Counted from the stretch's first letter, positions 1 through 64,000 are shown. The stretch: 64,000 nucleotides of DNA from Candidatus Methanomethylophilaceae archaeon (GCA_050950505.1 JBMNHS010000001.1:192001-256000); one strand, 5' to 3'. Numbers and translations are program-made. Notes: a model not told the origin generated them from the sequence alone.

Positions 1-167
1 ATTTGGCGGGAATGCCGGTTCTCTCGGTTCCCTGCGGATACGACAACGGCGGAATGCCCATGGGAATGATGCTTATCGCAAATCACAACGAAGAGAACAA
101 ACTCTTCGATTTCTGTGAAACCTGGAACAAACAATTCGATATAGTGAAACCGGAGGCGGTTCTGTGA
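1..167 (+). CDS. gatA: Asp/Glu-tRNA amidotransferase subunit A, 3' end (partial)
   Basis: Frame 3 reads LAGMPVLSVPCGYDNGGMPMGM...EAVL*, the amidase C-terminal signature; the TGA overlaps the gatB GTG start. Confidence 0.85.
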   Translation, partial: LAGMPVLSVPCGYDNGGMPMGMMLIANHNEENKLFDFCETWNKQFDIVKPEAVL

Positions 168-1501
168 AAATAGGATTGGAAGTTCATGTTCAATTACCCA
201 CGGAATCCAAACTGTTCTGTTCCTGCTCCACCGCCGAAACGGAAGAGCCCAACGCAAACGTATGTCCGGTCTGCATGGGATTTCCGGGATCGAAACCCGT
301 AATCAACGAAAAAGCATTGGAATACGGAGTTCTGCTGGCGAAGATGCTGGGCTGCAGGATTGACGATACCACCTGGTTTGCCAGAAAGATTTACTTTTAT
401 CCCGATAATTCAAAGAACTATCAGACCACGCAGCATGACCGTCCTTTGGGAAGAGAAGGGATGTATTACCTTAACGGCAAAAAACCCATAAGAATAACCA
501 GAATCCATATCGAAGAAGACCCGGGCAAGACCAAAAGAGTGGGAGATTCTTCGTTGATAGATTACAACCGTTCCGGCATCCCGTTGGCTGAGATAGTGAC
601 CGAACCGGACATAGCCACTCCGGCGGAAGCCAGAGAATTTCTGAAACAGCTAATTCAGGATATCCGTTATACGATTGATATGTCCGAGGACGAGGAACGC
701 AGTATACGTTGCGACTGCAATATATCCGTCGGTAAAGAACGGTGCGAAGTGAAAAACGTCACCGGACTCAGAAACGTCGAAAAGGCGTTGACTTTCGAAG
801 CCGTCCGTCAGACAAAGTTATTGAAAGCCGGCGGTAAGATTGTAAGAGAAACCCGTCATTTCGATGAGGAACGGGGAGTAACCGTTTCCGTCAGAAAGAA
901 GGAAATGGAAGCCGATTACGGATACATCGACGAACCTGATTTGGGCGTGTTCAACGTAAAAGAACTGGTTGATTCACTTGATGTCAAAGAAAGTCCACAG
1001 AACATGATTCTGAGACTTGTTAAAGAGTACGGTATCGACGAGAAGACATCGAAACAGTACGTTTCCACCTCCGTGGATATGGCAAAACTGTTTGAAAAGC
1101 TGGTTTCGGTAACCGACGTCGAAACCGCCAGGAAATTCACATCCGGTCCTATAAGCGCGGGGTGGAGATCTTTCGAATCCGACGGTTCGAAGGACGCTGA
1201 CGAAATAGTTTCGATTGTCAAAGACTTCAAAGACAATAAAATAACGGATGTCGAAGGAAACATGAGAATCCGTTCCTACATGACCGGCGAGGACTTGGAC
1301 ACCGTATCCGCAGGCTCTTCGAATCTGGATGAATTGATTTCAGAGTTCCTTGATAAAAATCCGAACGTTATCGAAGATTACCGCAAGAACGACAAAGCCG
1401 CCAACCGCGTAATCGGTCAGGTGATGAAACAGACCGGCGGGGCTCACTCATCGTCGGATATAGTCGAAGCGACGAAACGTCTCATCGAAGAAAGACTCTG
1501 A
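164..1501 (+). CDS. gatB: Asp/Glu-tRNA amidotransferase subunit B
   Basis: IGLEVHVQL, KLFCSC, CPVCMGFPG, RKIYFYPD, IHIEED, DYNRSGIPLAEIVTEP motifs. Confidence 0.97.
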   Translation: MKIGLEVHVQLPTESKLFCSCSTAETEEPNANVCPVCMGFPGSKPVINEKALEYGVLLAKMLGCRIDDTTWFARKIYFYPDNSKNYQTTQHDRPLGREGMYYLNGKKPIRITRIHIEEDPGKTKRVGDSSLIDYNRSGIPLAEIVTEPDIATPAEAREFLKQLIQDIRYTIDMSEDEERSIRCDCNISVGKERCEVKNVTGLRNVEKALTFEAVRQTKLLKAGGKIVRETRHFDEERGVTVSVRKKEMEADYGYIDEPDLGVFNVKELVDSLDVKESPQNMILRLVKEYGIDEKTSKQYVSTSVDMAKLFEKLVSVTDVETARKFTSGPISAGWRSFESDGSKDADEIVSIVKDFKDNKITDVEGNMRIRSYMTGEDLDTVSAGSSNLDELISEFLDKNPNVIEDYRKNDKAANRVIGQVMKQTGGAHSSSDIVEATKRLIEERL

Positions 1502-3310
1502 TTACTCTTCGTCAAAATCGAAATCGATTCCGTCAAGGGACAAAGACATAATCTGAAGTTCTTCCAGCTTCTCGTCGGGAACCTTGGTGGGCGAACCGTC
1601 AAGCAACGACGCGGATTTTCTGTTCTTCGGGAAAGCGATTACGTCACGTATCGTGTCTTTGCCCAGAAGAATGGTGATGAAACGATCCACTCCGATTGCT
1701 ATTCCTCCATGGGGCGGCGCACCGTATTCCAACGACTCCACGAAGAATCCGAATTCGTCTTCTATCTCTTCGTCGGTCTTGCCGAGAATCCTCAGAACTC
1801 CTCTTTGAATTTCGGGATCGTTTATCCTCAGTGAACCGGAACCCAATTCGTTTCCGTTCAAACACAGATCGAAGCAGGCTCCCATGCATCCGTCTTCGTT
1901 TATGTCGCCCAAAGGCTTCACGAATGGGTGGTGGAAAGCATCCTTCTTTCCCGAAATGGGGTCGGTTTCAAACATGGGACAGTCGACCAGCCAAAGGAAC
2001 TGGAAAGTTCCTTCCGGAATAAGTCCCAGATCTTCCGCTATCTTGATTCTTAGCGCGCCGCCGCCCTCGTAGGTTTGTTTCCAGGGCCCGGCTATAAGGA
2101 ACAGAATGTCCCCTTCGTCCGCGTTCAGCGCAGTCTTGATTCCTTCAAGAATTTCGGGAGTGAAATATTTTGTAATGTTGCTGGCGGGAACGCCGTTTTC
2201 GACTTTCATCCAAGTGAGTCCGCCCAATCCCGCTTTCTTGGCGTATTCGATGTAACGGTCTATGTCGTTCCGTCCGACACGTCCGCCGGAAAGTTCGGAC
2301 GTTACGTTCAATCCCGCAACGATTCCTCCGGCTTTCATGATTCTCTGGAAAATTTCGTAAGGAACGTCTTTCACGACTTCCGTCAGTTTGGTGAATTCCA
2401 AACCGTATCTCATGTCCGGTTTGTCGGTACCGAAGCGTTCCATGGCTTCGACGTAACCTATGCGCGGGAATGGAGTCTTCAGGTCGGTTCCGTAAAGACC
2501 CTTCCACAGATGAACAATCATGTTCTCGATTGTGTCCTGAATGTCTTTTTCTTCGACGAAGGACAACTCCATGTCCAATTGGGTGAACTCGGGCTGTCTG
2601 TCCTTCCTCGAATCTTCGTCTCTGAAACATCTTGCGAACTGATAGTAACGGTCAATGCCGCCCACCATCAGCATCTGTTTGAACAGCTGAGGGGATTGGG
2701 GCAGAGCGTAAAACGAACCGGGGTGAACTCTTGAGGGTACGATGTAATCCCTGGCGCCTTCCGGGGTGGATCTTGCGAGAATGGGGGTTTCCACTTCGAG
2801 GAATTTCGCCGAGTTCAGATATTCTCTGGCCAGAGTCATGAATCTGCTCCTTAAAGTCAGAGCCTCGATCATTTCGGTCCTTCTGAGGTCCAGATATCTG
2901 TACTTCATCCTCACGTCTTCGTTGGGGAGAACGTTTTCTTTCTGATCTCCGACCTCAAAGGGGGGAGTTTTGGACTTTCCGAGAACTTCTGCGTCGCGGA
3001 TGAGGACTTCCACTTCGCCGGTGGGATTTCTTGCGTCAGATGTTCCTTCGACCCTGTCCCTGACGATTCCGCTGATTGAAACCGCGGATTCCCTGGTGAA
3101 ACCTTTCATGGCGTCCGAAATGCGTTTGACCTCGGACTCGGAGGGAAGGTCTTCGGAATCGAACACCACTTGGGTGATTCCGTACCTGTCAGCCAAGTCG
3201 ATGAACGCGACTCCGCCGTGGTCCCTGGAAAACCTGACCCAGCCCTGAAGGCATACTTCTTTTCCAAGATCCGACTTCCTGAGTTCTCCGCAGGTGTGTG
3301 TCCTCTTCAT
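1502..3310 (-). CDS. aspS: Aspartyl-tRNA synthetase, bacterial type with insertion domain, probably non-discriminating
   Basis: MKRTHTCGELR start, RDHGG, TPEGARDY, LPQSPQLFKQ, CFRDED..DRQPEFTQ, GAPPHGG; 602 aa. Confidence 0.96.
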   Translation of the reverse strand: MKRTHTCGELRKSDLGKEVCLQGWVRFSRDHGGVAFIDLADRYGITQVVFDSEDLPSESEVKRISDAMKGFTRESAVSISGIVRDRVEGTSDARNPTGEVEVLIRDAEVLGKSKTPPFEVGDQKENVLPNEDVRMKYRYLDLRRTEMIEALTLRSRFMTLAREYLNSAKFLEVETPILARSTPEGARDYIVPSRVHPGSFYALPQSPQLFKQMLMVGGIDRYYQFARCFRDEDSRKDRQPEFTQLDMELSFVEEKDIQDTIENMIVHLWKGLYGTDLKTPFPRIGYVEAMERFGTDKPDMRYGLEFTKLTEVVKDVPYEIFQRIMKAGGIVAGLNVTSELSGGRVGRNDIDRYIEYAKKAGLGGLTWMKVENGVPASNITKYFTPEILEGIKTALNADEGDILFLIAGPWKQTYEGGGALRIKIAEDLGLIPEGTFQFLWLVDCPMFETDPISGKKDAFHHPFVKPLGDINEDGCMGACFDLCLNGNELGSGSLRINDPEIQRGVLRILGKTDEEIEDEFGFFVESLEYGAPPHGGIAIGVDRFITILLGKDTIRDVIAFPKNRKSASLLDGSPTKVPDEKLEELQIMSLSLDGIDFDFDEE

Positions 3311-3377
3311 TTTGAATTGATCTCCAATTAAATATGAGTCAGGCTAAACATGGGAACATATAATAATTGTTGCAGTT

Positions 3378-3857
3378 TCAGCGGTTCTCTTCCTTCCCGG
3401 GAACGGGGGGAATGAAGTCAAACGGGTCCTTGGCGATTCCCAAAACGACGGCGGTGTTGGTTTTGTTCACTCCCGGCCGGGAGTTTATGAATTTCACGGT
3501 TTCCGAAAACTCGTCCCGGTCCGCACATGCAATCCACGCAATCGCGTCACTGTCCCCGGTCACGTCGAATATGCCCACAATCTGAGGGACGTTTCTCAGA
3601 TCTTCGAGAACGTCCGGCAGACTGTCGGCGTAGATGTGGACGATTCCCATGTAATCGAATCCGAGCTTCATGTAATCCACTTTCGCCCGGTATCCTTTGA
3701 TCACTTCTTTCGATTCGAGATTTTTCACTCTCTGGATTAAAGTAGTCGGGTGCACCCCCAGTTGTTTGGCCAGCTGCCGGTAGGAGCCTTGGCTGGATTT
3801 GCACATCATGTCGATTATGCGCCTGTCAAGCTCATCCATGTCTTTCAATTCCGGCAT
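3378..3857 (-). CDS. Lrp/AsnC family transcriptional regulator
   Basis: MDELDRRII...LAKQLGVHPTTLIQRVKNLE HTH and C-terminal RAM domain (VTGDSD). Confidence 0.92.
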   Translation of the reverse strand: MPELKDMDELDRRIIDMMCKSSQGSYRQLAKQLGVHPTTLIQRVKNLESKEVIKGYRAKVDYMKLGFDYMGIVHIYADSLPDVLEDLRNVPQIVGIFDVTGDSDAIAWIACADRDEFSETVKFINSRPGVNKTNTAVVLGIAKDPFDFIPPVPGKEENR

Positions 3858-3924
3858 TTTGCACCCTCATCCGTAGAAATCCGTTCCGTATATTTATTAG
3901 ATAACGACTGTTTCATGGATATAC

Positions 3925-5109
3925 ATGACGGACGAATTGTTCAGACACGACGGGTACCAATCCGAATTCGAAGCCAAAGTCGTCTCCGTCGAAGGAGACC
4001 TTGTAGTATTGAACCGAACCGCGTTCTACCCCGGAGGAGGGGGACAGGTCTGCGATATCGGGGACATAAACGGAATCGGAGTGACCGAAGTGTTCAGAAA
4101 CGGGAAAGGCGGAATCGTCCACAAAGTCCCCGGACACGATTTCCGGGAGGGGGACGCGGTCTGGGGAAGCGTGGATTGGGAAAGGCGTTTCGATCTGATG
4201 AAGGGACACACCGGAGAACACATTCTCTTCGGTTCCCTGAAACGGGAGATTCCCGATCTTACAATAGGAAAAATATTCATTTCGCCGGAAAACAAGTACG
4301 TCGTGGTTGAAGGGAACGTGGATTGGGACACCGTGGAAAAAGCGGTGAAGACCGCCAACGGAATCATAAGGGAAAACCTGACGGTGTCCAGAGTCATCAT
4401 GGACCGTGACGATCCCGAACTCAAAAACAAAGTGAGAATAAAATTGGAAAACATTCCCGAAGACGAGGAAGTGACCGTAACCGCCATCGGGGATTTCGAT
4501 TACTCCGCCTGCAGCGGAGTGCACGTAATGGAAACCTCCGAATTGGGAATGCTGTTTGTGGACCGTGTCGTGTCCGCCGGAAAGGAGGGCACGTCGGTTC
4601 ATTTCAAAGTGGGCGACGATGCATCGGACGCTGCCTTGAAGCTTGCATACGTTACTTTGAAAACCTCGGACGCCGCCGACAGCAAACCGGAAGATCTTGA
4701 GAAAGCCGTGACGAACATGAAAAAGGACGTCCTGAACTTCGGAAAATCCCTGAAGGGGATGACCGAGGCCCTGCTTTTCGGATTGGAACCCGAAACCGTC
4801 AACGGCGTGAAAATATACGGAACGGTTCTTCCCGGCGCCGACCGCAAAGCCGTATCCGAAGCCGCCGAAAGAATAATGGAAGAAGGGAACGTATTCGTTT
4901 CGGTGTCCGCGGGAGAGAACGTTTCGGCGGTGTTGGCTTCCGGCAAGGATTCCGTCGACTGCAGAAAGATACTTTCCGAATCCCTGGAGAAATTCAACGG
5001 AAGGGGGGGAGGCAAACCCGACTTTGCGCAGGGAGGGATACCGAATCCCGAAGACGCGGAGGAACTGTTGAACGTCATGATGGAATACGTAAGGTCCGCC
5101 GTCGGATAA
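3925..5109 (+). CDS. AlaX-type alanyl-tRNA editing protein with DHHA1 domain
   Basis: TAFYPGGGGQ, HTGEH and CSGVH zinc motifs, C-terminal GRGGGKPDFAQGG. Confidence 0.9.
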   Translation: MTDELFRHDGYQSEFEAKVVSVEGDLVVLNRTAFYPGGGGQVCDIGDINGIGVTEVFRNGKGGIVHKVPGHDFREGDAVWGSVDWERRFDLMKGHTGEHILFGSLKREIPDLTIGKIFISPENKYVVVEGNVDWDTVEKAVKTANGIIRENLTVSRVIMDRDDPELKNKVRIKLENIPEDEEVTVTAIGDFDYSACSGVHVMETSELGMLFVDRVVSAGKEGTSVHFKVGDDASDAALKLAYVTLKTSDAADSKPEDLEKAVTNMKKDVLNFGKSLKGMTEALLFGLEPETVNGVKIYGTVLPGADRKAVSEAAERIMEEGNVFVSVSAGENVSAVLASGKDSVDCRKILSESLEKFNGRGGGKPDFAQGGIPNPEDAEELLNVMMEYVRSAVG

Positions 5110-5141
5110 GATTCGGCAATATTTAATTAAAGAAACCGATT

Positions 5142-5513
5142 ATGGGTGTACGTGTTATGCAGAGAATGAATCCGCGTCAGATGAAACAAGCCATGAAGAA
5201 GATGGGAATCACCCAATCCGAACTTCCCGATGTTTCAGAAGTAATTATCAGAACCAAAGACAATGAGATTGTGATGAACGGTCCTCAGGTGGTATGTGTG
5301 GAAATGGGCGGTACGAAATCGTACCAGATTTCCGGCACTGAAATCACGAGACCCCTGACCGGATCTTCCGAAGACGAAGGTCCGCAGTTGCCTGAAGAAG
5401 ACATCGAACTGGTGATGTCGCAGACCGGATGCACCAGGGAGAAGGCCATTGAGGCCTTGGAGGCCGTCGACGGACAGCCCGCGGAAGCAATAATAAAGAT
5501 AGTATCGGAGTGA
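5142..5513 (+). CDS. nac: Nascent polypeptide-associated complex protein
   Basis: MNPRQMKQAMKKMGI, C-terminal UBA-like EEDIELVMSQTG...AEAI; true start may be 5157 or 5166. Confidence 0.93.
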   Translation: MGVRVMQRMNPRQMKQAMKKMGITQSELPDVSEVIIRTKDNEIVMNGPQVVCVEMGGTKSYQISGTEITRPLTGSSEDEGPQLPEEDIELVMSQTGCTREKAIEALEAVDGQPAEAIIKIVSE

Positions 5514-5519
5514 TTTGAA

Positions 5520-5750
5520 ATGTGTTTGGCATTGCCCGGCAAAGTTGTGAAGATTGACGGCGAAAACGCCGATGTGGATTTCGGAGGCGTAATCAGACAA
5601 ACCAACGTGGCGATGGTCGAGGTGGAAGTCGGTCAGTGGGTCGTCATCCACGCCGGATTCGCCATAGAGGTCATGGACGAGGAAGAAGCCCGGGATACGA
5701 TTGCGCTCTGGAACGAAGTTCTCAGCCATGATGAGGTTTCTTACGAGTAA
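5520..5750 (+). CDS. hypC: Hydrogenase maturation chaperone HypC
   Basis: MCLALPGKV...VDFGG...VVIHAGFAI. Confidence 0.96.
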   Translation: MCLALPGKVVKIDGENADVDFGGVIRQTNVAMVEVEVGQWVVIHAGFAIEVMDEEEARDTIALWNEVLSHDEVSYE

Positions 5751-5916
5751 GACCGTAAGAAACAAAAAATATCTTCCGGGGCCTTAGCCCCGCGGAATTG
5801 GTTGGTTTGATTTCCGAATCCGCATGTTGCGATTTGTTGAATTTTTATGAAACGGTTTCGGCAAACACGTTTTCGATGAGACGGTTATGCGGTATATCAC
5901 ATCATAAGTCACATGA

Positions 5917-6555
5917 TTGGCATCCAATACCGACAAAGGATATAATCCGACGGAATACTCGCCGTTCATGGTACTGATACTTGACAATTTCAAAGGCGGT
6001 CCTCCGTGCAAATTCTCGGATTCCGATGTTTTGTTTCTTCTGGACTGCTTGGCGGACGGCAAACGTGTCAGCAGAATGGATATTTCCAAATATCTGGGAA
6101 TCGGCGAGGGCAGCGTGCGCAAATTGATTGAATTGTTGAGGGAGAACAACATGGTGGAGACCCACCAGACGGGCACCACAATCAAACCTTACGGCCTCAG
6201 GCTGTTGGAAACACTTGACATAAGATCCGTTTCCTTGAACGTCGGAGGCTATGTGGTCGGACGTTATCAGCAGGGAGTTGTCGTGAAAGACATGGCTGAA
6301 AAAGTATTCAACGGAATAGCCCAGAGGAACGCCGGAATAAGAGCGGGAGGCGAGGGCTGCACCACCTGGATTATGGACCGGGGCAGTCTGCTGATGATGC
6401 CCGCATGGGACGTGGACAAGAACGATCCCATATTATCGATGAAAATACGAAAATCCGTCAAACTGAATGACGGGGACGTACTGATTATCGGAGGCGGGGA
6501 CACAAAGCGTTTCGCCAGATTGGCGGCCGGAAGCGCCGCCCTGGAACTTGTCTGA
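5917..6555 (+). CDS. Archaeal winged-HTH protein (DUF4443-like)
   Basis: SRMDISKYLGIGEGSVRKLI HTH, then GIAQRNAGIRAGGEG; start uncertain. Confidence 0.6.
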   Translation: MASNTDKGYNPTEYSPFMVLILDNFKGGPPCKFSDSDVLFLLDCLADGKRVSRMDISKYLGIGEGSVRKLIELLRENNMVETHQTGTTIKPYGLRLLETLDIRSVSLNVGGYVVGRYQQGVVVKDMAEKVFNGIAQRNAGIRAGGEGCTTWIMDRGSLLMMPAWDVDKNDPILSMKIRKSVKLNDGDVLIIGGGDTKRFARLAAGSAALELV

Positions 6556-6617
6556 ACCGGATTGACGGATTCGCGGCACTTTGCCGAATCCTTGAAGTTT
6601 CCGACGCGTCCGGACCC

Positions 6618-7190
6618 TCATAGGCGGGGGGACACTTTCGTTTCGATTTCACTCTTTACGACGGATATCACTTTGAACAGGGGCAGTCCCAGATCCGAAG
6701 CTATGGCCACGCATCCTTTGCCCTTTTCATATCTTTCCACGATGCTTTTCTTGTTGAAAGATGGAGCGTCTTCGTCACGGATTGTGATATCGAGCGATTT
6801 GGGTTCTTCGGCCCACCTTGTGGAATTGCAGCTCGGACATCTTGCCGGACCTTCCTTTTTCCTTGAGATCCATTTGTGGCTGCATACGTTGCATTTACAC
6901 TTGAGGGAGGGTTTGTTCCATGCGTAAGATCCGCATTTCGGGCACTTTGACGGTGTTTCGATTCTGTTGTACCATGCGTAATTGCATCTGTTGCACATCA
7001 GTCTGGATTTTTCGTCTTCGTCTTCGTCTTCCTTGACATAAAATTTGTTGTTGCAGTGAGGACATACGCATTCTCCGTTTGTCACATGCACAACGTCCAT
7101 GTTCAACATCGGTGGCTGCAGCTTCGTCGATTTCAACGGGGATGACAGATTATCCCCCGAATCATGTATTGAGTCATTTGAGTTGGACAT
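6618..7190 (-). CDS. Zinc-ribbon repeat protein with C-terminal HTH-like segment
   Basis: CNRCNYAW..CPKCGSYAW, CNVCSHKW..CPSCNSTRW; C-term GCVAIASDLGLPLFKV; start uncertain. Confidence 0.7.
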   Translation of the reverse strand: MSNSNDSIHDSGDNLSSPLKSTKLQPPMLNMDVVHVTNGECVCPHCNNKFYVKEDEDEDEKSRLMCNRCNYAWYNRIETPSKCPKCGSYAWNKPSLKCKCNVCSHKWISRKKEGPARCPSCNSTRWAEEPKSLDITIRDEDAPSFNKKSIVERYEKGKGCVAIASDLGLPLFKVISVVKSEIETKVSPRL

Positions 7191-7298
7191 ATAATCCAAT
7201 AAGCGTTTGATATACAAATAGCATTTTATGGAATTTTATGGACAATTAAACAGTTATATTGAGTTATCATTGTAAAATATGCGACGAGCCGTGAAACA

Positions 7299-8504
7299 TC
7301 AGTAGTACCGGAACGGATCCGATGTGTACACAGTATCGTCGACGACGATACCCGAGTCTTCGAAAGCGGACATGATTTTTTCAAATGATTTCATAACCTT
7401 TTCAGCGGGTTGCATTATTTTCAGGGCTATCGCTTCCGGACTCATTCCTTTATAGTGCAGAGCCAGTATCGTCGCATCGTTTTCGTCAAGGGACAGTCGT
7501 TTCATCAAATAATTGGTATGTTCTAGATAGTCGTCTTTTAAACCGTACATTTCCGCAGCCAATTCCTTCCAGAGGCTTTCCCTTTCGCCTTTGTTGACGG
7601 TGTCCACCACCTCCACGATGTCCATGTCGAGACGCCTCAGAACTTCAAAAATATAGTTTACGGACACGGGAATTCCGTTTTCCAACAGATATACGCAACC
7701 ACAATGATTTTCGGTCACGTACCTCAGTTCAAATCTCTGATTGCTCCACAGCACCATGGAGGTGGATGTTGTCTTATCATGGAATGTGACGGGTTTGCCA
7801 CAGTTGTCACAGACAACGGATTCTTCATCGGATGCGTACCACCTGTTGTCGCAATCGCTGCATATAAACAGTTGTTTTTTGGAAAATTGGGTGTTTGCGA
7901 ATTCATAGACCATCGACCCTTCGTCGCCTCTGTTTACTATTTTCGCGGGGACGTCCCATTTGACCGATTTGCATCTCGGACAGGACAACTCCGAATCGTG
8001 GATTTTACGTTTTCTCATATTCCAAGCGTGTCCGCATCTCTGGCACCTCACGGTTCTCGGAGGTTCGTTCCATAATGTCGACCGGCAATCCGGACACCTG
8101 CGGGGCATTGTTTTGCGTTTCCTCCAAACATGCCCGCATTGATGACACATAAGACGTTCCACTTTGGGTTTGTCCCATTCGGAAGACCTGCACAAGGGAC
8201 ATTTTTCCGGATATTCATCATATTTCCTTGTCCATTCATAATCGCACTGATTGCACCTGGAGGATCTGTCGGTCAATCCTTCCGTCTGCAACCGTCCGCA
8301 GGCGGGGCAAGGCGTGGAAAACTCTTCCATGGAGAATTCCTTGCCGCAGAATTTGCAGGGGCGGTCTTTTTTCTCCGGTACGTCCCATCTTGCCGTTCTG
8401 CATCTGGGACAGCGCTTGGGCCGTTTTGAAGTATGGGGAATCCACGAGTGTCCGCATCTGAAGCAGAATGCTGGGTACTCTTCGGAAGCATCCGAATTTG
8501 TCAT
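7299..8504 (-). CDS. Poly-zinc-ribbon protein with C-terminal HTH-like domain
   Basis: Four full CxxCxxxW-x7..10-CPxCxxxxW units plus two further Cys4 ribbons; C-term ILALHYKGMSPEAIALKI; ATG at 8504 avoids overlap with the upstream gene. Confidence 0.75.
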   Translation of the reverse strand: MTNSDASEEYPAFCFRCGHSWIPHTSKRPKRCPRCRTARWDVPEKKDRPCKFCGKEFSMEEFSTPCPACGRLQTEGLTDRSSRCNQCDYEWTRKYDEYPEKCPLCRSSEWDKPKVERLMCHQCGHVWRKRKTMPRRCPDCRSTLWNEPPRTVRCQRCGHAWNMRKRKIHDSELSCPRCKSVKWDVPAKIVNRGDEGSMVYEFANTQFSKKQLFICSDCDNRWYASDEESVVCDNCGKPVTFHDKTTSTSMVLWSNQRFELRYVTENHCGCVYLLENGIPVSVNYIFEVLRRLDMDIVEVVDTVNKGERESLWKELAAEMYGLKDDYLEHTNYLMKRLSLDENDATILALHYKGMSPEAIALKIMQPAEKVMKSFEKIMSAFEDSGIVVDDTVYTSDPFRYY

Positions 8505-8511
8505 TGAATAA

Positions 8512-9285
8512 TCAGACCTCGCCCGTGGACCGTTTCGGAAGAACGTACAATTCACCGTCGATGTCCGTGCCCACCCTGGCTTCCACTTCGTACACCTCCC
8601 GCATGAGGTCCTCGGTGATTATTTCGCTCGGAACTCCGGAAGTGACAATCTTCCCCTGTTTCATTATGAAACAGTAATCGCAGTACCTCGATACCAGAGA
8701 TATGTCGTGTTCCGCGACCAACAGCGTCATGCCCGTTTTGGCCAGTGATCTCAAATGTTCCATCACGTTCAGTTTGAACTTAAGATCCAAATGGGATGTT
8801 GGTTCGTCCACCAGCAACAATTCGGGTTCCTGGACGTAGGCTTTCGCTATCAGAGCCCTTTGCCGTTCGCCGCTGGAAAGCATCGAAACCTGTTTTTTCC
8901 TATGCTCGTATATTCCGAATTTCTTCAATGCATTTCTTATGATTACTTCGTCCTCATCGGTTTCCCACCACAGTTTTTCAACATAGGGATACCGTCCCAG
9001 CATAACCATGTCCGTGACGGACATGTTCTGTATCTGTTCAATTTCCGCGGGAACGGTCGCTACCATTTTGGAAGTTTCGTGAGCATTGGTTTTCAGTATG
9101 TCCCGTCCGTTGACGGAGATTTTGCCGGCGGTTACATTGTGTATCTTCGACACACATTTCATAAGAGTGGATTTACCGCATCCGTTCGGACCTATGAGTC
9201 CGACCATCTGCCCCTCCCTTATCTCCAAATCAATATTGTCCAAAGCGCGGAAGGTTCCGAAATCCTTGCAGAGACCTTCCACCAA
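8512..9285 (-). CDS. ABC transporter ATPase, BtuD/FecE family
   Basis: GPNGCGKST, LSSGERQR, LLVDEPTSHLD, EHD. Confidence 0.93.
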   Translation of the reverse strand: MVEGLCKDFGTFRALDNIDLEIREGQMVGLIGPNGCGKSTLMKCVSKIHNVTAGKISVNGRDILKTNAHETSKMVATVPAEIEQIQNMSVTDMVMLGRYPYVEKLWWETDEDEVIIRNALKKFGIYEHRKKQVSMLSSGERQRALIAKAYVQEPELLLVDEPTSHLDLKFKLNVMEHLRSLAKTGMTLLVAEHDISLVSRYCDYCFIMKQGKIVTSGVPSEIITEDLMREVYEVEARVGTDIDGELYVLPKRSTGEV

Positions 9286-9295
9286 AAGACAGACG

Positions 9296-10396
9296 TCACC
9301 CTTTATACGACCGCCCCCTGGACATCAGCATGTATGCGAATATCGGCGTGCCGATTATGGCTGTAATCGCTCCAACGGGCAATTCCATGGGCATGAGCAC
9401 CGTTCTGGCAATTATGTCCGAAAACAGCATGAGCATTGCCCCCAGCACGATGCTCGCAGGCATTATCAGCCGGTGATCGCTTCCGAGTGCCATTCTGCAG
9501 GCATGGGGAATTATCAGACCGACAAATCCTATGACTCCGCAGAACGCGACACACAGGGCGGTGAGAACCGAGGCGATTATCATCATCAGTCTTTTGAACC
9601 GCTTGGTGTTAAGTCCCAATTGTTTCGCCTGTTCCTCGCCCAAGGAGAACAGATTGAATTCCCTCGCCCAAAGCATGGCCATCAAAGATATGCCCAGAGT
9701 GGGCACCAACACCAACAGGGCGTTCTCCCAGGTTATGTTTGCGAAGGAACCGAACATCCACCACATCGCATTGGAAATGTTGTCTTTTGCGAGAGACAGG
9801 AATATGGTCTGCACGGAAGAAAAGGCAAACCCCACGATTACCCCCGCCAGGATGTAATTGGTCGGAGTGCCTCCCGCACCTTCGGCGACAGTCATCGTAA
9901 GCGCGAATGCCAGAAGCCCCCCTATTATCGCGGCGACGGGAATTATGTACAGTTCGTTGTTGCCCAGAAACGGCAGCGTTGTACCCAAGGCGATAACTGA
10001 AATGGCCAAACAGCCCGCACCCGAAGAAACCCCTGTGATGTAAGGATCCACGAGAGGGTTTCTTATCAATGCCTGGTACATGCACCCCGCCACCGAAAGT
10101 CCGGCACCCACACCGATTGCCGCCAGGGCACGGGGCAGCCGGGCCCTGTAGATATACAGTTCTTCCGGGTTCAGATTTTCTCCGCCCTTCCTTATGGCGG
10201 AGAACATCGAAGATATCGCCTTATCCATGGAGATTATTCCTCCCGAGGATATTGAAATGGATATCAACAACGCGAATACCGACATCAGGATGCCGAAGGA
10301 CAGAATAAGAACGAATCTTTTCTTTTTTATTTTTATTTCACTTTCTTCCGCATCGTCTTTCGGCGGAAGATTCTTGGTTTTTTCCGAATCGTTCAT
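9296..10396 (-). CDS. ABC transporter permease, BtuC/FecCD family
   Basis: RLPRAL, QALIRNPLVDPYITGVSSGA, GEEQAKQLG, IGFVGLIIPH, ELPVG. Confidence 0.95.
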   Translation of the reverse strand: MNDSEKTKNLPPKDDAEESEIKIKKKRFVLILSFGILMSVFALLISISISSGGIISMDKAISSMFSAIRKGGENLNPEELYIYRARLPRALAAIGVGAGLSVAGCMYQALIRNPLVDPYITGVSSGAGCLAISVIALGTTLPFLGNNELYIIPVAAIIGGLLAFALTMTVAEGAGGTPTNYILAGVIVGFAFSSVQTIFLSLAKDNISNAMWWMFGSFANITWENALLVLVPTLGISLMAMLWAREFNLFSLGEEQAKQLGLNTKRFKRLMMIIASVLTALCVAFCGVIGFVGLIIPHACRMALGSDHRLIMPASIVLGAMLMLFSDIIARTVLMPMELPVGAITAIIGTPIFAYMLMSRGRSYKG

Positions 10397-12066
10397 TTGC
10401 CGATCCTCCAGACCAAAACGGCTATCACAAGTATAGCCAGAACGGCAACCGTTGCCAATGCCGTGACTTTGAAATCTCCTCCGTCGGATTCCTCCGTCCG
10501 GATAGGTCCGGAGTCATAAAGACCGAAATCCGCCCAGCTGTCCCCGTATTCTTCGTAATATCCTATTTTGAATGAGGATTCGGTTTTGTCGAAGACCTTT
10601 TGTCCCAGATCCGGACGTTCGCCTTCGAACACCGCTTTTTTCAGAACGGCACAGCCGAAAAACGCATGATTTCCAACGGATTTCACCGATTCGGGAAGCG
10701 TTATTTCAACAAGGGATTCACAGGCCGTGAACGCACGTCTGCCTATGGACTCCAGAGAATTTCCGAAAGTTATGTTCTTCAGATTGCCGCATTCCGAAAA
10801 AGCGTATTCGCCGATGGAAATCAAGCCGTTCGGAAGATTGATTTTGACCAGCCGACTGCATTTGTCAAAACAGTGATTTCCCAACCGTTCCAAAGATTCC
10901 CCGAAGTTGACTTCCGTCAGACTCTCGCACTGATAAAAGGACCAATCCCCGATTGTTTTCACATTTTCGCCCAGAGTCACGGATTCCATGGATCTGCAGC
11001 TGTAGAATGTGCTGTGCTCCATCTCCGTGACGGAATCGGGAACCGTTGCTGTCTTGAGACTGCTGCAGTATCCGAAGACCCTCTCCGACAACAGTCCGAC
11101 GGTGTTGCTGATGTACAGGGTCTCTGCGCCGTTGCAGTCGTAGAACGCCCCGCCCTCGATGGTTTTCACGGAATCCGGTATGACTATGTCCTTGAATCCA
11201 TGGCACATTCTGAAGGATTCGAAACCGAGATATTCCAGTGTGTCCGGGAGTTCCACGTCTTCCATGACGTAACATTGTCTGAATGCTTCGTCATCGATGT
11301 GCATCACTCCCTTCGGTATATTTGCGGTTTTGAGTTTGTTGCAATCGTAAAAGGCACGGTCGGAAATCTTCACAATGTTCTTTCCGAGACTGAGAGAAGT
11401 GATTTCAACGGATTTGTCCCCGTATTTTTCTTCAAAAGCGCTCTGTCCTATCCGGGTAACGGGAATCCCTTCGATTTCATCCGGTATCTCAATCACGGTC
11501 CCGCTGATACGGTAATACACCGTAATTTCCCCTTCCAGGACAAGGTAATCGAAAGAACAGGTTTCACCGGTATAAATGCGGTAATCCATATTTTCCGTTG
11601 ATGCCGGCCATCCTTCCGATTGCATCGGAGACTTGTATACGGTGACATCCGTGTTCAGAAAAGTGTCATCCTCCGTTTCCGGGAAAGATCCCAAAAAATA
11701 CACCGAAAGGGTTCCGCAGCCTGAGAAGGCCTCATGTCCGATGTATCTGACATTCTTGGGAATTATGATTTTATCAATGGATGTGCAGTCTTTGAAAGAC
11801 TCGTCCCCCAGCTCCATCAGTTCATACCCTTCCACCGCGGAACGGAGATACACCGTACGGTCGTCACCCGGAGTGTATCTGAGAATTCTGCTGAAGCTGT
11901 CTTCCGTGTCCATGTAAGTTTCGTAACCGTATATCGCACCGTCGGGTGCAATCATTTCCAGACCGATTTCCGCGGCTTCGGCTTCATTCAAAGAAAATAA
12001 AGCTGATAATCCGCCCGATATCAAACAAACTGCCGTGATTAGTATTAGAGTGCGTTTTGAATCCAT
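10393..12066 (-). CDS. BspA-type leucine-rich-repeat surface protein
   Basis: Repeated IGxxAFxxCxxLxxVxLPxxL units, signal peptide, C-terminal TM helix. Confidence 0.9.
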   Translation of the reverse strand: MDSKRTLILITAVCLISGGLSALFSLNEAEAAEIGLEMIAPDGAIYGYETYMDTEDSFSRILRYTPGDDRTVYLRSAVEGYELMELGDESFKDCTSIDKIIIPKNVRYIGHEAFSGCGTLSVYFLGSFPETEDDTFLNTDVTVYKSPMQSEGWPASTENMDYRIYTGETCSFDYLVLEGEITVYYRISGTVIEIPDEIEGIPVTRIGQSAFEEKYGDKSVEITSLSLGKNIVKISDRAFYDCNKLKTANIPKGVMHIDDEAFRQCYVMEDVELPDTLEYLGFESFRMCHGFKDIVIPDSVKTIEGGAFYDCNGAETLYISNTVGLLSERVFGYCSSLKTATVPDSVTEMEHSTFYSCRSMESVTLGENVKTIGDWSFYQCESLTEVNFGESLERLGNHCFDKCSRLVKINLPNGLISIGEYAFSECGNLKNITFGNSLESIGRRAFTACESLVEITLPESVKSVGNHAFFGCAVLKKAVFEGERPDLGQKVFDKTESSFKIGYYEEYGDSWADFGLYDSGPIRTEESDGGDFKVTALATVAVLAILVIAVLVWRIGK

Positions 12067-12067
12067 T

Positions 12068-13891
12068 TCAGACTCTCCTGTACAGTATTATGAAACTTGC
12101 CAATGAGGTTGTGAACAAAATCGTGAAAAGATACCAGGACCAGTGGTTGAAACCCGTGGACACCAGAACCGGCCCGGTTTCGTAATCGTCCTGACCTGCC
12201 CCCGGTATGTTGGAAAGACAGTAAACGGCTCCGTAATCGTTGCCCGCATAGATCTTTCCGTTTATCACCGTGGGCTGCACCATTGAGTATGACACACTGG
12301 ACGTCGGCGTCAGCAGCATTCTCCAATTTTCTTCACCGGTTTCCGCGTTCAGGGATGTGAGGCATCCCCCGGTGGGATACATCGTACCCGTGGAGTAATC
12401 CATGAAGTACACACATCCCCCCGCAAGGGTCAACGGAGATTTTATCCAGGACGGGCTGTTGTATTTCCAGACCGGGTTCCCTTCCCAATCAATAAGATAT
12501 ACCCCGGAGGCCCAATCGCCGTCGGGTACTTTGTTTACATAAACGTAAATTCCTTCCTCGGACACCGTGGGTTCGCAGGACCAGGCGGCGATTCTGTTGA
12601 GTTCGTCTCCGGTTTCCGCATCCAAATACAGTATGTGCCCCTGTCTGGGGGATAATGCGCCGTCTGTGCAAGATACAACCAGAATGTCGCGGGAACCGTT
12701 ATTTCCCAAAGCCATGTGGCCGGAGGAACCTGGAGTTCCTTCTTCAAGAATGTTGTTTCCCATCAGACGTATCGCTTCAAGTTCCCATATCTGTTCTCCC
12801 GTCAAGGCGTCCAGCGCATGGACGTAACCGCTGTAGCCTCCGATGAACAGCATGCTTTTGCCGTTGACGGAGCCGAGTATAGGGGCGTGATAATAGTAAC
12901 ACCCTCTGGCTTCGCCGGTCGGAACGTGTTCCCACAGTATGTCGCACCCTTCCCTTGATACGGATGCACATACTGTTTTTCCGTCATCGGTGCCGAAATA
13001 TATCGCGCCTCTGAAATAAACCGGGGTCGTCGCTCCCGTCACAAAGGTGCGTCCATCCCAATCCGGTGCCGACTCCCCGTCGGATACGGGGGGATCGTAA
13101 GGCAGGGTTTCCGTCCACAGCAGATCCCCGGTCACGCAGTCCAATCCGTATATGTCTCTGTTGGATGCCGTGAGAACAATCATGTCGCCCACGATTGCCG
13201 GGGTGGAAACCTCATAACCTATGCTGCCCGCATAAGAGAAACTCCAGATTTCCTTGCCGGTGTCCGTGTCTATGCAGTGAAGAGCAGGCCTGAAATCAGG
13301 ATCCCAGTGGCCGTCAGAGGTATGATACAGCCTGTTTTCTGAGACTAACAATCCTGAATCCACGTAACCGTTGTCCGAATACGTCCTGTACCATTCCACC
13401 GGGGATGCGGGTTCTTCCAAGGGAGGGGAATCCGACGTTCCCGCGGCATCGGCCGCACCTCTGTACATGGTCCACGAATCTTTGTGGGAAGGGGTTTCGG
13501 AAGGATGCAGCCCTTCGGGATAGAATCCCCACGCAAAGGAGCCTCCTCCGTAGGTGCCGTCAGAATCGCAGACCGTCCATCCGTTATCGGAATAACTGTA
13601 AAACGTCCAGCTCACGGTTCTGCCGGGCAGAGTGATGTTTTCGATTCCGTTTATCGTTGCTTCGGATCCGGTTTTCATGAATTCCATGTTTGCCGAGGCC
13701 GCGCAGCTTTCCGACACTTCCGCATATGAACCGGTCGAGTTTATTTCGGTCCATACCGTATGTCCGTCACCCATGTCGAACAGCATGAAATCTTCACTCT
13801 GTCCGGGTTCCGAGGAATAAGATACCGGCATCACGAACAATGCCGAAAGGAAAAACATCGCAGATATCAGGCAAAGGGCGGTTTTACGCAA
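12068..13891 (-). CDS. Membrane-anchored PQQ-type beta-propeller protein with N-terminal DUF4430-like segment
   Basis: LDxxTGxxxW repeats, signal peptide, C-terminal TM; TTG start at 13891 preceded by GGAGGTGA. Confidence 0.8.
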   Translation of the reverse strand: MRKTALCLISAMFFLSALFVMPVSYSSEPGQSEDFMLFDMGDGHTVWTEINSTGSYAEVSESCAASANMEFMKTGSEATINGIENITLPGRTVSWTFYSYSDNGWTVCDSDGTYGGGSFAWGFYPEGLHPSETPSHKDSWTMYRGAADAAGTSDSPPLEEPASPVEWYRTYSDNGYVDSGLLVSENRLYHTSDGHWDPDFRPALHCIDTDTGKEIWSFSYAGSIGYEVSTPAIVGDMIVLTASNRDIYGLDCVTGDLLWTETLPYDPPVSDGESAPDWDGRTFVTGATTPVYFRGAIYFGTDDGKTVCASVSREGCDILWEHVPTGEARGCYYYHAPILGSVNGKSMLFIGGYSGYVHALDALTGEQIWELEAIRLMGNNILEEGTPGSSGHMALGNNGSRDILVVSCTDGALSPRQGHILYLDAETGDELNRIAAWSCEPTVSEEGIYVYVNKVPDGDWASGVYLIDWEGNPVWKYNSPSWIKSPLTLAGGCVYFMDYSTGTMYPTGGCLTSLNAETGEENWRMLLTPTSSVSYSMVQPTVINGKIYAGNDYGAVYCLSNIPGAGQDDYETGPVLVSTGFNHWSWYLFTILFTTSLASFIILYRRV

Positions 13892-15281
13892 ACACGTCAC
13901 CTCCCTGATGTTTGAGATACTTCTGATAATCATCGCCGAGATATTTCGGAACCGAGTCCAAGGGATCGTCCAGTGTGAACTGGGAACTGTGAATCATTTT
14001 TCCAAGAAGTTCCACTGCCTCGCCTATTCTGGGCCCGGGTCTTGAAAAGATGTCCGCGGTTTTGCCGGTCAGCATGTATACGTTACCGTCACGGAAAGCG
14101 GGAGTGTCTTTCCACATGGGATCGAGACTGTTCAGCATTTCCAGGTAATCCTCCATCGTCGCGTCGGCTCTTTCGTTAATTATTATCATACATTGGGGAC
14201 GTTTGTTGTTTATCCACTCCTTCGATACCATGAACCAGGAAGAATCCTGGGACGCGAAGATGTTGGAAGAGGTCACCGTTTCGATTATATCGTTCATGAA
14301 TGTGTCCCGTCCCGACGTCCACGGAGTGGGTATGGGCGATAATGCGACGAACACCGATTTCTCCGAAGTGTTGCCTATCTTGGCCCGGACGTTGGAAATC
14401 GTCATTTCTATTTTTTCGATCACAGAACCCGCGTTCTCTTCCAAACCCATCGATGCGGCCACAATCCAGATGTTCCGGTAAACCGACTCTATGGATTTTG
14501 AGTCGTAAAGCACAACGCAGTCTATGCCGGATTTCATGAGCCTGTCGGCCATGGACACATGTTGCCCCGCACCGGCGTCACAGAACACCAAATCGGGCTG
14601 TAACCGGACTATCCACTCGTAGTTCGGGTCTATGTATCCGCCTATCTCTATCAGAGAACCGTCTTTTTTCCGTTCGGTCACGGAATCCGGACAGTCGCTG
14701 TACCTGTCGACACCGACAAGATATTCGACACCGCCCACGGATGCGATGATTTCGGTCAGGGAAGGGGCCAAAGACACCACCTTCAACGGATTCCCCGTCT
14801 GTTTCGATATTCCGCCCGTAGCGTATCTGTAGTACGTGCCTCCCGAATGGTCCGTTCCCGGCATTACCTCCGAAGGGTCATCGGTTCTTGCCCAGCACGT
14901 CAGTCTGTAATCCGATGCCTTTATTTCTGAAGGATTTTCCTCCGTCGCCGACCATTTGGATTTGTCGGTGTCCATGGTGAAAAGGGTCCAAGGTCTGTCC
15001 GGAAGCGAGTGCTGTTCGTTTATCTGCAGGACCGTTTCGTTGTCGGAGTCGGTGCTGAAACTGTACCCGTTGATGTGACACGCTTCGCTGAGGACTTCGA
15101 TGCAGTTCCGGTCTCCGAGACTCAACGGAACCCATTTCACGTCATAGAACCCGAAGTCTATCATCACTCCTTCGCTGTCATCCTTTTCGGAAACCGTCAG
15201 GCCGATCATCGGAAAAGACGCGATGACCACCAACACTATCGTCACTGAAACTCCGAGCTTCAACGCGGTCGGCCTGAACAT
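13884..15281 (-). CDS. ABC substrate-binding protein, BtuF-like helical-backbone receptor, with extra N-terminal domain
   Basis: KVVSLAPSLTEII, VGVDRYSDCP, EWIVRLQPDLV, SRPGPRI. Confidence 0.88.
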   Translation of the reverse strand: MFRPTALKLGVSVTIVLVVIASFPMIGLTVSEKDDSEGVMIDFGFYDVKWVPLSLGDRNCIEVLSEACHINGYSFSTDSDNETVLQINEQHSLPDRPWTLFTMDTDKSKWSATEENPSEIKASDYRLTCWARTDDPSEVMPGTDHSGGTYYRYATGGISKQTGNPLKVVSLAPSLTEIIASVGGVEYLVGVDRYSDCPDSVTERKKDGSLIEIGGYIDPNYEWIVRLQPDLVFCDAGAGQHVSMADRLMKSGIDCVVLYDSKSIESVYRNIWIVAASMGLEENAGSVIEKIEMTISNVRAKIGNTSEKSVFVALSPIPTPWTSGRDTFMNDIIETVTSSNIFASQDSSWFMVSKEWINNKRPQCMIIINERADATMEDYLEMLNSLDPMWKDTPAFRDGNVYMLTGKTADIFSRPGPRIGEAVELLGKMIHSSQFTLDDPLDSVPKYLGDDYQKYLKHQGGDVFA

Positions 15282-15287
15282 GTTCCA

Positions 15288-16610
15288 TCACACTGTCGTC
15301 CAGGGATTTTTTGCGTCATCCGGTGTCAGATTGGGATCGCCTACCCAGTCCGAATTGTTGGGTGTGTTGCAATAAATCACCGCGAAATACGGATTGGATA
15401 CATAGGAATAGTATCCGCTCGTCCACTGATTAAATTCCCATTCTTCCTTTTTGAAGTTCCAGTTGAACTGTGCGGGATAATCCCAGGATTCATCGGCGGA
15501 ATGATAGATTCCGTTGCTGTACAATCCGAAGAAGTAGAATATCCAGCCTCTCAAATCGTTTCCTCCGACAATGGCTTCCGAAGCAATGTAGTCCCAGCCC
15601 ATCTCACTGAAGATTTTCTCAAGAGCCTCGTCAGCGGTGGATGCGGTGGTTTGAACCCAGATTCCTTCCACAAGTTCATCCCTGGTAAGACCGGGGGCAT
15701 CGTTTTCGAAATTGACCAGATCAACGAAGTCTTCCGATATTTGCAGGAATATGTAGAAGTCCCCTTTGGGCTTGTACATGACTCCGTCGTCCATGTATGC
15801 AGGTTCTTCGTATTCGCCGTCGGCAATGGGCACTATGGCAAAGTTCGCCCGGTCCCTCAAGAAGAATTTATCGTCCGTGAGCTGAACTTTCTCCCATTTG
15901 TCATCTCTTATCAGATCTCTGGTGTACTCCCCGGTTTCCGGATCTTTGATTATTTTGAATTCCGTATGTTGATAAAGCAGAATATAACCGTCCGTGCTTG
16001 TGAGTTCGGTGCCGTCAACCATGATTTTACTGTCGGATTCGCTTACCGTGTGTCCCGCACCCTTCATAGCTTCGACAAAGATTGTTTTAGGGGTGGTCGA
16101 AAACACCTTCAGAGGTTCATCGGAACCGCCGACCTTCACATTCACGTAGAATCCGGGGTTGGTGTACCCTTGCGGATTGGTGGTGAATCTTTTTGCCATG
16201 GATATTCCGAAAGCTGAATTGTCTTTCAGATCCAGGACTTCTCCGGATTCGTAAATGGAAGTTATGACTTTCCATTCAGTATCCCATTTCCAGATTACCC
16301 AGACTTTTCCTTCGTCCGCTTTCTTTCCGTCCACGGAGTGTATGGAACCGTCGTTGTCGAAGGTCAGCCCGTATCCCATGTCTTCCATCCCGTCAATCAG
16401 GATGTCTCGGATGTTGTATCCCTTGATGCGGGTTTCATCGACGTTCCCGTCGCCCGAATCGAAACAGACCGAAACGGAGCATTCTTCGCTTGTATTGTAT
16501 ATGTGCTGGTTTGTTGCCGATGTTCCGCTCAGTGACGAAAACACCGCAACACCGCTGATAAGCAATACCATCGCCGCCACTGCGGCAATCAAAGTATTTT
16601 TTGAAATCAT
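15288..16610 (-). CDS. Secreted/surface protein with repeated DUF4430-like modules
   Basis: Signal peptide; IHSVDG...WVIWKWD..W pattern resembling transcobalamin-like beta domains. Confidence 0.55.
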   Translation of the reverse strand: MISKNTLIAAVAAMVLLISGVAVFSSLSGTSATNQHIYNTSEECSVSVCFDSGDGNVDETRIKGYNIRDILIDGMEDMGYGLTFDNDGSIHSVDGKKADEGKVWVIWKWDTEWKVITSIYESGEVLDLKDNSAFGISMAKRFTTNPQGYTNPGFYVNVKVGGSDEPLKVFSTTPKTIFVEAMKGAGHTVSESDSKIMVDGTELTSTDGYILLYQHTEFKIIKDPETGEYTRDLIRDDKWEKVQLTDDKFFLRDRANFAIVPIADGEYEEPAYMDDGVMYKPKGDFYIFLQISEDFVDLVNFENDAPGLTRDELVEGIWVQTTASTADEALEKIFSEMGWDYIASEAIVGGNDLRGWIFYFFGLYSNGIYHSADESWDYPAQFNWNFKKEEWEFNQWTSGYYSYVSNPYFAVIYCNTPNNSDWVGDPNLTPDDAKNPWTTV

Positions 16611-16612
16611 TT

Positions 16613-18169
16613 TTACATTCTCCTTTTCAGTATGATGAGGGCTGCCAGAATCAACGCGACGGCCGTCACGCCTATCGCCGCGTACATGATGGAAGACGAA
16701 CCGCTTCCGCCCTCTGAATCAAGGGAATTTTTGTAAACCGCACTCTCGATGCAGAACAGTGTGTTGCTGTCGTTCACGACGTAAAGGCTGCCGTTCGGTC
16801 CTATGGTAACATTCGATGTTGAAAATTCACTCGGAACGGAGGTGTACATGTGCACAAGTTCGCCTTCGGTGCGGGTCTGATTGTCTTCAAGGACCGCAAG
16901 CACTCCGGGGTAGGTGTATGTGAACGTGTAGAGGTAAACCGTCTGATCGTTCTCCTCGTTCGCATAAGCATCGCATAACGTTATGTGATAAAAGCTCAAT
17001 TCTCCGAGACCCATGTCTGTAGATCTGGCTTCATAAATCAATTCCAGACTGTTTGCGTCTATCACGAGTATGCCTCCGCAGTTGGCGTAAATTCTGTCGC
17101 CGTATACCACGGGGGTGATGCGTCTTTGCCAGTTGTCCGAATAATAATGAAGGGTGTCGTCAATGTCGAAAACCCCGTCTTCGTTTGTATCGGTTTTATC
17201 GAACTTACCGGTTTCGGAATCGAAACCTACGGAAAACAGATATCCCGAATAGGTGCTGGAATCTCCCTGTTGCACGAATAGTACGGAAGACCTCTTTTCA
17301 TCGTACACGACACTGCCTCTTATGACTCCCTCGTACAGGAACAGGGTGTCTTCGATCACGGGTTCGCCGGCATCGATGGATGCGGACTTGTTCACCGAGA
17401 ACACGAATCCTCTTTCGGAAGGTATCAGAATATAGTTCTCTATTATGGCCGCTCCCGCCCAGTAAAATCCGGGGGTGCCTCCGCCTTCTCCGTCATCATC
17501 CATTACCCATACGGGGCTCTTGGTTTCCAATTCATCGTCAGGGTCTTCGTCCTCCGCAGAATAACAGTAGAATTCGCCGGTGGATACGCTTCCGCCGCCC
17601 CATTGGAATTGTCCGCTGTAGACGTATCCGTCATCGTACAGAATGGGCATGCAGGGTTGATCGGATACCGAAAATTCGGGGGCGAACCACAATGATTTCA
17701 TTGTTTCTGCATCAAAGGCCTGCATAGATCCCTTGCCAAGGGGAACGAAGATCTTTCCGTCACCGTATGTCAACCATGCCGTATTGCCGTTGCCTGGGAA
17801 TTTTCCGTTCAAATCCGCTTTGGCCGCAAGTTTCCCGTCGGTCGTCAGTTTGAGCAGATGCTCGGGGGTGCATATGTAAACGTAGTCTCCGATTGCCAGA
17901 GGAAACGAACTTCTTATGTTCGTCACCTGGTAAAAGTCACCGTATTTGAAATCCCATATATTCGAAATTTCATCCGGGTTCCGGGGGGCAAGCGAAGAAC
18001 TTATGTTGCTGTTCCAATTGTCGCGTTTGGCAGTGGTCCAATCCAAATCGGAAATGTCCGAATCCGCATAAGCAATACCTGCCACGGGCAACAGCAGGCC
18101 CGCAACCAACACCAAAACGGCGGATGCGGCCAGTGTCGACCTCAAAAGCGATTTTCCGGATTCTGCCAT
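16613..18169 (-). CDS. Membrane-anchored beta-propeller (PQQ-like) surface protein
   Basis: AFDAETMKSLW, GFYWAGA, GSLYVVNDSNTLFCI; signal peptide; C-terminal TM plus KRR. Confidence 0.75.
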   Translation of the reverse strand: MAESGKSLLRSTLAASAVLVLVAGLLLPVAGIAYADSDISDLDWTTAKRDNWNSNISSSLAPRNPDEISNIWDFKYGDFYQVTNIRSSFPLAIGDYVYICTPEHLLKLTTDGKLAAKADLNGKFPGNGNTAWLTYGDGKIFVPLGKGSMQAFDAETMKSLWFAPEFSVSDQPCMPILYDDGYVYSGQFQWGGGSVSTGEFYCYSAEDEDPDDELETKSPVWVMDDDGEGGGTPGFYWAGAAIIENYILIPSERGFVFSVNKSASIDAGEPVIEDTLFLYEGVIRGSVVYDEKRSSVLFVQQGDSSTYSGYLFSVGFDSETGKFDKTDTNEDGVFDIDDTLHYYSDNWQRRITPVVYGDRIYANCGGILVIDANSLELIYEARSTDMGLGELSFYHITLCDAYANEENDQTVYLYTFTYTYPGVLAVLEDNQTRTEGELVHMYTSVPSEFSTSNVTIGPNGSLYVVNDSNTLFCIESAVYKNSLDSEGGSGSSSIMYAAIGVTAVALILAALIILKRRM

Positions 18170-18170
18170 A

Positions 18171-19472
18171 TCAGACCCTCCTCTTGAAAATCAATGCGGC
18201 CGCTACCAGTACGATTACTCCCGCAATCGGCAGTACAAATTTCATTTCGAAATTGCCGCCGTTGTTTCCGTTACCGGGATCCGCGGATCCTCCCCCTTCT
18301 CCGGGACCTTCGGGGTCGACCACGGGGGGTGTCGGTATCACGGTTTCCGAATAGGTTGCGTACACCACCCGGTCTTCGGTCACGTTAATAAGATTATCTT
18401 CAGGGGACCAACCGGAGAAAGTGTACTTTATGTTTCCCGACTGGGCTTTTGTGGGGATTGTCGAGAAAGATGCGTTTTCACCGTCGACGACGTTCACGGT
18501 GCCGATGACGGTTGTTTCATCATCGTCCATGAACGTGACTTTATGCAGTGACGTGCTTCCTTCTTCAACAACAGTCACTTTGCACAGGGGTGACGTCGTG
18601 TTTGCGGTATCACTGAAATTTCTCAGTTCACCCCCCCAATCCACAATTATGTCGTTTATCAGAGCAGATATGTAGTATGTGCCGGGGGTATCAAAAGAAT
18701 AAGTGAAGTTACCGTTCGCGTCCGTGGTTATTTCGGATTCGGGCAGCTCCAAAAGGGAACCGGTCGGCACTTCCTCAAATATCAGTATCTCAGCGCCTTT
18801 GATTTTGGATACGGTCCCGGGGAAGGTGGGCGCCGCCATAAGTGACAGCGTCAGTTCTTCTTCCACTTCGGATTTGACGAAATCCTCCGAGAAATGAGCA
18901 AAAGCGCCTTCTTGATAGAAATTCCAATCCGTGAACATGGAAACTTCGACAATCATGTCGTTTTCCAACGGTATCTCATCGGAAGTCGCGCCGATACTTT
19001 CCGAATCAGGTTTCAGAGGGAATTTGTGATTCAGGAAATACATGAAATTCTCGTCATGACCCCAGAAGGTCTGGAAGTAGGATGAGCCTGCCGAACCTGT
19101 GAGGTTCATCGCATGGGTGTCATCATTGTTTACTATCTTCGTGCCCGGACAGTAGTATTCTTCCAAAGCCGTGATAAGAAGATGCAATACCGTGGGCACT
19201 TCCGCGATGTCTCCGTTTGCATCCGTATACTCATAATCACCCAACCAGTAATCTTCAAGAGGGAAATAGGAAACCGTTACCGGCACCAAAGCCATCACGG
19301 TATTTTCGGTATCGTTGCCTTTTACGAATTGTCCATCGCTCTGCAAAGTGAAATATGCCGTCACTGAATTGTCGTCTCCCAGTTCGGGATCGGCAAATGC
19401 CGCCGGGACCGATGTCAACAATATCACAATCAGTCCTGCGACCAATATTTTATTTTTGAATTTGTTCATCAT
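18171..19472 (-). CDS. Membrane-anchored surface protein (DUF4430-like N-terminal domain, Ig-like, InlB-B-like repeat)
   Basis: Signal peptide after MM at 19472 (GGAGGAG RBS); TVLHLL, FQTFWG; YTFSGW; TM plus KRR. Confidence 0.7.
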   Translation of the reverse strand: MMNKFKNKILVAGLIVILLTSVPAAFADPELGDDNSVTAYFTLQSDGQFVKGNDTENTVMALVPVTVSYFPLEDYWLGDYEYTDANGDIAEVPTVLHLLITALEEYYCPGTKIVNNDDTHAMNLTGSAGSSYFQTFWGHDENFMYFLNHKFPLKPDSESIGATSDEIPLENDMIVEVSMFTDWNFYQEGAFAHFSEDFVKSEVEEELTLSLMAAPTFPGTVSKIKGAEILIFEEVPTGSLLELPESEITTDANGNFTYSFDTPGTYYISALINDIIVDWGGELRNFSDTANTTSPLCKVTVVEEGSTSLHKVTFMDDDETTVIGTVNVVDGENASFSTIPTKAQSGNIKYTFSGWSPEDNLINVTEDRVVYATYSETVIPTPPVVDPEGPGEGGGSADPGNGNNGGNFEMKFVLPIAGVIVLVAAALIFKRRV

Positions 19473-19506
19473 TCGGATTCTCCTCCGATTTACGCACGTA
19501 CACATT

Positions 19507-19537
19507 TTTCGAACCGGTATTTCACCCCGGTTCGAAA
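19507..19537. repeat. 11-bp inverted repeat (hairpin) in the 5' leader of 18171-19472
   Basis: TTTCGAACCGG-N9-CCGGTTCGAAA. Confidence 0.7.
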
Positions 19538-19575
19538 CGGTCCGTTCTGTTCGGAATGACTGAGTTTTATTGATG

Positions 19576-19603
19576 TTATATATCAATGCCAGATTGGTTG
19601 GAT
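19576..19603 (-). promoter_or_regulatory. Putative promoter: ATCCAACCAAT-N10-TATATAA
   Basis: Same 11-mer and spacing to a TATA-like box as at 27188-27215, at the same distance from the start codon. Confidence 0.6.
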
Positions 19604-19771
19604 GTAATCTCTGTTTCGTAGGTAATTGCCCACATTATAAGGAAGAATACCGCATATGCAGCCAATCAGGTTTTCTGATGATACCGAATGCGTTCTCTTG
19701 ATTTTGAAATAAATAAAAAAGAGGTTAAGAGGTTTGTTTCGAGATTGGGGATCGTTTCCTTCAAAACGGAA

Positions 19772-22621
19772 TTATGCTCTCCTCCATATCAGGAACACTA
19801 CCGCAATCGCAAGCACAATGCCCGCGGCCAATATGATGACCGCATGCACCGAGCTGAAGACACCGTCGTCCTCCGCAGGAGGTTCCTCGGAAATTCCTTC
19901 CGCCAGCACGAATGTCGAACAGTGGGTCAGTCCGAAAGAAATCATGCCGCCGGACACCACCAGATTTTCGGCCTGCAACTCCAGCGCTCCGGTTTCTTCA
20001 TTGTAGAAGAACAGGTTCAGAACCGTTCCGTCTTCATATGTGTCGGACACACGGTAGGATATGACGGCGTTGTTGGGCAGTTCTCCGCTGGCGGCGAAGT
20101 TTAGCACCAACGGGTTCTCCATATCGAGTTTGCCGATTGCGGAGGTTATGGCTTCGCTGGATTCCGTTTTGGAAATTCCCAGTTTGAGGGTTCCGGCGTT
20201 TTCTTTGTATTCCCCGTCAAAGGACCAGGAATACTGAACCTCACCGTTGTCATCCAACACGTTTACGACCAGAGGTTTGTCAAGATCTTTGAACAGATTG
20301 TTGTTCAACACCGTATCCGTCGCTGAGCTCTTCACGTTCAGAACCGGGGTTTCCTCCTGTTCGATCAAATCCGCGAATTCGTCTTCCGACGGGAGATCCT
20401 CATAGATTATCGGAGTCCATACCGCGTAGAGAACCGTGTCGGATGTGACGACGTAAGGTTCGGCGACCAAGGCCCCTCCGGGGGTTAATGACCATCCTGC
20501 CAAAACGTGCGTCGCCTTCGATATGCCTTGTGTCGGCAATTCGAGTTCATCGCCGTCGGCCGCGAAGACGTCATCGATTGAACCTACGCCTCCGTTGGCA
20601 TCAAAGGTAACGCGGTTGCCCGTAACCGTCACTTCGCACCATGATATGGGGGCTCCGAAGACTTCGGCTATTATGCCGTATTCGTCCGCGACCGACTCAC
20701 GGTACGCACACACGTAGTATACTCCCGGTTCCGGGAAGGAGAACGTATAGACGTAGTCATCGCCGACCAGTGCCTCCGTGACAGCCAGTCCGGTCAATTC
20801 TGATATCTGAATGTTTTTGACCGGATTCACTGTGTAGTAGAAGGACAGACCTTCAAAGGTTATGGACGGCAGCCAATACGGTTTTTCGGGATTGGTGGGG
20901 ACAGTCAGCGAAATCTCTTCATCGAAACCCGCTTCGGTCTTCACTTTGTCGAAGGTCGTGAGCCCGTTTATGAAATAATTGAACAGATTCGCTTCCGCGT
21001 AACAGCCTTCTTCAATCGGTACTTCTGTGTGAAGGTCTTCTACCATCACCCCGTCAAGGAAGTATGTCATGTCGAAGAAATCAAAATCTTTGAACTCTAC
21101 ACCCCAAAACTTTGTGTTCCATCCGCTTGCGGAAAACACAAACAGGGAAGACACTTCGTCCGTTTCGAAAAAGTCCTCATGGGCTGCCACGAAAAGATGT
21201 GTGAGCGTTGCCCCTTCCGAGACGGTGCTGCACTGTTTCTTGCTGTATCCGTAAGGCTCCAGATCGAACCCGTTCTTGTTGAACGTGACCGTGTACGGAG
21301 ACGTGAAGATCAGGGAATCCTGCGATACGGAGAATTTAGCCGACATCATTTCAGCGGGGATTGCATCATATTCCGGACTCAAAGTTATGTTTTCGGTTAC
21401 GTTGGTAAATTCTCCCGACCATCCCAAGAATACATAGTCGTGAGTTCTGGATCTTTTACCGGGGGCGTCGGTCGGTGCCGATGCGTCCTCGCCGAGAGAC
21501 ACGGTTTCAGTGTAGTACACAGAGTCGTAGCCGTCAAGGAAAGTCACGGTGAAAGTGGGTATCACTTCTTCCGTGACCGCTTCGTATTCACAGTTTTCAG
21601 TCACCTCCGAGATGTCGGGAGTCCATCCGGTTATTATGTATTCATTGCCCGCATCGTCAACCCATCCCATGTCTCCCTTGTATTCGGGAATCAAACCTTC
21701 GCTGTAACACTCGTCGGTTTCAACCCCGTCAACCGACCATGTAATTTTGTACACGGACATTGACGCGGTTGCAGTCAACGATGGAATTCCGATGGGTTGA
21801 CAGATGGCCACTATATCGTAATCTCCGGGATTCAGATTCTTTTTCAGAACAGATACCGAAAAGGAACCGTCATTTTCCGAAATGCACATTCCCGATGCGA
21901 TTTTGGTGGTGCCGGACGTTATCTGAACTTCGACATTGGTGTTTCCGTAGTAGTTTCCGAAGGTCCCGGCAATGCCGAAGAGTTCATTGACGTACTCCGT
22001 TTTCGACAACGTGGCTTTGATGGTGACGATTACTGTGCATTCTGCTTCCAGATCGCCGATGGTGACTTTTATTTTGGCCTCGCCTTCGGATATTGCCGTG
22101 ATGTTGCCTTCATCGTCCACCGAAACCTTTGACGGATCCGAGGACGACCATATCATGGGATAGTGTACCGTCGCAGGAATGGTTTCAGCCTCTAATTTGA
22201 ATGAATTTCCTACAACAAGCACTTTTTCCGATACGTTCAGATTTATGGATTCGGTCTCAAAAACTTCCATCTGTTTCGATATAGTCACGGAAGGCTTTCC
22301 GACGGGGAGGCTGATTGCCACTATGTCGTATACACCCGCTTCCAATCCTTCTTTTTTGATGGAAACCGAGAAAAATCCGTTATTGTCCGTTATGCATATT
22401 CCCGAAACCACGGTGGTGGTTCCGGACATCACCCTCACTTCCGTATGGGAATCCGCATAGCCGATTTCAAAATGCCCCGACACATCGATTATGCCGTCGA
22501 AATAACTCGCATCGACGATTTCTGACGTGTCTCCGTCGGCGTTTGCAGGGGGTATCGCCATTACAAATACCGACGATAACATCGCTATGAGTATAATTGC
22601 GGCGATTTTCTTATTTTTCAA
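19772..22621 (-). CDS. Adhesin-like surface protein (Big_2 Ig domain, InlB B-type repeats, C-terminal TM)
   Basis: WSSSDPSKVSVDDEGNITAISEGEAKI, VTFDANGG..LAGWS, duplicated N-terminal Ig module, THCSTFVL, TM plus RRA. Confidence 0.85.
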   Translation of the reverse strand: MKNKKIAAIILIAMLSSVFVMAIPPANADGDTSEIVDASYFDGIIDVSGHFEIGYADSHTEVRVMSGTTTVVSGICITDNNGFFSVSIKKEGLEAGVYDIVAISLPVGKPSVTISKQMEVFETESINLNVSEKVLVVGNSFKLEAETIPATVHYPMIWSSSDPSKVSVDDEGNITAISEGEAKIKVTIGDLEAECTVIVTIKATLSKTEYVNELFGIAGTFGNYYGNTNVEVQITSGTTKIASGMCISENDGSFSVSVLKKNLNPGDYDIVAICQPIGIPSLTATASMSVYKITWSVDGVETDECYSEGLIPEYKGDMGWVDDAGNEYIITGWTPDISEVTENCEYEAVTEEVIPTFTVTFLDGYDSVYYTETVSLGEDASAPTDAPGKRSRTHDYVFLGWSGEFTNVTENITLSPEYDAIPAEMMSAKFSVSQDSLIFTSPYTVTFNKNGFDLEPYGYSKKQCSTVSEGATLTHLFVAAHEDFFETDEVSSLFVFSASGWNTKFWGVEFKDFDFFDMTYFLDGVMVEDLHTEVPIEEGCYAEANLFNYFINGLTTFDKVKTEAGFDEEISLTVPTNPEKPYWLPSITFEGLSFYYTVNPVKNIQISELTGLAVTEALVGDDYVYTFSFPEPGVYYVCAYRESVADEYGIIAEVFGAPISWCEVTVTGNRVTFDANGGVGSIDDVFAADGDELELPTQGISKATHVLAGWSLTPGGALVAEPYVVTSDTVLYAVWTPIIYEDLPSEDEFADLIEQEETPVLNVKSSATDTVLNNNLFKDLDKPLVVNVLDDNGEVQYSWSFDGEYKENAGTLKLGISKTESSEAITSAIGKLDMENPLVLNFAASGELPNNAVISYRVSDTYEDGTVLNLFFYNEETGALELQAENLVVSGGMISFGLTHCSTFVLAEGISEEPPAEDDGVFSSVHAVIILAAGIVLAIAVVFLIWRRA

Positions 22622-22698
22622 TTTTTCACTTCCTTTGCTGATTTGTCATTTTCACTGAGATTGTTTCCTGTGTCACAATTTGACTTTATGAAAATTTT

Positions 22699-22732
22699 CC
22701 GGACAGGATTTCCTTTCGGGCGTCCTGTCCGG
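22699..22732. repeat. 10-bp inverted repeat between two surface-protein genes
   Basis: CCGGACAGGA-N14-TCCTGTCCGG. Confidence 0.65.
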
Positions 22733-22751
22733 GTTTATGTTTCTGAAACGC

Positions 22752-25700
22752 TCAGTCTGTCACACTCACCTCCTGCATTGTGCTTCCGTAGGTTATGGAC
22801 CCGCCGTCAAAGTCAGGCATGCCATCGTAAATGAGGGCGTACACCTTGACAGGAGTGTCCGTGTAAGAGAAGTCCAGTACGGACGAACCCACTCCGCGGT
22901 TGAGAACGATGTCGGAGTACACGTGCATGAACGTGTGATCGGAGTACTCCGTCCACACGCAGATTACGGGGTTGTCTATATTCTCGAAGTTCTTGCCTCC
23001 CATGCCTACCGTGACTTTAACAGTCAGCTGTTCGCCGTCAAGATTGAGTCCGAGCGATATACTGTATTCCTGTTCGTCGGTGCTTACTTCGTAAACGGGG
23101 AACAGTGTGACATCGGTCGTGATTCTTTCATACGGGATCATGGACACGGTTGCCAACGGATCGTCGGACCAGCCCTTGAACACATATCCGAGTATGCGCA
23201 TCCTTTCGTAGATGCGGGGATCCGGGTCGCTGACATTCTTCGAGCTTTCCTGCGTAACCTCGGCTACCGTATTACCAAAACTATCCTTATATGTTACAAT
23301 CAACGGCCTGTTGAACACTTTGTATTCCGGATTGGTGCCGTTGGCATATAGGTTGGAATCAAAGAATCTCTTTGTGAAACTCATAGTACCCATATTGGAC
23401 GCGGTTCTTTGCGTACCTGATTTGTTGATTCCGTCCGTACCTGTATTCTCAAGGAAGTAACAGGATTGGATTACACAGTCAGAACATATGTACGCAGACT
23501 TGGAAATATCGGAACAGGTCAGCAATCCGGTTGTGTAACATCCTTCTACTATTGCAGCGTTTGTTGCAATTCCGGATACGGCGGTTCCGGTGATGTTGCC
23601 CAAGTTGTAGGATGCGTAGACATAAGTCTTGCCGCCATACGCAGTACTGCTCAGACTGCCCATTATTCCCGCGGCATTGATGCCGTCAACGTCTCCCTTG
23701 TTGGCGCAGTACGACACTTCGGTGATGTACCCTCCGCCACAGATGCCGCCTGCGTTCTCGCCTTCCACTGTCCCTTCGAAGGTGCACCCGTGAATCTTGC
23801 TGTTCACGGACAATCCGACAATACCGCCTGCTCTCTTAGCAGAGAAGACGGTGGCGTAGGATGCGCAGTTCTTCACTTCGGAGTCGGTGATGCTTGAAAC
23901 TATGCCTCCGGCAAAGTTTTTGCTGAGCATGATTCCGTCCGTGGACAGGTTTGCTATGACGGTGCCGTTGTTGGCCACCGAAAATAATCCTGCATAATTG
24001 CTGGTGGATTCGTTGTAGATTCCCGAAACCATGTGGCCGTTTCCGTTGAAATAAACCCCGTTGCCCAAATCGATCGGCGTCCACGGTTTATAGTTCAGGT
24101 TGATATCCTGGCACAGCATAATGTTGGTACCCTTGACGGGTTTGTTCGCGGAGAACCATGCCAATTCGGAGGGCTTGTACACAAGATACGTACCGTTCCA
24201 TATTATGGGCTTTTCCCTCGTAACTCCGTCCCAGTACGGCCCGGAGGACTGTTCTCCCATGTCAACGGTTACCGTTTGTTCGTTGGTTTCGTTGGTAACG
24301 GAGAAGGAACCCGTCTTCATGGCATAACCGTCGGCAGTGACGACGTAATCGTAACTTCCGTAGGAGAGTTTGTACACTCCGTCCTCAGGCGCCATGACTT
24401 TGCCGTTTCCTGTCACAACAATGTCGGCGTTATCAACCGATACGTTGAACGACACATCGAAGGGTACTGCCTCCGTGATGCCCTCAATGACTATTTCCGG
24501 CAATACACCGAAATAAGCGTTGCGGGTCAGCGCGGTAAAGTTGGGCGGAAGTCCAACATGGGGATCTAAGTTTCTGTGGTTTCCGTATTCGTCACCGAAA
24601 CCTCCTTCGTTTATGATTCCCCTGGTCAACGTGAGCGTGTCCTTATCCCAATCCTCAGGAATCGTCACGGTAAAGGAATTCATACCCGCGAAACCGTAGT
24701 TTCCGAATCCTGAATAAAGTTTACCGATGGTGCCGATTTCGGATTCGTACAACAGCGTACAGCCCATATTGTAAATCGCGGCCAGCTTTATCGCGGGTTG
24801 GTAGAGGTTGCCTATGGTTACAGTTACGTTGTCACCGTATTTTATCGGAATACCGGGTCCTGCGGCGTTCTCTATCGTATAGGTCACGGGCTTTGCAGTC
24901 ATTACCTGATATTTTGTCTGACTTCCGTTGGTTATGGAAACTATGTTCCGTCCCTCGGTCAACGTTACGGTGAACGTGCCGTCTCCGTTATCCTTCGCGA
25001 CTCCATTTGTGAATCCGTCCACCATACGTTCTCCGATGATAGGGTTCAGAACCGAAACGGTACTGCCGCTCTCGGGTTCAAATGTGTATTTGAATCCGCC
25101 GGTGTCTTCAAGATAATAGAATACATCCAATTCGGAATCCACATAAATTCCCGACATTTTGTTATTGTTTCCGTTATAGGACTCGTTAACTTTCATTCCG
25201 GTTTCGAAATCAGGTCTGTCGTCACCGACGGTGACTACAAACACTCCGGTGTTTTCAGGCCACAGGGCACTGAAGAACAAAGCGGGAGTATTTCCCGAGG
25301 GGCCGAGAGTTATTCCGTCGTAGGTCACGAGCACGATTGCGGTTCCTTTCGAATCTGCACTGACTACGTAATGACCTATTGTCGAATCGAATACAATCGA
25401 AACGGTATCACTGGGTTTTCCGTCCATGCCGAGAACCGTGAAATATTTGTCCGGTTCAAAGAAATAGTTCGCAGTCACTCCGTGTTGCGCTTGGAACACT
25501 TTTGTAGCTATCAGAATGTGTTCATCGCCCACATCCATCATAAGGTGCCCCTCTGCGTTTATGTTCAAAAGTACATCCGCAACACCCATGCTGGACTGGG
25601 TGCCCGATAAATCTCGTACAATCGTATCTTTGCTTATATCGGATCCGTACCCCAAATCCTCCAGGGAGATTGCCAGATTCATATCCCCCTTGGCCATCGT

Positions 25701-27083
25701 GAAGTTGGTCGCATATGTTACATAATCGTCGCCACTCACTCTGTAATTGTACTGAGTGCCGCCGGCGAGACGGTATGTGTAGGTTGCGGTGAACCTTTTT
25801 TCATCCACGACGGGGGATCCGTTATGTTCGAATTCCAAATAGGGTATGTAGTGGTTGAATTTGTAACCGACAAACACATCGGCATCTTTCGGAACCGTAA
25901 TATTGAAGTCATAACCTATGTTAACAGCAACGTTTACGTTAAGATTTCCCGTATTGGTGTTGCTTCCCAGGGCGGGCAGATATCCCTCATTGGTTCTTAC
26001 CGAAGAGGGAACAAGCTTGTAGAATATCGTGCTACCGTAAGGGACGATGATTCTTGTGGCTTGATTACCGTCTATTTCGCCCGAGATTATCGGTGTATGG
26101 TCGCCGAAAGTAACTTCTACGGTGTAATCGACGCCGTTTTTCCAGTTGGCGTTATTGGATTTAACGGTACCGGCAACAACATTCAGTTCTCTGTTGCCTT
26201 CTCTGAGTTCAACTTCCAATTCCCCGAAAGACATTATGCGTGCGGCATCTTTGGGATCTGGACCTTCGACTTTGAGCGTCCATTTTCCATCAGGAACCGG
26301 GAATGTTTTGCTAAGTTTGGAAATAGTGGAAACGAGGAATACTTCATCGGAGTCGTCCGTCAGAGTGAATTTCGTTCCCGCCGTGGATTTGATCAAAATG
26401 AAATTGCCGTCATCGATGACGGATATGTCGCAAGATACGGATTTTTCTCCTACGGTTGCGGTTATCGCGGTTGTTCCTTTGCTTTTGGGAGTGACAAGTC
26501 CGCTTTCATTGATTTCGGCAACGGTTTTTTTGCTTGATTCATACACGACGGTGTCTCCAGCGGAGAATCCGAACTGAAGCTGCACCGGAACGTTGATGTC
26601 CACAGAAATCTTGTAGCCGTCCTCAACTTCGTAGGAAGGAGTGTCGACGGTCACTGTGCAAATTGCCGAAACATCATCATTCAACTTGACGGTGATTATT
26701 GCTTCACCCGCGGAATGTGCTTCCATATGCAACTGCTTGAGTGTGCCCCATTCGATAAAGGCTGTTACAACGCTCGGGTTGCTCGATACCGCAGTAGCGA
26801 CATCAGTGGTATTCGTTGGCGTCACGGTGAAATTGAAAAATGCTTTTTCACCTATATTCAGACTTTTCGAAGAAGTCAGATTTATACCCGTCGCCGGAAT
26901 TTCATCTATTAAGGCACTGTCTGCAAAGATTGTTCCGTCCTGCAGAAAATTGCCGTTTGCGGAGCCGTCGTCAAAATTATCCGACAGTCCCCACACGCCG
27001 GCACCCAATACTGCAAAGGGTCCGGCGATCATCATTAACGCAACCACGGTTGCGAGAAATTTTTCTTTTTTCATTGATGACAT
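22752..27083 (-). CDS. Large surface/adhesin-like protein (Big_2 domains, GLUG-like repeats)
   Basis: 1443 aa; SSNPSVVT and SSKKTVAEINESGLVT Ig-like units; AGGIVG/AGGICG repeats; signal peptide. Confidence 0.85.
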   Translation of the reverse strand: MSSMKKEKFLATVVALMMIAGPFAVLGAGVWGLSDNFDDGSANGNFLQDGTIFADSALIDEIPATGINLTSSKSLNIGEKAFFNFTVTPTNTTDVATAVSSNPSVVTAFIEWGTLKQLHMEAHSAGEAIITVKLNDDVSAICTVTVDTPSYEVEDGYKISVDINVPVQLQFGFSAGDTVVYESSKKTVAEINESGLVTPKSKGTTAITATVGEKSVSCDISVIDDGNFILIKSTAGTKFTLTDDSDEVFLVSTISKLSKTFPVPDGKWTLKVEGPDPKDAARIMSFGELEVELREGNRELNVVAGTVKSNNANWKNGVDYTVEVTFGDHTPIISGEIDGNQATRIIVPYGSTIFYKLVPSSVRTNEGYLPALGSNTNTGNLNVNVAVNIGYDFNITVPKDADVFVGYKFNHYIPYLEFEHNGSPVVDEKRFTATYTYRLAGGTQYNYRVSGDDYVTYATNFTMAKGDMNLAISLEDLGYGSDISKDTIVRDLSGTQSSMGVADVLLNINAEGHLMMDVGDEHILIATKVFQAQHGVTANYFFEPDKYFTVLGMDGKPSDTVSIVFDSTIGHYVVSADSKGTAIVLVTYDGITLGPSGNTPALFFSALWPENTGVFVVTVGDDRPDFETGMKVNESYNGNNNKMSGIYVDSELDVFYYLEDTGGFKYTFEPESGSTVSVLNPIIGERMVDGFTNGVAKDNGDGTFTVTLTEGRNIVSITNGSQTKYQVMTAKPVTYTIENAAGPGIPIKYGDNVTVTIGNLYQPAIKLAAIYNMGCTLLYESEIGTIGKLYSGFGNYGFAGMNSFTVTIPEDWDKDTLTLTRGIINEGGFGDEYGNHRNLDPHVGLPPNFTALTRNAYFGVLPEIVIEGITEAVPFDVSFNVSVDNADIVVTGNGKVMAPEDGVYKLSYGSYDYVVTADGYAMKTGSFSVTNETNEQTVTVDMGEQSSGPYWDGVTREKPIIWNGTYLVYKPSELAWFSANKPVKGTNIMLCQDINLNYKPWTPIDLGNGVYFNGNGHMVSGIYNESTSNYAGLFSVANNGTVIANLSTDGIMLSKNFAGGIVSSITDSEVKNCASYATVFSAKRAGGIVGLSVNSKIHGCTFEGTVEGENAGGICGGGYITEVSYCANKGDVDGINAAGIMGSLSSTAYGGKTYVYASYNLGNITGTAVSGIATNAAIVEGCYTTGLLTCSDISKSAYICSDCVIQSCYFLENTGTDGINKSGTQRTASNMGTMSFTKRFFDSNLYANGTNPEYKVFNRPLIVTYKDSFGNTVAEVTQESSKNVSDPDPRIYERMRILGYVFKGWSDDPLATVSMIPYERITTDVTLFPVYEVSTDEQEYSISLGLNLDGEQLTVKVTVGMGGKNFENIDNPVICVWTEYSDHTFMHVYSDIVLNRGVGSSVLDFSYTDTPVKVYALIYDGMPDFDGGSITYGSTMQEVSVTD

Positions 27084-27187
27084 GTGTTCACCTTGATTTC
27101 CCGGACGGGAAAACCTGACCTTTTTTACAGGTCGGATTTCTCAATATTACTTCGTCCAAGAGATATCCTGTCGATTTTTATGAGACA

Positions 27188-27215
27188 ATTTAAAGAGATG
27201 CGGTATTGGTTGGAT
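27188..27215 (-). promoter_or_regulatory. Putative promoter: ATCCAACCAAT-N10-TTTAAAT
   Basis: Second copy of the motif at 19576-19603, about 122 bp upstream of the ATG at 27083. Confidence 0.6.
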
Positions 27216-27352
27216 ACTACTGCCAATTTATTACGCGGTTGTCAACAACAGCAAGCATTCCGGGTTTTTGAATTGGTCATGTCCCTCCCCGTCGGTAATC
27301 GGCGAACCACGCAAACCGCGGATATTTTGAAATCTGGGATGATAATGCCTGG

Positions 27353-27470
27353 AAGTCGTCAGAATAAATAGGGAATTATGCCCAAAAGTCCTAGGAAAAA
27401 GTAGGGGATATCATCAAAAAGTCGTCAGAAAAAGTAGGGGATTGTACCTAAAAGTCCTAAGAAAAAATAG
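27353..27470. repeat. Degenerate 33-bp tandem repeat, about 3.6 copies
   Basis: AAGTC recurs at 27353, 27386, 27419, 27452; units alternate AAGTCGTCAGAA.. and AAGTCCTA(G/A)GAA.. Confidence 0.85.
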
Positions 27471-27647
27471 TAAAGTATGCGAACTGGCTGTGTTGTACAC
27501 ACATACAGAGAAGAAAAATTAAAACCGCAATCCGATTGACATAACCTGAATTCGGGTTTTCACCTCAACAAACAGTTCCGGAACTCCGAATGTATCGTTG
27601 ACTGTGTATCTATGTGAGGGAACGCGCCCCTCCCACTTAATCTGTTT

Positions 27648-28856
27648 TTATGAATCGTCCATCAACAGCCAATCAATCAAATTCATATGAACGATTCCGT
27701 CGCCCGGTTCAATCATAATCCGGTCTAGCGATAATATCGTCTTCGGATAACTGTCGGATATCATTTTAAGAGAACGGATTTCTCTTTCCGACACGTTCTC
27801 GGAAATCATTGATCTTGTCACCTGATAATATTCCACCCTGCGATTTTTGAACGCAATAAAATCCACTTCCGCATCCCGGAAACTGCCTACCATGACATCA
27901 TATCCTCTTCTGCGCAATTCCAGATAGACGATATTCTCAATCTGCTTTCCCAGGTCATCGCCTTTCCATCCCATCATGGCATTTCTCACACCCAGATCGG
28001 CGGCATAATATTTCTCATTGGAACTAAGTACACGTTTTCCGCGAACATCGTAACGTTCGGCCTTATAGATTATGTAGGCCTCTTCCAGGGAATTGACGTA
28101 ATTCCGAATCATGGGTGATGACACCCCGAGCTGTTTGGATATCGTATGTATATTTGTTATGCTGCCAACGTTAAAAAACAGAAACCGTACAAGACTCAAA
28201 AGAATCCCCATGTTTCGGATCCCGTTTCTCGTAAGGACGTCCTTTACCAATACCGTGTTGTATATCCCTTGCAGTTGTTCCCCGATGCGGTCTTCGTCGG
28301 CGCGGGGGTCGATTGAGGGTAAAGCTCCGTATCTAAGATATGAATCGAATCCGGATTCGGCAGAATTGAATCCCGGATGTAATTTCAAATACTCTTTGAA
28401 CGACAGAGGAAGCATCTTGATCTCCGCATACCGTCCGGAGATGTATGTGGCCAACTCGGAAGAAAGAAGGTATGCGTTGGAACCCGTTATGTAAACATCG
28501 GCATCGTAATCCACCATGAGGGAATTGAGCGTTCTTTCCCATTCCTTCACCCTCTGCACTTCATCCAGCAGAATATACGTGCGTTTGTCTCTCGGAATGC
28601 GTTCGCAGATGTAGGCGTTGAGATCTTTGCTGTCTCTTATGTCTTCGGCATCTCCTGATTCCAGGTTGAGATACAGTATATCATCTGAGTCAACGCCGGA
28701 TTCTTCCAGCATGTTTATGAACTGCATCATCAGCGTGGATTTTCCGCACCTCCGTATTCCTGTTATGACTTTTGCGACGTCGGTACGGTCTTTCCATCCG
28801 CTTAGTTTTTTGAGATATTCTGTCCTCTCCACGGTTCCGTCCGATTTTATCATCAC
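27648..28856 (-). CDS. AAA_14 ATPase with DUF4143 domain
   Basis: GIRRCGKST, LLDEVQ, ITGSNAYLLSSELAT, KYYAADLG, EVDFIA..YYQV. Confidence 0.92.
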   Translation of the reverse strand: MMIKSDGTVERTEYLKKLSGWKDRTDVAKVITGIRRCGKSTLMMQFINMLEESGVDSDDILYLNLESGDAEDIRDSKDLNAYICERIPRDKRTYILLDEVQRVKEWERTLNSLMVDYDADVYITGSNAYLLSSELATYISGRYAEIKMLPLSFKEYLKLHPGFNSAESGFDSYLRYGALPSIDPRADEDRIGEQLQGIYNTVLVKDVLTRNGIRNMGILLSLVRFLFFNVGSITNIHTISKQLGVSSPMIRNYVNSLEEAYIIYKAERYDVRGKRVLSSNEKYYAADLGVRNAMMGWKGDDLGKQIENIVYLELRRRGYDVMVGSFRDAEVDFIAFKNRRVEYYQVTRSMISENVSEREIRSLKMISDSYPKTILSLDRIMIEPGDGIVHMNLIDWLLMDDS

Positions 28857-28879
28857 GTATACACCGTATTGCCTCTATA

Positions 28880-28967
28880 AATTTTTAAGTATAGTTCAAA
28901 AATCTGTCAAATATTCAAAAATTTAAATCATACTTAAAAATTCTGCAAGAATTACAGAATTTTGAAC
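28880..28967. promoter_or_regulatory. Interleaved inverted repeats upstream of the AAA/DUF4143 gene (operator-like)
   Basis: AATTTTTAAGTAT (28880) / ATACTTAAAAATT (28930) perfect 13 bp; GTTCAAAAATCTGT (28894) / ACAGAATTTTGAAC (28954) 13 of 14. Confidence 0.55.
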
Positions 28968-29113
28968 CGTATCTATCCGATACAATGGGATCTGCGATGT
29001 GGTAAGTCACCGTTTTCAGTTCCTCATCATCCGGTTCTGTAATCGATTCATTATAGGTTTTGCAGAGATCTCCGGGATTGTTCACACGGACTTCAAGGCA
29101 TCAGACAAATTGT

Positions 29114-30400
29114 TCAATCCTTCAAAGCTGTAATTGGGATGACGTATACCCCGTCCTTCCGTCTGTACGCCGCTTTGGACATACCGCAAATTACGCACAT
29201 GAACTCGGGAGAACCTGCCCTGGAAAATGATGAGATGTATCCGCATACTTTCAGCAGATTCTCGGCCGCCTTGTCAATATAATTGAACCCTAATCTGATA
29301 TCGAAAGCCGCCCATTTTCCGTCCCTTAATTCGATTACGGCATCAATCTCGTAGTTTTTCTTGTCACGGTAATGGTACATTTTTCCTTCAAATGTTTCCG
29401 CGTAGATTGTCAGATCGCGCACGCACATGGATTCGAACATGCGTTCGTAAATCCTCAAATCACCGAGAAGAGATTCGGGAGACATATTCGACGCGGCGAT
29501 TGCCAGAGACGGATCGGTGAAATACCTTTTTTCCGTTTTGCCGACTCGTCCCTTGGACCGCAGACCCGGATTGAAAGGTTTCAGATTTTCGATAATATGT
29601 AATCTCGTCAATGCAGCGAGATACGAATCCAGCGTAGGAGCCGATACTCCGGCATCGTCCATGAGATCCTTTTTGGACGTTAACATGCTTTCGTTGCGCG
29701 CCAATGCTTTCAAAACCTTCCACAATTTGCTTTGATTCCTGTCGACATCGTCCGTCTTTCTTAGTTCGTTTCTCACCATGCTTTTCAGATAATCTTTCGG
29801 GATTCCGGACGCGCCCTCGATGGATATGTTCAGACTTCCCGGCCAACCTCCGCGAACGGTCAGTTGAATCAGATGTTTCAAACATACATCGCCTGTGAGA
29901 AGCCCTTCAAAATTTCCATCGAACAAATCTTTGAGAGATACCAGCCCGGACGAATCTTTGGATTCGAACAGGGACATGTGCCTCATTTTCACTGTTGTTA
30001 TACGCCCTACTCCGCTGTGGATTATGTTTTTATCATTCGGAGTCGCGGAGCTTGTCAGTATGAAAAGGCCTTTGCCGCCGATACGGTCGACGTTGTTGCG
30101 CACACCATCCCATAGCTCAGGAACCTCCTGCCACTCATCTATCAGTCGTGGAAATTCGCCTTTAAGAACCAGACCGGGGTTTGTCTGTGCCAGTAATTTG
30201 TTTTGATGCCTCTCGTCGGAATCTGCGATTAGAATCGAACTTTTTGAGTGTTGTTTTCCGGTCCGTGTTTTTCCGCATCCTTTTGGACCTTCGACATGTA
30301 CCGCACCCATATAACGCAATTTATCCGCGAGTATTTTATCCATTATGCGCGGCAGATAACGTGAAGAATCAAGTCCCATGATTGTTCCTTGCTGGTACAT
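29114..30400 (-). CDS. AAA_14 ATPase with DUF4143 domain
   Basis: GPKGCGKT, LIDEWQ, HSGVGRI, KRYFTDPSL, EIDAVIE; several usually conserved residues look substituted. Confidence 0.88.
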   Translation of the reverse strand: MYQQGTIMGLDSSRYLPRIMDKILADKLRYMGAVHVEGPKGCGKTRTGKQHSKSSILIADSDERHQNKLLAQTNPGLVLKGEFPRLIDEWQEVPELWDGVRNNVDRIGGKGLFILTSSATPNDKNIIHSGVGRITTVKMRHMSLFESKDSSGLVSLKDLFDGNFEGLLTGDVCLKHLIQLTVRGGWPGSLNISIEGASGIPKDYLKSMVRNELRKTDDVDRNQSKLWKVLKALARNESMLTSKKDLMDDAGVSAPTLDSYLAALTRLHIIENLKPFNPGLRSKGRVGKTEKRYFTDPSLAIAASNMSPESLLGDLRIYERMFESMCVRDLTIYAETFEGKMYHYRDKKNYEIDAVIELRDGKWAAFDIRLGFNYIDKAAENLLKVCGYISSFSRAGSPEFMCVICGMSKAAYRRKDGVYVIPITALKD

Positions 30401-30417
30401 TATGGTTTATTATATAT

Positions 30418-30567
30418 TTTATATTTGGTACCTGTTTTGTTTTATATTTGGTACCTGTTTTGTTTTATATTTGGTACCTGTTTTGTTTTATATTTGGTAC
30501 CTACCTCATTATATGTTTTGCAGAGGTTTTATTATATGTTTTGCAGAGGTTTCATTATAGGTTTAGC
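30418..30567. repeat. Two adjoining 23-bp tandem arrays upstream of the AAA/DUF4143 gene
   Basis: TTTATATTTGGTACCTGTTTTGT about 3.7 copies (ATATTTGG at 30421, 30444, 30467, 30490), then ATTATATGTTTTGCAGAGGTTT(T/C) about 2.6 copies (30508, 30531, 30554). Confidence 0.92.
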
Positions 30568-30630
30568 TTAAACTTTGACACCTGCGAACCGGGCGTAAAC
30601 TGAATTCGTGAAACGGCCTTGGCATATGAG

Positions 30631-31137
30631 TCACCATTCGAAACCGTCCAAGGGATTGCCCTCTCTCATGCACTTCTCCAGATTATCGGCAAGTTCTTCG
30701 GGAAAATCCGCGGCCAATTTCACCATCAAACTTTTGGATTCCCGAAGTGCCGCGGCGACCGCGCGGACTACCGTGTTCGCGTCTTCGATACGATTCAGAA
30801 TCATCAGCTTTTTTACGTCATCCTTAAACTGTTCGATGGAATCCGTTACAAGGTCTGTAGCAATTTCTCCGTTGTCGCAATAAGGATCATCATAATCGTT
30901 TCCGCTGTTCAGTTCCAGGAAGAAATTTTCCTCGCTGATTTCCAATAGAAACAATGCGTCCTCCTTCACGCTGTCAAAATCAACATCTATCTCCGACATG
31001 GCGGATTCCAGCGCTTCGATTATTTTCTCCGCATCCGTAACCTTCCCCATAATCCTGATGGCATTTGCGAGGTTTTCCTCGTCCATAATGGATATCAGAT
31101 CCTCGATTCGTTTGTCGGGATTGGTCTCATTCGGCAT
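30631..31137 (-). CDS. Acidic hypothetical protein
   Basis: 168-aa ORF with ATG start and plausible helical composition; no motif recognised. Confidence 0.6.
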   Translation of the reverse strand: MPNETNPDKRIEDLISIMDEENLANAIRIMGKVTDAEKIIEALESAMSEIDVDFDSVKEDALFLLEISEENFFLELNSGNDYDDPYCDNGEIATDLVTDSIEQFKDDVKKLMILNRIEDANTVVRAVAAALRESKSLMVKLAADFPEELADNLEKCMREGNPLDGFEW

Positions 31138-31351
31138 GACATGAAATACAGATATCGGATTAAATAATCGTCTGCGAAGGTAACGTCTTCTATGTTTTTT
31201 CGGCAGCCCCCACGGTTCCGTTCAGCGTCTGGTTGACTATGATTCTACGACCGTACGATGTCGGAACCCTTCAATCGGAAGAACACACCGCCCATTGTAT
31301 TTTACCCGTCATGGTATAACCTATACAATACGAAAATTCGAGATTCGGAAC

Positions 31352-32713
31352 TTACAGAAACATCGTCATGTATATCGGAATGTACACAATCTTTCCGTCC
31401 ACTCTGAGATCTTTGGAATGAACCACATACGCAGTTTTTACTCTGGATGAAAACTTCTCCATGAAACGGTCAAGAGATACGTGCCTGCCGGAATTTCCGG
31501 ATTTAGTTTCGATCGGTATGATGTTTTTACCGTCCGCGATTATGAAATCCACTTCCTGCATGTTCGTGGAATTTTCAACGGAAAATTTACTGAACACAAG
31601 TTTGTGTCCTGTGGATACCAGCGTCTGCGCAACCGCGTTCTCGAAAAACATCCCTTTGTTTATATTCATCTTATTTTTCAGAATGCTCCTGTAAATCTCA
31701 TCACGGTCCCCCACGTTCGAATCGAAGGACTAAGTCACCAGCAATCCCGTGTCTGCCATGTATATCTTGAATGTGTGCTCATCAAGATTCAGGTTAAGAG
31801 CCGGACCGGGGTCGGTGTTACGGTAACACACGTTTACCATCTTGGATTCGCTCAGCTATACAATGCTGTCAAAATATTCCCTGGTTTTGGACCCTTTTCT
31901 CATCCGTGAAGGGCTAAAGATCTTCACCTGTTTTGACAGAAATGACGGAATCATGAACAGAATACGTTTGGTTTTGGAACCGTGACCTGTCCGGAACTTG
32001 GATGCGTCATCCGCATACAGTTTCAGTATCGTGCGTTTGACGGTTTCAACAGCATCGAAATTGTTTTTTTCAATGTATGTATCGACGGCCCGAGGCATGC
32101 CGCCCACCAACATGTAGATATTGTACAGGTCCATGATGCGTCTGTGCATGCTCTGGCCAAGAGGCTGCCGTTCTTCGAATGCTTTTCTGAGCAACGGTAC
32201 CGTAACATAATCATTCTGAGCCCATAGGAATTCCTCAAAATCCATCGGATGCATATCAATGGACATTTCCTCGGACGGTATCAGAATATCATTCACATTC
32301 TGTTTGATGGAACGGAGTGACCGGGTTTCGATGTAATCGTAACGACCGTCTGCAACAAGATGTTTGATCATCTGTCTTGCGGGAGGGAAGAGCTGCACTT
32401 CATCGAATACAATAACGCTCTCACGCTCATAGATAGTTGTCCTGTATATCTGTTGCAAATATAGGAAGAATCCATCCAAATTTCCGGCGTGATTTATGAA
32501 TAAATCATTGACATCTTTGTCAACCTTTGAAAAATCTATGATTATGTACGATCGATATTCGTTTTCAGCGAATTGTTTCACCACGGTGGTCTTGCCGACA
32601 CGTCGGGCCCCTTCAATCAGGAGAGCATACTTTCCGTCATATTGCCTCTTCCATTCGAAAATCTTATCATAAATCTTCCTTCTAAAAACTTTTGCCATAC
32701 CCGTATAAGTCAC
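31352..32713 (-). pseudogene. AAA_14/DUF4143 ATPase interrupted by two in-frame TAG codons (pseudogene or pyrrolysine read-through)
   Basis: One frame from GARRVGKT and FDEVQ to KIYMADTGLL and EVDFI..PIETKS; TAG at 31856-31858 and 31730-31732; ends in TAA. Confidence 0.85.
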
Positions 32714-32716
32714 GAT

Positions 32717-32764
32717 AATACACCTATATTAAATTGATTAAGGTGACTGAATACACCTATATTA
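32717..32764. repeat. 15-bp direct repeat with 33-bp spacing upstream of the AAA/DUF4143 gene
   Basis: AATACACCTATATTA at 32717 and 32750. Confidence 0.75.
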
Positions 32765-33017
32765 TGAATTATATTCATTTTTTGCCTATATGTTCAACTT
32801 GATTGTGTTTTTGGAGTGTGCTTGTACCGCAAGTACGACGAACGGTCCGGCTTCGACATTTACGAATAAGCACAAATGATAAAGTCGGGTTAAAAGGAAG
32901 ACTGATTTGGAAAGACTGGATCGAATATCGTCGCAAGTATCGAATTTAACTAAGTGCTGTGGTAATCATGTGATTATTTGCGAAATGTGATGTTGGAACG
33001 AATAGGTAGTTGAATTT

Positions 33018-34217
33018 TTATAAATATTTTAGTGCGTAGCCGCCAATCACAGACAGTGCTGCGCCTATTAAGATGCTTATTGTGGCCCATTTTCGCCCGT
33101 CGGTTTTGTAATCGCACATAGTATTCATCTTGGGCCCTATTTTGTAAATCCATTCTTCGATAGTTTTGACTTCTTCAAAATAGTTTTTCAACTCTTTAAC
33201 AGACGTTGTAAGAATCGATCCGCGAACACGCTCATCAATCTCTCTTTCTAACGATTCGAGCTTGCTTTTCATGTCGGGATAATCAGGAATGAGTTCCACC
33301 ACTGTCTTTTTCGAGAATCCTCTTAGAAGTTCATCAAGGCTTAAGATACAATGGGACATCGAGGCCTGTAATATTCTAAGTACTCCACTGGTTAAATTTT
33401 TCATCATATGATCTATATTCTTCTTAACCGTGAGATCTCCCATTACGGGCGTAAATATTCTCATCAGGCGGTCATAAGCAGTCATTCCATCAATAATCAC
33501 AAAAATCGGGGAGTTCATATACTGCTCTTCATAATGGAGCATGCTTCTTTTGTATAGATTATAGAGACTTACATGATCCTCATTGAAGACATCTTCAATG
33601 GATATGTCTCGGCTTTCCAGAGGGGTCTCTTCCCTGGATTCGGTAATTTTTGGCCTCTGTTTACATGTAAGTGTGCATACGACTAAATCTATTCGATTCA
33701 ACATTATCTTCAATAGATGAATGTGATTGCTTAAACGTTCGAAATTCGTATCTTCAGCATCCTTATCCATCCTCATATCTTCGGATGCTCTGGTATATTT
33801 GAATATGGATTCTCTGCACTCGTTAAAATTGGGAACTCTCCTATAAACGGTTTTCAGATTTGTTCGTCTCAGGCATGCGTTGTATTCTTCTCTTGCATCG
33901 AGTGCTAACTTATCCACTAAATCGTATGAAGCTCTTTGAAGATGGAGTATTGCCGATTTTGAAGTATTCCTTATGTATTCTTCTCGACTGTTTTTGTCTG
34001 TCCCATATCTTTCATTGGTGCTAAATATAGCACTCATTCCGCGCATCATATGATCATATGCATTCCGGCCGTTCATGACTGCGGGTAAAAAATAATCATT
34101 TGCACCGGATCTTATTTGATGCAACGTGAATAATTCTTTGTATATGTTATAGATTCTAATATGTCTTTCATCAGAAAATGACTGCTGAAGACTGTGCATT
34201 AAACTTTTAGAATCCAA
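33018..34217 (-). CDS. AT-rich hypothetical protein with internal domain duplication and C-terminal TM helix
   Basis: HIRIYNIYKE..NGRNAYDHMMR versus HVSLYNLYKR..DGMTAYDRLMR; C-term WATISILIGAALSVIGGYAL. Confidence 0.75.
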   Translation of the reverse strand: MDSKSLMHSLQQSFSDERHIRIYNIYKELFTLHQIRSGANDYFLPAVMNGRNAYDHMMRGMSAIFSTNERYGTDKNSREEYIRNTSKSAILHLQRASYDLVDKLALDAREEYNACLRRTNLKTVYRRVPNFNECRESIFKYTRASEDMRMDKDAEDTNFERLSNHIHLLKIMLNRIDLVVCTLTCKQRPKITESREETPLESRDISIEDVFNEDHVSLYNLYKRSMLHYEEQYMNSPIFVIIDGMTAYDRLMRIFTPVMGDLTVKKNIDHMMKNLTSGVLRILQASMSHCILSLDELLRGFSKKTVVELIPDYPDMKSKLESLEREIDERVRGSILTTSVKELKNYFEEVKTIEEWIYKIGPKMNTMCDYKTDGRKWATISILIGAALSVIGGYALKYL

Positions 34218-34227
34218 ATCAGAACCC

Positions 34228-34428
34228 TCAAGGAAGCTTTACACGTTTGGCCTTATTGACGAGCGATTTGAAATCGGACGCGTCTTCCATATGACCCAAT
34301 GCCACTCGGACGCTTCCGAATATATATTTTTCATTGGATTTTAACACGTTTGTATCGCGTATGACTCGGACTGGTTCTTTGAAATCCGTTAGAACTACAC
34401 TGCTATACGGAATTTTAATGGGTGCCAT
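34228..34428 (-). CDS. Small basic hypothetical protein
   Basis: 66-aa ATG ORF ending 10 bp before the next co-oriented gene. Confidence 0.5.
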   Translation of the reverse strand: MAPIKIPYSSVVLTDFKEPVRVIRDTNVLKSNEKYIFGSVRVALGHMEDASDFKSLVNKAKRVKLP

Positions 34429-34645
34429 AGTACAGAATAACGAGTGTCATTTTAATAAATAAGGATTGCGACTACCTCTAACATATCTCCAGATGCCGTG
34501 TTTAGGTAATCTGGTTGGGGCTTTGAACGCTATGTTGAACCTTTGTTTTTTATGCTTTATCTAAACCCGTGGAAAACCATATTACGCATTAAAATGGAAA
34601 TTGATTCGACGGAAAACCCGTCGGAAAGAAGTTTACCGAACAGTA

Positions 34646-36226
34646 TCAGAGTTCGTATTCGTCCATTCCCTTCGGTTCGGTTCTGATGTCATACCTCTTG
34701 TACGCAACTCGGATTCCGTTTTCCTTGAATTCTTTGAGAATCCTTTCCATAATGGCGGCTTCCGCCGACCACTGGTTTTCGTAATCGTAAACGTAAGCGG
34801 ACAAACGTATCTTTATTCCGGAATCGGTCAGTCCCGTCGCACGTGCGAAGGGCATCATTATGGACCCGTCGGTGATGATTTCGGGACGGTCCATAGCCGC
34901 ATCCGTCAGTATTTTATTAGCCAGCGTGAGATTCGTGTCTCGGGTCACTTCAACATAAAAGTTGAATCTGTAACGCAGATTCTCGCCGGTCATGTTGACG
35001 ACGGTGCTTGCGGCAACTTTGTCGTTGGGCATGGTTATTATTTCCTCGTTCCACGGATTCTTGAACCGTGTGTTCATAATACCCACCTGATGAACTTTGA
35101 GTTCGTTTCCGCCGTCTATCCTGATAAGGTCTCCGGCTTTGAACGGGCGTGTCGCCAGCAGCGAAATGCCGCTGAAGAACTGCTTAAGTATATTCTGAGC
35201 TCCCAGAGATATTGCCAAACCTGCGATGCCCGCACCCGCTATTATCCCCATGAGGTCCGCGCCGAGAGTGGCGAATATGCCGGCGGCCGCGAAAACAACG
35301 ATGATTATCTTACCGATCATGTTGAACAGCGGAATTAATGTCTCGTCGACTCCGTCGGGGGCCATATCCATTCCCCGTCCCGAGAAAGTATGACGTACGA
35401 GAACTTTGTAAATTTCCCATCCTATCACGGCGCCCAGCACGATATACAGAAGAGCCGCCACTCTTGCGGAAAAATCGATGATGTATTCGGAAGAGCCCAT
35501 AATCCTGAGGCTTTCGTTCACTCCGTATACCATGATGAAAAGAATCACCATGCTGTAGAAGGTTCTCATCTTTACGTCCTTCAGTTCTTCGTTTCTTTTT
35601 ATGGGTCTGCTGAGAACGATCTTCAACAAACCGACGACCGCCAAAGAAATAATTGCCCATATCAGGAGTGTGGCTATGGTTGCGCCGATGTATCCGTTAA
35701 AGGGCTTCGGCAAAGTGTTGGGTATGAAACCCATGATTTTATTGAAATATCCGGATGATGAAAGATCCGAATATATGTTAATCGTCAGAGTTTCTGCAAT
35801 CAGGTGACTTTCGGATGTGTCGTCCGTTTTGTAATACAATTGTATAACAACATCGCCGGCTCCTTCGGATGCGTATTTTTCCACAGAAAATGTCAAAACC
35901 AGGCTTTCTGATTCTCCGGCACCCAGGTTTCCGATGTATTCGGGATCGTTGAGGACTTCGACATGATCGGTACCGACGGCCTGTACGCTTACATCGGACC
36001 AGGAAGAAGATGTGATATTTTTAATTACGATTCTTACGGTCTCTTCCCCTCCCGCTTTGATCTTAACGGGATTTTCGTCACTTACCGGCAGTATTCCGAA
36101 CAATGAGGTGATTTCGCCAGTATTGGGTTCTTCCTCGATGGCATATGCCTCGTCAAACATCACGGGAACCGTCAATATCGTAATCAATACCGCGGCCAAC
36201 GCCATGATGCGCATCTTCTGCTTCAT
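34646..36226 (-). CDS. Small-conductance mechanosensitive channel family protein with extracellular Ig-like N-terminus
   Basis: AGIAGLAISLGAQNIL, RPFKAGDLI, IGIMNT, TMPN. Confidence 0.92.
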   Translation of the reverse strand: MKQKMRIMALAAVLITILTVPVMFDEAYAIEEEPNTGEITSLFGILPVSDENPVKIKAGGEETVRIVIKNITSSSWSDVSVQAVGTDHVEVLNDPEYIGNLGAGESESLVLTFSVEKYASEGAGDVVIQLYYKTDDTSESHLIAETLTINIYSDLSSSGYFNKIMGFIPNTLPKPFNGYIGATIATLLIWAIISLAVVGLLKIVLSRPIKRNEELKDVKMRTFYSMVILFIMVYGVNESLRIMGSSEYIIDFSARVAALLYIVLGAVIGWEIYKVLVRHTFSGRGMDMAPDGVDETLIPLFNMIGKIIIVVFAAAGIFATLGADLMGIIAGAGIAGLAISLGAQNILKQFFSGISLLATRPFKAGDLIRIDGGNELKVHQVGIMNTRFKNPWNEEIITMPNDKVAASTVVNMTGENLRYRFNFYVEVTRDTNLTLANKILTDAAMDRPEIITDGSIMMPFARATGLTDSGIKIRLSAYVYDYENQWSAEAAIMERILKEFKENGIRVAYKRYDIRTEPKGMDEYEL

Positions 36227-36329
36227 AACGGTGCATACGTCATTCTTTTAATAAATACTCATTAATTTGTTCCGATATTACATAAAGTTGCGACAAATCT
36301 TAAAACTTATAACGGATACGGGAGGATGT

Positions 36330-37109
36330 ATGATACTTATTAAGCTGGGAGGCAGCGTCATCACCGACAAGTCCCAGTACAGAACTTTCAACAAAGAGCG
36401 TGTTGCCCGTTTATGCTCGGAAATCAAAGAATCCGGCCATAAAGCGCTGATAGTTCACGGTGCGGGGTCGTTCGGACACGTTCTTTCCAAGCGTCACGGC
36501 ATACAGAACGGGTACGTTTCGGAAGAGCAGATTCCCGCCGTGGCCGAGGTTCAGTATGACGTGAGGGATCTCAGCCTGATGGTCGTAAGGGAAATGCTGA
36601 ACGTCGGCATTCCCGCGGTTTCCGTGCCGCCGGGATCCTGTTTCGTGTTGGATGACGGAAAATTGGTTGCATCCGATACCGAAGCCATGGAACGATTGGT
36701 TGACGCAGGAGTGATGCCCGTGCTTTTCGGGGATGTGCTGATGGACCGGGTAAAAGGTTTCGGCATCTGTTCCGGAGATACGTTTATGGAAAAACTTGCC
36801 GAGTTGTTTGATATTCAAAAAGCAATCTTCGTTTCCGACGTGGACGGCCTGTTCACGGCCGACCCGAAAACCGACGGCAAAGCGGAATTGATCGAAGTCG
36901 TGGATAAGAACGTATTGGAGAACATTAAATCAAAGAGCGACATAGACGATGTTACCGGAGGAATACGTTTCAAGATGGAAGCGATGCTCAGAATGAGCAC
37001 GGCGGACCGCGACTGCGTTCTGGTGAACGGCACCGTGGCAGGTCGGTTGGGCGCGTTGCTGAAAGGAGAAAACGTGATATCCACCACAGCCAAAGGCGGA
37101 ATAAAATGA
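36330..37109 (+). CDS. ipk: Isopentenyl phosphate kinase
   Basis: IKLGGSVITDK, VHGAGSFGH, SGD, DVDG, DVTGG; ATG 36330 after GGAGG; operon with idi2 and GGPPS. Confidence 0.92.
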   Translation: MILIKLGGSVITDKSQYRTFNKERVARLCSEIKESGHKALIVHGAGSFGHVLSKRHGIQNGYVSEEQIPAVAEVQYDVRDLSLMVVREMLNVGIPAVSVPPGSCFVLDDGKLVASDTEAMERLVDAGVMPVLFGDVLMDRVKGFGICSGDTFMEKLAELFDIQKAIFVSDVDGLFTADPKTDGKAELIEVVDKNVLENIKSKSDIDDVTGGIRFKMEAMLRMSTADRDCVLVNGTVAGRLGALLKGENVISTTAKGGIK

Positions 37110-38158
37110 ATATCAGGAACAGAAAGGCCGAACATATCGAAATATGTCTGAATGAAAAAATTGCTCCGGGATATTGTTATTGGGATGACGTGAGACTCGT
37201 TCACAACGCTTTGCCGGAACTCAATGCGGACGATATCGATACGAGTGTTACGCTGTTCGGCAAAAAATTGGATTTTCCTTTGATTGTTACCGCCATCACC
37301 GGCGGATTCAAAGGCGCCGAGAAAATTAACGCCAACATTGCGGAAGCCTGTGCGGAACTGGGTATAGGCATGGGCGTAGGCAGCGAAAGAGCCGGCGTAA
37401 TGGGCGTGGAGCCCGAAAGTTACAGCGTCGTGAAAGAATACGACGTTCCGTTGATGATCGGAAACGTCGGCGCTCCGCAGTTGGTGCCGCAACACAGCAA
37501 AGACTTCATCGGTTCGGATGAAATCGAGATGGCCAGAGACCTTGTGGACGCCGACGTCATAGCGGTTCATCTGAACTATCTTCAGGAAGCAATTCAGCCC
37601 GGAGGGGATACAAACGCCGAAGGCTGTTATACCGCAATCCGGGAACTTGCCCTGAAATATCCCCTGATTGTCAAAGAAACAGGCGCGGGAATTTCAAGAG
37701 ACGTTGCGGCAAGGCTGAAAGGAATCGGCATACTGGGTATCGACATTGCAGGAATGGGCGGTACCAGTTTCTCCGCGGTGGAGATGTACCGGGCACAGGA
37801 CATAAAGGACGAAATACTGGCGGAAATGGGAAAAACCTTCTTCGATTGGGGCATACCCGCTCCCGCTTCGCTTGTCGATGCAAAGTGCGGACTTCCGCTG
37901 ATTGCGTCCGGCGGCATACTGAACGGAGTGCATATCGCAAACAGTATAGCAATGGGCGCCGGCTGCGCCGGTGTCGCGAACGCGATACTGAAAGAAGCCA
38001 CGATATCCGCCGACGCCGTGAAGAAGAAACTCAACATAATCAAAGAAGAACTGAAGGTCGCAATGCTGCTGACCGGATGTTCCGACATCAAACAGCTTTC
38101 CAATGCCAGACATGTGATTCTGGGTAAAACCGCACAATGGTTAGAGGGACTTGAATGA
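37106..38158 (+). CDS. fni: Type 2 isopentenyl-diphosphate isomerase
   Basis: RKAEHI, AITGG, GVGSER, HLNYLQE, VKETGAG, GGTSF, DWGIP. Confidence 0.95.
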   Translation: MNIRNRKAEHIEICLNEKIAPGYCYWDDVRLVHNALPELNADDIDTSVTLFGKKLDFPLIVTAITGGFKGAEKINANIAEACAELGIGMGVGSERAGVMGVEPESYSVVKEYDVPLMIGNVGAPQLVPQHSKDFIGSDEIEMARDLVDADVIAVHLNYLQEAIQPGGDTNAEGCYTAIRELALKYPLIVKETGAGISRDVAARLKGIGILGIDIAGMGGTSFSAVEMYRAQDIKDEILAEMGKTFFDWGIPAPASLVDAKCGLPLIASGGILNGVHIANSIAMGAGCAGVANAILKEATISADAVKKKLNIIKEELKVAMLLTGCSDIKQLSNARHVILGKTAQWLEGLE

Positions 38159-39138
38159 ACGCAAAAGAATATCTTAAAAAAATCGCCGCGGAGCTTGACG
38201 CTCCGATGAAACAGTACATCGAAGACGAGGATCCGGCGGATTTGATTGAAGCCACAAGGCAGTATCCTTACGCCGGCGGGAAAAGAATGAGGCCGGCCAT
38301 GGCCGTCGCCTGCTGCGGTGCCGTCGGGGGAGACCGGAAGAAAGCGATTCCTCTGGCCGTTGCCGTGGAATACATACACAACTTCACACTGGTCCATGAC
38401 GATCTCATGGACGAGGACGACACCAGAAGAGGAATGACCACCATCCACGTGAAATACGGAATGCCCACCGCCGTTCTGGCGGGGGACGCGCTGTTCGCCA
38501 AAGCTTTCCAGATTATCGCCGAACTTGACGTTCCGGACAAAGCCATGAGGGATGTTCTGAGATACGTCACCAAAGCCGTCTGGGACCTTGCGAGGGGTCA
38601 GCAAATGGACATCAACAACGAAGGCAAAATCGTGACCGAAGACGTCTATATCGAAACTATCAGGCTCAAAACCGCCGTTCTGTTCGCCGCGGCCGCCGCC
38701 GGCGGCGCCATAGTCGGCGGCGCAGATGAGGAGACGGTCAAAGCGATCAACGAGTACGCCGTGGATCTGGGTCTCGGATTCCAGATGTACGATGATTATC
38801 TGGGTATTGCCGGGGACTCGTCCAAAACGGGAAAATCCGTGGGCAACGACATACGCAGGGGCAAATGCACCGTGATGGTGACCCACGCCGTTGACAACAT
38901 CACGAATCCCGCAGATTTGGAGAAGTTCAAGAACACATTGGGCAAAGAAGATGCCAGTGAGAAAGAAATCTCCGACGTTCTGAAAATTCTCGAAAAATCC
39001 GGCAGCATCGAATACGCCCTGAACTCCGCGAAAGCCAGAGTCGAGTCCGCCGTTTCGAAAATAAGCTCTCTTCCCGAAAGCGAAGAAAAAGATTTTATGA
39101 TCGGACTCGCCCGTTACGCCATAGACCGGGACGTCTGA
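38155..39138 (+). CDS. Geranylgeranyl diphosphate synthase (polyprenyl synthetase)
   Basis: GGKRMRP, HDDLMDEDDTRRG, FQMYDDYL, GNDIRRGK. Confidence 0.94.
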   Translation: MNAKEYLKKIAAELDAPMKQYIEDEDPADLIEATRQYPYAGGKRMRPAMAVACCGAVGGDRKKAIPLAVAVEYIHNFTLVHDDLMDEDDTRRGMTTIHVKYGMPTAVLAGDALFAKAFQIIAELDVPDKAMRDVLRYVTKAVWDLARGQQMDINNEGKIVTEDVYIETIRLKTAVLFAAAAAGGAIVGGADEETVKAINEYAVDLGLGFQMYDDYLGIAGDSSKTGKSVGNDIRRGKCTVMVTHAVDNITNPADLEKFKNTLGKEDASEKEISDVLKILEKSGSIEYALNSAKARVESAVSKISSLPESEEKDFMIGLARYAIDRDV

Positions 39139-39144
39139 AACCAC

Positions 39145-39167
39145 AAAGGGCTTACCGCCCTTTTTTT
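39145..39167 (+). terminator. Hairpin plus oligo-T terminator after the isoprenoid operon
   Basis: AAAGGGC-TTACC-GCCCTTT continuing into a T run. Confidence 0.7.
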
Positions 39168-39243
39168 CCATTTTTTACGATTCCCGGGCGGAGTATAACC
39201 TTAGCCGCGTCCCTTATATTGTGAACCGTGACTGAAACCTGAC

Positions 39244-40104
39244 GTGGACGTTTCGGAAACCGTTGCGGCCGTTATCGTGACGATCGCGGTTTTTACGCTG
39301 ATATCGGCATCCGTTGAGGATTTGAGGACAAGGACCGTAAGAGACGGCCATTGGGCCGTAATCGGCGGATCCGGAGCGATTCTCAACCTGTTTGCCTTCA
39401 TCGAAGGCGGAATTTTCTTCGGATTGACGGTTTCAATCCTGTCGATGACAATACTGTACTGTATTCTGAACGGATCGGAACGTTTCGGAAACGCAAGAAC
39501 GGCGTTCATCGGAACCGTGATTGCACTGACCGTTGTTTCTTACGTACTGGCTCCTTCGGATTCCTTCAGATATGCCGCGTTGTCGGTTCCGATTTTCAGC
39601 GGAATGTTCGTTCTGATGTATTACGCCGGACTGCTGAGGGGAGGAGCCGATGCGAAATGCATGGTATCCCTGGCAATCGCGTTTCCCGCCTATCCCATAT
39701 TTTATAAGTATCCTTTGATAAAAATCACTGACGGGATATCGTCAGTAATCTTTTCGTTCCCGTTGGCTATCCTCTTTCTTGCGCTTCTTATCACGTTGAC
39801 CGTCGCCGTTCCTCTTTTTCTGATAAATCTCAAAAGAGGAAATATCGGAAAAAACATGTTTTCCGGTTACGTGACCGACATCGCCGCAGCGAAGAATTCC
39901 CATGTTTGGCCGATGCATGACGTCCTTGACGGAAAATTGATAAAAATATCCCCTTCAGAAGATTCCACGGATATCTTTGAAAGATTGGAACAACAGAACG
40001 AAAAGAACATCTGGGTCACTCCCATGATTCCGTTCATGGTTCCGATTGCGGTTTCCTTCGCAATCACGGCAATATTCGGAAATCCGATTTTTCTCATACT
40101 ATAA
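39244..40104 (+). CDS. A24-family prepilin/preflagellin peptidase (PibD/FlaK-like)
   Basis: SVEDLRTRTV, GGADAK, C-terminal IWVTPMIPFMVPI. Confidence 0.85.
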   Translation: MDVSETVAAVIVTIAVFTLISASVEDLRTRTVRDGHWAVIGGSGAILNLFAFIEGGIFFGLTVSILSMTILYCILNGSERFGNARTAFIGTVIALTVVSYVLAPSDSFRYAALSVPIFSGMFVLMYYAGLLRGGADAKCMVSLAIAFPAYPIFYKYPLIKITDGISSVIFSFPLAILFLALLITLTVAVPLFLINLKRGNIGKNMFSGYVTDIAAAKNSHVWPMHDVLDGKLIKISPSEDSTDIFERLEQQNEKNIWVTPMIPFMVPIAVSFAITAIFGNPIFLIL

Positions 40105-41089
40105 TGTTGAGGGGATGTCCGCAGGCAGCGCACTTGTTTCCTTTCAGTTCTTCGATTTCCACAAGATAACCCAGACGGCTTACCGCGACGGCTCCGCATT
40201 CCGGACAGTACGTATCCCCGGTGCCTTCGGAAACTATGTTTCCCGTGTACACGTAATTCAATCCCGCTCCCATAGCCACATCCCTTGCGGCCACCAATGC
40301 TTCCGGGGACGTCCACTGAACATCGTTCATTTCATTGTCGGGATGGAATCTTGAAAAGTGAACCGGAACGTCCGGAGACAGTTCGTCCTTCACCCACTCG
40401 GCGAACTTTCTGATTTCGTCCAGACTGTCGTTCCATCCGGGAATCATCAGATATGTAAGTTCGATGTGAACGCCTTCTTCAAAAACGATCTTGACGGATT
40501 TCAGAACATCTTCCAAATGCGCTCCGCATATCTTCATGTAAAACTCATCGGTGAAGGCTTTCACGTCGATGTTCATAGCAGAAACCACTTTGCACAGTTC
40601 CCTGAGTGGCTCTTCGTTAATCAGTCCGTTGGTGACCATCACGCAAATCAGATCGGGATCCAAATCCATCACGTCAAGTATGTATTCGAACCAAAGCGTC
40701 GGTTCGTTGTACGTGAAGGAGATTATGTCGGAACCGTCCCTTCTGCACATGCTCACCAATTTTTCGGGAGAAGCGTACGTGGTGCGTTTCTTTCCCGTAG
40801 AGTACTGGGATATCGCAAAATTCTGACAGTGTCTGCACCTCATGTTGCAACCGACGCTGCCCACGGAAAACGTTTTGGCGCCGGGATAAAAATGATACAG
40901 AGGTTTCTTTTCTATGGGATCCACGCATATCGACGACAATTTTCCGTAGGTGTACGCAATCAGTTTGTCTTCGGTTCCGTATCTCGAACCGCATCTTCCG
41001 TATTCTTCCACGCCGATTCTGCAGGCATGGGGGCACAGACCGCATACGTAGTAACCGTCTTCCACGGTGTAGTACGCCGCTTCCTTCAT
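40094..41089 (-). CDS. amrS: AmmeMemoRadiSam radical SAM enzyme
   Basis: CGLCPHAC, DPIEKKPLYHFYPG, CNMRCRHC, FTYNEP, HFSRFHP, VYTGN. Confidence 0.9.
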   Translation of the reverse strand: MKEAAYYTVEDGYYVCGLCPHACRIGVEEYGRCGSRYGTEDKLIAYTYGKLSSICVDPIEKKPLYHFYPGAKTFSVGSVGCNMRCRHCQNFAISQYSTGKKRTTYASPEKLVSMCRRDGSDIISFTYNEPTLWFEYILDVMDLDPDLICVMVTNGLINEEPLRELCKVVSAMNIDVKAFTDEFYMKICGAHLEDVLKSVKIVFEEGVHIELTYLMIPGWNDSLDEIRKFAEWVKDELSPDVPVHFSRFHPDNEMNDVQWTSPEALVAARDVAMGAGLNYVYTGNIVSEGTGDTYCPECGAVAVSRLGYLVEIEELKGNKCAACGHPLNIIV

Positions 41090-41093
41090 AGGA

Positions 41094-42032
41094 TTAATAA
41101 ATGCCGTGTCTCAACACCTCCGTTCCGTCAATATCCGATACCGTCGGCCGGTCACCGTTGGTGACCTGTCCGATTATCGTGAAGGGTACTCTATTGCCGT
41201 ACAGTTGTTTTATCATATCCTTTCTGAAAGTGAACACAAGTTCGTACTCTCCGCCCCAGTAAAGAAGCAGATCATCCAACGGAACGCCCAGGGATTCGTG
41301 GACTTCTTCCACTCCGTATCCCATGGGCAGAAATTCTCTTCTTATTTCCATCCCCACATGGCTGGCATTGCATATTGCCCAGGCGGCTTCGGCCAACCCG
41401 TCGGAAAGATCCATACAGGAAGTTACGGCGCCGGAGCCGGCCATGGCCATCCCTTCGTTCACTCTCGGCACCGGAACGTTCAACGAATATTCCGCCTCTT
41501 CCAATCCCAAACCGTTGTTCATGGAATGCCATCCCGCCGCCGGGGAACCCAACTCCCCGGTGACGGCAATCATGTCTCCGGGATTCGCGCCGTGACGCGT
41601 CATGGGTTTGCGGTCTTCCATGTTTCCGATTGCGGTGCACACTACGGAACCGGTTCCCTCTTTCGTATCCCCGCCTATGACGTACGTGTCGCAGAACTCG
41701 GCGCACCGGTCTATGCCGTCCATGATGTCGCATATATCGTCAATATCCAGGTCCGGTGGCATCATCAGCGATGCCAGTATTCCCGTGGGTCTTGCGCCCA
41801 TTGACGCCAAATCGCTGAAATTCACCGCTCCGGCCATCCATCCGAACTGTTCGTAAGTCATGGTGGGGGTCATGTGGCGGTCAAAGGTCAGTCCGTCGGA
41901 ACAGATCGCAAGTTTCCCTTCCGTGTTCACTATCGCCGCATCGTCCAAGGGACTGTTGTCCGGGGACGGGCGTATAACGCCCATTATCTTGCGGATCGCA
42001 TCGCGTTCGCCGACTTCGCGGAAAGTGGACAT
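41094..42032 (-). CDS. thiL: Thiamine-monophosphate kinase
   Basis: DDAA, VNFSDLASMGARP, IGGDT, MDLSDGL, GGEYELVF. Confidence 0.93.
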   Translation of the reverse strand: MSTFREVGERDAIRKIMGVIRPSPDNSPLDDAAIVNTEGKLAICSDGLTFDRHMTPTMTYEQFGWMAGAVNFSDLASMGARPTGILASLMMPPDLDIDDICDIMDGIDRCAEFCDTYVIGGDTKEGTGSVVCTAIGNMEDRKPMTRHGANPGDMIAVTGELGSPAAGWHSMNNGLGLEEAEYSLNVPVPRVNEGMAMAGSGAVTSCMDLSDGLAEAAWAICNASHVGMEIRREFLPMGYGVEEVHESLGVPLDDLLLYWGGEYELVFTFRKDMIKQLYGNRVPFTIIGQVTNGDRPTVSDIDGTEVLRHGIY

Positions 42033-42109
42033 ATACCGTAATATTCGCCGACTCCGTATATACCTTCCATAATTCTTGTAATAAATTTATTAATAAGATA
42101 CGCGCAATT

Positions 42110-43357
42110 GTGCAAGAGATGAAAATAGATGTGAAGTACGGAAAGGACTCTCAGCCCGTAGAAATACCCGAGAGAAACTTCATAGGTACGTTCTATCCCA
42201 AGGACGTTGAGTGCTCCCCTCCCGGTGAAGTGATCGGCGCTTCCATCGAGAACCCCTTGGGTTCCGATACTTTGCAGGAATTCCTGAAGGGCGGCGAGGA
42301 CATAGTATTCATAGTGAACGACGGAACCCGTCCCACCCCCACCGCACAGGTGTTGGAGGCGTTGGCGGACAAAATCGATTTGCGGAAAGCGAGATACATA
42401 ATCGCCACCGGAAACCACCGACCTCCCACCGAGGAAGAATACGATTTCATCTTCGGCTCTCAGTATGAGAACCTGAAAGACCGCATCATAGTCCATGACT
42501 CCAAGAAATCGGAGGTCGTGAACTTGGGGACGTCCAAAAACGGAACTCCCATGGAAGTCAACAAGATAGCCGTGGATTCCGACCGTTTGGTGATCATCAC
42601 CAGCGTGGAACCCCACTATTTCGCCGGATACACCGGAGGAAGGAAATCCTTCCTTCCCGGAGTCGCATCGTTCAAAACGATTGAGACGAACCACAAACTG
42701 GCCATGAGCATGGAAGCTCAGTCCCTGGCGCTGGAAGGCAACCCGGTCCACGAGGATATGATGGATGCCCTGAACGCGGTCAAAGGAAAAAAGATATTCT
42801 CCATACAGATGGTATTGGACAGACACCAGAACATCTACAAAGCCGTGTCCGGAGATCTGAACATGGCTTTCGCAAAAGCCGTGGAATACGCCAACGAAGT
42901 GTTCTCCGTCGCCATTCCCAGGAAAGCCGACGTTGTGATATCCGTTGCACCGTATCCCATGGACGTGGATCTGTACCAGTCCCAGAAAGCCTTGGACAAC
43001 GGAAAATGGGCGTTGAAGGAAGGCGGAACCATCATAATGGTCTCCAAGTGCAGGGAAGGTCTCGGAAGCGAGGCGTTCCTGACCCAGCTTTCAAGCTCCA
43101 AAGATCCCAACGTCGTCATTGAGAACATAAAGAGAGAATACAAGTTGGGATACCACAAGGCCGCCAAAATGGCCGAAATCATGACCTGGGCGAAGGTCGG
43201 CGCGGTGACGGATTTGGATCCGAAAATCATATCCAAAGCCAACATGACTCCGTGCAAAACCGTCCAGGAAGCCGTGGATGCCGAACTTGAAAAGAATCCC
43301 GACGCCGAGTTCCTTATCCTTATGGACGGAAGCGTTACAATTCCCAGAGTTGAGTGA
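42110..43357 (+). CDS. LarA-family nickel-pincer-dependent racemase/epimerase
   Basis: VNDGTRPTP, ATGNHR, HDS, EPHYFAGYTGGRKS, DLYQSQKAL; start may be ATG 42119. Confidence 0.9.
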   Translation: MQEMKIDVKYGKDSQPVEIPERNFIGTFYPKDVECSPPGEVIGASIENPLGSDTLQEFLKGGEDIVFIVNDGTRPTPTAQVLEALADKIDLRKARYIIATGNHRPPTEEEYDFIFGSQYENLKDRIIVHDSKKSEVVNLGTSKNGTPMEVNKIAVDSDRLVIITSVEPHYFAGYTGGRKSFLPGVASFKTIETNHKLAMSMEAQSLALEGNPVHEDMMDALNAVKGKKIFSIQMVLDRHQNIYKAVSGDLNMAFAKAVEYANEVFSVAIPRKADVVISVAPYPMDVDLYQSQKALDNGKWALKEGGTIIMVSKCREGLGSEAFLTQLSSSKDPNVVIENIKREYKLGYHKAAKMAEIMTWAKVGAVTDLDPKIISKANMTPCKTVQEAVDAELEKNPDAEFLILMDGSVTIPRVE

Positions 43358-44457
43358 TTATGACAGAATTCAAAACCGACAACCTTGAAAAGGTACGAAG
43401 AGCCGTCAACGTCTGCACCATGTGCGGATTCTGCAAGAGCGTATGCCCTTCCTTCAAAGAAGTGGGATGGGACACCGACTCCTCCAGAGGCCGTATAACG
43501 TTGATTTACGGATTGCTGAACGGCGATATCGATGCCGACCCTTCAGTGATTAAGAGCATCTACACCTGCACCACCTGCGCCGACTGCGTAAGAAGATGTC
43601 CTTCCAAAGTGGACGTTGTGGACATCATCGAAACCGCCCGTGCGGATCTGGTGAAGAACGATCACATGCTGGACAAGCACAAATCCATGTGCGACAAAGT
43701 CGTGGAATTCGGCAACCCCTTCGGCGAAAAGAAAAGCATTCAGGAAGCCGTCGGCATTGAGAGGAAGAAAGCGAAGATCGGATATTACGTGGGATGCACC
43801 GCCGCTCACCGTTCCAAAGAAATTTCCGAAGCGACCATTTCGGTGCTGAAGAAACTGAACACCGATTTCACCGTTGTGGATGAGATATGCTGCGGATCCG
43901 TTCTTCAGAGAGTAGGTTACGATCAGGATTACATCACAACGATGTTTGAAAAGAACGTCAACGCAATCAAGGATCTCGGCGTGGAAACCGTCGTGCTGTC
44001 CTGCGCGGGATGTTACCGTATGTTCAAGGTCGAGTATCCCAAGTACATCGACGTTCCCTTCGAAGTGTTGCACATAACGGAATACTTGGCAAGACAGGAT
44101 TTGAAGTTGAAACCGATGGACAACATCAAGGCCACGTATCACGATCCCTGTCACCTGGGAAGACACTGCGGACTGTATGACGCGCCGAGAGAAATTATCG
44201 CTAAAATTCCCGGAATGGAATTCGTCGAAATGGAATACACAAGGGAAAAGAGCCACTGCTGCGGAGGCGGCGGAGGCGTGAGAAGCGCGTTCCCCGAGGA
44301 ATCCCTGGGTATCGCGTCCACAAGGTTGGATGAGGCCAAAGGGATGGATATGATCATCACGACCTGTCCTTTCTGTGTGAACAACCTGCTTGCCGGGAGA
44401 AAGGACGAGGAAATAGACGTCGTGGATTTGATCGAACTGGTCGACAAGCTGTTGTAA
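43354..44457 (+). CDS. Fe-S oxidoreductase with two 4Fe-4S motifs and CCG domains (GlcF/HdrD-like)
   Basis: CTMCGFCKSVCP, CTTCADCVRRCP, CCG, YHDPCHLGR, CCGGGGG, CPFC. Confidence 0.9.
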   Translation: MIMTEFKTDNLEKVRRAVNVCTMCGFCKSVCPSFKEVGWDTDSSRGRITLIYGLLNGDIDADPSVIKSIYTCTTCADCVRRCPSKVDVVDIIETARADLVKNDHMLDKHKSMCDKVVEFGNPFGEKKSIQEAVGIERKKAKIGYYVGCTAAHRSKEISEATISVLKKLNTDFTVVDEICCGSVLQRVGYDQDYITTMFEKNVNAIKDLGVETVVLSCAGCYRMFKVEYPKYIDVPFEVLHITEYLARQDLKLKPMDNIKATYHDPCHLGRHCGLYDAPREIIAKIPGMEFVEMEYTREKSHCCGGGGGVRSAFPEESLGIASTRLDEAKGMDMIITTCPFCVNNLLAGRKDEEIDVVDLIELVDKLL

Positions 44458-44458
44458 G

Positions 44459-45253
44459 ATGTTGCGAACGAGATGGAGAAAAGGATATCTGACGTACGGA
44501 CAACCCCGGATAATGGGGATAGTCAACGTCACGCCGGATTCTTTCTCCGGCGGGCTCACTTGCAACGAAGCGATTGAGCACGCCTTCAAACTCATTGATG
44601 ACGGGGCCGATATGATTGATATCGGTGCGGAGTCCACCCGTCCCGGATGGACTCCCGTTTCCGTTGAAGAGGAAATCGACCGTTTAATTCCGTTGATTGA
44701 AGCAATCGCCCCTTCCTGCGATATTCCGATTTCCGTTGATACGATGAAACCGGATGTGGTTCAGGCGGCGTTGGACGCGGGAGCGGATATCGTCAATGAC
44801 GTATACGGAATGAGATGGGACGGAATGGTTGACGTTATTGCGTCTAACGGCGTGCCGGTTATAATCACACATATCCACGGTGATTTGGACACAATGCATA
44901 ACGTCACGATGGGCGATGATTTTCTTTTAGAGATTAAGAGATTTTTTGATGAACGAATCAAAATCGCTTTGGATGCAGGTATCGATCGGGATTGTATAAT
45001 TCTCGATCCGGGTTTGGGATTCGGAAAAACTTCGGAACAGAACATAGAATTGCTGAAGAGCGGTTCTTACCTTTATGACGGATATCCGGTATTGATCGGA
45101 GCTTCCCGCAAAAGATTTTTGATGGATTTGTACGGCAACCGGAACGATGAATCATCGGCGGATGCCGCTGTTGCCGCCATAGAAAACGGCGCGCATATCG
45201 TAAGGGTTCATGACGTGCGCACGACGGTTGGGATGTTCAAAAAACGAGTTTGA
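44459..45253 (+). CDS. folP: Dihydropteroate synthase
   Basis: MGIVNVTPDSFS, DIGAESTRPG, SVDT, DPGLGFGK, SRK, VRVHDV. Confidence 0.95.
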   Translation: MLRTRWRKGYLTYGQPRIMGIVNVTPDSFSGGLTCNEAIEHAFKLIDDGADMIDIGAESTRPGWTPVSVEEEIDRLIPLIEAIAPSCDIPISVDTMKPDVVQAALDAGADIVNDVYGMRWDGMVDVIASNGVPVIITHIHGDLDTMHNVTMGDDFLLEIKRFFDERIKIALDAGIDRDCIILDPGLGFGKTSEQNIELLKSGSYLYDGYPVLIGASRKRFLMDLYGNRNDESSADAAVAAIENGAHIVRVHDVRTTVGMFKKRV

Positions 45254-45428
45254 AAATCGATAACCCCGCAATAATCGCCAGAGCCAGTACGAAAATTATG
45301 TTCAACCGGCGGTTTTCTCTTCTGTTTCTGTCGTGATGCAGTTGATTACAATCCTCTGAGCAGTACTCATCACCAAATCGAATGGGATCTCCGCAGAATT
45401 TACAATGGTCATGCTCAGGGAGTATCAT
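45237..45428 (-). CDS. DUF2116-like zinc-ribbon membrane protein
   Basis: HDHCKFCGDPI...YCSEDC plus C-terminal TM helix. Confidence 0.8.
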   Translation of the reverse strand: MILPEHDHCKFCGDPIRFGDEYCSEDCNQLHHDRNRRENRRLNIIFVLALAIIAGLSIFKLVF

Positions 45429-45515
45429 AATCAGGCAGATGTAATCAAAATATAAAATTGGCTTGATGAATTAAATAGAAAAGGAAGGGGTTTATGGTAT
45501 GTTTCCACCGAGTGC

Positions 45516-46019
45516 TTATGCAGTCAGATTTTTGATGATGGGAAGAACCCCTACGATAAACACCAAAATACTGCCGACAAGACACAGGTATGTGCCGATG
45601 CCGTAACCCACGGAACCGCCCAGGAGCGATCCGCCGGAAGCGCCGGTGTCCAACCAAACCATAAAGAGTATGGATACCACAAGCAGAACGACGGAAATCA
45701 CAATGGCCACAATACCGAGAATTCCTTCGGTCTTGGCACCGCCGAGATATTTACTGGGCACAACAGAGATTATCAATGCGATGATTGCGAGAATCAGCGC
45801 TATCAGAGGCACCATGTTCTGCCATGCATCTTTATCCTGCAGATATTCGCCGTCAAAGAATTGCATTCCCGTGTATCCGGTTGTTTCAGACGCACCCAAT
45901 ACCGTAACGGTGACATCAGCCCAAGAAAGGAAGAATGCCACTATAACCAGAATCGCACCCACTATCCCAATGAATTGGAATGCAGAGAACGGTCCAACTT
46001 TTTTATCTAAGAAAGACAT
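45516..46019 (-). CDS. Four-TM membrane protein
   Basis: Hydrophobic helices; FFLSW...GYGIGTYL. Confidence 0.75.
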   Translation of the reverse strand: MSFLDKKVGPFSAFQFIGIVGAILVIVAFFLSWADVTVTVLGASETTGYTGMQFFDGEYLQDKDAWQNMVPLIALILAIIALIISVVPSKYLGGAKTEGILGIVAIVISVVLLVVSILFMVWLDTGASGGSLLGGSVGYGIGTYLCLVGSILVFIVGVLPIIKNLTA

Positions 46020-46267
46020 ATTTTTCCATCCTGATAAGATGCACTAAGCATCCCATCCAGGAGTGTAAACGGTATTTGTTTTTTATAAGCTTATTGACGA
46101 AGTTGACAGAAAACAGGATAAAATGACGGGATATATTCCAGACGTGGCTTAAAAAATAGATTAAAAAAATATGCCAATATGTTTACTCTATTTGTCGAAA
46201 ATCAGTGTCGTGTCCTATTCATTCTTGCCATTAAGATATAAATATCGAAGGCCCTCTAAAATATTCT

Positions 46268-48355
46268 ATGCGCAGTAGTGAATCGATGTTAGATTATTTC
46301 TTCAAACAGAATCATTTCGAAATACCGCTATACCAACGAACCTATGACTGGAAAAAAAGAAACTGCGAGATTCTTTTTGATGATATCCTCGACATACACA
46401 AAGTGTCAGAGATGCCAGGGTCCGAGGGTAAATACAAAAAGCATTTCTTCGGCATAGTGATTTGTCTGATAGATCAGCAAACGGGGCATCGCGCAATCAT
46501 AGACGGGCAACAAAGAGTTACATCCGTGGCATTACTGCTGGCCGCCATAAGGGATGCTGTCCTTGATGAGAAGATTGAATCTGAAGATGACAGGCTTGCA
46601 AGTAAAATCGATCGCAGGCTGAAGGATCAGGATTACGGCACGGTCTTCATAAAGCCCATCGAAAAAGACAGAATCGTGTATGATGCCATAATGACTCACG
46701 ACATCATACTCGACGAATATGCGGGATCCAATATTCTGATTAATTACAATTACTTTAAAGAGAGGGTTTTGAAACTGGATGATATAACGATAGACCAGTT
46801 TATCGAGTGTCTGGATAATCTGTATATCGTTCCCATCCACCTAAGCAGTCTGGACGACGATGCGCAAAAGGTCTTTGAGAGTATCAATTCCACCGGATTG
46901 AGTCTGACCGAGGGCGATAAGATTCGCAACTATATGCTCATGAATCACAGCCCTGCCGATCAAGAACGGTATTACAAACGGTATTGGACGAAAATAGACG
47001 ACGGAGCTATAGACACCACCAGATTCATCAGGGATTACCTTACGGCAGGTACGGGAAACATCCCCAGGTTGAATAACGTATATGATGATTTTAAAAAATA
47101 TGCGAAATTCCGCAGAATCACCGAAGAAGCATTCGTGGAACTGTTCGAAGAGTTGGTGCAGTATTCCCGATATTACCATAATCTTCAGGAAAATAATCTG
47201 AATCACATATCGGAAAACGCGTCCCTGTTAATGTTCAGAATAAATTACCAAAGAGCCACGGTCGTATATCCGTTCATAATGAAGATTCTGAACTACCATG
47301 AAACCGGCAACCTTACTGACGAAGAGGTTGTTGATGTACTGGGTGTAATAGAGAATTATATTTTACGAAGAGCCATCTGCAAACTGCCCACGAACACCTT
47401 GAATAAGGTCTTCAGCGGCATATTCTATTCTTTGATTAGGGACGATTCGGGCGGTTTTGCCGAGAGATTCAAATATTCTTTGCTCAGAAGAGAGGGTACT
47501 GCCAGATACCCCAGAGATGAGGAGGTGTTTTATCACCTGACAGAAACGGATCTGTACAATACCCGTACCGTTTGCACTCATGTTTTGGCAACGATAGAGC
47601 ACGCTAACAGAGATTCCCAGGACACTCTGGAACGAATAGAGGACGGTAAATTGACAGTGGAACACGTTATGCCGCAGACCCTTTCGAAAGAATGGATCGG
47701 ACACCTGGGAGAAAATTACAGAGAAGTTCACGATGTGTGGCTGCACAGACTGGGCAACCTTACCCTGACCGCGTACAACAGCAAATACAGTAACAAATCG
47801 TACGAATTCAAACGCAATTTGGAAGATTCTGGATTCCGGGAAAGCAGACTGTGGCTGAACCGCATAATGGCGGAAAGCGAGACGTGGACCGAAGATAGGA
47901 TCCGCGAACGGAACACGATTCTTGCTGACAGATTTTTAAAGGTTGTGCCGGAACTTGTCACTTCGTATGAAGCGCCCATTGCTGTCGACGATTCAGTCAT
48001 ATATTCCTTGGAAGAAGCGGATAATGAATTTTATGGAATACAGGTCACAGGGTTCTTGTTCGACGGCGAAAGGTATGCCGCCAGAAGTGCGATTGATGCC
48101 TATACCCAGATTTTGAGAATGTTTTATGATCAGGATCCCGTCAAATTCACAACCCTGATGAATGAAAAAGGAAGCAGTCTATGGATGAGTTCCGACTCTG
48201 TCAAGGCCAAGGCATGGGGATATGATGAAATTGCTCCGGGAGTTTGGACAAGTAAAGATATGGATAATCCGAGAAAGGCAAGATTTTTGAGACAATTTGC
48301 CGCTTTCTTTGGTATGGAATTCGATGACATTGCATTCATCGTCAAAGGTAAATGA
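46268..48355 (+). CDS. GmrSD-like (DUF262 plus DUF1524 HNH) modification-dependent nuclease
   Basis: IPLYQRTYDW, IDGQQR, FESINSTG..L; HNH-type VEHVMPQ..LGNLTL..YN. Confidence 0.88.
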   Translation: MRSSESMLDYFFKQNHFEIPLYQRTYDWKKRNCEILFDDILDIHKVSEMPGSEGKYKKHFFGIVICLIDQQTGHRAIIDGQQRVTSVALLLAAIRDAVLDEKIESEDDRLASKIDRRLKDQDYGTVFIKPIEKDRIVYDAIMTHDIILDEYAGSNILINYNYFKERVLKLDDITIDQFIECLDNLYIVPIHLSSLDDDAQKVFESINSTGLSLTEGDKIRNYMLMNHSPADQERYYKRYWTKIDDGAIDTTRFIRDYLTAGTGNIPRLNNVYDDFKKYAKFRRITEEAFVELFEELVQYSRYYHNLQENNLNHISENASLLMFRINYQRATVVYPFIMKILNYHETGNLTDEEVVDVLGVIENYILRRAICKLPTNTLNKVFSGIFYSLIRDDSGGFAERFKYSLLRREGTARYPRDEEVFYHLTETDLYNTRTVCTHVLATIEHANRDSQDTLERIEDGKLTVEHVMPQTLSKEWIGHLGENYREVHDVWLHRLGNLTLTAYNSKYSNKSYEFKRNLEDSGFRESRLWLNRIMAESETWTEDRIRERNTILADRFLKVVPELVTSYEAPIAVDDSVIYSLEEADNEFYGIQVTGFLFDGERYAARSAIDAYTQILRMFYDQDPVKFTTLMNEKGSSLWMSSDSVKAKAWGYDEIAPGVWTSKDMDNPRKARFLRQFAAFFGMEFDDIAFIVKGK

Positions 48356-48413
48356 ATCATATGGGTACAATCCATTGAGAAAATTGACAGAATTATTACG
48401 GAGTTGATTTACT

Positions 48414-50313
48414 ATGCCCGATAAGCTTAATATGCACACAAAAAACGCCACTCAAGAAAATATTGAAAGGATTGGCGCTTTGTTTCCCAATTGTATAGTC
48501 GAAGCGGCTGACGAGGGGGGGGGGGTTAGACGCTTTATTGATTTCCAAAGTCTAAAACAAGAGCTATCGGAAGACCTCGCACCGGACTCACGGGAAAGAT
48601 ACCAGTTTACTTGGCCGAATAAATCTGAACATAGAGCTCAGACGAATCATCAAGTTTCAGAAACTTTAAGACCTTATCCGGAAGAGAGCGTGGAATTTGA
48701 TAAAACAGAAAATCTCTACATAGAGGGGGACAATCTAATAGCGTTAAAACTTCTCAGAGAAACCTATCTGAATAAAATTGACGTGATATACATAGATCCT
48801 CCATACAATACAGGCAATGATTTTGTTTATAGGGATGACTTTACTATCAGTGATTCCGAATATCTCGACGTCAACGGAACTTATGACGTGGAAGGTAACC
48901 GATTATTCAGAAACACAAACACCAACGGAAGATTTCATACTGATTGGTTGAACATGATGTATCCGCGGCTCCGGCTTGCCAGGGATTTATTATCAGAAGA
49001 AGGAGTTATTTTCATATCGATTGATGATAACGAATTTAAAAATTTGAGAAATATATGCGATGAGATATTCGGAGAAAATAATTTTGTTGCGACCGTAATC
49101 TGGGAAAGGGCATTTTCTCCAGTGAATTTAAAAAGACATTTTTCTGAGAGTCATGATTATATTGTGGCATATGCCAAATCAGTCGATAATCTAATATGTA
49201 ACGGATTACCACGGGATGAGAAGGCGGACAACAGATATTCCAATCCGGACGAGGATTCCAGGGGGCCATGGGCTTCGAGTGATTTGTCCGTGGGACCTGC
49301 AATAGAGGCGAATATATACGAAATTGTAACTCCTTCCGGAAGAGTTGTTATGCCGCCCAGCGGATACAGTTGGCGTCTGAGTAAAAAACGATATTCCGAA
49401 TTCTTGAAGGAGGGGCGCATATGGTTTGGATCTGACGGGAGCGGAGTCCCTCGAATAAAACGATTCTTGTCTGAAGTGAAGCAGGGAATCACTCCCATGA
49501 CGATATGGAAACATCAAGAAGTAGGGCATTCGCAAAAAGCTAGTCAGGATTTGAAAGCGTTATTTGATGGTAAATCATTCTTCACATATCCTAAACCTGT
49601 GGAACTAATAAAGAGAGTATTAATGCTCTATTCCGACAAAGAATCTCTAATATTGGATTTCTTTTCAGGTTCTGCGACCACTGCACATGCAGTCATGAAC
49701 CTTAACACAGAAGATGGAGGCAGAAGAAGATATATTATGATTCAACTGCCTGAGGAAACCGATAAAAAATCAGATGCATATAGGGCAGGATTTGAAAATA
49801 TCTGCGAAATAGGCAAAGAACGTATCCGTATAGCGGGGAAACAACTAATTGAGAAAAATTCCGAACAGCGAACGCTGACCGATGAAGATATTCCCCATGG
49901 CACAGACATAGGATTCAGAGTCCTTAAAATTGACAGTTCCAATATGAAGGATGTTTATTATGCTCCAGATAAAACCTTCAAACGTGGCCTGGATGAACTT
50001 TTGGATAATGTCAAAGAAGATTCGGACTCCCGAAGATCTGCTGTTCCAGGTAATGTTGGAACTCGGTATCGATCTATCTTCGATAATCGAAGAATATACC
50101 ATCGACGAAAAGAAGGTACTCAGCGTCGACGAGGGTTACCTTATTGCGTGTTTTGATAAGAACGTTTCAGAGAATGTTGTTACAGAAATTGCAAAGAAGA
50201 AACCACATTATGCTATAATGAGGGACAATTCCATGTCCGATGACAATGTAGCAGTCAACTTTGAACAGATATTCAAAACATACAGCCCCGATACCGTCAG
50301 AAGAATTCTGTGA
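48414..50313 (+). pseudogene. mod: Type III R-M Mod, copy 1 (m6A MTase); G11 tract in frame, +1 frameshift near 50021
   Basis: IEGDNL, IYIDPPYNTG, DFFSGSATT; GAAGATTCGGAC has one more T than the paralogs (GAAGATCG), and the C-terminus continues in the +1 frame to TGA 50313. Confidence 0.9.
48515..48525 (+). repeat. G11 homopolymer in the 5' end of mod1 (in frame)
   Basis: GACGA-G11-TTAGA encodes DEGGGVR. Confidence 0.9.
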
Positions 50314-50358
50314 TTTAAAACGAGATGTGTTAATTACATCTACAGAGTTGATTCTTAC

Positions 50359-52267
50359 ATGTCAGATAAACTCGATATGCATACAAAGAATATCATTCAG
50401 GAAAATATTGAGAAAATTGGTGCGCTGTTCCCCCATTGCGTCACCGAAGCGACTGATGAACACGGAGAAATCAGACAGCTTATCGATTTCGAAAGTTTGA
50501 GACAGGAGTTATCAGAAGATCTTGTATCGAATATGAATGAAAGATATCGATTTATTTGGCCTGATAAATTAAAATTCCAAAATCTTGCGAATGAGCCCGT
50601 TAGTAAAACTCTGAGACCTTATAGGGATGAAAGTGTAAATTTCGATAACACTCGCAACCTGTACATAGAAGGAGATAACCTGGATGTGCTGAAACTTCTA
50701 AGGGAAACTTACCTGAATAAGGTGCATGTAGTGTACATAGATCCACCCTACAATACAGGCAACGACTTCGTGTACAAAGACAATTTTAAAATTAGCGGCC
50801 CAGAATTTGAAAACGTGAGCGGACTTCGTGATGAGGAGGACAATAAACTTTTCCGGAATACGGATTCCAACGGAAGATTCCATACTGACTGGCTCAATAT
50901 GATGTACCCTAGGCTTAAGTTGGCCAGAGACTTGCTTAATGATGAGGGTTTGATTTTGATATCGATTGATGAGAATGAATCACATAATTTAAAAAAAATT
51001 TGTGACGAACTCTTCGGAGAACGGAACTTTATAGGAGATGTGGTCCGAAAAACTAAGAGTATGACGGGAGACAGTGGTGTCGGATTTAACCTACAGCACG
51101 AGTATTTGCAGATTTATGCCAAAGATATAAACCGCGTAGCGCTACGTGGTGAAGAAAAGGATTTCAAAAATTATTCGAATCCCGACGATGATGTCAATGG
51201 AGATTGGTGCCCCGGCGACCCCAGTGCAAAAAGTGGTGGCAATTCGACTTATTTTCCTATTGCTAACCCTCATACTGGTAAGATTGACTATCCTCCGAAG
51301 GGGCGGTATTGGGCATTTTCTAAAACTACGCTTGAAAGATATGTCGATACAGGTAGAATAAAATTCAAAGAAGCACACTCCGACAGGGAAAGAGGATTCG
51401 TATTTAAGAGATACAAGAAGGATATTGTCGAATCGTTCAATCCCGTTAACAGTCTCTTTGCAATTGAAAATGAATTTATGAACAGCGGAGCTACTGCCGA
51501 ATTGAGTAGATTGTTTGACGGAGCCTTGTTCGACTATCCGAAACCAGTTGGATACATAAAGGCCCTACTCGAGTATACGACAGATAAGGATTCAATCATT
51601 CTTGATTTCTTCTCCGGTTCTGCAACAACTGCTCATGCCGTCATAGAGCTGAACACTGAAGACGGGGGCGATAGGAAATACATTATGATCCAATTGCCTG
51701 AAGAAACCGATAAAAAATCGGATGCGTACAAAGCGGGATTTCATAATATTTGTGAATTGGGCAAAGAGCGAATTCGTCGTGTCGGAGAGCAGTTGGGGGG
51801 GGGGGGGGGGGGGCTGTAAGCAACAAAAATTGGTTGGCGAGTGCCTTTTCAAAGATACAGATGTTGGTTTTAGAGTCTTGAAAGTCGATAGTTCCAACAT
51901 GAAGGATGTGTACTATACGCCAGACAAAACTTTCAAACACGGCCTGGACAAACTTTTGGATAATGTCAAAGAAGATCGAACTCCCGAAGATCTACTGTTC
52001 CAGGTAATGTTGGAACTTGGCGTCGAATTGTCTTCAACGATACAGGAATATACCATTGACGGAAAGAGAGTCTTCAGCGTCGACGAGGGTTACCTTATTG
52101 CATGTTTTGATATGGACGTTTCAGAAAATGTAGTTATAGAAATTGCAAAAAGTAATCCACATTATGCAGTGATGAGGGATAATTCCATGTCTAACGATAG
52201 TGTAACCATAAACTTTGAACAGATTTTCAAAACATACAGTTCTAAGACTATCAGAAGAATTCTATGA
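50359..52267 (+). CDS. mod: Type III R-M Mod, copy 2; frameshifted at a G19 tract (G18 restores a 635-aa ORF)
   Basis: VYIDPPYNTG, DFFSGSATT in ORF 50359-51819; conserved C-terminus GFRVLKVDSSNMKD..TIRRIL in the next frame. Confidence 0.9.
51795..51813 (+). repeat. G19 homopolymer in the 3' part of mod2 (out of frame)
   Basis: CAGTT-G19-CTGTAAG. Confidence 0.92.
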
Positions 52268-52354
52268 TTAACAACAAAGTCCTGATTACAAACTCTCTAG
52301 TGTATATAATAAAAAAACGGGATAGTTTAATACTGTCTATAGAGTTGATTCCTT

Positions 52355-54219
52355 ATGTCCGATAAGCTCTATATGCGTACAAAGAACATCACTCAGGAAA
52401 ATATTGAGAATATAGGTGCACTATTCCCTCATTGTATTACAGAAATAACCGCCGGGGGGGGGGGGTTAGGCACGTTATTGATTTTGAATGTTTGAAGCAG
52501 GAATTGTCGGAAGACATCGTATCGGATGTTAGGGAGAGGTATCAATTTACGTGGCCAGATAAAATCAAATCAAAAATTCTGGCAAATAGTCCCATTTCTA
52601 AAACTTTGAGACCGTGTCGAGAAGAGAGCGTGAATTTTGATGACACTAAAAATCTCTACATCGAAGGCGACAATTTGGATGCGTTAAAACTTCTTAGAGA
52701 AACTTACCTCAGTAAGATAAAGATGATTTATATAGATCCTCCATACAACACAGGAAATGATTTCGTGTATAGTGACAGGTTTACAAGTACTATAGATGAA
52801 TACAAGAAAAGAGGAAACGAATACGACGATATTGGAAACAAACTTTTCAAAAACACCGACACGAACGGCAGATTTCATACAGATTGGTTGAATATGATGT
52901 ATCCCCGGCTCAGATTGGCAAGAGACCTCTTATCTGACGACGGAGTTTTATTCGTATCAATAGACGATAATGAGGCTCATAATTTAAGAAAAATTTGCGA
53001 CGAGGTATTTGGAGAGGGAAATTTCATTGCACAAATTTGCCATAAATCTAGAGCCTCGATATCGAATGATAAAATTATATCTCAGAATCATAACATAATA
53101 ATGTTTTATGCAAAGAGTCATGAACACATCCATACGAATAGAAGATATATCGGGCTTGATCCCAACTTAGACGGGTTCGATATGGATGACAATGATGGAC
53201 AGGGACCCTATCGTCTTGTACCTGTAGATGGGCCTGGTGGGGCAACTAAAGGCAACCCTTACTATGAATTCCTGGGAATAGAAAATTTTTGGCGATTTTC
53301 AAAATCCACAATGCAGGAAAAGTATGACGAAGGGCATATAGTGAAAAGAGGAAACGGCCTATCTCAAAAATACTATCTTTCAGTCGCTAAAGAAAGGAGG
53401 CGGACTGATAATACCTGGTGGGATGATGGGGGTTTAACATCTACAGCGACTTCGAGACTGAGGAAACTTATGGGAAATAAGAGTTTTGACACTCCTAAGC
53501 CCGTAGAATTGATTAAACGAATGTTAAAGCTTGTTACATTTTTTGATAAAGATTCTACAATACTTGATTTTTTTTCCGGTTCTGCAACAACGGCCCATGC
53601 TGTTATGGAGCTGAACTCGGAAGACGGCGGTAACAGAAAATATATCATGATTCAGTTACCGGAAAAGACTGATGAAGAGTCTGATGCTTATTTGTCGGGC
53701 TATAAGAATATCTGCGAAATCGGTAAGGAGCGTATACGTCGTGCAGGGAAACTCATACTGGAAGAGAGTGAGCAACATAGATTAACCGCCAATGGTTTTT
53801 CAAAGGATTTAGATGTCGGGTTCCGAGTTTTGAAAATCGACAGTTCCAACATGAAGGACATATACTACATGCCGGACGAAACTTTCAAACACGGCCTAGA
53901 CGAACTTTTGGATAATGTCAAAGAAGATCGGACCTCCGAAGATTTACTCTTTCAAGTAATGCTGGAACTTGGTGTGGAACTGTCTTCGACCATTGAGGAA
54001 TACGTCATAGACGAAAAGAAGGTGTTTGGTGTCGACGAGGGGTATCTTATTGCATGTTTTGATGATAACGTTTCAGAAAACGTGGTTACGGAAATTGCAA
54101 AAAGAAGACCGTATTATGCGGTGATGAGGGATAATTCAATGTCTGATGACGGCGTGGCAGTCAATTTTGAGCAGATTTTCAATACATACAGTCCCGAAAC
54201 CATCAGGAGAATTCTGTAA
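52355..54219 (+). CDS. mod: Type III R-M Mod, copy 3; frameshifted at a G12 tract (G10 or G13 restores the frame)
   Basis: ATG 52355 gives MSDKLYMRTKNITQENIE as in the paralogs, then stops shortly after the tract; the body (IYIDPPYNTG, DFFSGSATT) is in the other frame. Confidence 0.9.
52454..52465 (+). repeat. G12 homopolymer in the 5' end of mod3 (out of frame)
   Basis: ACCGCC-G12-TTAGGCAC. Confidence 0.92.
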
Positions 54220-54303
54220 TCGATGACTCAAGTAGTGCTGACTCCCTCTGAAGTATATAAAAAAAATAGGATACTTTAATACAATCTATAGAGTTGATTC
54301 CTT

Positions 54304-56262
54304 ATGTCCGATAAACTCGATATGTATACGAAAAATATCACCCAAGAAAATATTGAGAAGATTGGTGCATTATTTCCCCATTGCGTTACAGAAACAATTG
54401 ATGAGCAGGGGAGGGGCAGGCAGCTTATTGATTTTGAATGTTTGAAGCAGGAATTATCAGAATATATCGTATCGGACGTTAAGGAAAGATATCAGTTCAC
54501 ATGGCCGGATAAGACCGAATCTAAGCTTCAGTCTAACAGACCTATAAATAAAACTTTGAGGCCTTATCGAGAAGAAAGCATAGAGTTTAGCAAGACTGGG
54601 AATTTATACATAGAAGGGGACAACCTAGATGTGTTGAAACTTCTTAGAGAGGCTTACCTGGGTAAAGTGAAAATGATATATATCGACCCCCCGTACAACA
54701 CAGGCGATGATTTTCTTTACAAAGACAATTTTAAAATGAGTGTTTCTGAATATCAATCAGTAGAAAATTTGTACGATTCGGAAGGAAATATGTTATTTCG
54801 AAATGCTGATTCGAATGGACGATTTCATACAGATTGGTTAAACATGATGTACCCTCGATTGCGCATTTCGAGAGATCTGTTATCTGAAGATGGAGTTATA
54901 CTCGTAAGTATAGATGACCGTGAAGTTAGTAATGTTAGAAAAATAATGGACGAGATATTTGGAAAGCAGAACTTCATAGCTCAATTTATTTGGAAGAAGA
55001 AAGCGGGGGGCGGATCCGACTCTCGATATGTTGCAGTAGATCATGAGTATGTTTTGGTGTATGCGAAAGATGAGTCCGTACAGGATAAATGGACTATGCC
55101 CATGACTGAAGTTCAGAAATCCAGCTATAGACTTAAAGACTCCAATTATGACATATACGGTCCATATAAACTTAAGAATCTGCATCAGACCGGTATTGAT
55201 AGTAATAGGCCTAATCTGAATTACCCTATCACATGTCCAGACGGGTCTGAATTGTGGCCTCCCACAATATGGAGATGGTCCAAAGAAACTTTTGATAAAG
55301 CTCTTTCCAATGATGAGGTAGAATTTGTTCAAAATAGGAAAGGGGATTGGTCTGTGCATAGTAAGATGTACTTAAATAAAGATGGGGGTGAGTACGAAGT
55401 TAAACCACGAAGTATACTCATTGATGCAGGATACACGCGCGATGGAAAAAAGGACTTGATAGATATATTTGGGATTTCGATCTTTGATTATCCTAAGCCT
55501 GTTAAATTGATAAAATTATTTTTAGACATAATTTCGCGCAAAGATGGAGATATCGTATTAGACTTTTTTGGAGGTTCGTCCACGACTGCTCATGCGGTTA
55601 TGGAGTCTAATTACGAAAACGCCATTAATCGTAAATTTATAATGGTTCAATTGCCTGAAAATCTCGACTATATGAGTGATGTTGTCAGGGGTCATTCTAA
55701 AAAAACCATATCGGATGCCGTTAAGCTCTTAGATTCCATAGGAAAACCTCGAATCTTGACTGAAATTGGAAAGGAGCGTATCCGTCGTGTAGGCGATAAG
55801 CTATCACGTGAAGGGTATCAATGTAATCTTATTGATGATGTTAGAAAGGGCTACGATATAGGTTTTAGAGTCCTGAAGATAGACAGTTCCAACATGAAGG
55901 ACATATACTACACGCCGGACAAAACCTTCAAACACGGCCTGGACGAACTTTTGGATAATGTCAAAGAAGACCGAACTCCCGAAGATCTATTGTTCCAGGT
56001 AATGTTGGAACTTGGTGTTGATTTGTCTTCAAAAATTGAAGAACATTCCGTAGATGAAAAGAAAATCTTTAGCGTCGACGAGAATTATCTTATTGCATGT
56101 TTTGATGTAGGTGTATCGGAAAATGTTGTTACGGAAATCGCAAAGAAGAAGCCTCATTACGCCGTAATGAGAGACTATTCCATGTCCAACGATAACGTTG
56201 CAGTCAACTTTGAACAAATTTTCAAAACATACAGCCCCGAAACCATTAGAAAGGTGATTTGA
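54304..56262 (+). CDS. mod: Type III R-M Mod, copy 4, intact and coupled to res
   Basis: IYIDPPYNTG, DFFGGSSTT; the tract position holds an interrupted GGGGAGGGG; stop overlaps the res start. Confidence 0.93.
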   Translation: MSDKLDMYTKNITQENIEKIGALFPHCVTETIDEQGRGRQLIDFECLKQELSEYIVSDVKERYQFTWPDKTESKLQSNRPINKTLRPYREESIEFSKTGNLYIEGDNLDVLKLLREAYLGKVKMIYIDPPYNTGDDFLYKDNFKMSVSEYQSVENLYDSEGNMLFRNADSNGRFHTDWLNMMYPRLRISRDLLSEDGVILVSIDDREVSNVRKIMDEIFGKQNFIAQFIWKKKAGGGSDSRYVAVDHEYVLVYAKDESVQDKWTMPMTEVQKSSYRLKDSNYDIYGPYKLKNLHQTGIDSNRPNLNYPITCPDGSELWPPTIWRWSKETFDKALSNDEVEFVQNRKGDWSVHSKMYLNKDGGEYEVKPRSILIDAGYTRDGKKDLIDIFGISIFDYPKPVKLIKLFLDIISRKDGDIVLDFFGGSSTTAHAVMESNYENAINRKFIMVQLPENLDYMSDVVRGHSKKTISDAVKLLDSIGKPRILTEIGKERIRRVGDKLSREGYQCNLIDDVRKGYDIGFRVLKIDSSNMKDIYYTPDKTFKHGLDELLDNVKEDRTPEDLLFQVMLELGVDLSSKIEEHSVDEKKIFSVDENYLIACFDVGVSENVVTEIAKKKPHYAVMRDYSMSNDNVAVNFEQIFKTYSPETIRKVI

Positions 56263-59200
56263 TGGAATTCAAATTTAAAATACAGAAATTCCAAACCGAT
56301 GCCGTCAACAGTATTGTTGAAGTATTCGATGGGCAGGAATCAGAAGGAGGGCTTGTGTATAGACATGACAAAGGTACCAAAACCCAATACAGATTCGATA
56401 CTGAATCCGGTGCCTTCGATTCCGAGGGTATTGCATACGGTAACAAACCTGTGTCTTTGAGTGACGAAGAACTTCTGAAAAACATAATATCGATTCAGAA
56501 TAAAAACGGAATAGTTCCATCAAAAATATTAGATAAAACTCTCGGGAGATGCTCACTGGATGTTGATATGGAAACAGGAACGGGAAAAACATACGTTTAC
56601 ACCAAAGCCATGTTCGAACTGAACAAAAAGTACGGATGGAGCAAATTCATCATTGTTGTTCCCAGCATAGCGATAAGAGAAGGCGTAAAAAAATCATTAG
56701 AAATCACTCAAAACCACTTTATGGAACATTACGGTAAAAAAATCCGTCATTATGTTTATGATTCATCGAGACTCCACGACATAGACGATTTTTCTCAGAG
56801 GTCAGACGTATGCGCCTTAATAATCAATTCTCAGGCATTCGCGACTTCTCTGAAAAAAGACGGAAAAAGCAAAGCCAGCAGAATCATCTATTCCGAAAGA
56901 GATGATTTCGCATCTCGCCGTCCGATTGACGTGATAGCCGCAAACAATCCCATTCTTATCTTGGACGAACCTCAAAAACTCAGCGGAAAGGCCACCCAAG
57001 AGGCCCTGAAAGAAGAATTTAACGCCCTGTTTTCAATTAACTTCTCGGCAACGCACAGAGTTGTTCATAACAAAATATACGGCTTGGACGCTTTGGACGC
57101 TTTTAACAAGAAATTAGTTAAAAAAATCGAGGTCAAAGGTATTGAAGTCAGCGGAGTCACGGGTGCTGACAAATACGTTTACCTCGAAGATATAATACTC
57201 GACCCGAAGAAACCTCCGAGGGCAAAGGTCGAAATCGAATTTAAACGTAAAACCTCGGAACCCGGAAGGAAAACCATTCTTTTGGACGAGGGGGACAGCC
57301 TCTATATTCACTCAAATGAACTCGAGGCTTACAAAGGTTTGACTTTGATTGAAATTGATGCTATCAATGGAGAAATCAGACTGAGCGACGGTACCGAAAT
57401 CATCAAAGGGGAAGTCATAGGAGACATAACCGAAGATAACCTCCGGCGCATACAGATCCGCGAAGCCGTTTCATCACACTTTGAAAAAGAAAGAACCCTG
57501 TTCCCTCAGGGAATAAAATGTCTGAGTCTGTTCTTTATAGACTCCGTGGCAAAATACCGTCAATACGATGAAGACGGCGAAGAACTCCTCGGAGAATATG
57601 GCATAGTGTTCGAAGAGGAGTATAACAGATACTTAAGGGAAAATTCAGACAGATTTGACGAGAGTTATGCCAAGTATATTACTGGTATACCGGTGGAACA
57701 GACTCATAACGGATACTTCAGCATAGATAAACAGAAACGCGCAATAGACAGTACGGAAAAAAGAGAAGGCGGCTCCGATGATGTGGACGCTTACGATTTA
57801 ATAATGAAAAATAAAGAACGTCTTTTAAGTTTCAATGAAAAAACCCGATTTATCTTCTCGCATTCTGCGCTTAGGGAGGGCTGGGACAATCCCAATATAT
57901 TCCAGATTTGCGCCCTGAAGCATACGGACAGCACCACTTACCTCCGCCAGGAGGTTGGAAGAGGTTTGCGGTTATGCGTTGATCAGGAAGGGACCAGAAT
58001 GGATCTCGAAACCTGCGGAGATAATATCCACGAATTGAACACACTTACCGTTGTGGCAAGCGAAGGGTACGATACCTTCGTACAGGCGCTTCAGAAGGAT
58101 ACTTTGAACTATATTTCTGATAAACCCGTAAAGGTAACTCCGAAATATTTCATAGACAGAAAATTTTTCACGGAAGACGGGGAAGTCATCATAGACGAAG
58201 AAACTTCGACCGAGATATACTTCTACCTAGTTGAGAACAGATTCGTGGATTCCAAAGGATCCATCACAGAAACCTGCAAAGGGGTATTGACGGAAGAAGG
58301 CATTCTTCCGGACCTCCCTGAGAAATTTGCACATATTCAGACAGAACTTACGAACCTTGTGCTTGCGGCATCCGAGAACCGTGATCCCGCATCACTGTAT
58401 TCCGACGGTCGCAGACCCAAGGTCAGGAATGACAGACTCAATGATAATTTCTACAGGAAAGAATTCCAAACATTATGGAATAATATCAACAATAAGTACG
58501 TTTATTCCGTATCATTCGACAGTGACGAACTGATTGAAAAATCCGTGGCTTCGATAAACAAACATCTCAACGTTCCAAGGTCCAGCTACACGGTAAAGAA
58601 GGGCTCACAGGCGGACCAGATGACAAAAGACGATGTTTCCAAAGGAACATCATTCACCGACAGAAGCACCCGCACCGACACACTTGACAGCATCGGATCA
58701 GAGGTACCCCGGGACCTGGTCGGAGAAATCGCCAAAGGAAGTACACTTACAAGACGCACCGTGGTTAAAATTCTGAAAAACATGACGGATGAAAAATTTA
58801 ACCTGTACAAACTGAATCCCGAAATGTTTATCCAAAAAATGATAGAACTTATCAACGAACAAAAGGCCACAATCATAGTCAGTCATATCTCATACAGCAA
58901 GACGGATGGTCAATTCGACAACGATATCTTCACGGTAAGCAAACCCGAGACTGATTTTGAAAAAGCTTTCCATGCGGAGAAACACATCTTGGATTATGTA
59001 TTCACGGACGGAATCGCGGAAAAAAGCGTTGAACGGAAATTCGTTGAGAATCTGGATATTGACGAAGACGTGTGCGTTTACGCAAAATTACCGACCGCAT
59101 TCTACATACCCACACCCGTAGGGAACTATACCCCGGACTGGGCCATCGCTTTTAACGAAGGTACCGTAAAACACATCTATTTCATAGCCGAAACAAAGGG

Positions 59201-59345
59201 CTCAATGAGTTCCATGCAGCTTCGCGCAATAGAAAAAGCCAAAACCGAATGCGCCGAAAAACTGTTTGACAACATCTCCACAATCGATGTGAAATATTCG
59301 GTTGTCAGCGATTACGAAGAATTGCTCAAAATCGTAAAGGGATGA
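56259..59345 (+). CDS. res: Type III restriction endonuclease Res
   Basis: METGTGKT, LDEPQ, FSATH, ALREGWDNPN, QEVGRGLRL, C-terminal YTPDWAIAF..AETKG nuclease motif. Confidence 0.94.
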   Translation: MMEFKFKIQKFQTDAVNSIVEVFDGQESEGGLVYRHDKGTKTQYRFDTESGAFDSEGIAYGNKPVSLSDEELLKNIISIQNKNGIVPSKILDKTLGRCSLDVDMETGTGKTYVYTKAMFELNKKYGWSKFIIVVPSIAIREGVKKSLEITQNHFMEHYGKKIRHYVYDSSRLHDIDDFSQRSDVCALIINSQAFATSLKKDGKSKASRIIYSERDDFASRRPIDVIAANNPILILDEPQKLSGKATQEALKEEFNALFSINFSATHRVVHNKIYGLDALDAFNKKLVKKIEVKGIEVSGVTGADKYVYLEDIILDPKKPPRAKVEIEFKRKTSEPGRKTILLDEGDSLYIHSNELEAYKGLTLIEIDAINGEIRLSDGTEIIKGEVIGDITEDNLRRIQIREAVSSHFEKERTLFPQGIKCLSLFFIDSVAKYRQYDEDGEELLGEYGIVFEEEYNRYLRENSDRFDESYAKYITGIPVEQTHNGYFSIDKQKRAIDSTEKREGGSDDVDAYDLIMKNKERLLSFNEKTRFIFSHSALREGWDNPNIFQICALKHTDSTTYLRQEVGRGLRLCVDQEGTRMDLETCGDNIHELNTLTVVASEGYDTFVQALQKDTLNYISDKPVKVTPKYFIDRKFFTEDGEVIIDEETSTEIYFYLVENRFVDSKGSITETCKGVLTEEGILPDLPEKFAHIQTELTNLVLAASENRDPASLYSDGRRPKVRNDRLNDNFYRKEFQTLWNNINNKYVYSVSFDSDELIEKSVASINKHLNVPRSSYTVKKGSQADQMTKDDVSKGTSFTDRSTRTDTLDSIGSEVPRDLVGEIAKGSTLTRRTVVKILKNMTDEKFNLYKLNPEMFIQKMIELINEQKATIIVSHISYSKTDGQFDNDIFTVSKPETDFEKAFHAEKHILDYVFTDGIAEKSVERKFVENLDIDEDVCVYAKLPTAFYIPTPVGNYTPDWAIAFNEGTVKHIYFIAETKGSMSSMQLRAIEKAKTECAEKLFDNISTIDVKYSVVSDYEELLKIVKG

Positions 59346-59357
59346 GACGGTGAAAGG

Positions 59358-62300
59358 ATGGAGATCCTGAACAACATCGACAGGAAACTGGGGGACGACC
59401 TCAAAGAAACGATTGTCGAAGGAAGCGATGTTAGCATAGCGTGCGAACGATTCTCCATCTATGCATACCAGGCATTGATGGGTCAGCTCAATAAAATACA
59501 CTCGATCAGATTTATTTTTACTTCGCCCACTTTCATAAAAGAAGAAAACGTCAAAGAGAAAAGAGAATTCTATATTCCGAGACTTTCCAGGGAAAGAGGA
59601 ATTTACGGAACGGAATTTGAAGTTAAGCTAAGAAACGAACTGACCCAAAAAGCGTTGGCAAAACGATGCGGGGATTGGATTCGTCACAAGGCCGAATTCC
59701 AATCGAACATAACGGAAAGGTCTATGAACAATTTCCTGAACATCGATTACGGCGATTCTGGCTACTCCTATTCCGGCATCAGAGGATTTACTACTACGGA
59801 TCTGGGTTATGAAAAAGGAGATGCCCTGACCAATCTTGTAAATAAAAATACCTTCAATGAAAGCAGAATGTATCTGGATCATTTCAACTACTTGTGGAAT
59901 GACAAAGAAAACATGCAAAATGTGAAGGACGAGGTTCTGAAACGTATTTCCACGGCATACGCCGAAAATTCTCCCGAAGCCCTTTATCACGTAACTTTGT
60001 ACAATATATTCAAAAAATATCTCGATGAATTATCCTCGGACAATCTTCCGAAAGAAGAAGTCGGATTGAAAGATTCGGTCATCTGGAACAAACTGTACAC
60101 CTTCCAGAAAGATGCCGTCATGGCCGTAATCAATAAACTGGAAACGTACAACGGATGCATCCTCGCCGACAGTGTGGGTCTCGGTAAAACCTTCACCGCA
60201 TTGGGCGTAATCAAATATTACGAAAACAGAAACGACCGTGTTCTGGTCCTTTGTCCCAAAAAACTATCCGAAAACTGGAAAGTGTTCCGGGAAAACTACA
60301 GGAATAACCCAGTTGCCGAAGACCGATTCGGTTACGACGTATTGCATCATACCGACTTATTGAGGGAAAGAGGAGAATCCAACGGTATTAATCTGGCACG
60401 TATAAATTGGAGCGGATATCAACTCGTGGTTATAGACGAATCCCATTATTTCAGAAACGGAGAAACCAGTGCCATAGAAGGAACGGATAACAGATACCAA
60501 CGGCTTCTTAAGGAAGTAATCCGCAAAGGAACCAAAACCAAAGTGCTGATGCTATCGGCCACTCCGGTAAACAACCAGTTTACGGATCTCTACAATCAGC
60601 TTAGAATCGCGTACGAGGGCAACGCCGAAAAAATGGACAGAAATCTAGAAGTCAGTACGTCAATAAAAAGGATATTCTCGGATGCGCAAGGAGCCTTCAA
60701 CCGATGGAAAGAATATGACCCGGAACACCGTACCACGGACAATCTGTTGAAATTATTGGATGATGATTTCATAAACGTTTTGGACAGTTTGACAATTGCC
60801 CGCTCCCGTCGCCACATAGAGCAATATTACGGTACAAAGGACATCGGAGAATTTCCGAAACGGTTGCCGCCCAAATCACTGAGTCCCGGCATATCCGAAA
60901 CGCCCGGCACCATATCATTTTCCGAAATATACAATACACTCGAAAAATTGAACCTTCAGGTATATATGCCGACGAATTTCGTCCTTTCAAGTAAATTAAG
61001 CAAATATGTCAGTTCTGAAACCAATATAAGCCGTGCAGGAAGAGAAAAAGGAATTCGGAGTTTGATTTCGATCAACCTCTTGAAGAGATTGGAAAGCTCG
61101 ATTTATTCTTTTGAAAAGACTTTGAAAAAAGTAAGAAATTACATTATCAATACCATAGATGCTATCGAGGACCACATTAAAGGAAAAAAGACTGGCACAT
61201 TAGAATACGAAATAGACGAAGATTTGATGGATGACGAAGACAGCTTCAACGCGTTCGAACAGAACGTAGGCATAAAATTGGAAGACATGGATTATCTTTC
61301 GTGGCGTATGTACCTGGAAGAGGACCTGAATCTTTTAGACGGATTGTTGGAAGAAACCTGCAAAATTACTCCGGATGTCGATTACAAACTGAGTGTGCTG
61401 AAGGATGAAATACGCAACAAAGTTAAAAATCCCATAAACCCCGGAAACAGAAAAATCCTCATCTTCTCCGCTTTTGCGGATACTGCGACATATCTTTATG
61501 ACAATCTTGCGGATGATTTGAAGAAACACGGTTTGAACGTTGCAATGATTACAGGTTCCGCAGACGGAAGAAACACAATCAAAGGCCTGAGAAATGATTT
61601 CAATGACATCCTGACCTGTTTCTCCCCCGTGTCGAAAGATATGAATGTGTTGATGCCGGAAATGAAAGAAGAAATTGATATTCTGATAGGCACCGATTGT
61701 ATCTCGGAAGGTCAAAACCTTCAAGACTGCGACTATTGCATCAATTATGACATACACTGGAATCCCGTGAGAATTATTCAGAGATTCGGAAGAATAGACC
61801 GTATCGGGAGTAAGAACGACTGTGTCCAACTTGTGAACTTCTGGCCTGACATTGAGCTTGACGAGTACATCAATCTGAAAGAAAGAGTCGAAACCAAAAT
61901 GAAAATGACCGTGATGACTTCGACCGGGGACGATAACGTTTTAGATCCCAAGGACGAGGGGGATTTGGATTACAGAAAACAGCAATTGAAGAGGCTTCAC
62001 AACGAAATAGTGGAAGTCGAAGAAATGCAATCCGGTATATCCATCACGGATCTGGGTATTCATGAATTCAGAATCGAATTACAAAGGTACGTGGAAGAAA
62101 AAGGAGACTTGGATCTTATACCGTACGGACTTCACGCAGTCGTTCCGTCCGAGAACAGTATGCCCCCTGGAACGATATTCGTTTTGAAAAACATAAACAA
62201 GAATGTTGATATTGAGGGTAAAAATCGTCTGCATCCGTATTATCTCGTTTACATACTGGATGACGGAGATGTTTTTATTGACCATCTGTCCCCCAGAAAA

Positions 62301-62564
62301 ACATTGGAACTTATGAGACGTTCGTGCAAAAAACACACCGAACCGTTGATGGAATTGTGTGAATTGTTCAACAATGCCACGAATGACGGCAAAAACATGG
62401 CAACCGTGTCGGGAATGCTGAGTAATTGTATAAACTCCATAGTCGAAAAGAAAGAACAGGCCAACCTGGATTGTTTCCTCAAAGGCGACAATGTCAGTTT
62501 CCACGACATAAAGAAGAGCGGTCTTGATGATTTCGAACTTGTCAGTTTCCTGGTCGTGATATGA
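59358..62564 (+). CDS. SNF2-family helicase with N-terminal PLD-like domain
   Basis: LADSVGLGKT, IDESHYFR, LSATP, SEGQNLQ, WNPVRIIQRFGRIDRIG. Confidence 0.9.
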   Translation: MEILNNIDRKLGDDLKETIVEGSDVSIACERFSIYAYQALMGQLNKIHSIRFIFTSPTFIKEENVKEKREFYIPRLSRERGIYGTEFEVKLRNELTQKALAKRCGDWIRHKAEFQSNITERSMNNFLNIDYGDSGYSYSGIRGFTTTDLGYEKGDALTNLVNKNTFNESRMYLDHFNYLWNDKENMQNVKDEVLKRISTAYAENSPEALYHVTLYNIFKKYLDELSSDNLPKEEVGLKDSVIWNKLYTFQKDAVMAVINKLETYNGCILADSVGLGKTFTALGVIKYYENRNDRVLVLCPKKLSENWKVFRENYRNNPVAEDRFGYDVLHHTDLLRERGESNGINLARINWSGYQLVVIDESHYFRNGETSAIEGTDNRYQRLLKEVIRKGTKTKVLMLSATPVNNQFTDLYNQLRIAYEGNAEKMDRNLEVSTSIKRIFSDAQGAFNRWKEYDPEHRTTDNLLKLLDDDFINVLDSLTIARSRRHIEQYYGTKDIGEFPKRLPPKSLSPGISETPGTISFSEIYNTLEKLNLQVYMPTNFVLSSKLSKYVSSETNISRAGREKGIRSLISINLLKRLESSIYSFEKTLKKVRNYIINTIDAIEDHIKGKKTGTLEYEIDEDLMDDEDSFNAFEQNVGIKLEDMDYLSWRMYLEEDLNLLDGLLEETCKITPDVDYKLSVLKDEIRNKVKNPINPGNRKILIFSAFADTATYLYDNLADDLKKHGLNVAMITGSADGRNTIKGLRNDFNDILTCFSPVSKDMNVLMPEMKEEIDILIGTDCISEGQNLQDCDYCINYDIHWNPVRIIQRFGRIDRIGSKNDCVQLVNFWPDIELDEYINLKERVETKMKMTVMTSTGDDNVLDPKDEGDLDYRKQQLKRLHNEIVEVEEMQSGISITDLGIHEFRIELQRYVEEKGDLDLIPYGLHAVVPSENSMPPGTIFVLKNINKNVDIEGKNRLHPYYLVYILDDGDVFIDHLSPRKTLELMRRSCKKHTEPLMELCELFNNATNDGKNMATVSGMLSNCINSIVEKKEQANLDCFLKGDNVSFHDIKKSGLDDFELVSFLVVI

Positions 62565-63169
62565 TTCTCGGGCTCCCCAAATCCACAAAGGTGTTCAATC
62601 AATTGCCGAAAAAGCAAATTTTCGAACAGTTCAGAGTATCTCCGAAAGAACGTAAAAGATTCGATGACGATATAGGCAGACTTGCCATTGTCAACGAGAT
62701 TTCACCGAAAACCGTTAATCTTGACAAAGGAACCAAAGTCGATTCCATATTCTTCGTAAGGATTGAACTGAAAAATAAAGAATACGACCGAAAGAATCTG
62801 ATTCTGATCAGTAAACTGATCGATCAAAGCATGATTTTCATTTTGGAATGGGAAGAACAGCAAAAGATAGCGGTTTACGAAACCGAACTCATCGAAAGTG
62901 ACTGGCACAATTCCGAAGACTTCAAGTTGAAAATTGAAGGTATCAATTTGGATTCGGTTTGGAATAATTTCATAATCGGGATCGGCGGGATTGTTCTCGA
63001 AGACGACAATACGCTTATTGAGCAGATATCGCTTGATACTGAACGAGAAAAGCTGCAGGAACGGATTGATGCTTTGGATAAGCGGGTACGGAAGGAAATG
63101 CAACCGAAGAAGAAAAGAGAATTGTGGGATGAGTTAAAGAGTTTAAGAAAGGAATTGGAAGGTTTGTGA
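62561..63169 (+). CDS. DUF4391-like protein
   Basis: LGLPKSTKVFNQLPK start, C-terminal coiled coil RKEMQPKKKRELW; typical partner of SNF2/Type III loci. Confidence 0.78.
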   Translation: MILGLPKSTKVFNQLPKKQIFEQFRVSPKERKRFDDDIGRLAIVNEISPKTVNLDKGTKVDSIFFVRIELKNKEYDRKNLILISKLIDQSMIFILEWEEQQKIAVYETELIESDWHNSEDFKLKIEGINLDSVWNNFIIGIGGIVLEDDNTLIEQISLDTEREKLQERIDALDKRVRKEMQPKKKRELWDELKSLRKELEGL

Positions 63170-63229
63170 TACCGAAATAAATAACACTGAATGAGGTGGT
63201 GTATTCATTGTGTCAAAGGAGTGAAAAAT

Positions 63230-64000
63230 TTGTTCAATTCAGATTTGCCGATTAAAGGGGTCGAGGAAGATGCATTGAACAGAAGCGAATTTGCGAAGTG
63301 TCTGGCGAATACGCTACTGAATCATACTAGCCGCGAGGGATTTGTAATAGGGTTATACGGCAAGTGGGGCAGCGGAAAAACATCAGTTCTTAACATGATT
63401 CAGAAAGAGATCGAGCGGGAATCCAAGAATATATCTGAAAACCCTATTGTTCTGAGATTCAATCCATGGCTATGTTCAAATCCCAATCAACTCGTGTCTC
63501 AATTTTTCACACAGCTGTCATCTGAGATAAAGAATATTCCGGATTTGAATGATTTATACGGTTTAGTTGACGAATACTCGGACGCTTTAGAACTATTGCC
63601 TGTGATACCGATAGTCGGTACTTCGTTATCGGTCATATCAAAGATATTGGTAAAAAAATCCCATAAACGGAAAAACAATGGAAGGGATCTTCAGAAAATC
63701 AAGAATAAATTGAATGATATAATAGATAAAAAAAAGAGAAAAATCATTGTAATGATTGATGATGTGGATCGACTGAGCAATGAAGAGATAATCTCTGTTT
63801 TCCAATTGGTCAAAACAATAGCGGATTTCCCGTATGCCGTTTATCTGCTTGCATTTGATCGTGAAATTATCATTAACGCCTTACGGGAGGTTCAGAAGGG
63901 GGATGGGGCGGAATATCTTGAAAAAATAGTTCAGGTCCCTTTCGAACTGCCTGAACCGGAATCCGAAGATGTTCACAGGATATTCAAGGAAAGACTTGAA
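63230..64000 (+). CDS. KAP-family P-loop NTPase, 5' part (runs off the window)
   Basis: FNSDLPI..DALNRSEFA, IGLYGKWGSGKTS, MIDDVDRL, YLEKIVQVPFELP; TTG start after GGAGTG. Confidence 0.9.
   Translation, partial: MFNSDLPIKGVEEDALNRSEFAKCLANTLLNHTSREGFVIGLYGKWGSGKTSVLNMIQKEIERESKNISENPIVLRFNPWLCSNPNQLVSQFFTQLSSEIKNIPDLNDLYGLVDEYSDALELLPVIPIVGTSLSVISKILVKKSHKRKNNGRDLQKIKNKLNDIIDKKKRKIIVMIDDVDRLSNEEIISVFQLVKTIADFPYAVYLLAFDREIIINALREVQKGDGAEYLEKIVQVPFELPEPESEDVHRIFKERLE

What the first reader, a model, noticed from the sequence alone, without database searches (positions are those of the whole stretch)
48414..59345. Four-cassette, poly-G-switched Type III Mod array sharing one Res: candidate archaeal phasevarion
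Seen: four tandem mod paralogs of about 1.9 kb have highly similar N- and C-terminal regions but dissimilar central target-recognition regions (about 49090-49580, 51035-51530, 53030-53485, 54980-55485), followed by a single res. Three carry long G tracts (G11 in frame, G19 and G12 out of frame), and only res-proximal mod4 is fully intact. Known: simple-repeat ON/OFF switching of Type III mod genes creates phasevarions in host-adapted bacteria, usually one mod per locus, and the TRD sets specificity. Inference: independent slippage switches give a population combinatorial methylomes and restriction specificities through a shared Res. I know of no described archaeal example or four-mod tandem design.
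Basis: partly seen in the sequence, partly recalled or inferred. Interest (0 to 1): 0.92.

Follow-up and report, generated by a model that had tools for sequence, protein, structure and literature searches.

The report
Archaeal four-methylase restriction locus with poly-G switches
A methane-producing archaeon carries a restriction-modification locus with four differently targeted DNA-methylase genes in a row and one nuclease gene; unstable runs of G in three of the methylase genes probably switch them on and off, a design well known in bacteria but which I did not find described in archaea.

Summary
Window 48414-59345 carries four tandem Type III mod paralogs with unrelated target-recognition domains, then one intact res. 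They hold G11, G19 and G12, which are three of only four G/C runs of 8 or more in the 1.33-Mb genome.

The host is a methanogen (McrA present). Neither MutS nor NucS was found.

All four cassette junctions are bridged by independent metagenome contigs, so the array is not a mis-assembly.

Tract lengths differ between near-identical strains. The mod3 tract is G12 here and G11 in another run. The mod2 linker tract is 19 nt here and 11 nt in a 99%-identical protein from another run. Every mod2 and mod3 length seen is OFF.

The extra T that breaks mod1 is missing from contigs of three runs, so mod1 (G11, in frame) is probably intact.

Apart from the tracts, all frames are open and under purifying selection.

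The mod2 tract lies in the linker before the C-terminal domain, which docks Res in EcoP15I. This suggests a methylation-only OFF form (inferred).

Repeat-switched Type III mods are common in bacteria, and a two-mod tandem with one res is published for Mycoplasma agalactiae. I rate this a new variant of a known kind: archaeal, four cassettes, two tract positions. Regulon control (a "phasevarion") is untested.

The parts
46268..48355 (+). GmrSD-type (Type IV-like) restriction gene; upstream neighbour in the low-GC defence island
   Evidence: Pfam GmrSD_N/GmrSD_C; PADLOC Orf5/HEC-06/mREase_IV
48414..50313 (+). mod1: Type III Mod paralog. G11 is in frame. The window copy is frameshifted by one extra T at 50021.
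   Evidence: PF01555 4.7e-39; alignment; extra base absent from contigs of X1, X2, X3
48515..48525 (+). G11 tract in the N-terminal domain of mod1 (codons ~34-38, encodes Gly run), in frame
   Evidence: bridged unchanged by contigs X1 record 1 and X2 record 9. In the Mod4 model the equivalent residues lie in a loop between strands 28-32 and 38-42.
49086..49589 (+). TRD of mod1
   Evidence: 23-29% identical to the other three TRDs; 58-68% to TRDs of bacterial homologues (L038, L061, L051, L017)
50021..50021 (+). extra T (not a repeat) that shifts the frame of the mod1 C-terminal domain in the deposited sequence
   Evidence: gap in the other three cassettes; table 4 (left out in X1 5.48 of 10.2, X2 24.5 of 39.5, X3 17.5 of 24.5 depth; X4 0 of 4.1)
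50359..52267 (+). mod2: Type III Mod paralog, split by G19 into a 486-aa part (N-terminal domain, MTase, TRD) and the C-terminal-domain frame
51031..51537 (+). TRD of mod2
51795..51813 (+). G19 tract in the linker between the MTase core and the C-terminal domain of mod2. Out of frame, with a stop 2 codons later. In-frame lengths would be G18 or G21.
   Evidence: No listed contig of 4 runs bridges it. A 504-aa protein from another run has 4 substitutions in the 479 residues before the tract and 11 nt here instead of 19.
52355..54219 (+). mod3: Type III Mod paralog, frameshifted by G12 at codon ~34. The downstream frame is open to the normal stop.
52454..52465 (+). G12 tract in mod3, at the same site as the mod1 tract. 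Out of frame; in-frame lengths would be G10 or G13.
   Evidence: one G fewer in the only X2 contig across it (depth 6.29 of 6.29)
53026..53493 (+). TRD of mod3
54304..56262 (+). mod4: intact 652-aa Type III Mod without a tract (G4AG4 at the mod1/mod3 tract site). Its stop overlaps the res start.
   Evidence: PADLOC MTase_III 1.5e-211 full length; model Z 36.3 to EcoP15I Mod over residues 66-652
54976..55491 (+). TRD of mod4
56262..59345 (+). res: single intact Type III Res (SF2 helicase plus C-terminal endonuclease). The ATG at 56262 overlaps the mod4 stop (TGATG). The ORF listing starts it at TTG 56259.
   Evidence: Pfam ResIII and RE_endonuc; PADLOC REase_III 5.2e-282, profile 1-987 of 989; junction read
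59358..62564 (+). SNF2-type helicase (PADLOC 'HKD+Snf2'), usual companion of this Type III family
   Evidence: homologues present together with DUF4391 in 48 of 80 and 50 of 80 related loci
62561..63169 (+). DUF4391 protein, overlapping the SNF2 gene by 4 nt

Best explanation
This is a working Type III restriction-modification locus in a Methanomethylophilaceae-type methanogen. It offers one Res nuclease four alternative Mod subunits with different DNA specificities.

mod4 has no repeat and is translationally coupled to res, so it is the constitutive partner. mod1, mod2 and mod3 each carry a hypermutable poly-G tract. Replication slippage changes the tract length and moves each gene in or out of frame independently. 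The genome has no detectable MutS or NucS mismatch repair. A population therefore holds cells with different sets of methylated and restricted motifs: up to 8 states on top of Mod4.

Two tract positions exist. The N-terminal-domain tract (mod1, mod3) abolishes the protein. The linker tract (mod2) removes only the C-terminal domain, which in EcoP15I docks Res. Its OFF form may therefore still methylate without restricting.

Shown here: the anatomy, family membership, tract enrichment, tract-length differences between near-identical strains, and otherwise intact, selected frames.

Inferred: the switching rate, sharing of Res by all four Mods, distinct motifs, the methylation-only form, and the benefit (bet-hedging against viruses and/or epigenetic heterogeneity).
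For: 1. Family. Motif order DPPY, TRD, FxGxG is invariant in all four cassettes. PF01555 matches all four. PADLOC MTase_III and REase_III match full length. PDB sequence hits are three Type III Mods: 6k0w, EcoP15I 4zcf and Mbo45V 7dsu. The Mod4 model (pLDDT 77.7) aligns to 4zcf_B at Z 36.3 over 475 residues, model 66-652.

2. Tracts are non-random. 3 of the 4 G/C runs of 8 or more in 1.33 Mb lie in this array, and there are no runs of 8 and 21 of 7. mod1 and mod3 carry theirs at the same codon. mod4 has G4AG4 there.

3. Instability. The mod3 tract is G12 in the window and G11 in X2. The mod2 linker tract is 19 nt in the window and 11 nt in P0123, which has 4 substitutions in the 479 residues before the tract. 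No listed contig of 4 runs bridges G19, and a contig of X1 ends on the 11th G of the G12 tract.

4. The cassettes are not decayed. Apart from the tracts (and the doubtful T), all four frames are open end to end. dN is 0.22-0.27 with saturated dS in the N part. dN is 0.08-0.11 with dS 0.9-1.8 in the C-terminal domain. Both OFF genes in the window are one slip from an in-frame length.

5. Shared Res. The C-terminal domains are 79-84% identical within the array, against 51-69% between Mod4 and other species. The N parts are 65-70% identical within the array against 56-70% to other species. In EcoP15I the C-terminal domain of ModA makes extensive contacts with Res, and Mod2 alone is a standalone methyltransferase (PMC4490356, passages). 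The mod4 stop overlaps the res start.

6. The array is real. The junctions mod1-2, 2-3, 3-4 and 4-res are bridged by X1 contigs with 0 mismatches. 2-3 (in part), 3-4 and 4-res are also bridged by X4.

7. Repair. PF00488 and PF01939 were not found in a 99.6%-complete genome, and the controls for both searches responded.

8. Recurrence.
- G9 sits at the same N-terminal site in a Bacteroides MAG (L027) and in metagenome locus L200.
- G9 sits about 20 codons later in L051 and L193.
- G8 sits at the first site in G123.
- In G034, of the same archaeal family, G11 follows the ATG and a run of 12 or more lies where two contigs break.
- A further allele with a linker poly-G appears as a loose end in X2.
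Against: - No in-frame length of mod2 or mod3 was observed. All four observed states (G19 and 11 nt; G12 and G11) are OFF. That is about 0.2 probable by chance if lengths were random, but it is also what dead genes would show.
- mod1's G11 is identical in the two runs that bridge it (X1, X2), so that tract shows no variation.
- All read evidence is from Logan contigs at depth 4-15, not raw reads. Within-sample heterogeneity is therefore not shown, and contig breaks near 52476 and 54426 are explained by a 31-nt exact repeat between mod3 and mod4, not by the tract.
- The length of G19 itself is unverified.
- A non-repeat frameshift in mod1 exists in the deposited sequence and is not contradicted in X4, which would be ordinary decay.
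- Searches for near-identical full-length proteins in 5.8 billion clusters found none for Mod1, Mod2 or Mod3.
- The purifying-selection signal integrates the whole history of the paralogs and does not prove present function.
- No methylome, RNA or protein data exist.
Confidence: 0.62

Rival explanations
1. Decay, not switching. The array is a relic of old tandem duplication in which only mod4 (and perhaps mod1) still works. mod2 and mod3 are pseudogenes that were knocked out at mutation-prone G runs, and the length differences are neutral drift in dead genes.
For: Every observed length of mod2 and mod3 is out of frame. mod1 carries a non-repeat frameshift in the deposited sequence. The array is absent from 0 of 15 same-genus genomes and no other of 173 family genomes has a tandem, so it is not conserved. 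Some family homologues are split without any tract (G020, G083).
Against: There are no other stops or frameshifts in about 3.8 kb of mod2 plus mod3, although synonymous sites between cassettes are saturated. Both OFF genes are one slip from an in-frame length. Tracts as long as 19 are hard to explain without selection for mutability in a genome with no other run above 9. The same tract sites recur in unrelated hosts.
Confidence: 0.2
2. Sequencing or assembly artefact. The tracts exist but their deposited lengths are homopolymer errors. In the cells all mods are in frame and constant, so nothing switches.
For: The extra T at 50021 in the deposited sequence is contradicted by contigs of 3 runs, including the probable source run X1, so the assembly contains at least one indel error or minority variant. 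No contig confirms G19.
Against: G11 of mod1 is reproduced exactly in X1 and X2. The mod3 tract is assembled as G11 in X2, which is also out of frame. The 11-nt version of the mod2 tract in another run is out of frame too. Three independent out-of-frame calls are unlikely if the true state were fixed in frame.
Confidence: 0.07
3. Leaky expression rather than DNA-level switching. On runs of 11-19 G, RNA polymerase or the ribosome slips so often that every cassette yields some full-length Mod whatever the DNA length. The tracts then set expression level, not ON/OFF state.
For: A 2026 preprint reports frame-dependent residual expression from a frameshifted Mycoplasma bovis mod repeat in E. coli (10.64898/2026.04.01.715767, abstract and passages). 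Very long homopolymers are known slippage sites for polymerases (general knowledge, recalled).
Against: Nothing in my data tests it. It does not explain why DNA lengths differ between strains. It complements the main explanation rather than excluding it.
Confidence: 0.1
4. The cassettes are a reservoir for recombination. TRDs are exchanged or cassettes deleted and duplicated through the conserved flanks, as in multi-hsdS Type I systems, and this is the main source of variation.
For: The flanks are conserved and the C-terminal-domain DNA is 75-88% identical. A few contig 'joints' link different cassettes (table 5).
Against: The longest exact identity between any two cassettes is only 25-31 nt. 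All joints have sides of 20-32 letters at non-equivalent positions, which the tool itself flags as unreliable. There are no inverted repeats or recombinase gene in the locus (ORF list). The cassettes are direct repeats, so recombination would delete rather than invert.
Confidence: 0.05

Closest known systems
[quoted passage not shown]
   Same: A simple repeat inside the mod reading frame. Conserved 5' and 3' parts with a variable central TRD that defines alleles. Several independent switches can coexist in one genome (up to 4; abstract).
   Different: The host is an archaeon; the survey's main text mentions none (0 hits for 'archaea' or 'Methano'). Here the switches sit in adjacent paralogs that share one intact res, and one tract lies in the linker before the Res-docking domain instead of near the 5' end. 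Regulon control, the defining property of a phasevarion, is untested here. Poly-G mod tracts in Helicobacter are from my recall only.
Mycoplasma agalactiae 5632 Type III locus: two tandem mod genes (MAGa1570, MAGa1580) plus one res (PMC9465063)
   Same: Tandem mod paralogs about 65% identical, each with its own repeat tract near the 5' end, followed by a single res and read as one operon. Repeat length varies within and among strains and often leaves the genes truncated (passages).
   Different: That locus has two cassettes, not four, and poly(GA), not poly-G. It is a bacterial host-adapted pathogen. It has no tract-free res-coupled cassette and no linker tract.
EcoP15I (Mod2Res1; structure 4zcf, PMC4490356)
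   Same: The same domain order: N-terminal domain, MTase, TRD, MTase, C-terminal domain. The Mod4 model aligns over residues 66-652 at Z 36.3. Res has the same helicase plus endonuclease build.
   Different: EcoP15I has one mod and no repeats. About 30% identity.
Type I systems with several hsdS genes that switch specificity by recombination (for example pneumococcal SpnD39III; PMC4948785 and PMC7394358, search listings only)
   Same: One restriction machine and several alternative specificity modules encoded side by side. The population is mixed in methylome.
   Different: Those systems switch by site-specific or homologous inversion between hsdS copies and give one specificity at a time. Here each specificity subunit would be gated independently by slippage, so several can be ON together.
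Type III operons accompanied by an SNF2 helicase and DUF4391
   Same: The Mod and Res of this window belong to that family. SNF2 and DUF4391 homologues both occur in 48 of 80 genome loci and 50 of 80 metagenome loci around Mod homologues, and both genes are present here.
   Different: Here SNF2 and DUF4391 follow res instead of preceding mod, and the mod is quadruplicated.

Membership tests
Type III restriction-modification system | Mod is a beta-class amino-methyltransferase: motif IV (DPPY) before, and motif I (FxGxG) after, a central TRD | tested here: met
   D128-P129-P130-Y131 and F421...G424-S425 are invariant in all four cassettes; PF01555 in all four
Type III restriction-modification system | Mod resembles characterised Type III Mods over its full length, including the C-terminal domain | tested here: met
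   PADLOC MTase_III PDLC03634 1.5e-211, residues 2-650; PDB 6k0w 2e-63, 4zcf 4e-54, 7dsu 1.6e-35; model against 4zcf_B Z 36.3, rmsd 5.0, 475 aligned, model 66-652
Type III restriction-modification system | Res has an SF2 helicase motor and a C-terminal PD-(D/E)xK-type endonuclease and is encoded next to mod | tested here: met
   PF04851 5.5e-14 and PF19778 8.1e-30; REase_III PDLC03647 5.2e-282, profile 1-987 of 989; mod4 stop and res start overlap
Type III restriction-modification system | ATP-dependent cleavage needing two inversely oriented unmethylated sites; hemimethylation of an asymmetric site | not testable with these tools
   biochemical property
Phase-variable mod gene (simple-repeat contingency locus) | Simple sequence repeat inside the mod reading frame | tested here: met
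   G11, G19 and G12 within mod1, mod2 and mod3
Phase-variable mod gene (simple-repeat contingency locus) | Repeat length varies between otherwise near-identical genomes or cells | tested here: met
   Met between samples for two of three tracts. mod3 is G12 here and G11 in X2. The mod2 tract is 19 nt here and 11 nt in P0123, with 4 substitutions in the 479 residues before the tract. Not shown within one sample. mod1's G11 is unchanged in X1 and X2.
Phase-variable mod gene (simple-repeat contingency locus) | Both ON and OFF lengths occur, and Mod expression and methylation follow them | tested here: inconclusive
   Only OFF lengths were seen for mod2 and mod3, and only the ON length for mod1. 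No methylation or expression data are available.
Phasevarion (phase-variable regulon) | Switching of the Mod changes expression of a set of other genes | not testable with these tools
   needs transcriptomes or proteomes of ON and OFF cells
Tandem multi-mod Type III locus (Mycoplasma agalactiae 5632 type) | Two or more adjacent mod paralogs with different TRDs, each with its own repeat, upstream of a single res | tested here: met
   Four cassettes here; three carry repeats and one does not. Comparison from passages of PMC9465063.

The most novel reading that the evidence does not exclude
Poly-G contingency loci are a general strategy of mismatch-repair-less Methanomethylophilaceae, which would make this the first archaeal contingency-gene system. 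This locus is its most elaborate product. It is a combinatorial Type III system in which N-terminal tracts switch whole specificities ON and OFF. A linker tract toggles Mod2 between a Res-docking form (restriction plus modification) and a form without the C-terminal domain that methylates only. That would be a slippage switch that uncouples protection from attack for one specificity.
Probability: 0.25. Interest if true: 0.8.

Novelty: new variant of a known kind. Interest (0 to 1): 0.62.

Why it matters
Repeat-driven switching of DNA methyltransferases is a central idea in bacterial pathogen biology. The surveys and archaeal R-M reviews I could search say nothing about archaea.

This organism occurs in digesters, landfill, wastewater and manure: 20 runs of 14 studies hold part of the locus. 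It has a small genome, lacks MutS and NucS, and concentrates its only long homopolymers in one restriction locus. That would extend contingency-locus biology to archaea and to methanogen-virus conflict.

The design has one tract-free, res-coupled Mod plus three gated Mods. This suggests how a cell can vary restriction specificity without ever leaving Res unpartnered.

The linker tract gives a directly testable hypothesis: a slippage switch can separate methylation from restriction.

In practice, such loci will confuse methylation-based binning and strain typing of methanogens, and they are annotated as pseudogenes.

Tried and rejected
1. Near-identical copies elsewhere.
- The metagenome-contig scan with Mod4 returned 80 loci, the best at 50% identity.
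- Protein searches with Mod2, Mod3 and Mod1 found, above 70% identity, only the window's own proteins plus one Logan variant of Mod2. So no ON form was found.
- Contigs in these collections tend to break at such tracts, so this is weak evidence.

2. The array in relatives.
- 0 of 15 same-genus genomes have a match. 19 of 173 other family genomes have a Mod match at 1e-20, none with two adjacent copies.
- Among 160 loci around homologues, 5 have two tandem mods (L017, L051, L071, L159, L174) and none has three or more. Many loci are cut by contig ends.

3. Recombination between cassettes. Joints have sides of 20-32 letters at non-equivalent positions. I do not count them.

4. Family-wide poly-G census.
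- 88 of 151 genomes have a run of 11 or more. Overlapping matches inflate the counts, and 11 of the 30 sampled loci lie near contig ends, where poly-G read artefacts are possible. I use it only as a lead.
- None of the 30 sampled loci holds a Mod4 or Res homologue.

5. Not run or not possible.
- The sigma-70 promoter scan was not run, because the host is an archaeon.
- Promoter and ribosome-site remarks rest on reading four intergenic sequences.
- Complex prediction was not used. A Mod-Res pass would mostly reflect likeness to the EcoP15I structure.
- Supplementary tables of the Type III survey are closed and might list archaeal entries. My 'not in print' statement rests on main texts and on searches.

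6. One look-up in PMC5909438 failed on a malformed term and was not repeated.

Full report
**What is there.**
- Between 48414 and 59345 on the + strand lie four consecutive ORF sets with the N6/N4 DNA-methylase domain PF01555, then one 1028-codon ORF with the Type III Res helicase domain and a C-terminal endonuclease domain.
- A four-way DNA alignment and its identity profile show 63-80% nucleotide identity over the first ~650 nt, 34-49% in the centre, 63-68% after it, and 75-88% over the last ~400 nt.
- Delimited by conserved motifs, the central regions are 49086-49589, 51031-51537, 53026-53493 and 54976-55491. They are only 23-34% identical as protein.
- All four cassettes keep the DPPY and FxGxG motifs.

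**Frame states in the window.**
- mod1 reads through its G11 in frame. One extra T at 50021, not in a repeat, then shifts it out of frame.
- mod2 stops two codons after G19. G18 or G21 would join it to the open C-terminal frame.
- mod3 stops 10 codons after G12. G10 or G13 would be in frame.
- mod4 (652 aa) is intact. It has G4AG4 where mod1 and mod3 have their tracts.
- The mod4 stop overlaps the ATG of res (TGATG), which suggests translational coupling.
- Each cassette has its own conserved leader with a Shine-Dalgarno-like element. A/T-rich TATA-like boxes precede mod3 and mod4. This is my reading of the sequence and was not tested.

**Is it more than chance?** In the whole 1.33-Mb, 49% GC genome the counts of G/C runs fall to 221 (length 6), 21 (length 7) and 0 (length 8). 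After that only runs of 9, 11, 12 and 19 exist. The run of 9 sits in an intergenic hairpin between convergent genes. The other three all lie in this 8-kb array.

**Who is the host?**
- The genome (2 contigs, 99.6% complete) encodes McrA, so it is a methanogenic archaeon.
- Its relatives have 1-2.4-Mb genomes. One homologous locus is labelled Methanomethylophilaceae (L033). The family name for the host itself is my inference.
- MutS domain V and NucS were not found, while both searches responded in control genomes.
- The locus lies in a low-GC stretch (0.39-0.45 against 0.49). It starts after housekeeping genes at about 45.5 kb and runs about 18 kb beyond the window.
- That stretch also holds a GmrSD-type gene, an HKD+Snf2 helicase, DUF4391 and a KAP NTPase. 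It is a defence island.

**Family membership.**
- Mod4 matches the PADLOC Type III methyltransferase profile end to end (1.5e-211). Res matches the Type III restriction enzyme profile end to end (5.2e-282).
- By sequence, Mod4 hits three solved Type III Mods: 6k0w, EcoP15I 4zcf and Mbo45V 7dsu.
- An AlphaFold model of Mod4 built on 34 sequences (pLDDT 77.7, pTM 0.72) aligns to EcoP15I Mod at Z 36.3 over model residues 66-652, which includes the C-terminal domain.

**Is the array an assembly artefact?**
- No. The stretch is held by 20 public runs of 14 studies (anaerobic digester, wastewater, landfill, bioreactor, manure).
- I laid the Logan contigs of four runs on 46000-60000.
- X1 is the probable source run. 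Its contigs bridge mod1-mod2, mod2-mod3, mod3-mod4 and mod4-res without mismatches.
- X4, from another study, independently bridges the mod2 end, mod3-mod4 and mod4-res.
- X2 and X3 carry all four TRDs without differences.

**What the contigs say about the breaks.**
- The extra T at 50021 is left out in contigs of X1, X2 and X3. X4 covers the place without showing the deletion. mod1 is therefore probably intact and ON in most of the population, and the deposited base is an error or a minority allele.
- G11 of mod1 is reproduced unchanged in X1 and X2.
- The only X2 contig across the mod3 tract has one G fewer (G11, also out of frame).
- No listed contig of any run bridges G19. They stop 11-14 G into it or start at it.
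- Contig starts at 52476 and 54426 are explained by a 31-nt exact repeat shared by mod3 and mod4, not by the tract.
- A loose end in X2 shows a further allele that leaves mod1 at 49828 and runs into a different linker with 10 or more G.

**A second, independent length difference.** The protein collection holds one near-identical relative of the 486-aa Mod2 fragment: P0123, 504 aa, from a 2.1-kb Logan contig. It has four substitutions in the 479 residues before the tract. After three glycines it reads the third frame of the window's own downstream sequence. That fixes the tract at 11 nt instead of 19, again out of frame. So two of the three tracts differ in length between almost identical strains. 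That is the signature of hypermutable repeats.

**Are the OFF genes dead?**
- Apart from the tracts, mod2 and mod3 have no stop or frameshift.
- Between cassettes dS is saturated in the N-terminal and motif-I regions while dN is 0.14-0.46. In the C-terminal domain dN is 0.08-0.11 and dS is 0.9-1.8.
- These values integrate a long history, so they argue against long-standing pseudogenes but not against recent death.
- No in-frame length of mod2 or mod3 was seen anywhere. I therefore keep a decay rival at 0.2.

**Origin.** In trees of 86 sequences the four cassettes form one clade. Support is SH-aLRT 100 for the C-terminal domain and 92.9 (unstarred) for the N-terminal part. That fits old tandem duplication. 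The C-terminal domains are 79-84% identical within the array, but Mod4's is 51-69% identical to other species' copies. The N parts are no more alike within the array (65-70%) than to other species (56-70%).

**Mechanism.**
- In EcoP15I the N-terminal domains and MTase cores make the Mod dimer. The dimer alone is an active methyltransferase. The C-terminal domain of the DNA-reading protomer makes extensive contacts with Res (PMC4490356, passages read).
- The unusually conserved C-terminal domains here fit four Mods docking one Res (inference).
- The mod1 and mod3 tracts lie in a loop of the N-terminal domain (model strands 28-32 and 38-42). A slip there abolishes the protein.
- The mod2 tract lies in the low-confidence linker after the last MTase helix. 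A slip there leaves N-terminal domain, MTase and TRD and removes only the C-terminal domain.
- I therefore propose that mod2 toggles between a restricting form and a methylating-only form. This is inference from homology and needs the experiment in the next-steps field.
- mod4, without a tract and coupled to res, would keep Res partnered at all times.

**How common is this?**
- Among 80 genome loci and 80 metagenome loci around the closest homologues (45-50% identity, mostly gut and digester bacteria), 5 of 160 have two tandem mods and none has more.
- 4 of 160 have a G9 in the 5' part. Two are at the very site used by mod1 and mod3 (L027, L200) and two are about 20 codons later (L051, L193).
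- In the host's family, 19 of 173 other genomes have a Mod match and none has a tandem.
- Three of those 19 carry G runs at or beside the gene: G034 has G11 after the ATG and 12 or more G where the gene is split over two contigs, G123 has G8 at the first site, and G030 has G11 in a more distant methylase.

**Literature.**
- The REBASE survey of Type III mods reports repeats in 662 of 3805 genes and up to four independent switches per genome (abstract). Its main text has no occurrence of 'archaea' or 'Methano'.
- Two archaeal R-M reviews mention phase-variable systems only in cited titles (passages). One of them covers a single Methanomethylophilaceae genome, with no Type III Mod (table).
- A 2026 review shows no archaeal phasevarion in the 12 of 21 passages I saw.
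- 'Methanomassiliicoccales' plus 'phase variation' returns no paper.
- A 2010 study of homopolymeric tracts included 18 archaeal genomes but has no occurrence of 'methyltransferase' or 'restriction'.
- The nearest published design is the two-mod tandem with poly(GA) tracts and one res in Mycoplasma agalactiae 5632 (passages).
- Supplementary tables were closed and might list archaeal entries.

**Verdict.**
- It is a new variant of a well-known kind, not a new kind.
- The word phasevarion goes beyond the evidence.
- The novel elements are the archaeal host, four cassettes on one Res, the tract-free anchor cassette, and the linker tract.

Noticed in passing
family genomes G001-G174; loci L097-L126: G/C runs of 11 or more occur in 88 of 151 genomes of the host's family, but in only 2 of 15 of its own genus. 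In 30 sampled loci, 19 tracts are interior with 1.5 kb on both sides. Many sit within the first ~50 codons of long open frames. Of 10 such frames scanned, 2 are BspA-type leucine-rich-repeat proteins, 1 is DUF4391-unrelated DUF4443/HTH, and 7 have no Pfam match. This is possibly a family-wide set of contingency genes. The counts are inflated by overlapping matches and perhaps by poly-G artefacts at contig ends.
   Followed up: partly
whole genome G000: Neither MutS (PF00488) nor NucS/EndoMS (PF01939) was found in a 99.6%-complete genome, although both searches responded in control genomes.
   Followed up: partly
window 57744-60000: In runs X2 and X3 the 3' part of res and the start of the SNF2 gene are covered by a variant with about 1.5% differences, at much higher depth (about 96 and 22) than the mod array (about 12 and 8). 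A more abundant related strain seems to share res and SNF2, perhaps with other mods.
   Followed up: no
window 49828 (loose ends in X1 and X2): Two contigs leave mod1 just before its linker and continue with other sequence. The X2 one runs into 10 or more G. So further alleles of this cassette exist in the environment, one of them with a linker tract like that of mod2.
   Followed up: no
window 59358-63169 and 63191-64000: res is followed by an HKD+Snf2 helicase, DUF4391 (4-nt overlap) and a KAP-family NTPase. SNF2 and DUF4391 accompany this Mod/Res family in 48 of 80 and 50 of 80 related loci, usually upstream of mod. Here they lie downstream.
   Followed up: partly
G000:C1:1020925-1020933: The only other long homopolymer in the genome, C9, forms the loop side of a G+C-rich hairpin between two convergent ORFs. 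It is terminator-like and not in a gene.
   Followed up: yes
L023:10001-11890, L054:10001-11917; G020 and G083 loci (L009/L014, L213/L235): Several homologous mod genes in other organisms carry an in-frame stop or are split without any homopolymer. Ordinary decay of this family also happens.
   Followed up: no
window 52432-54219: With G12, a TTG 22 nt upstream of the mod3 tract opens a frame that reads through the tract into the rest of mod3 (595 codons). The public annotation instead starts a 571-aa product further downstream. Whether an N-terminally shortened Mod3 is made is unknown.
   Followed up: no
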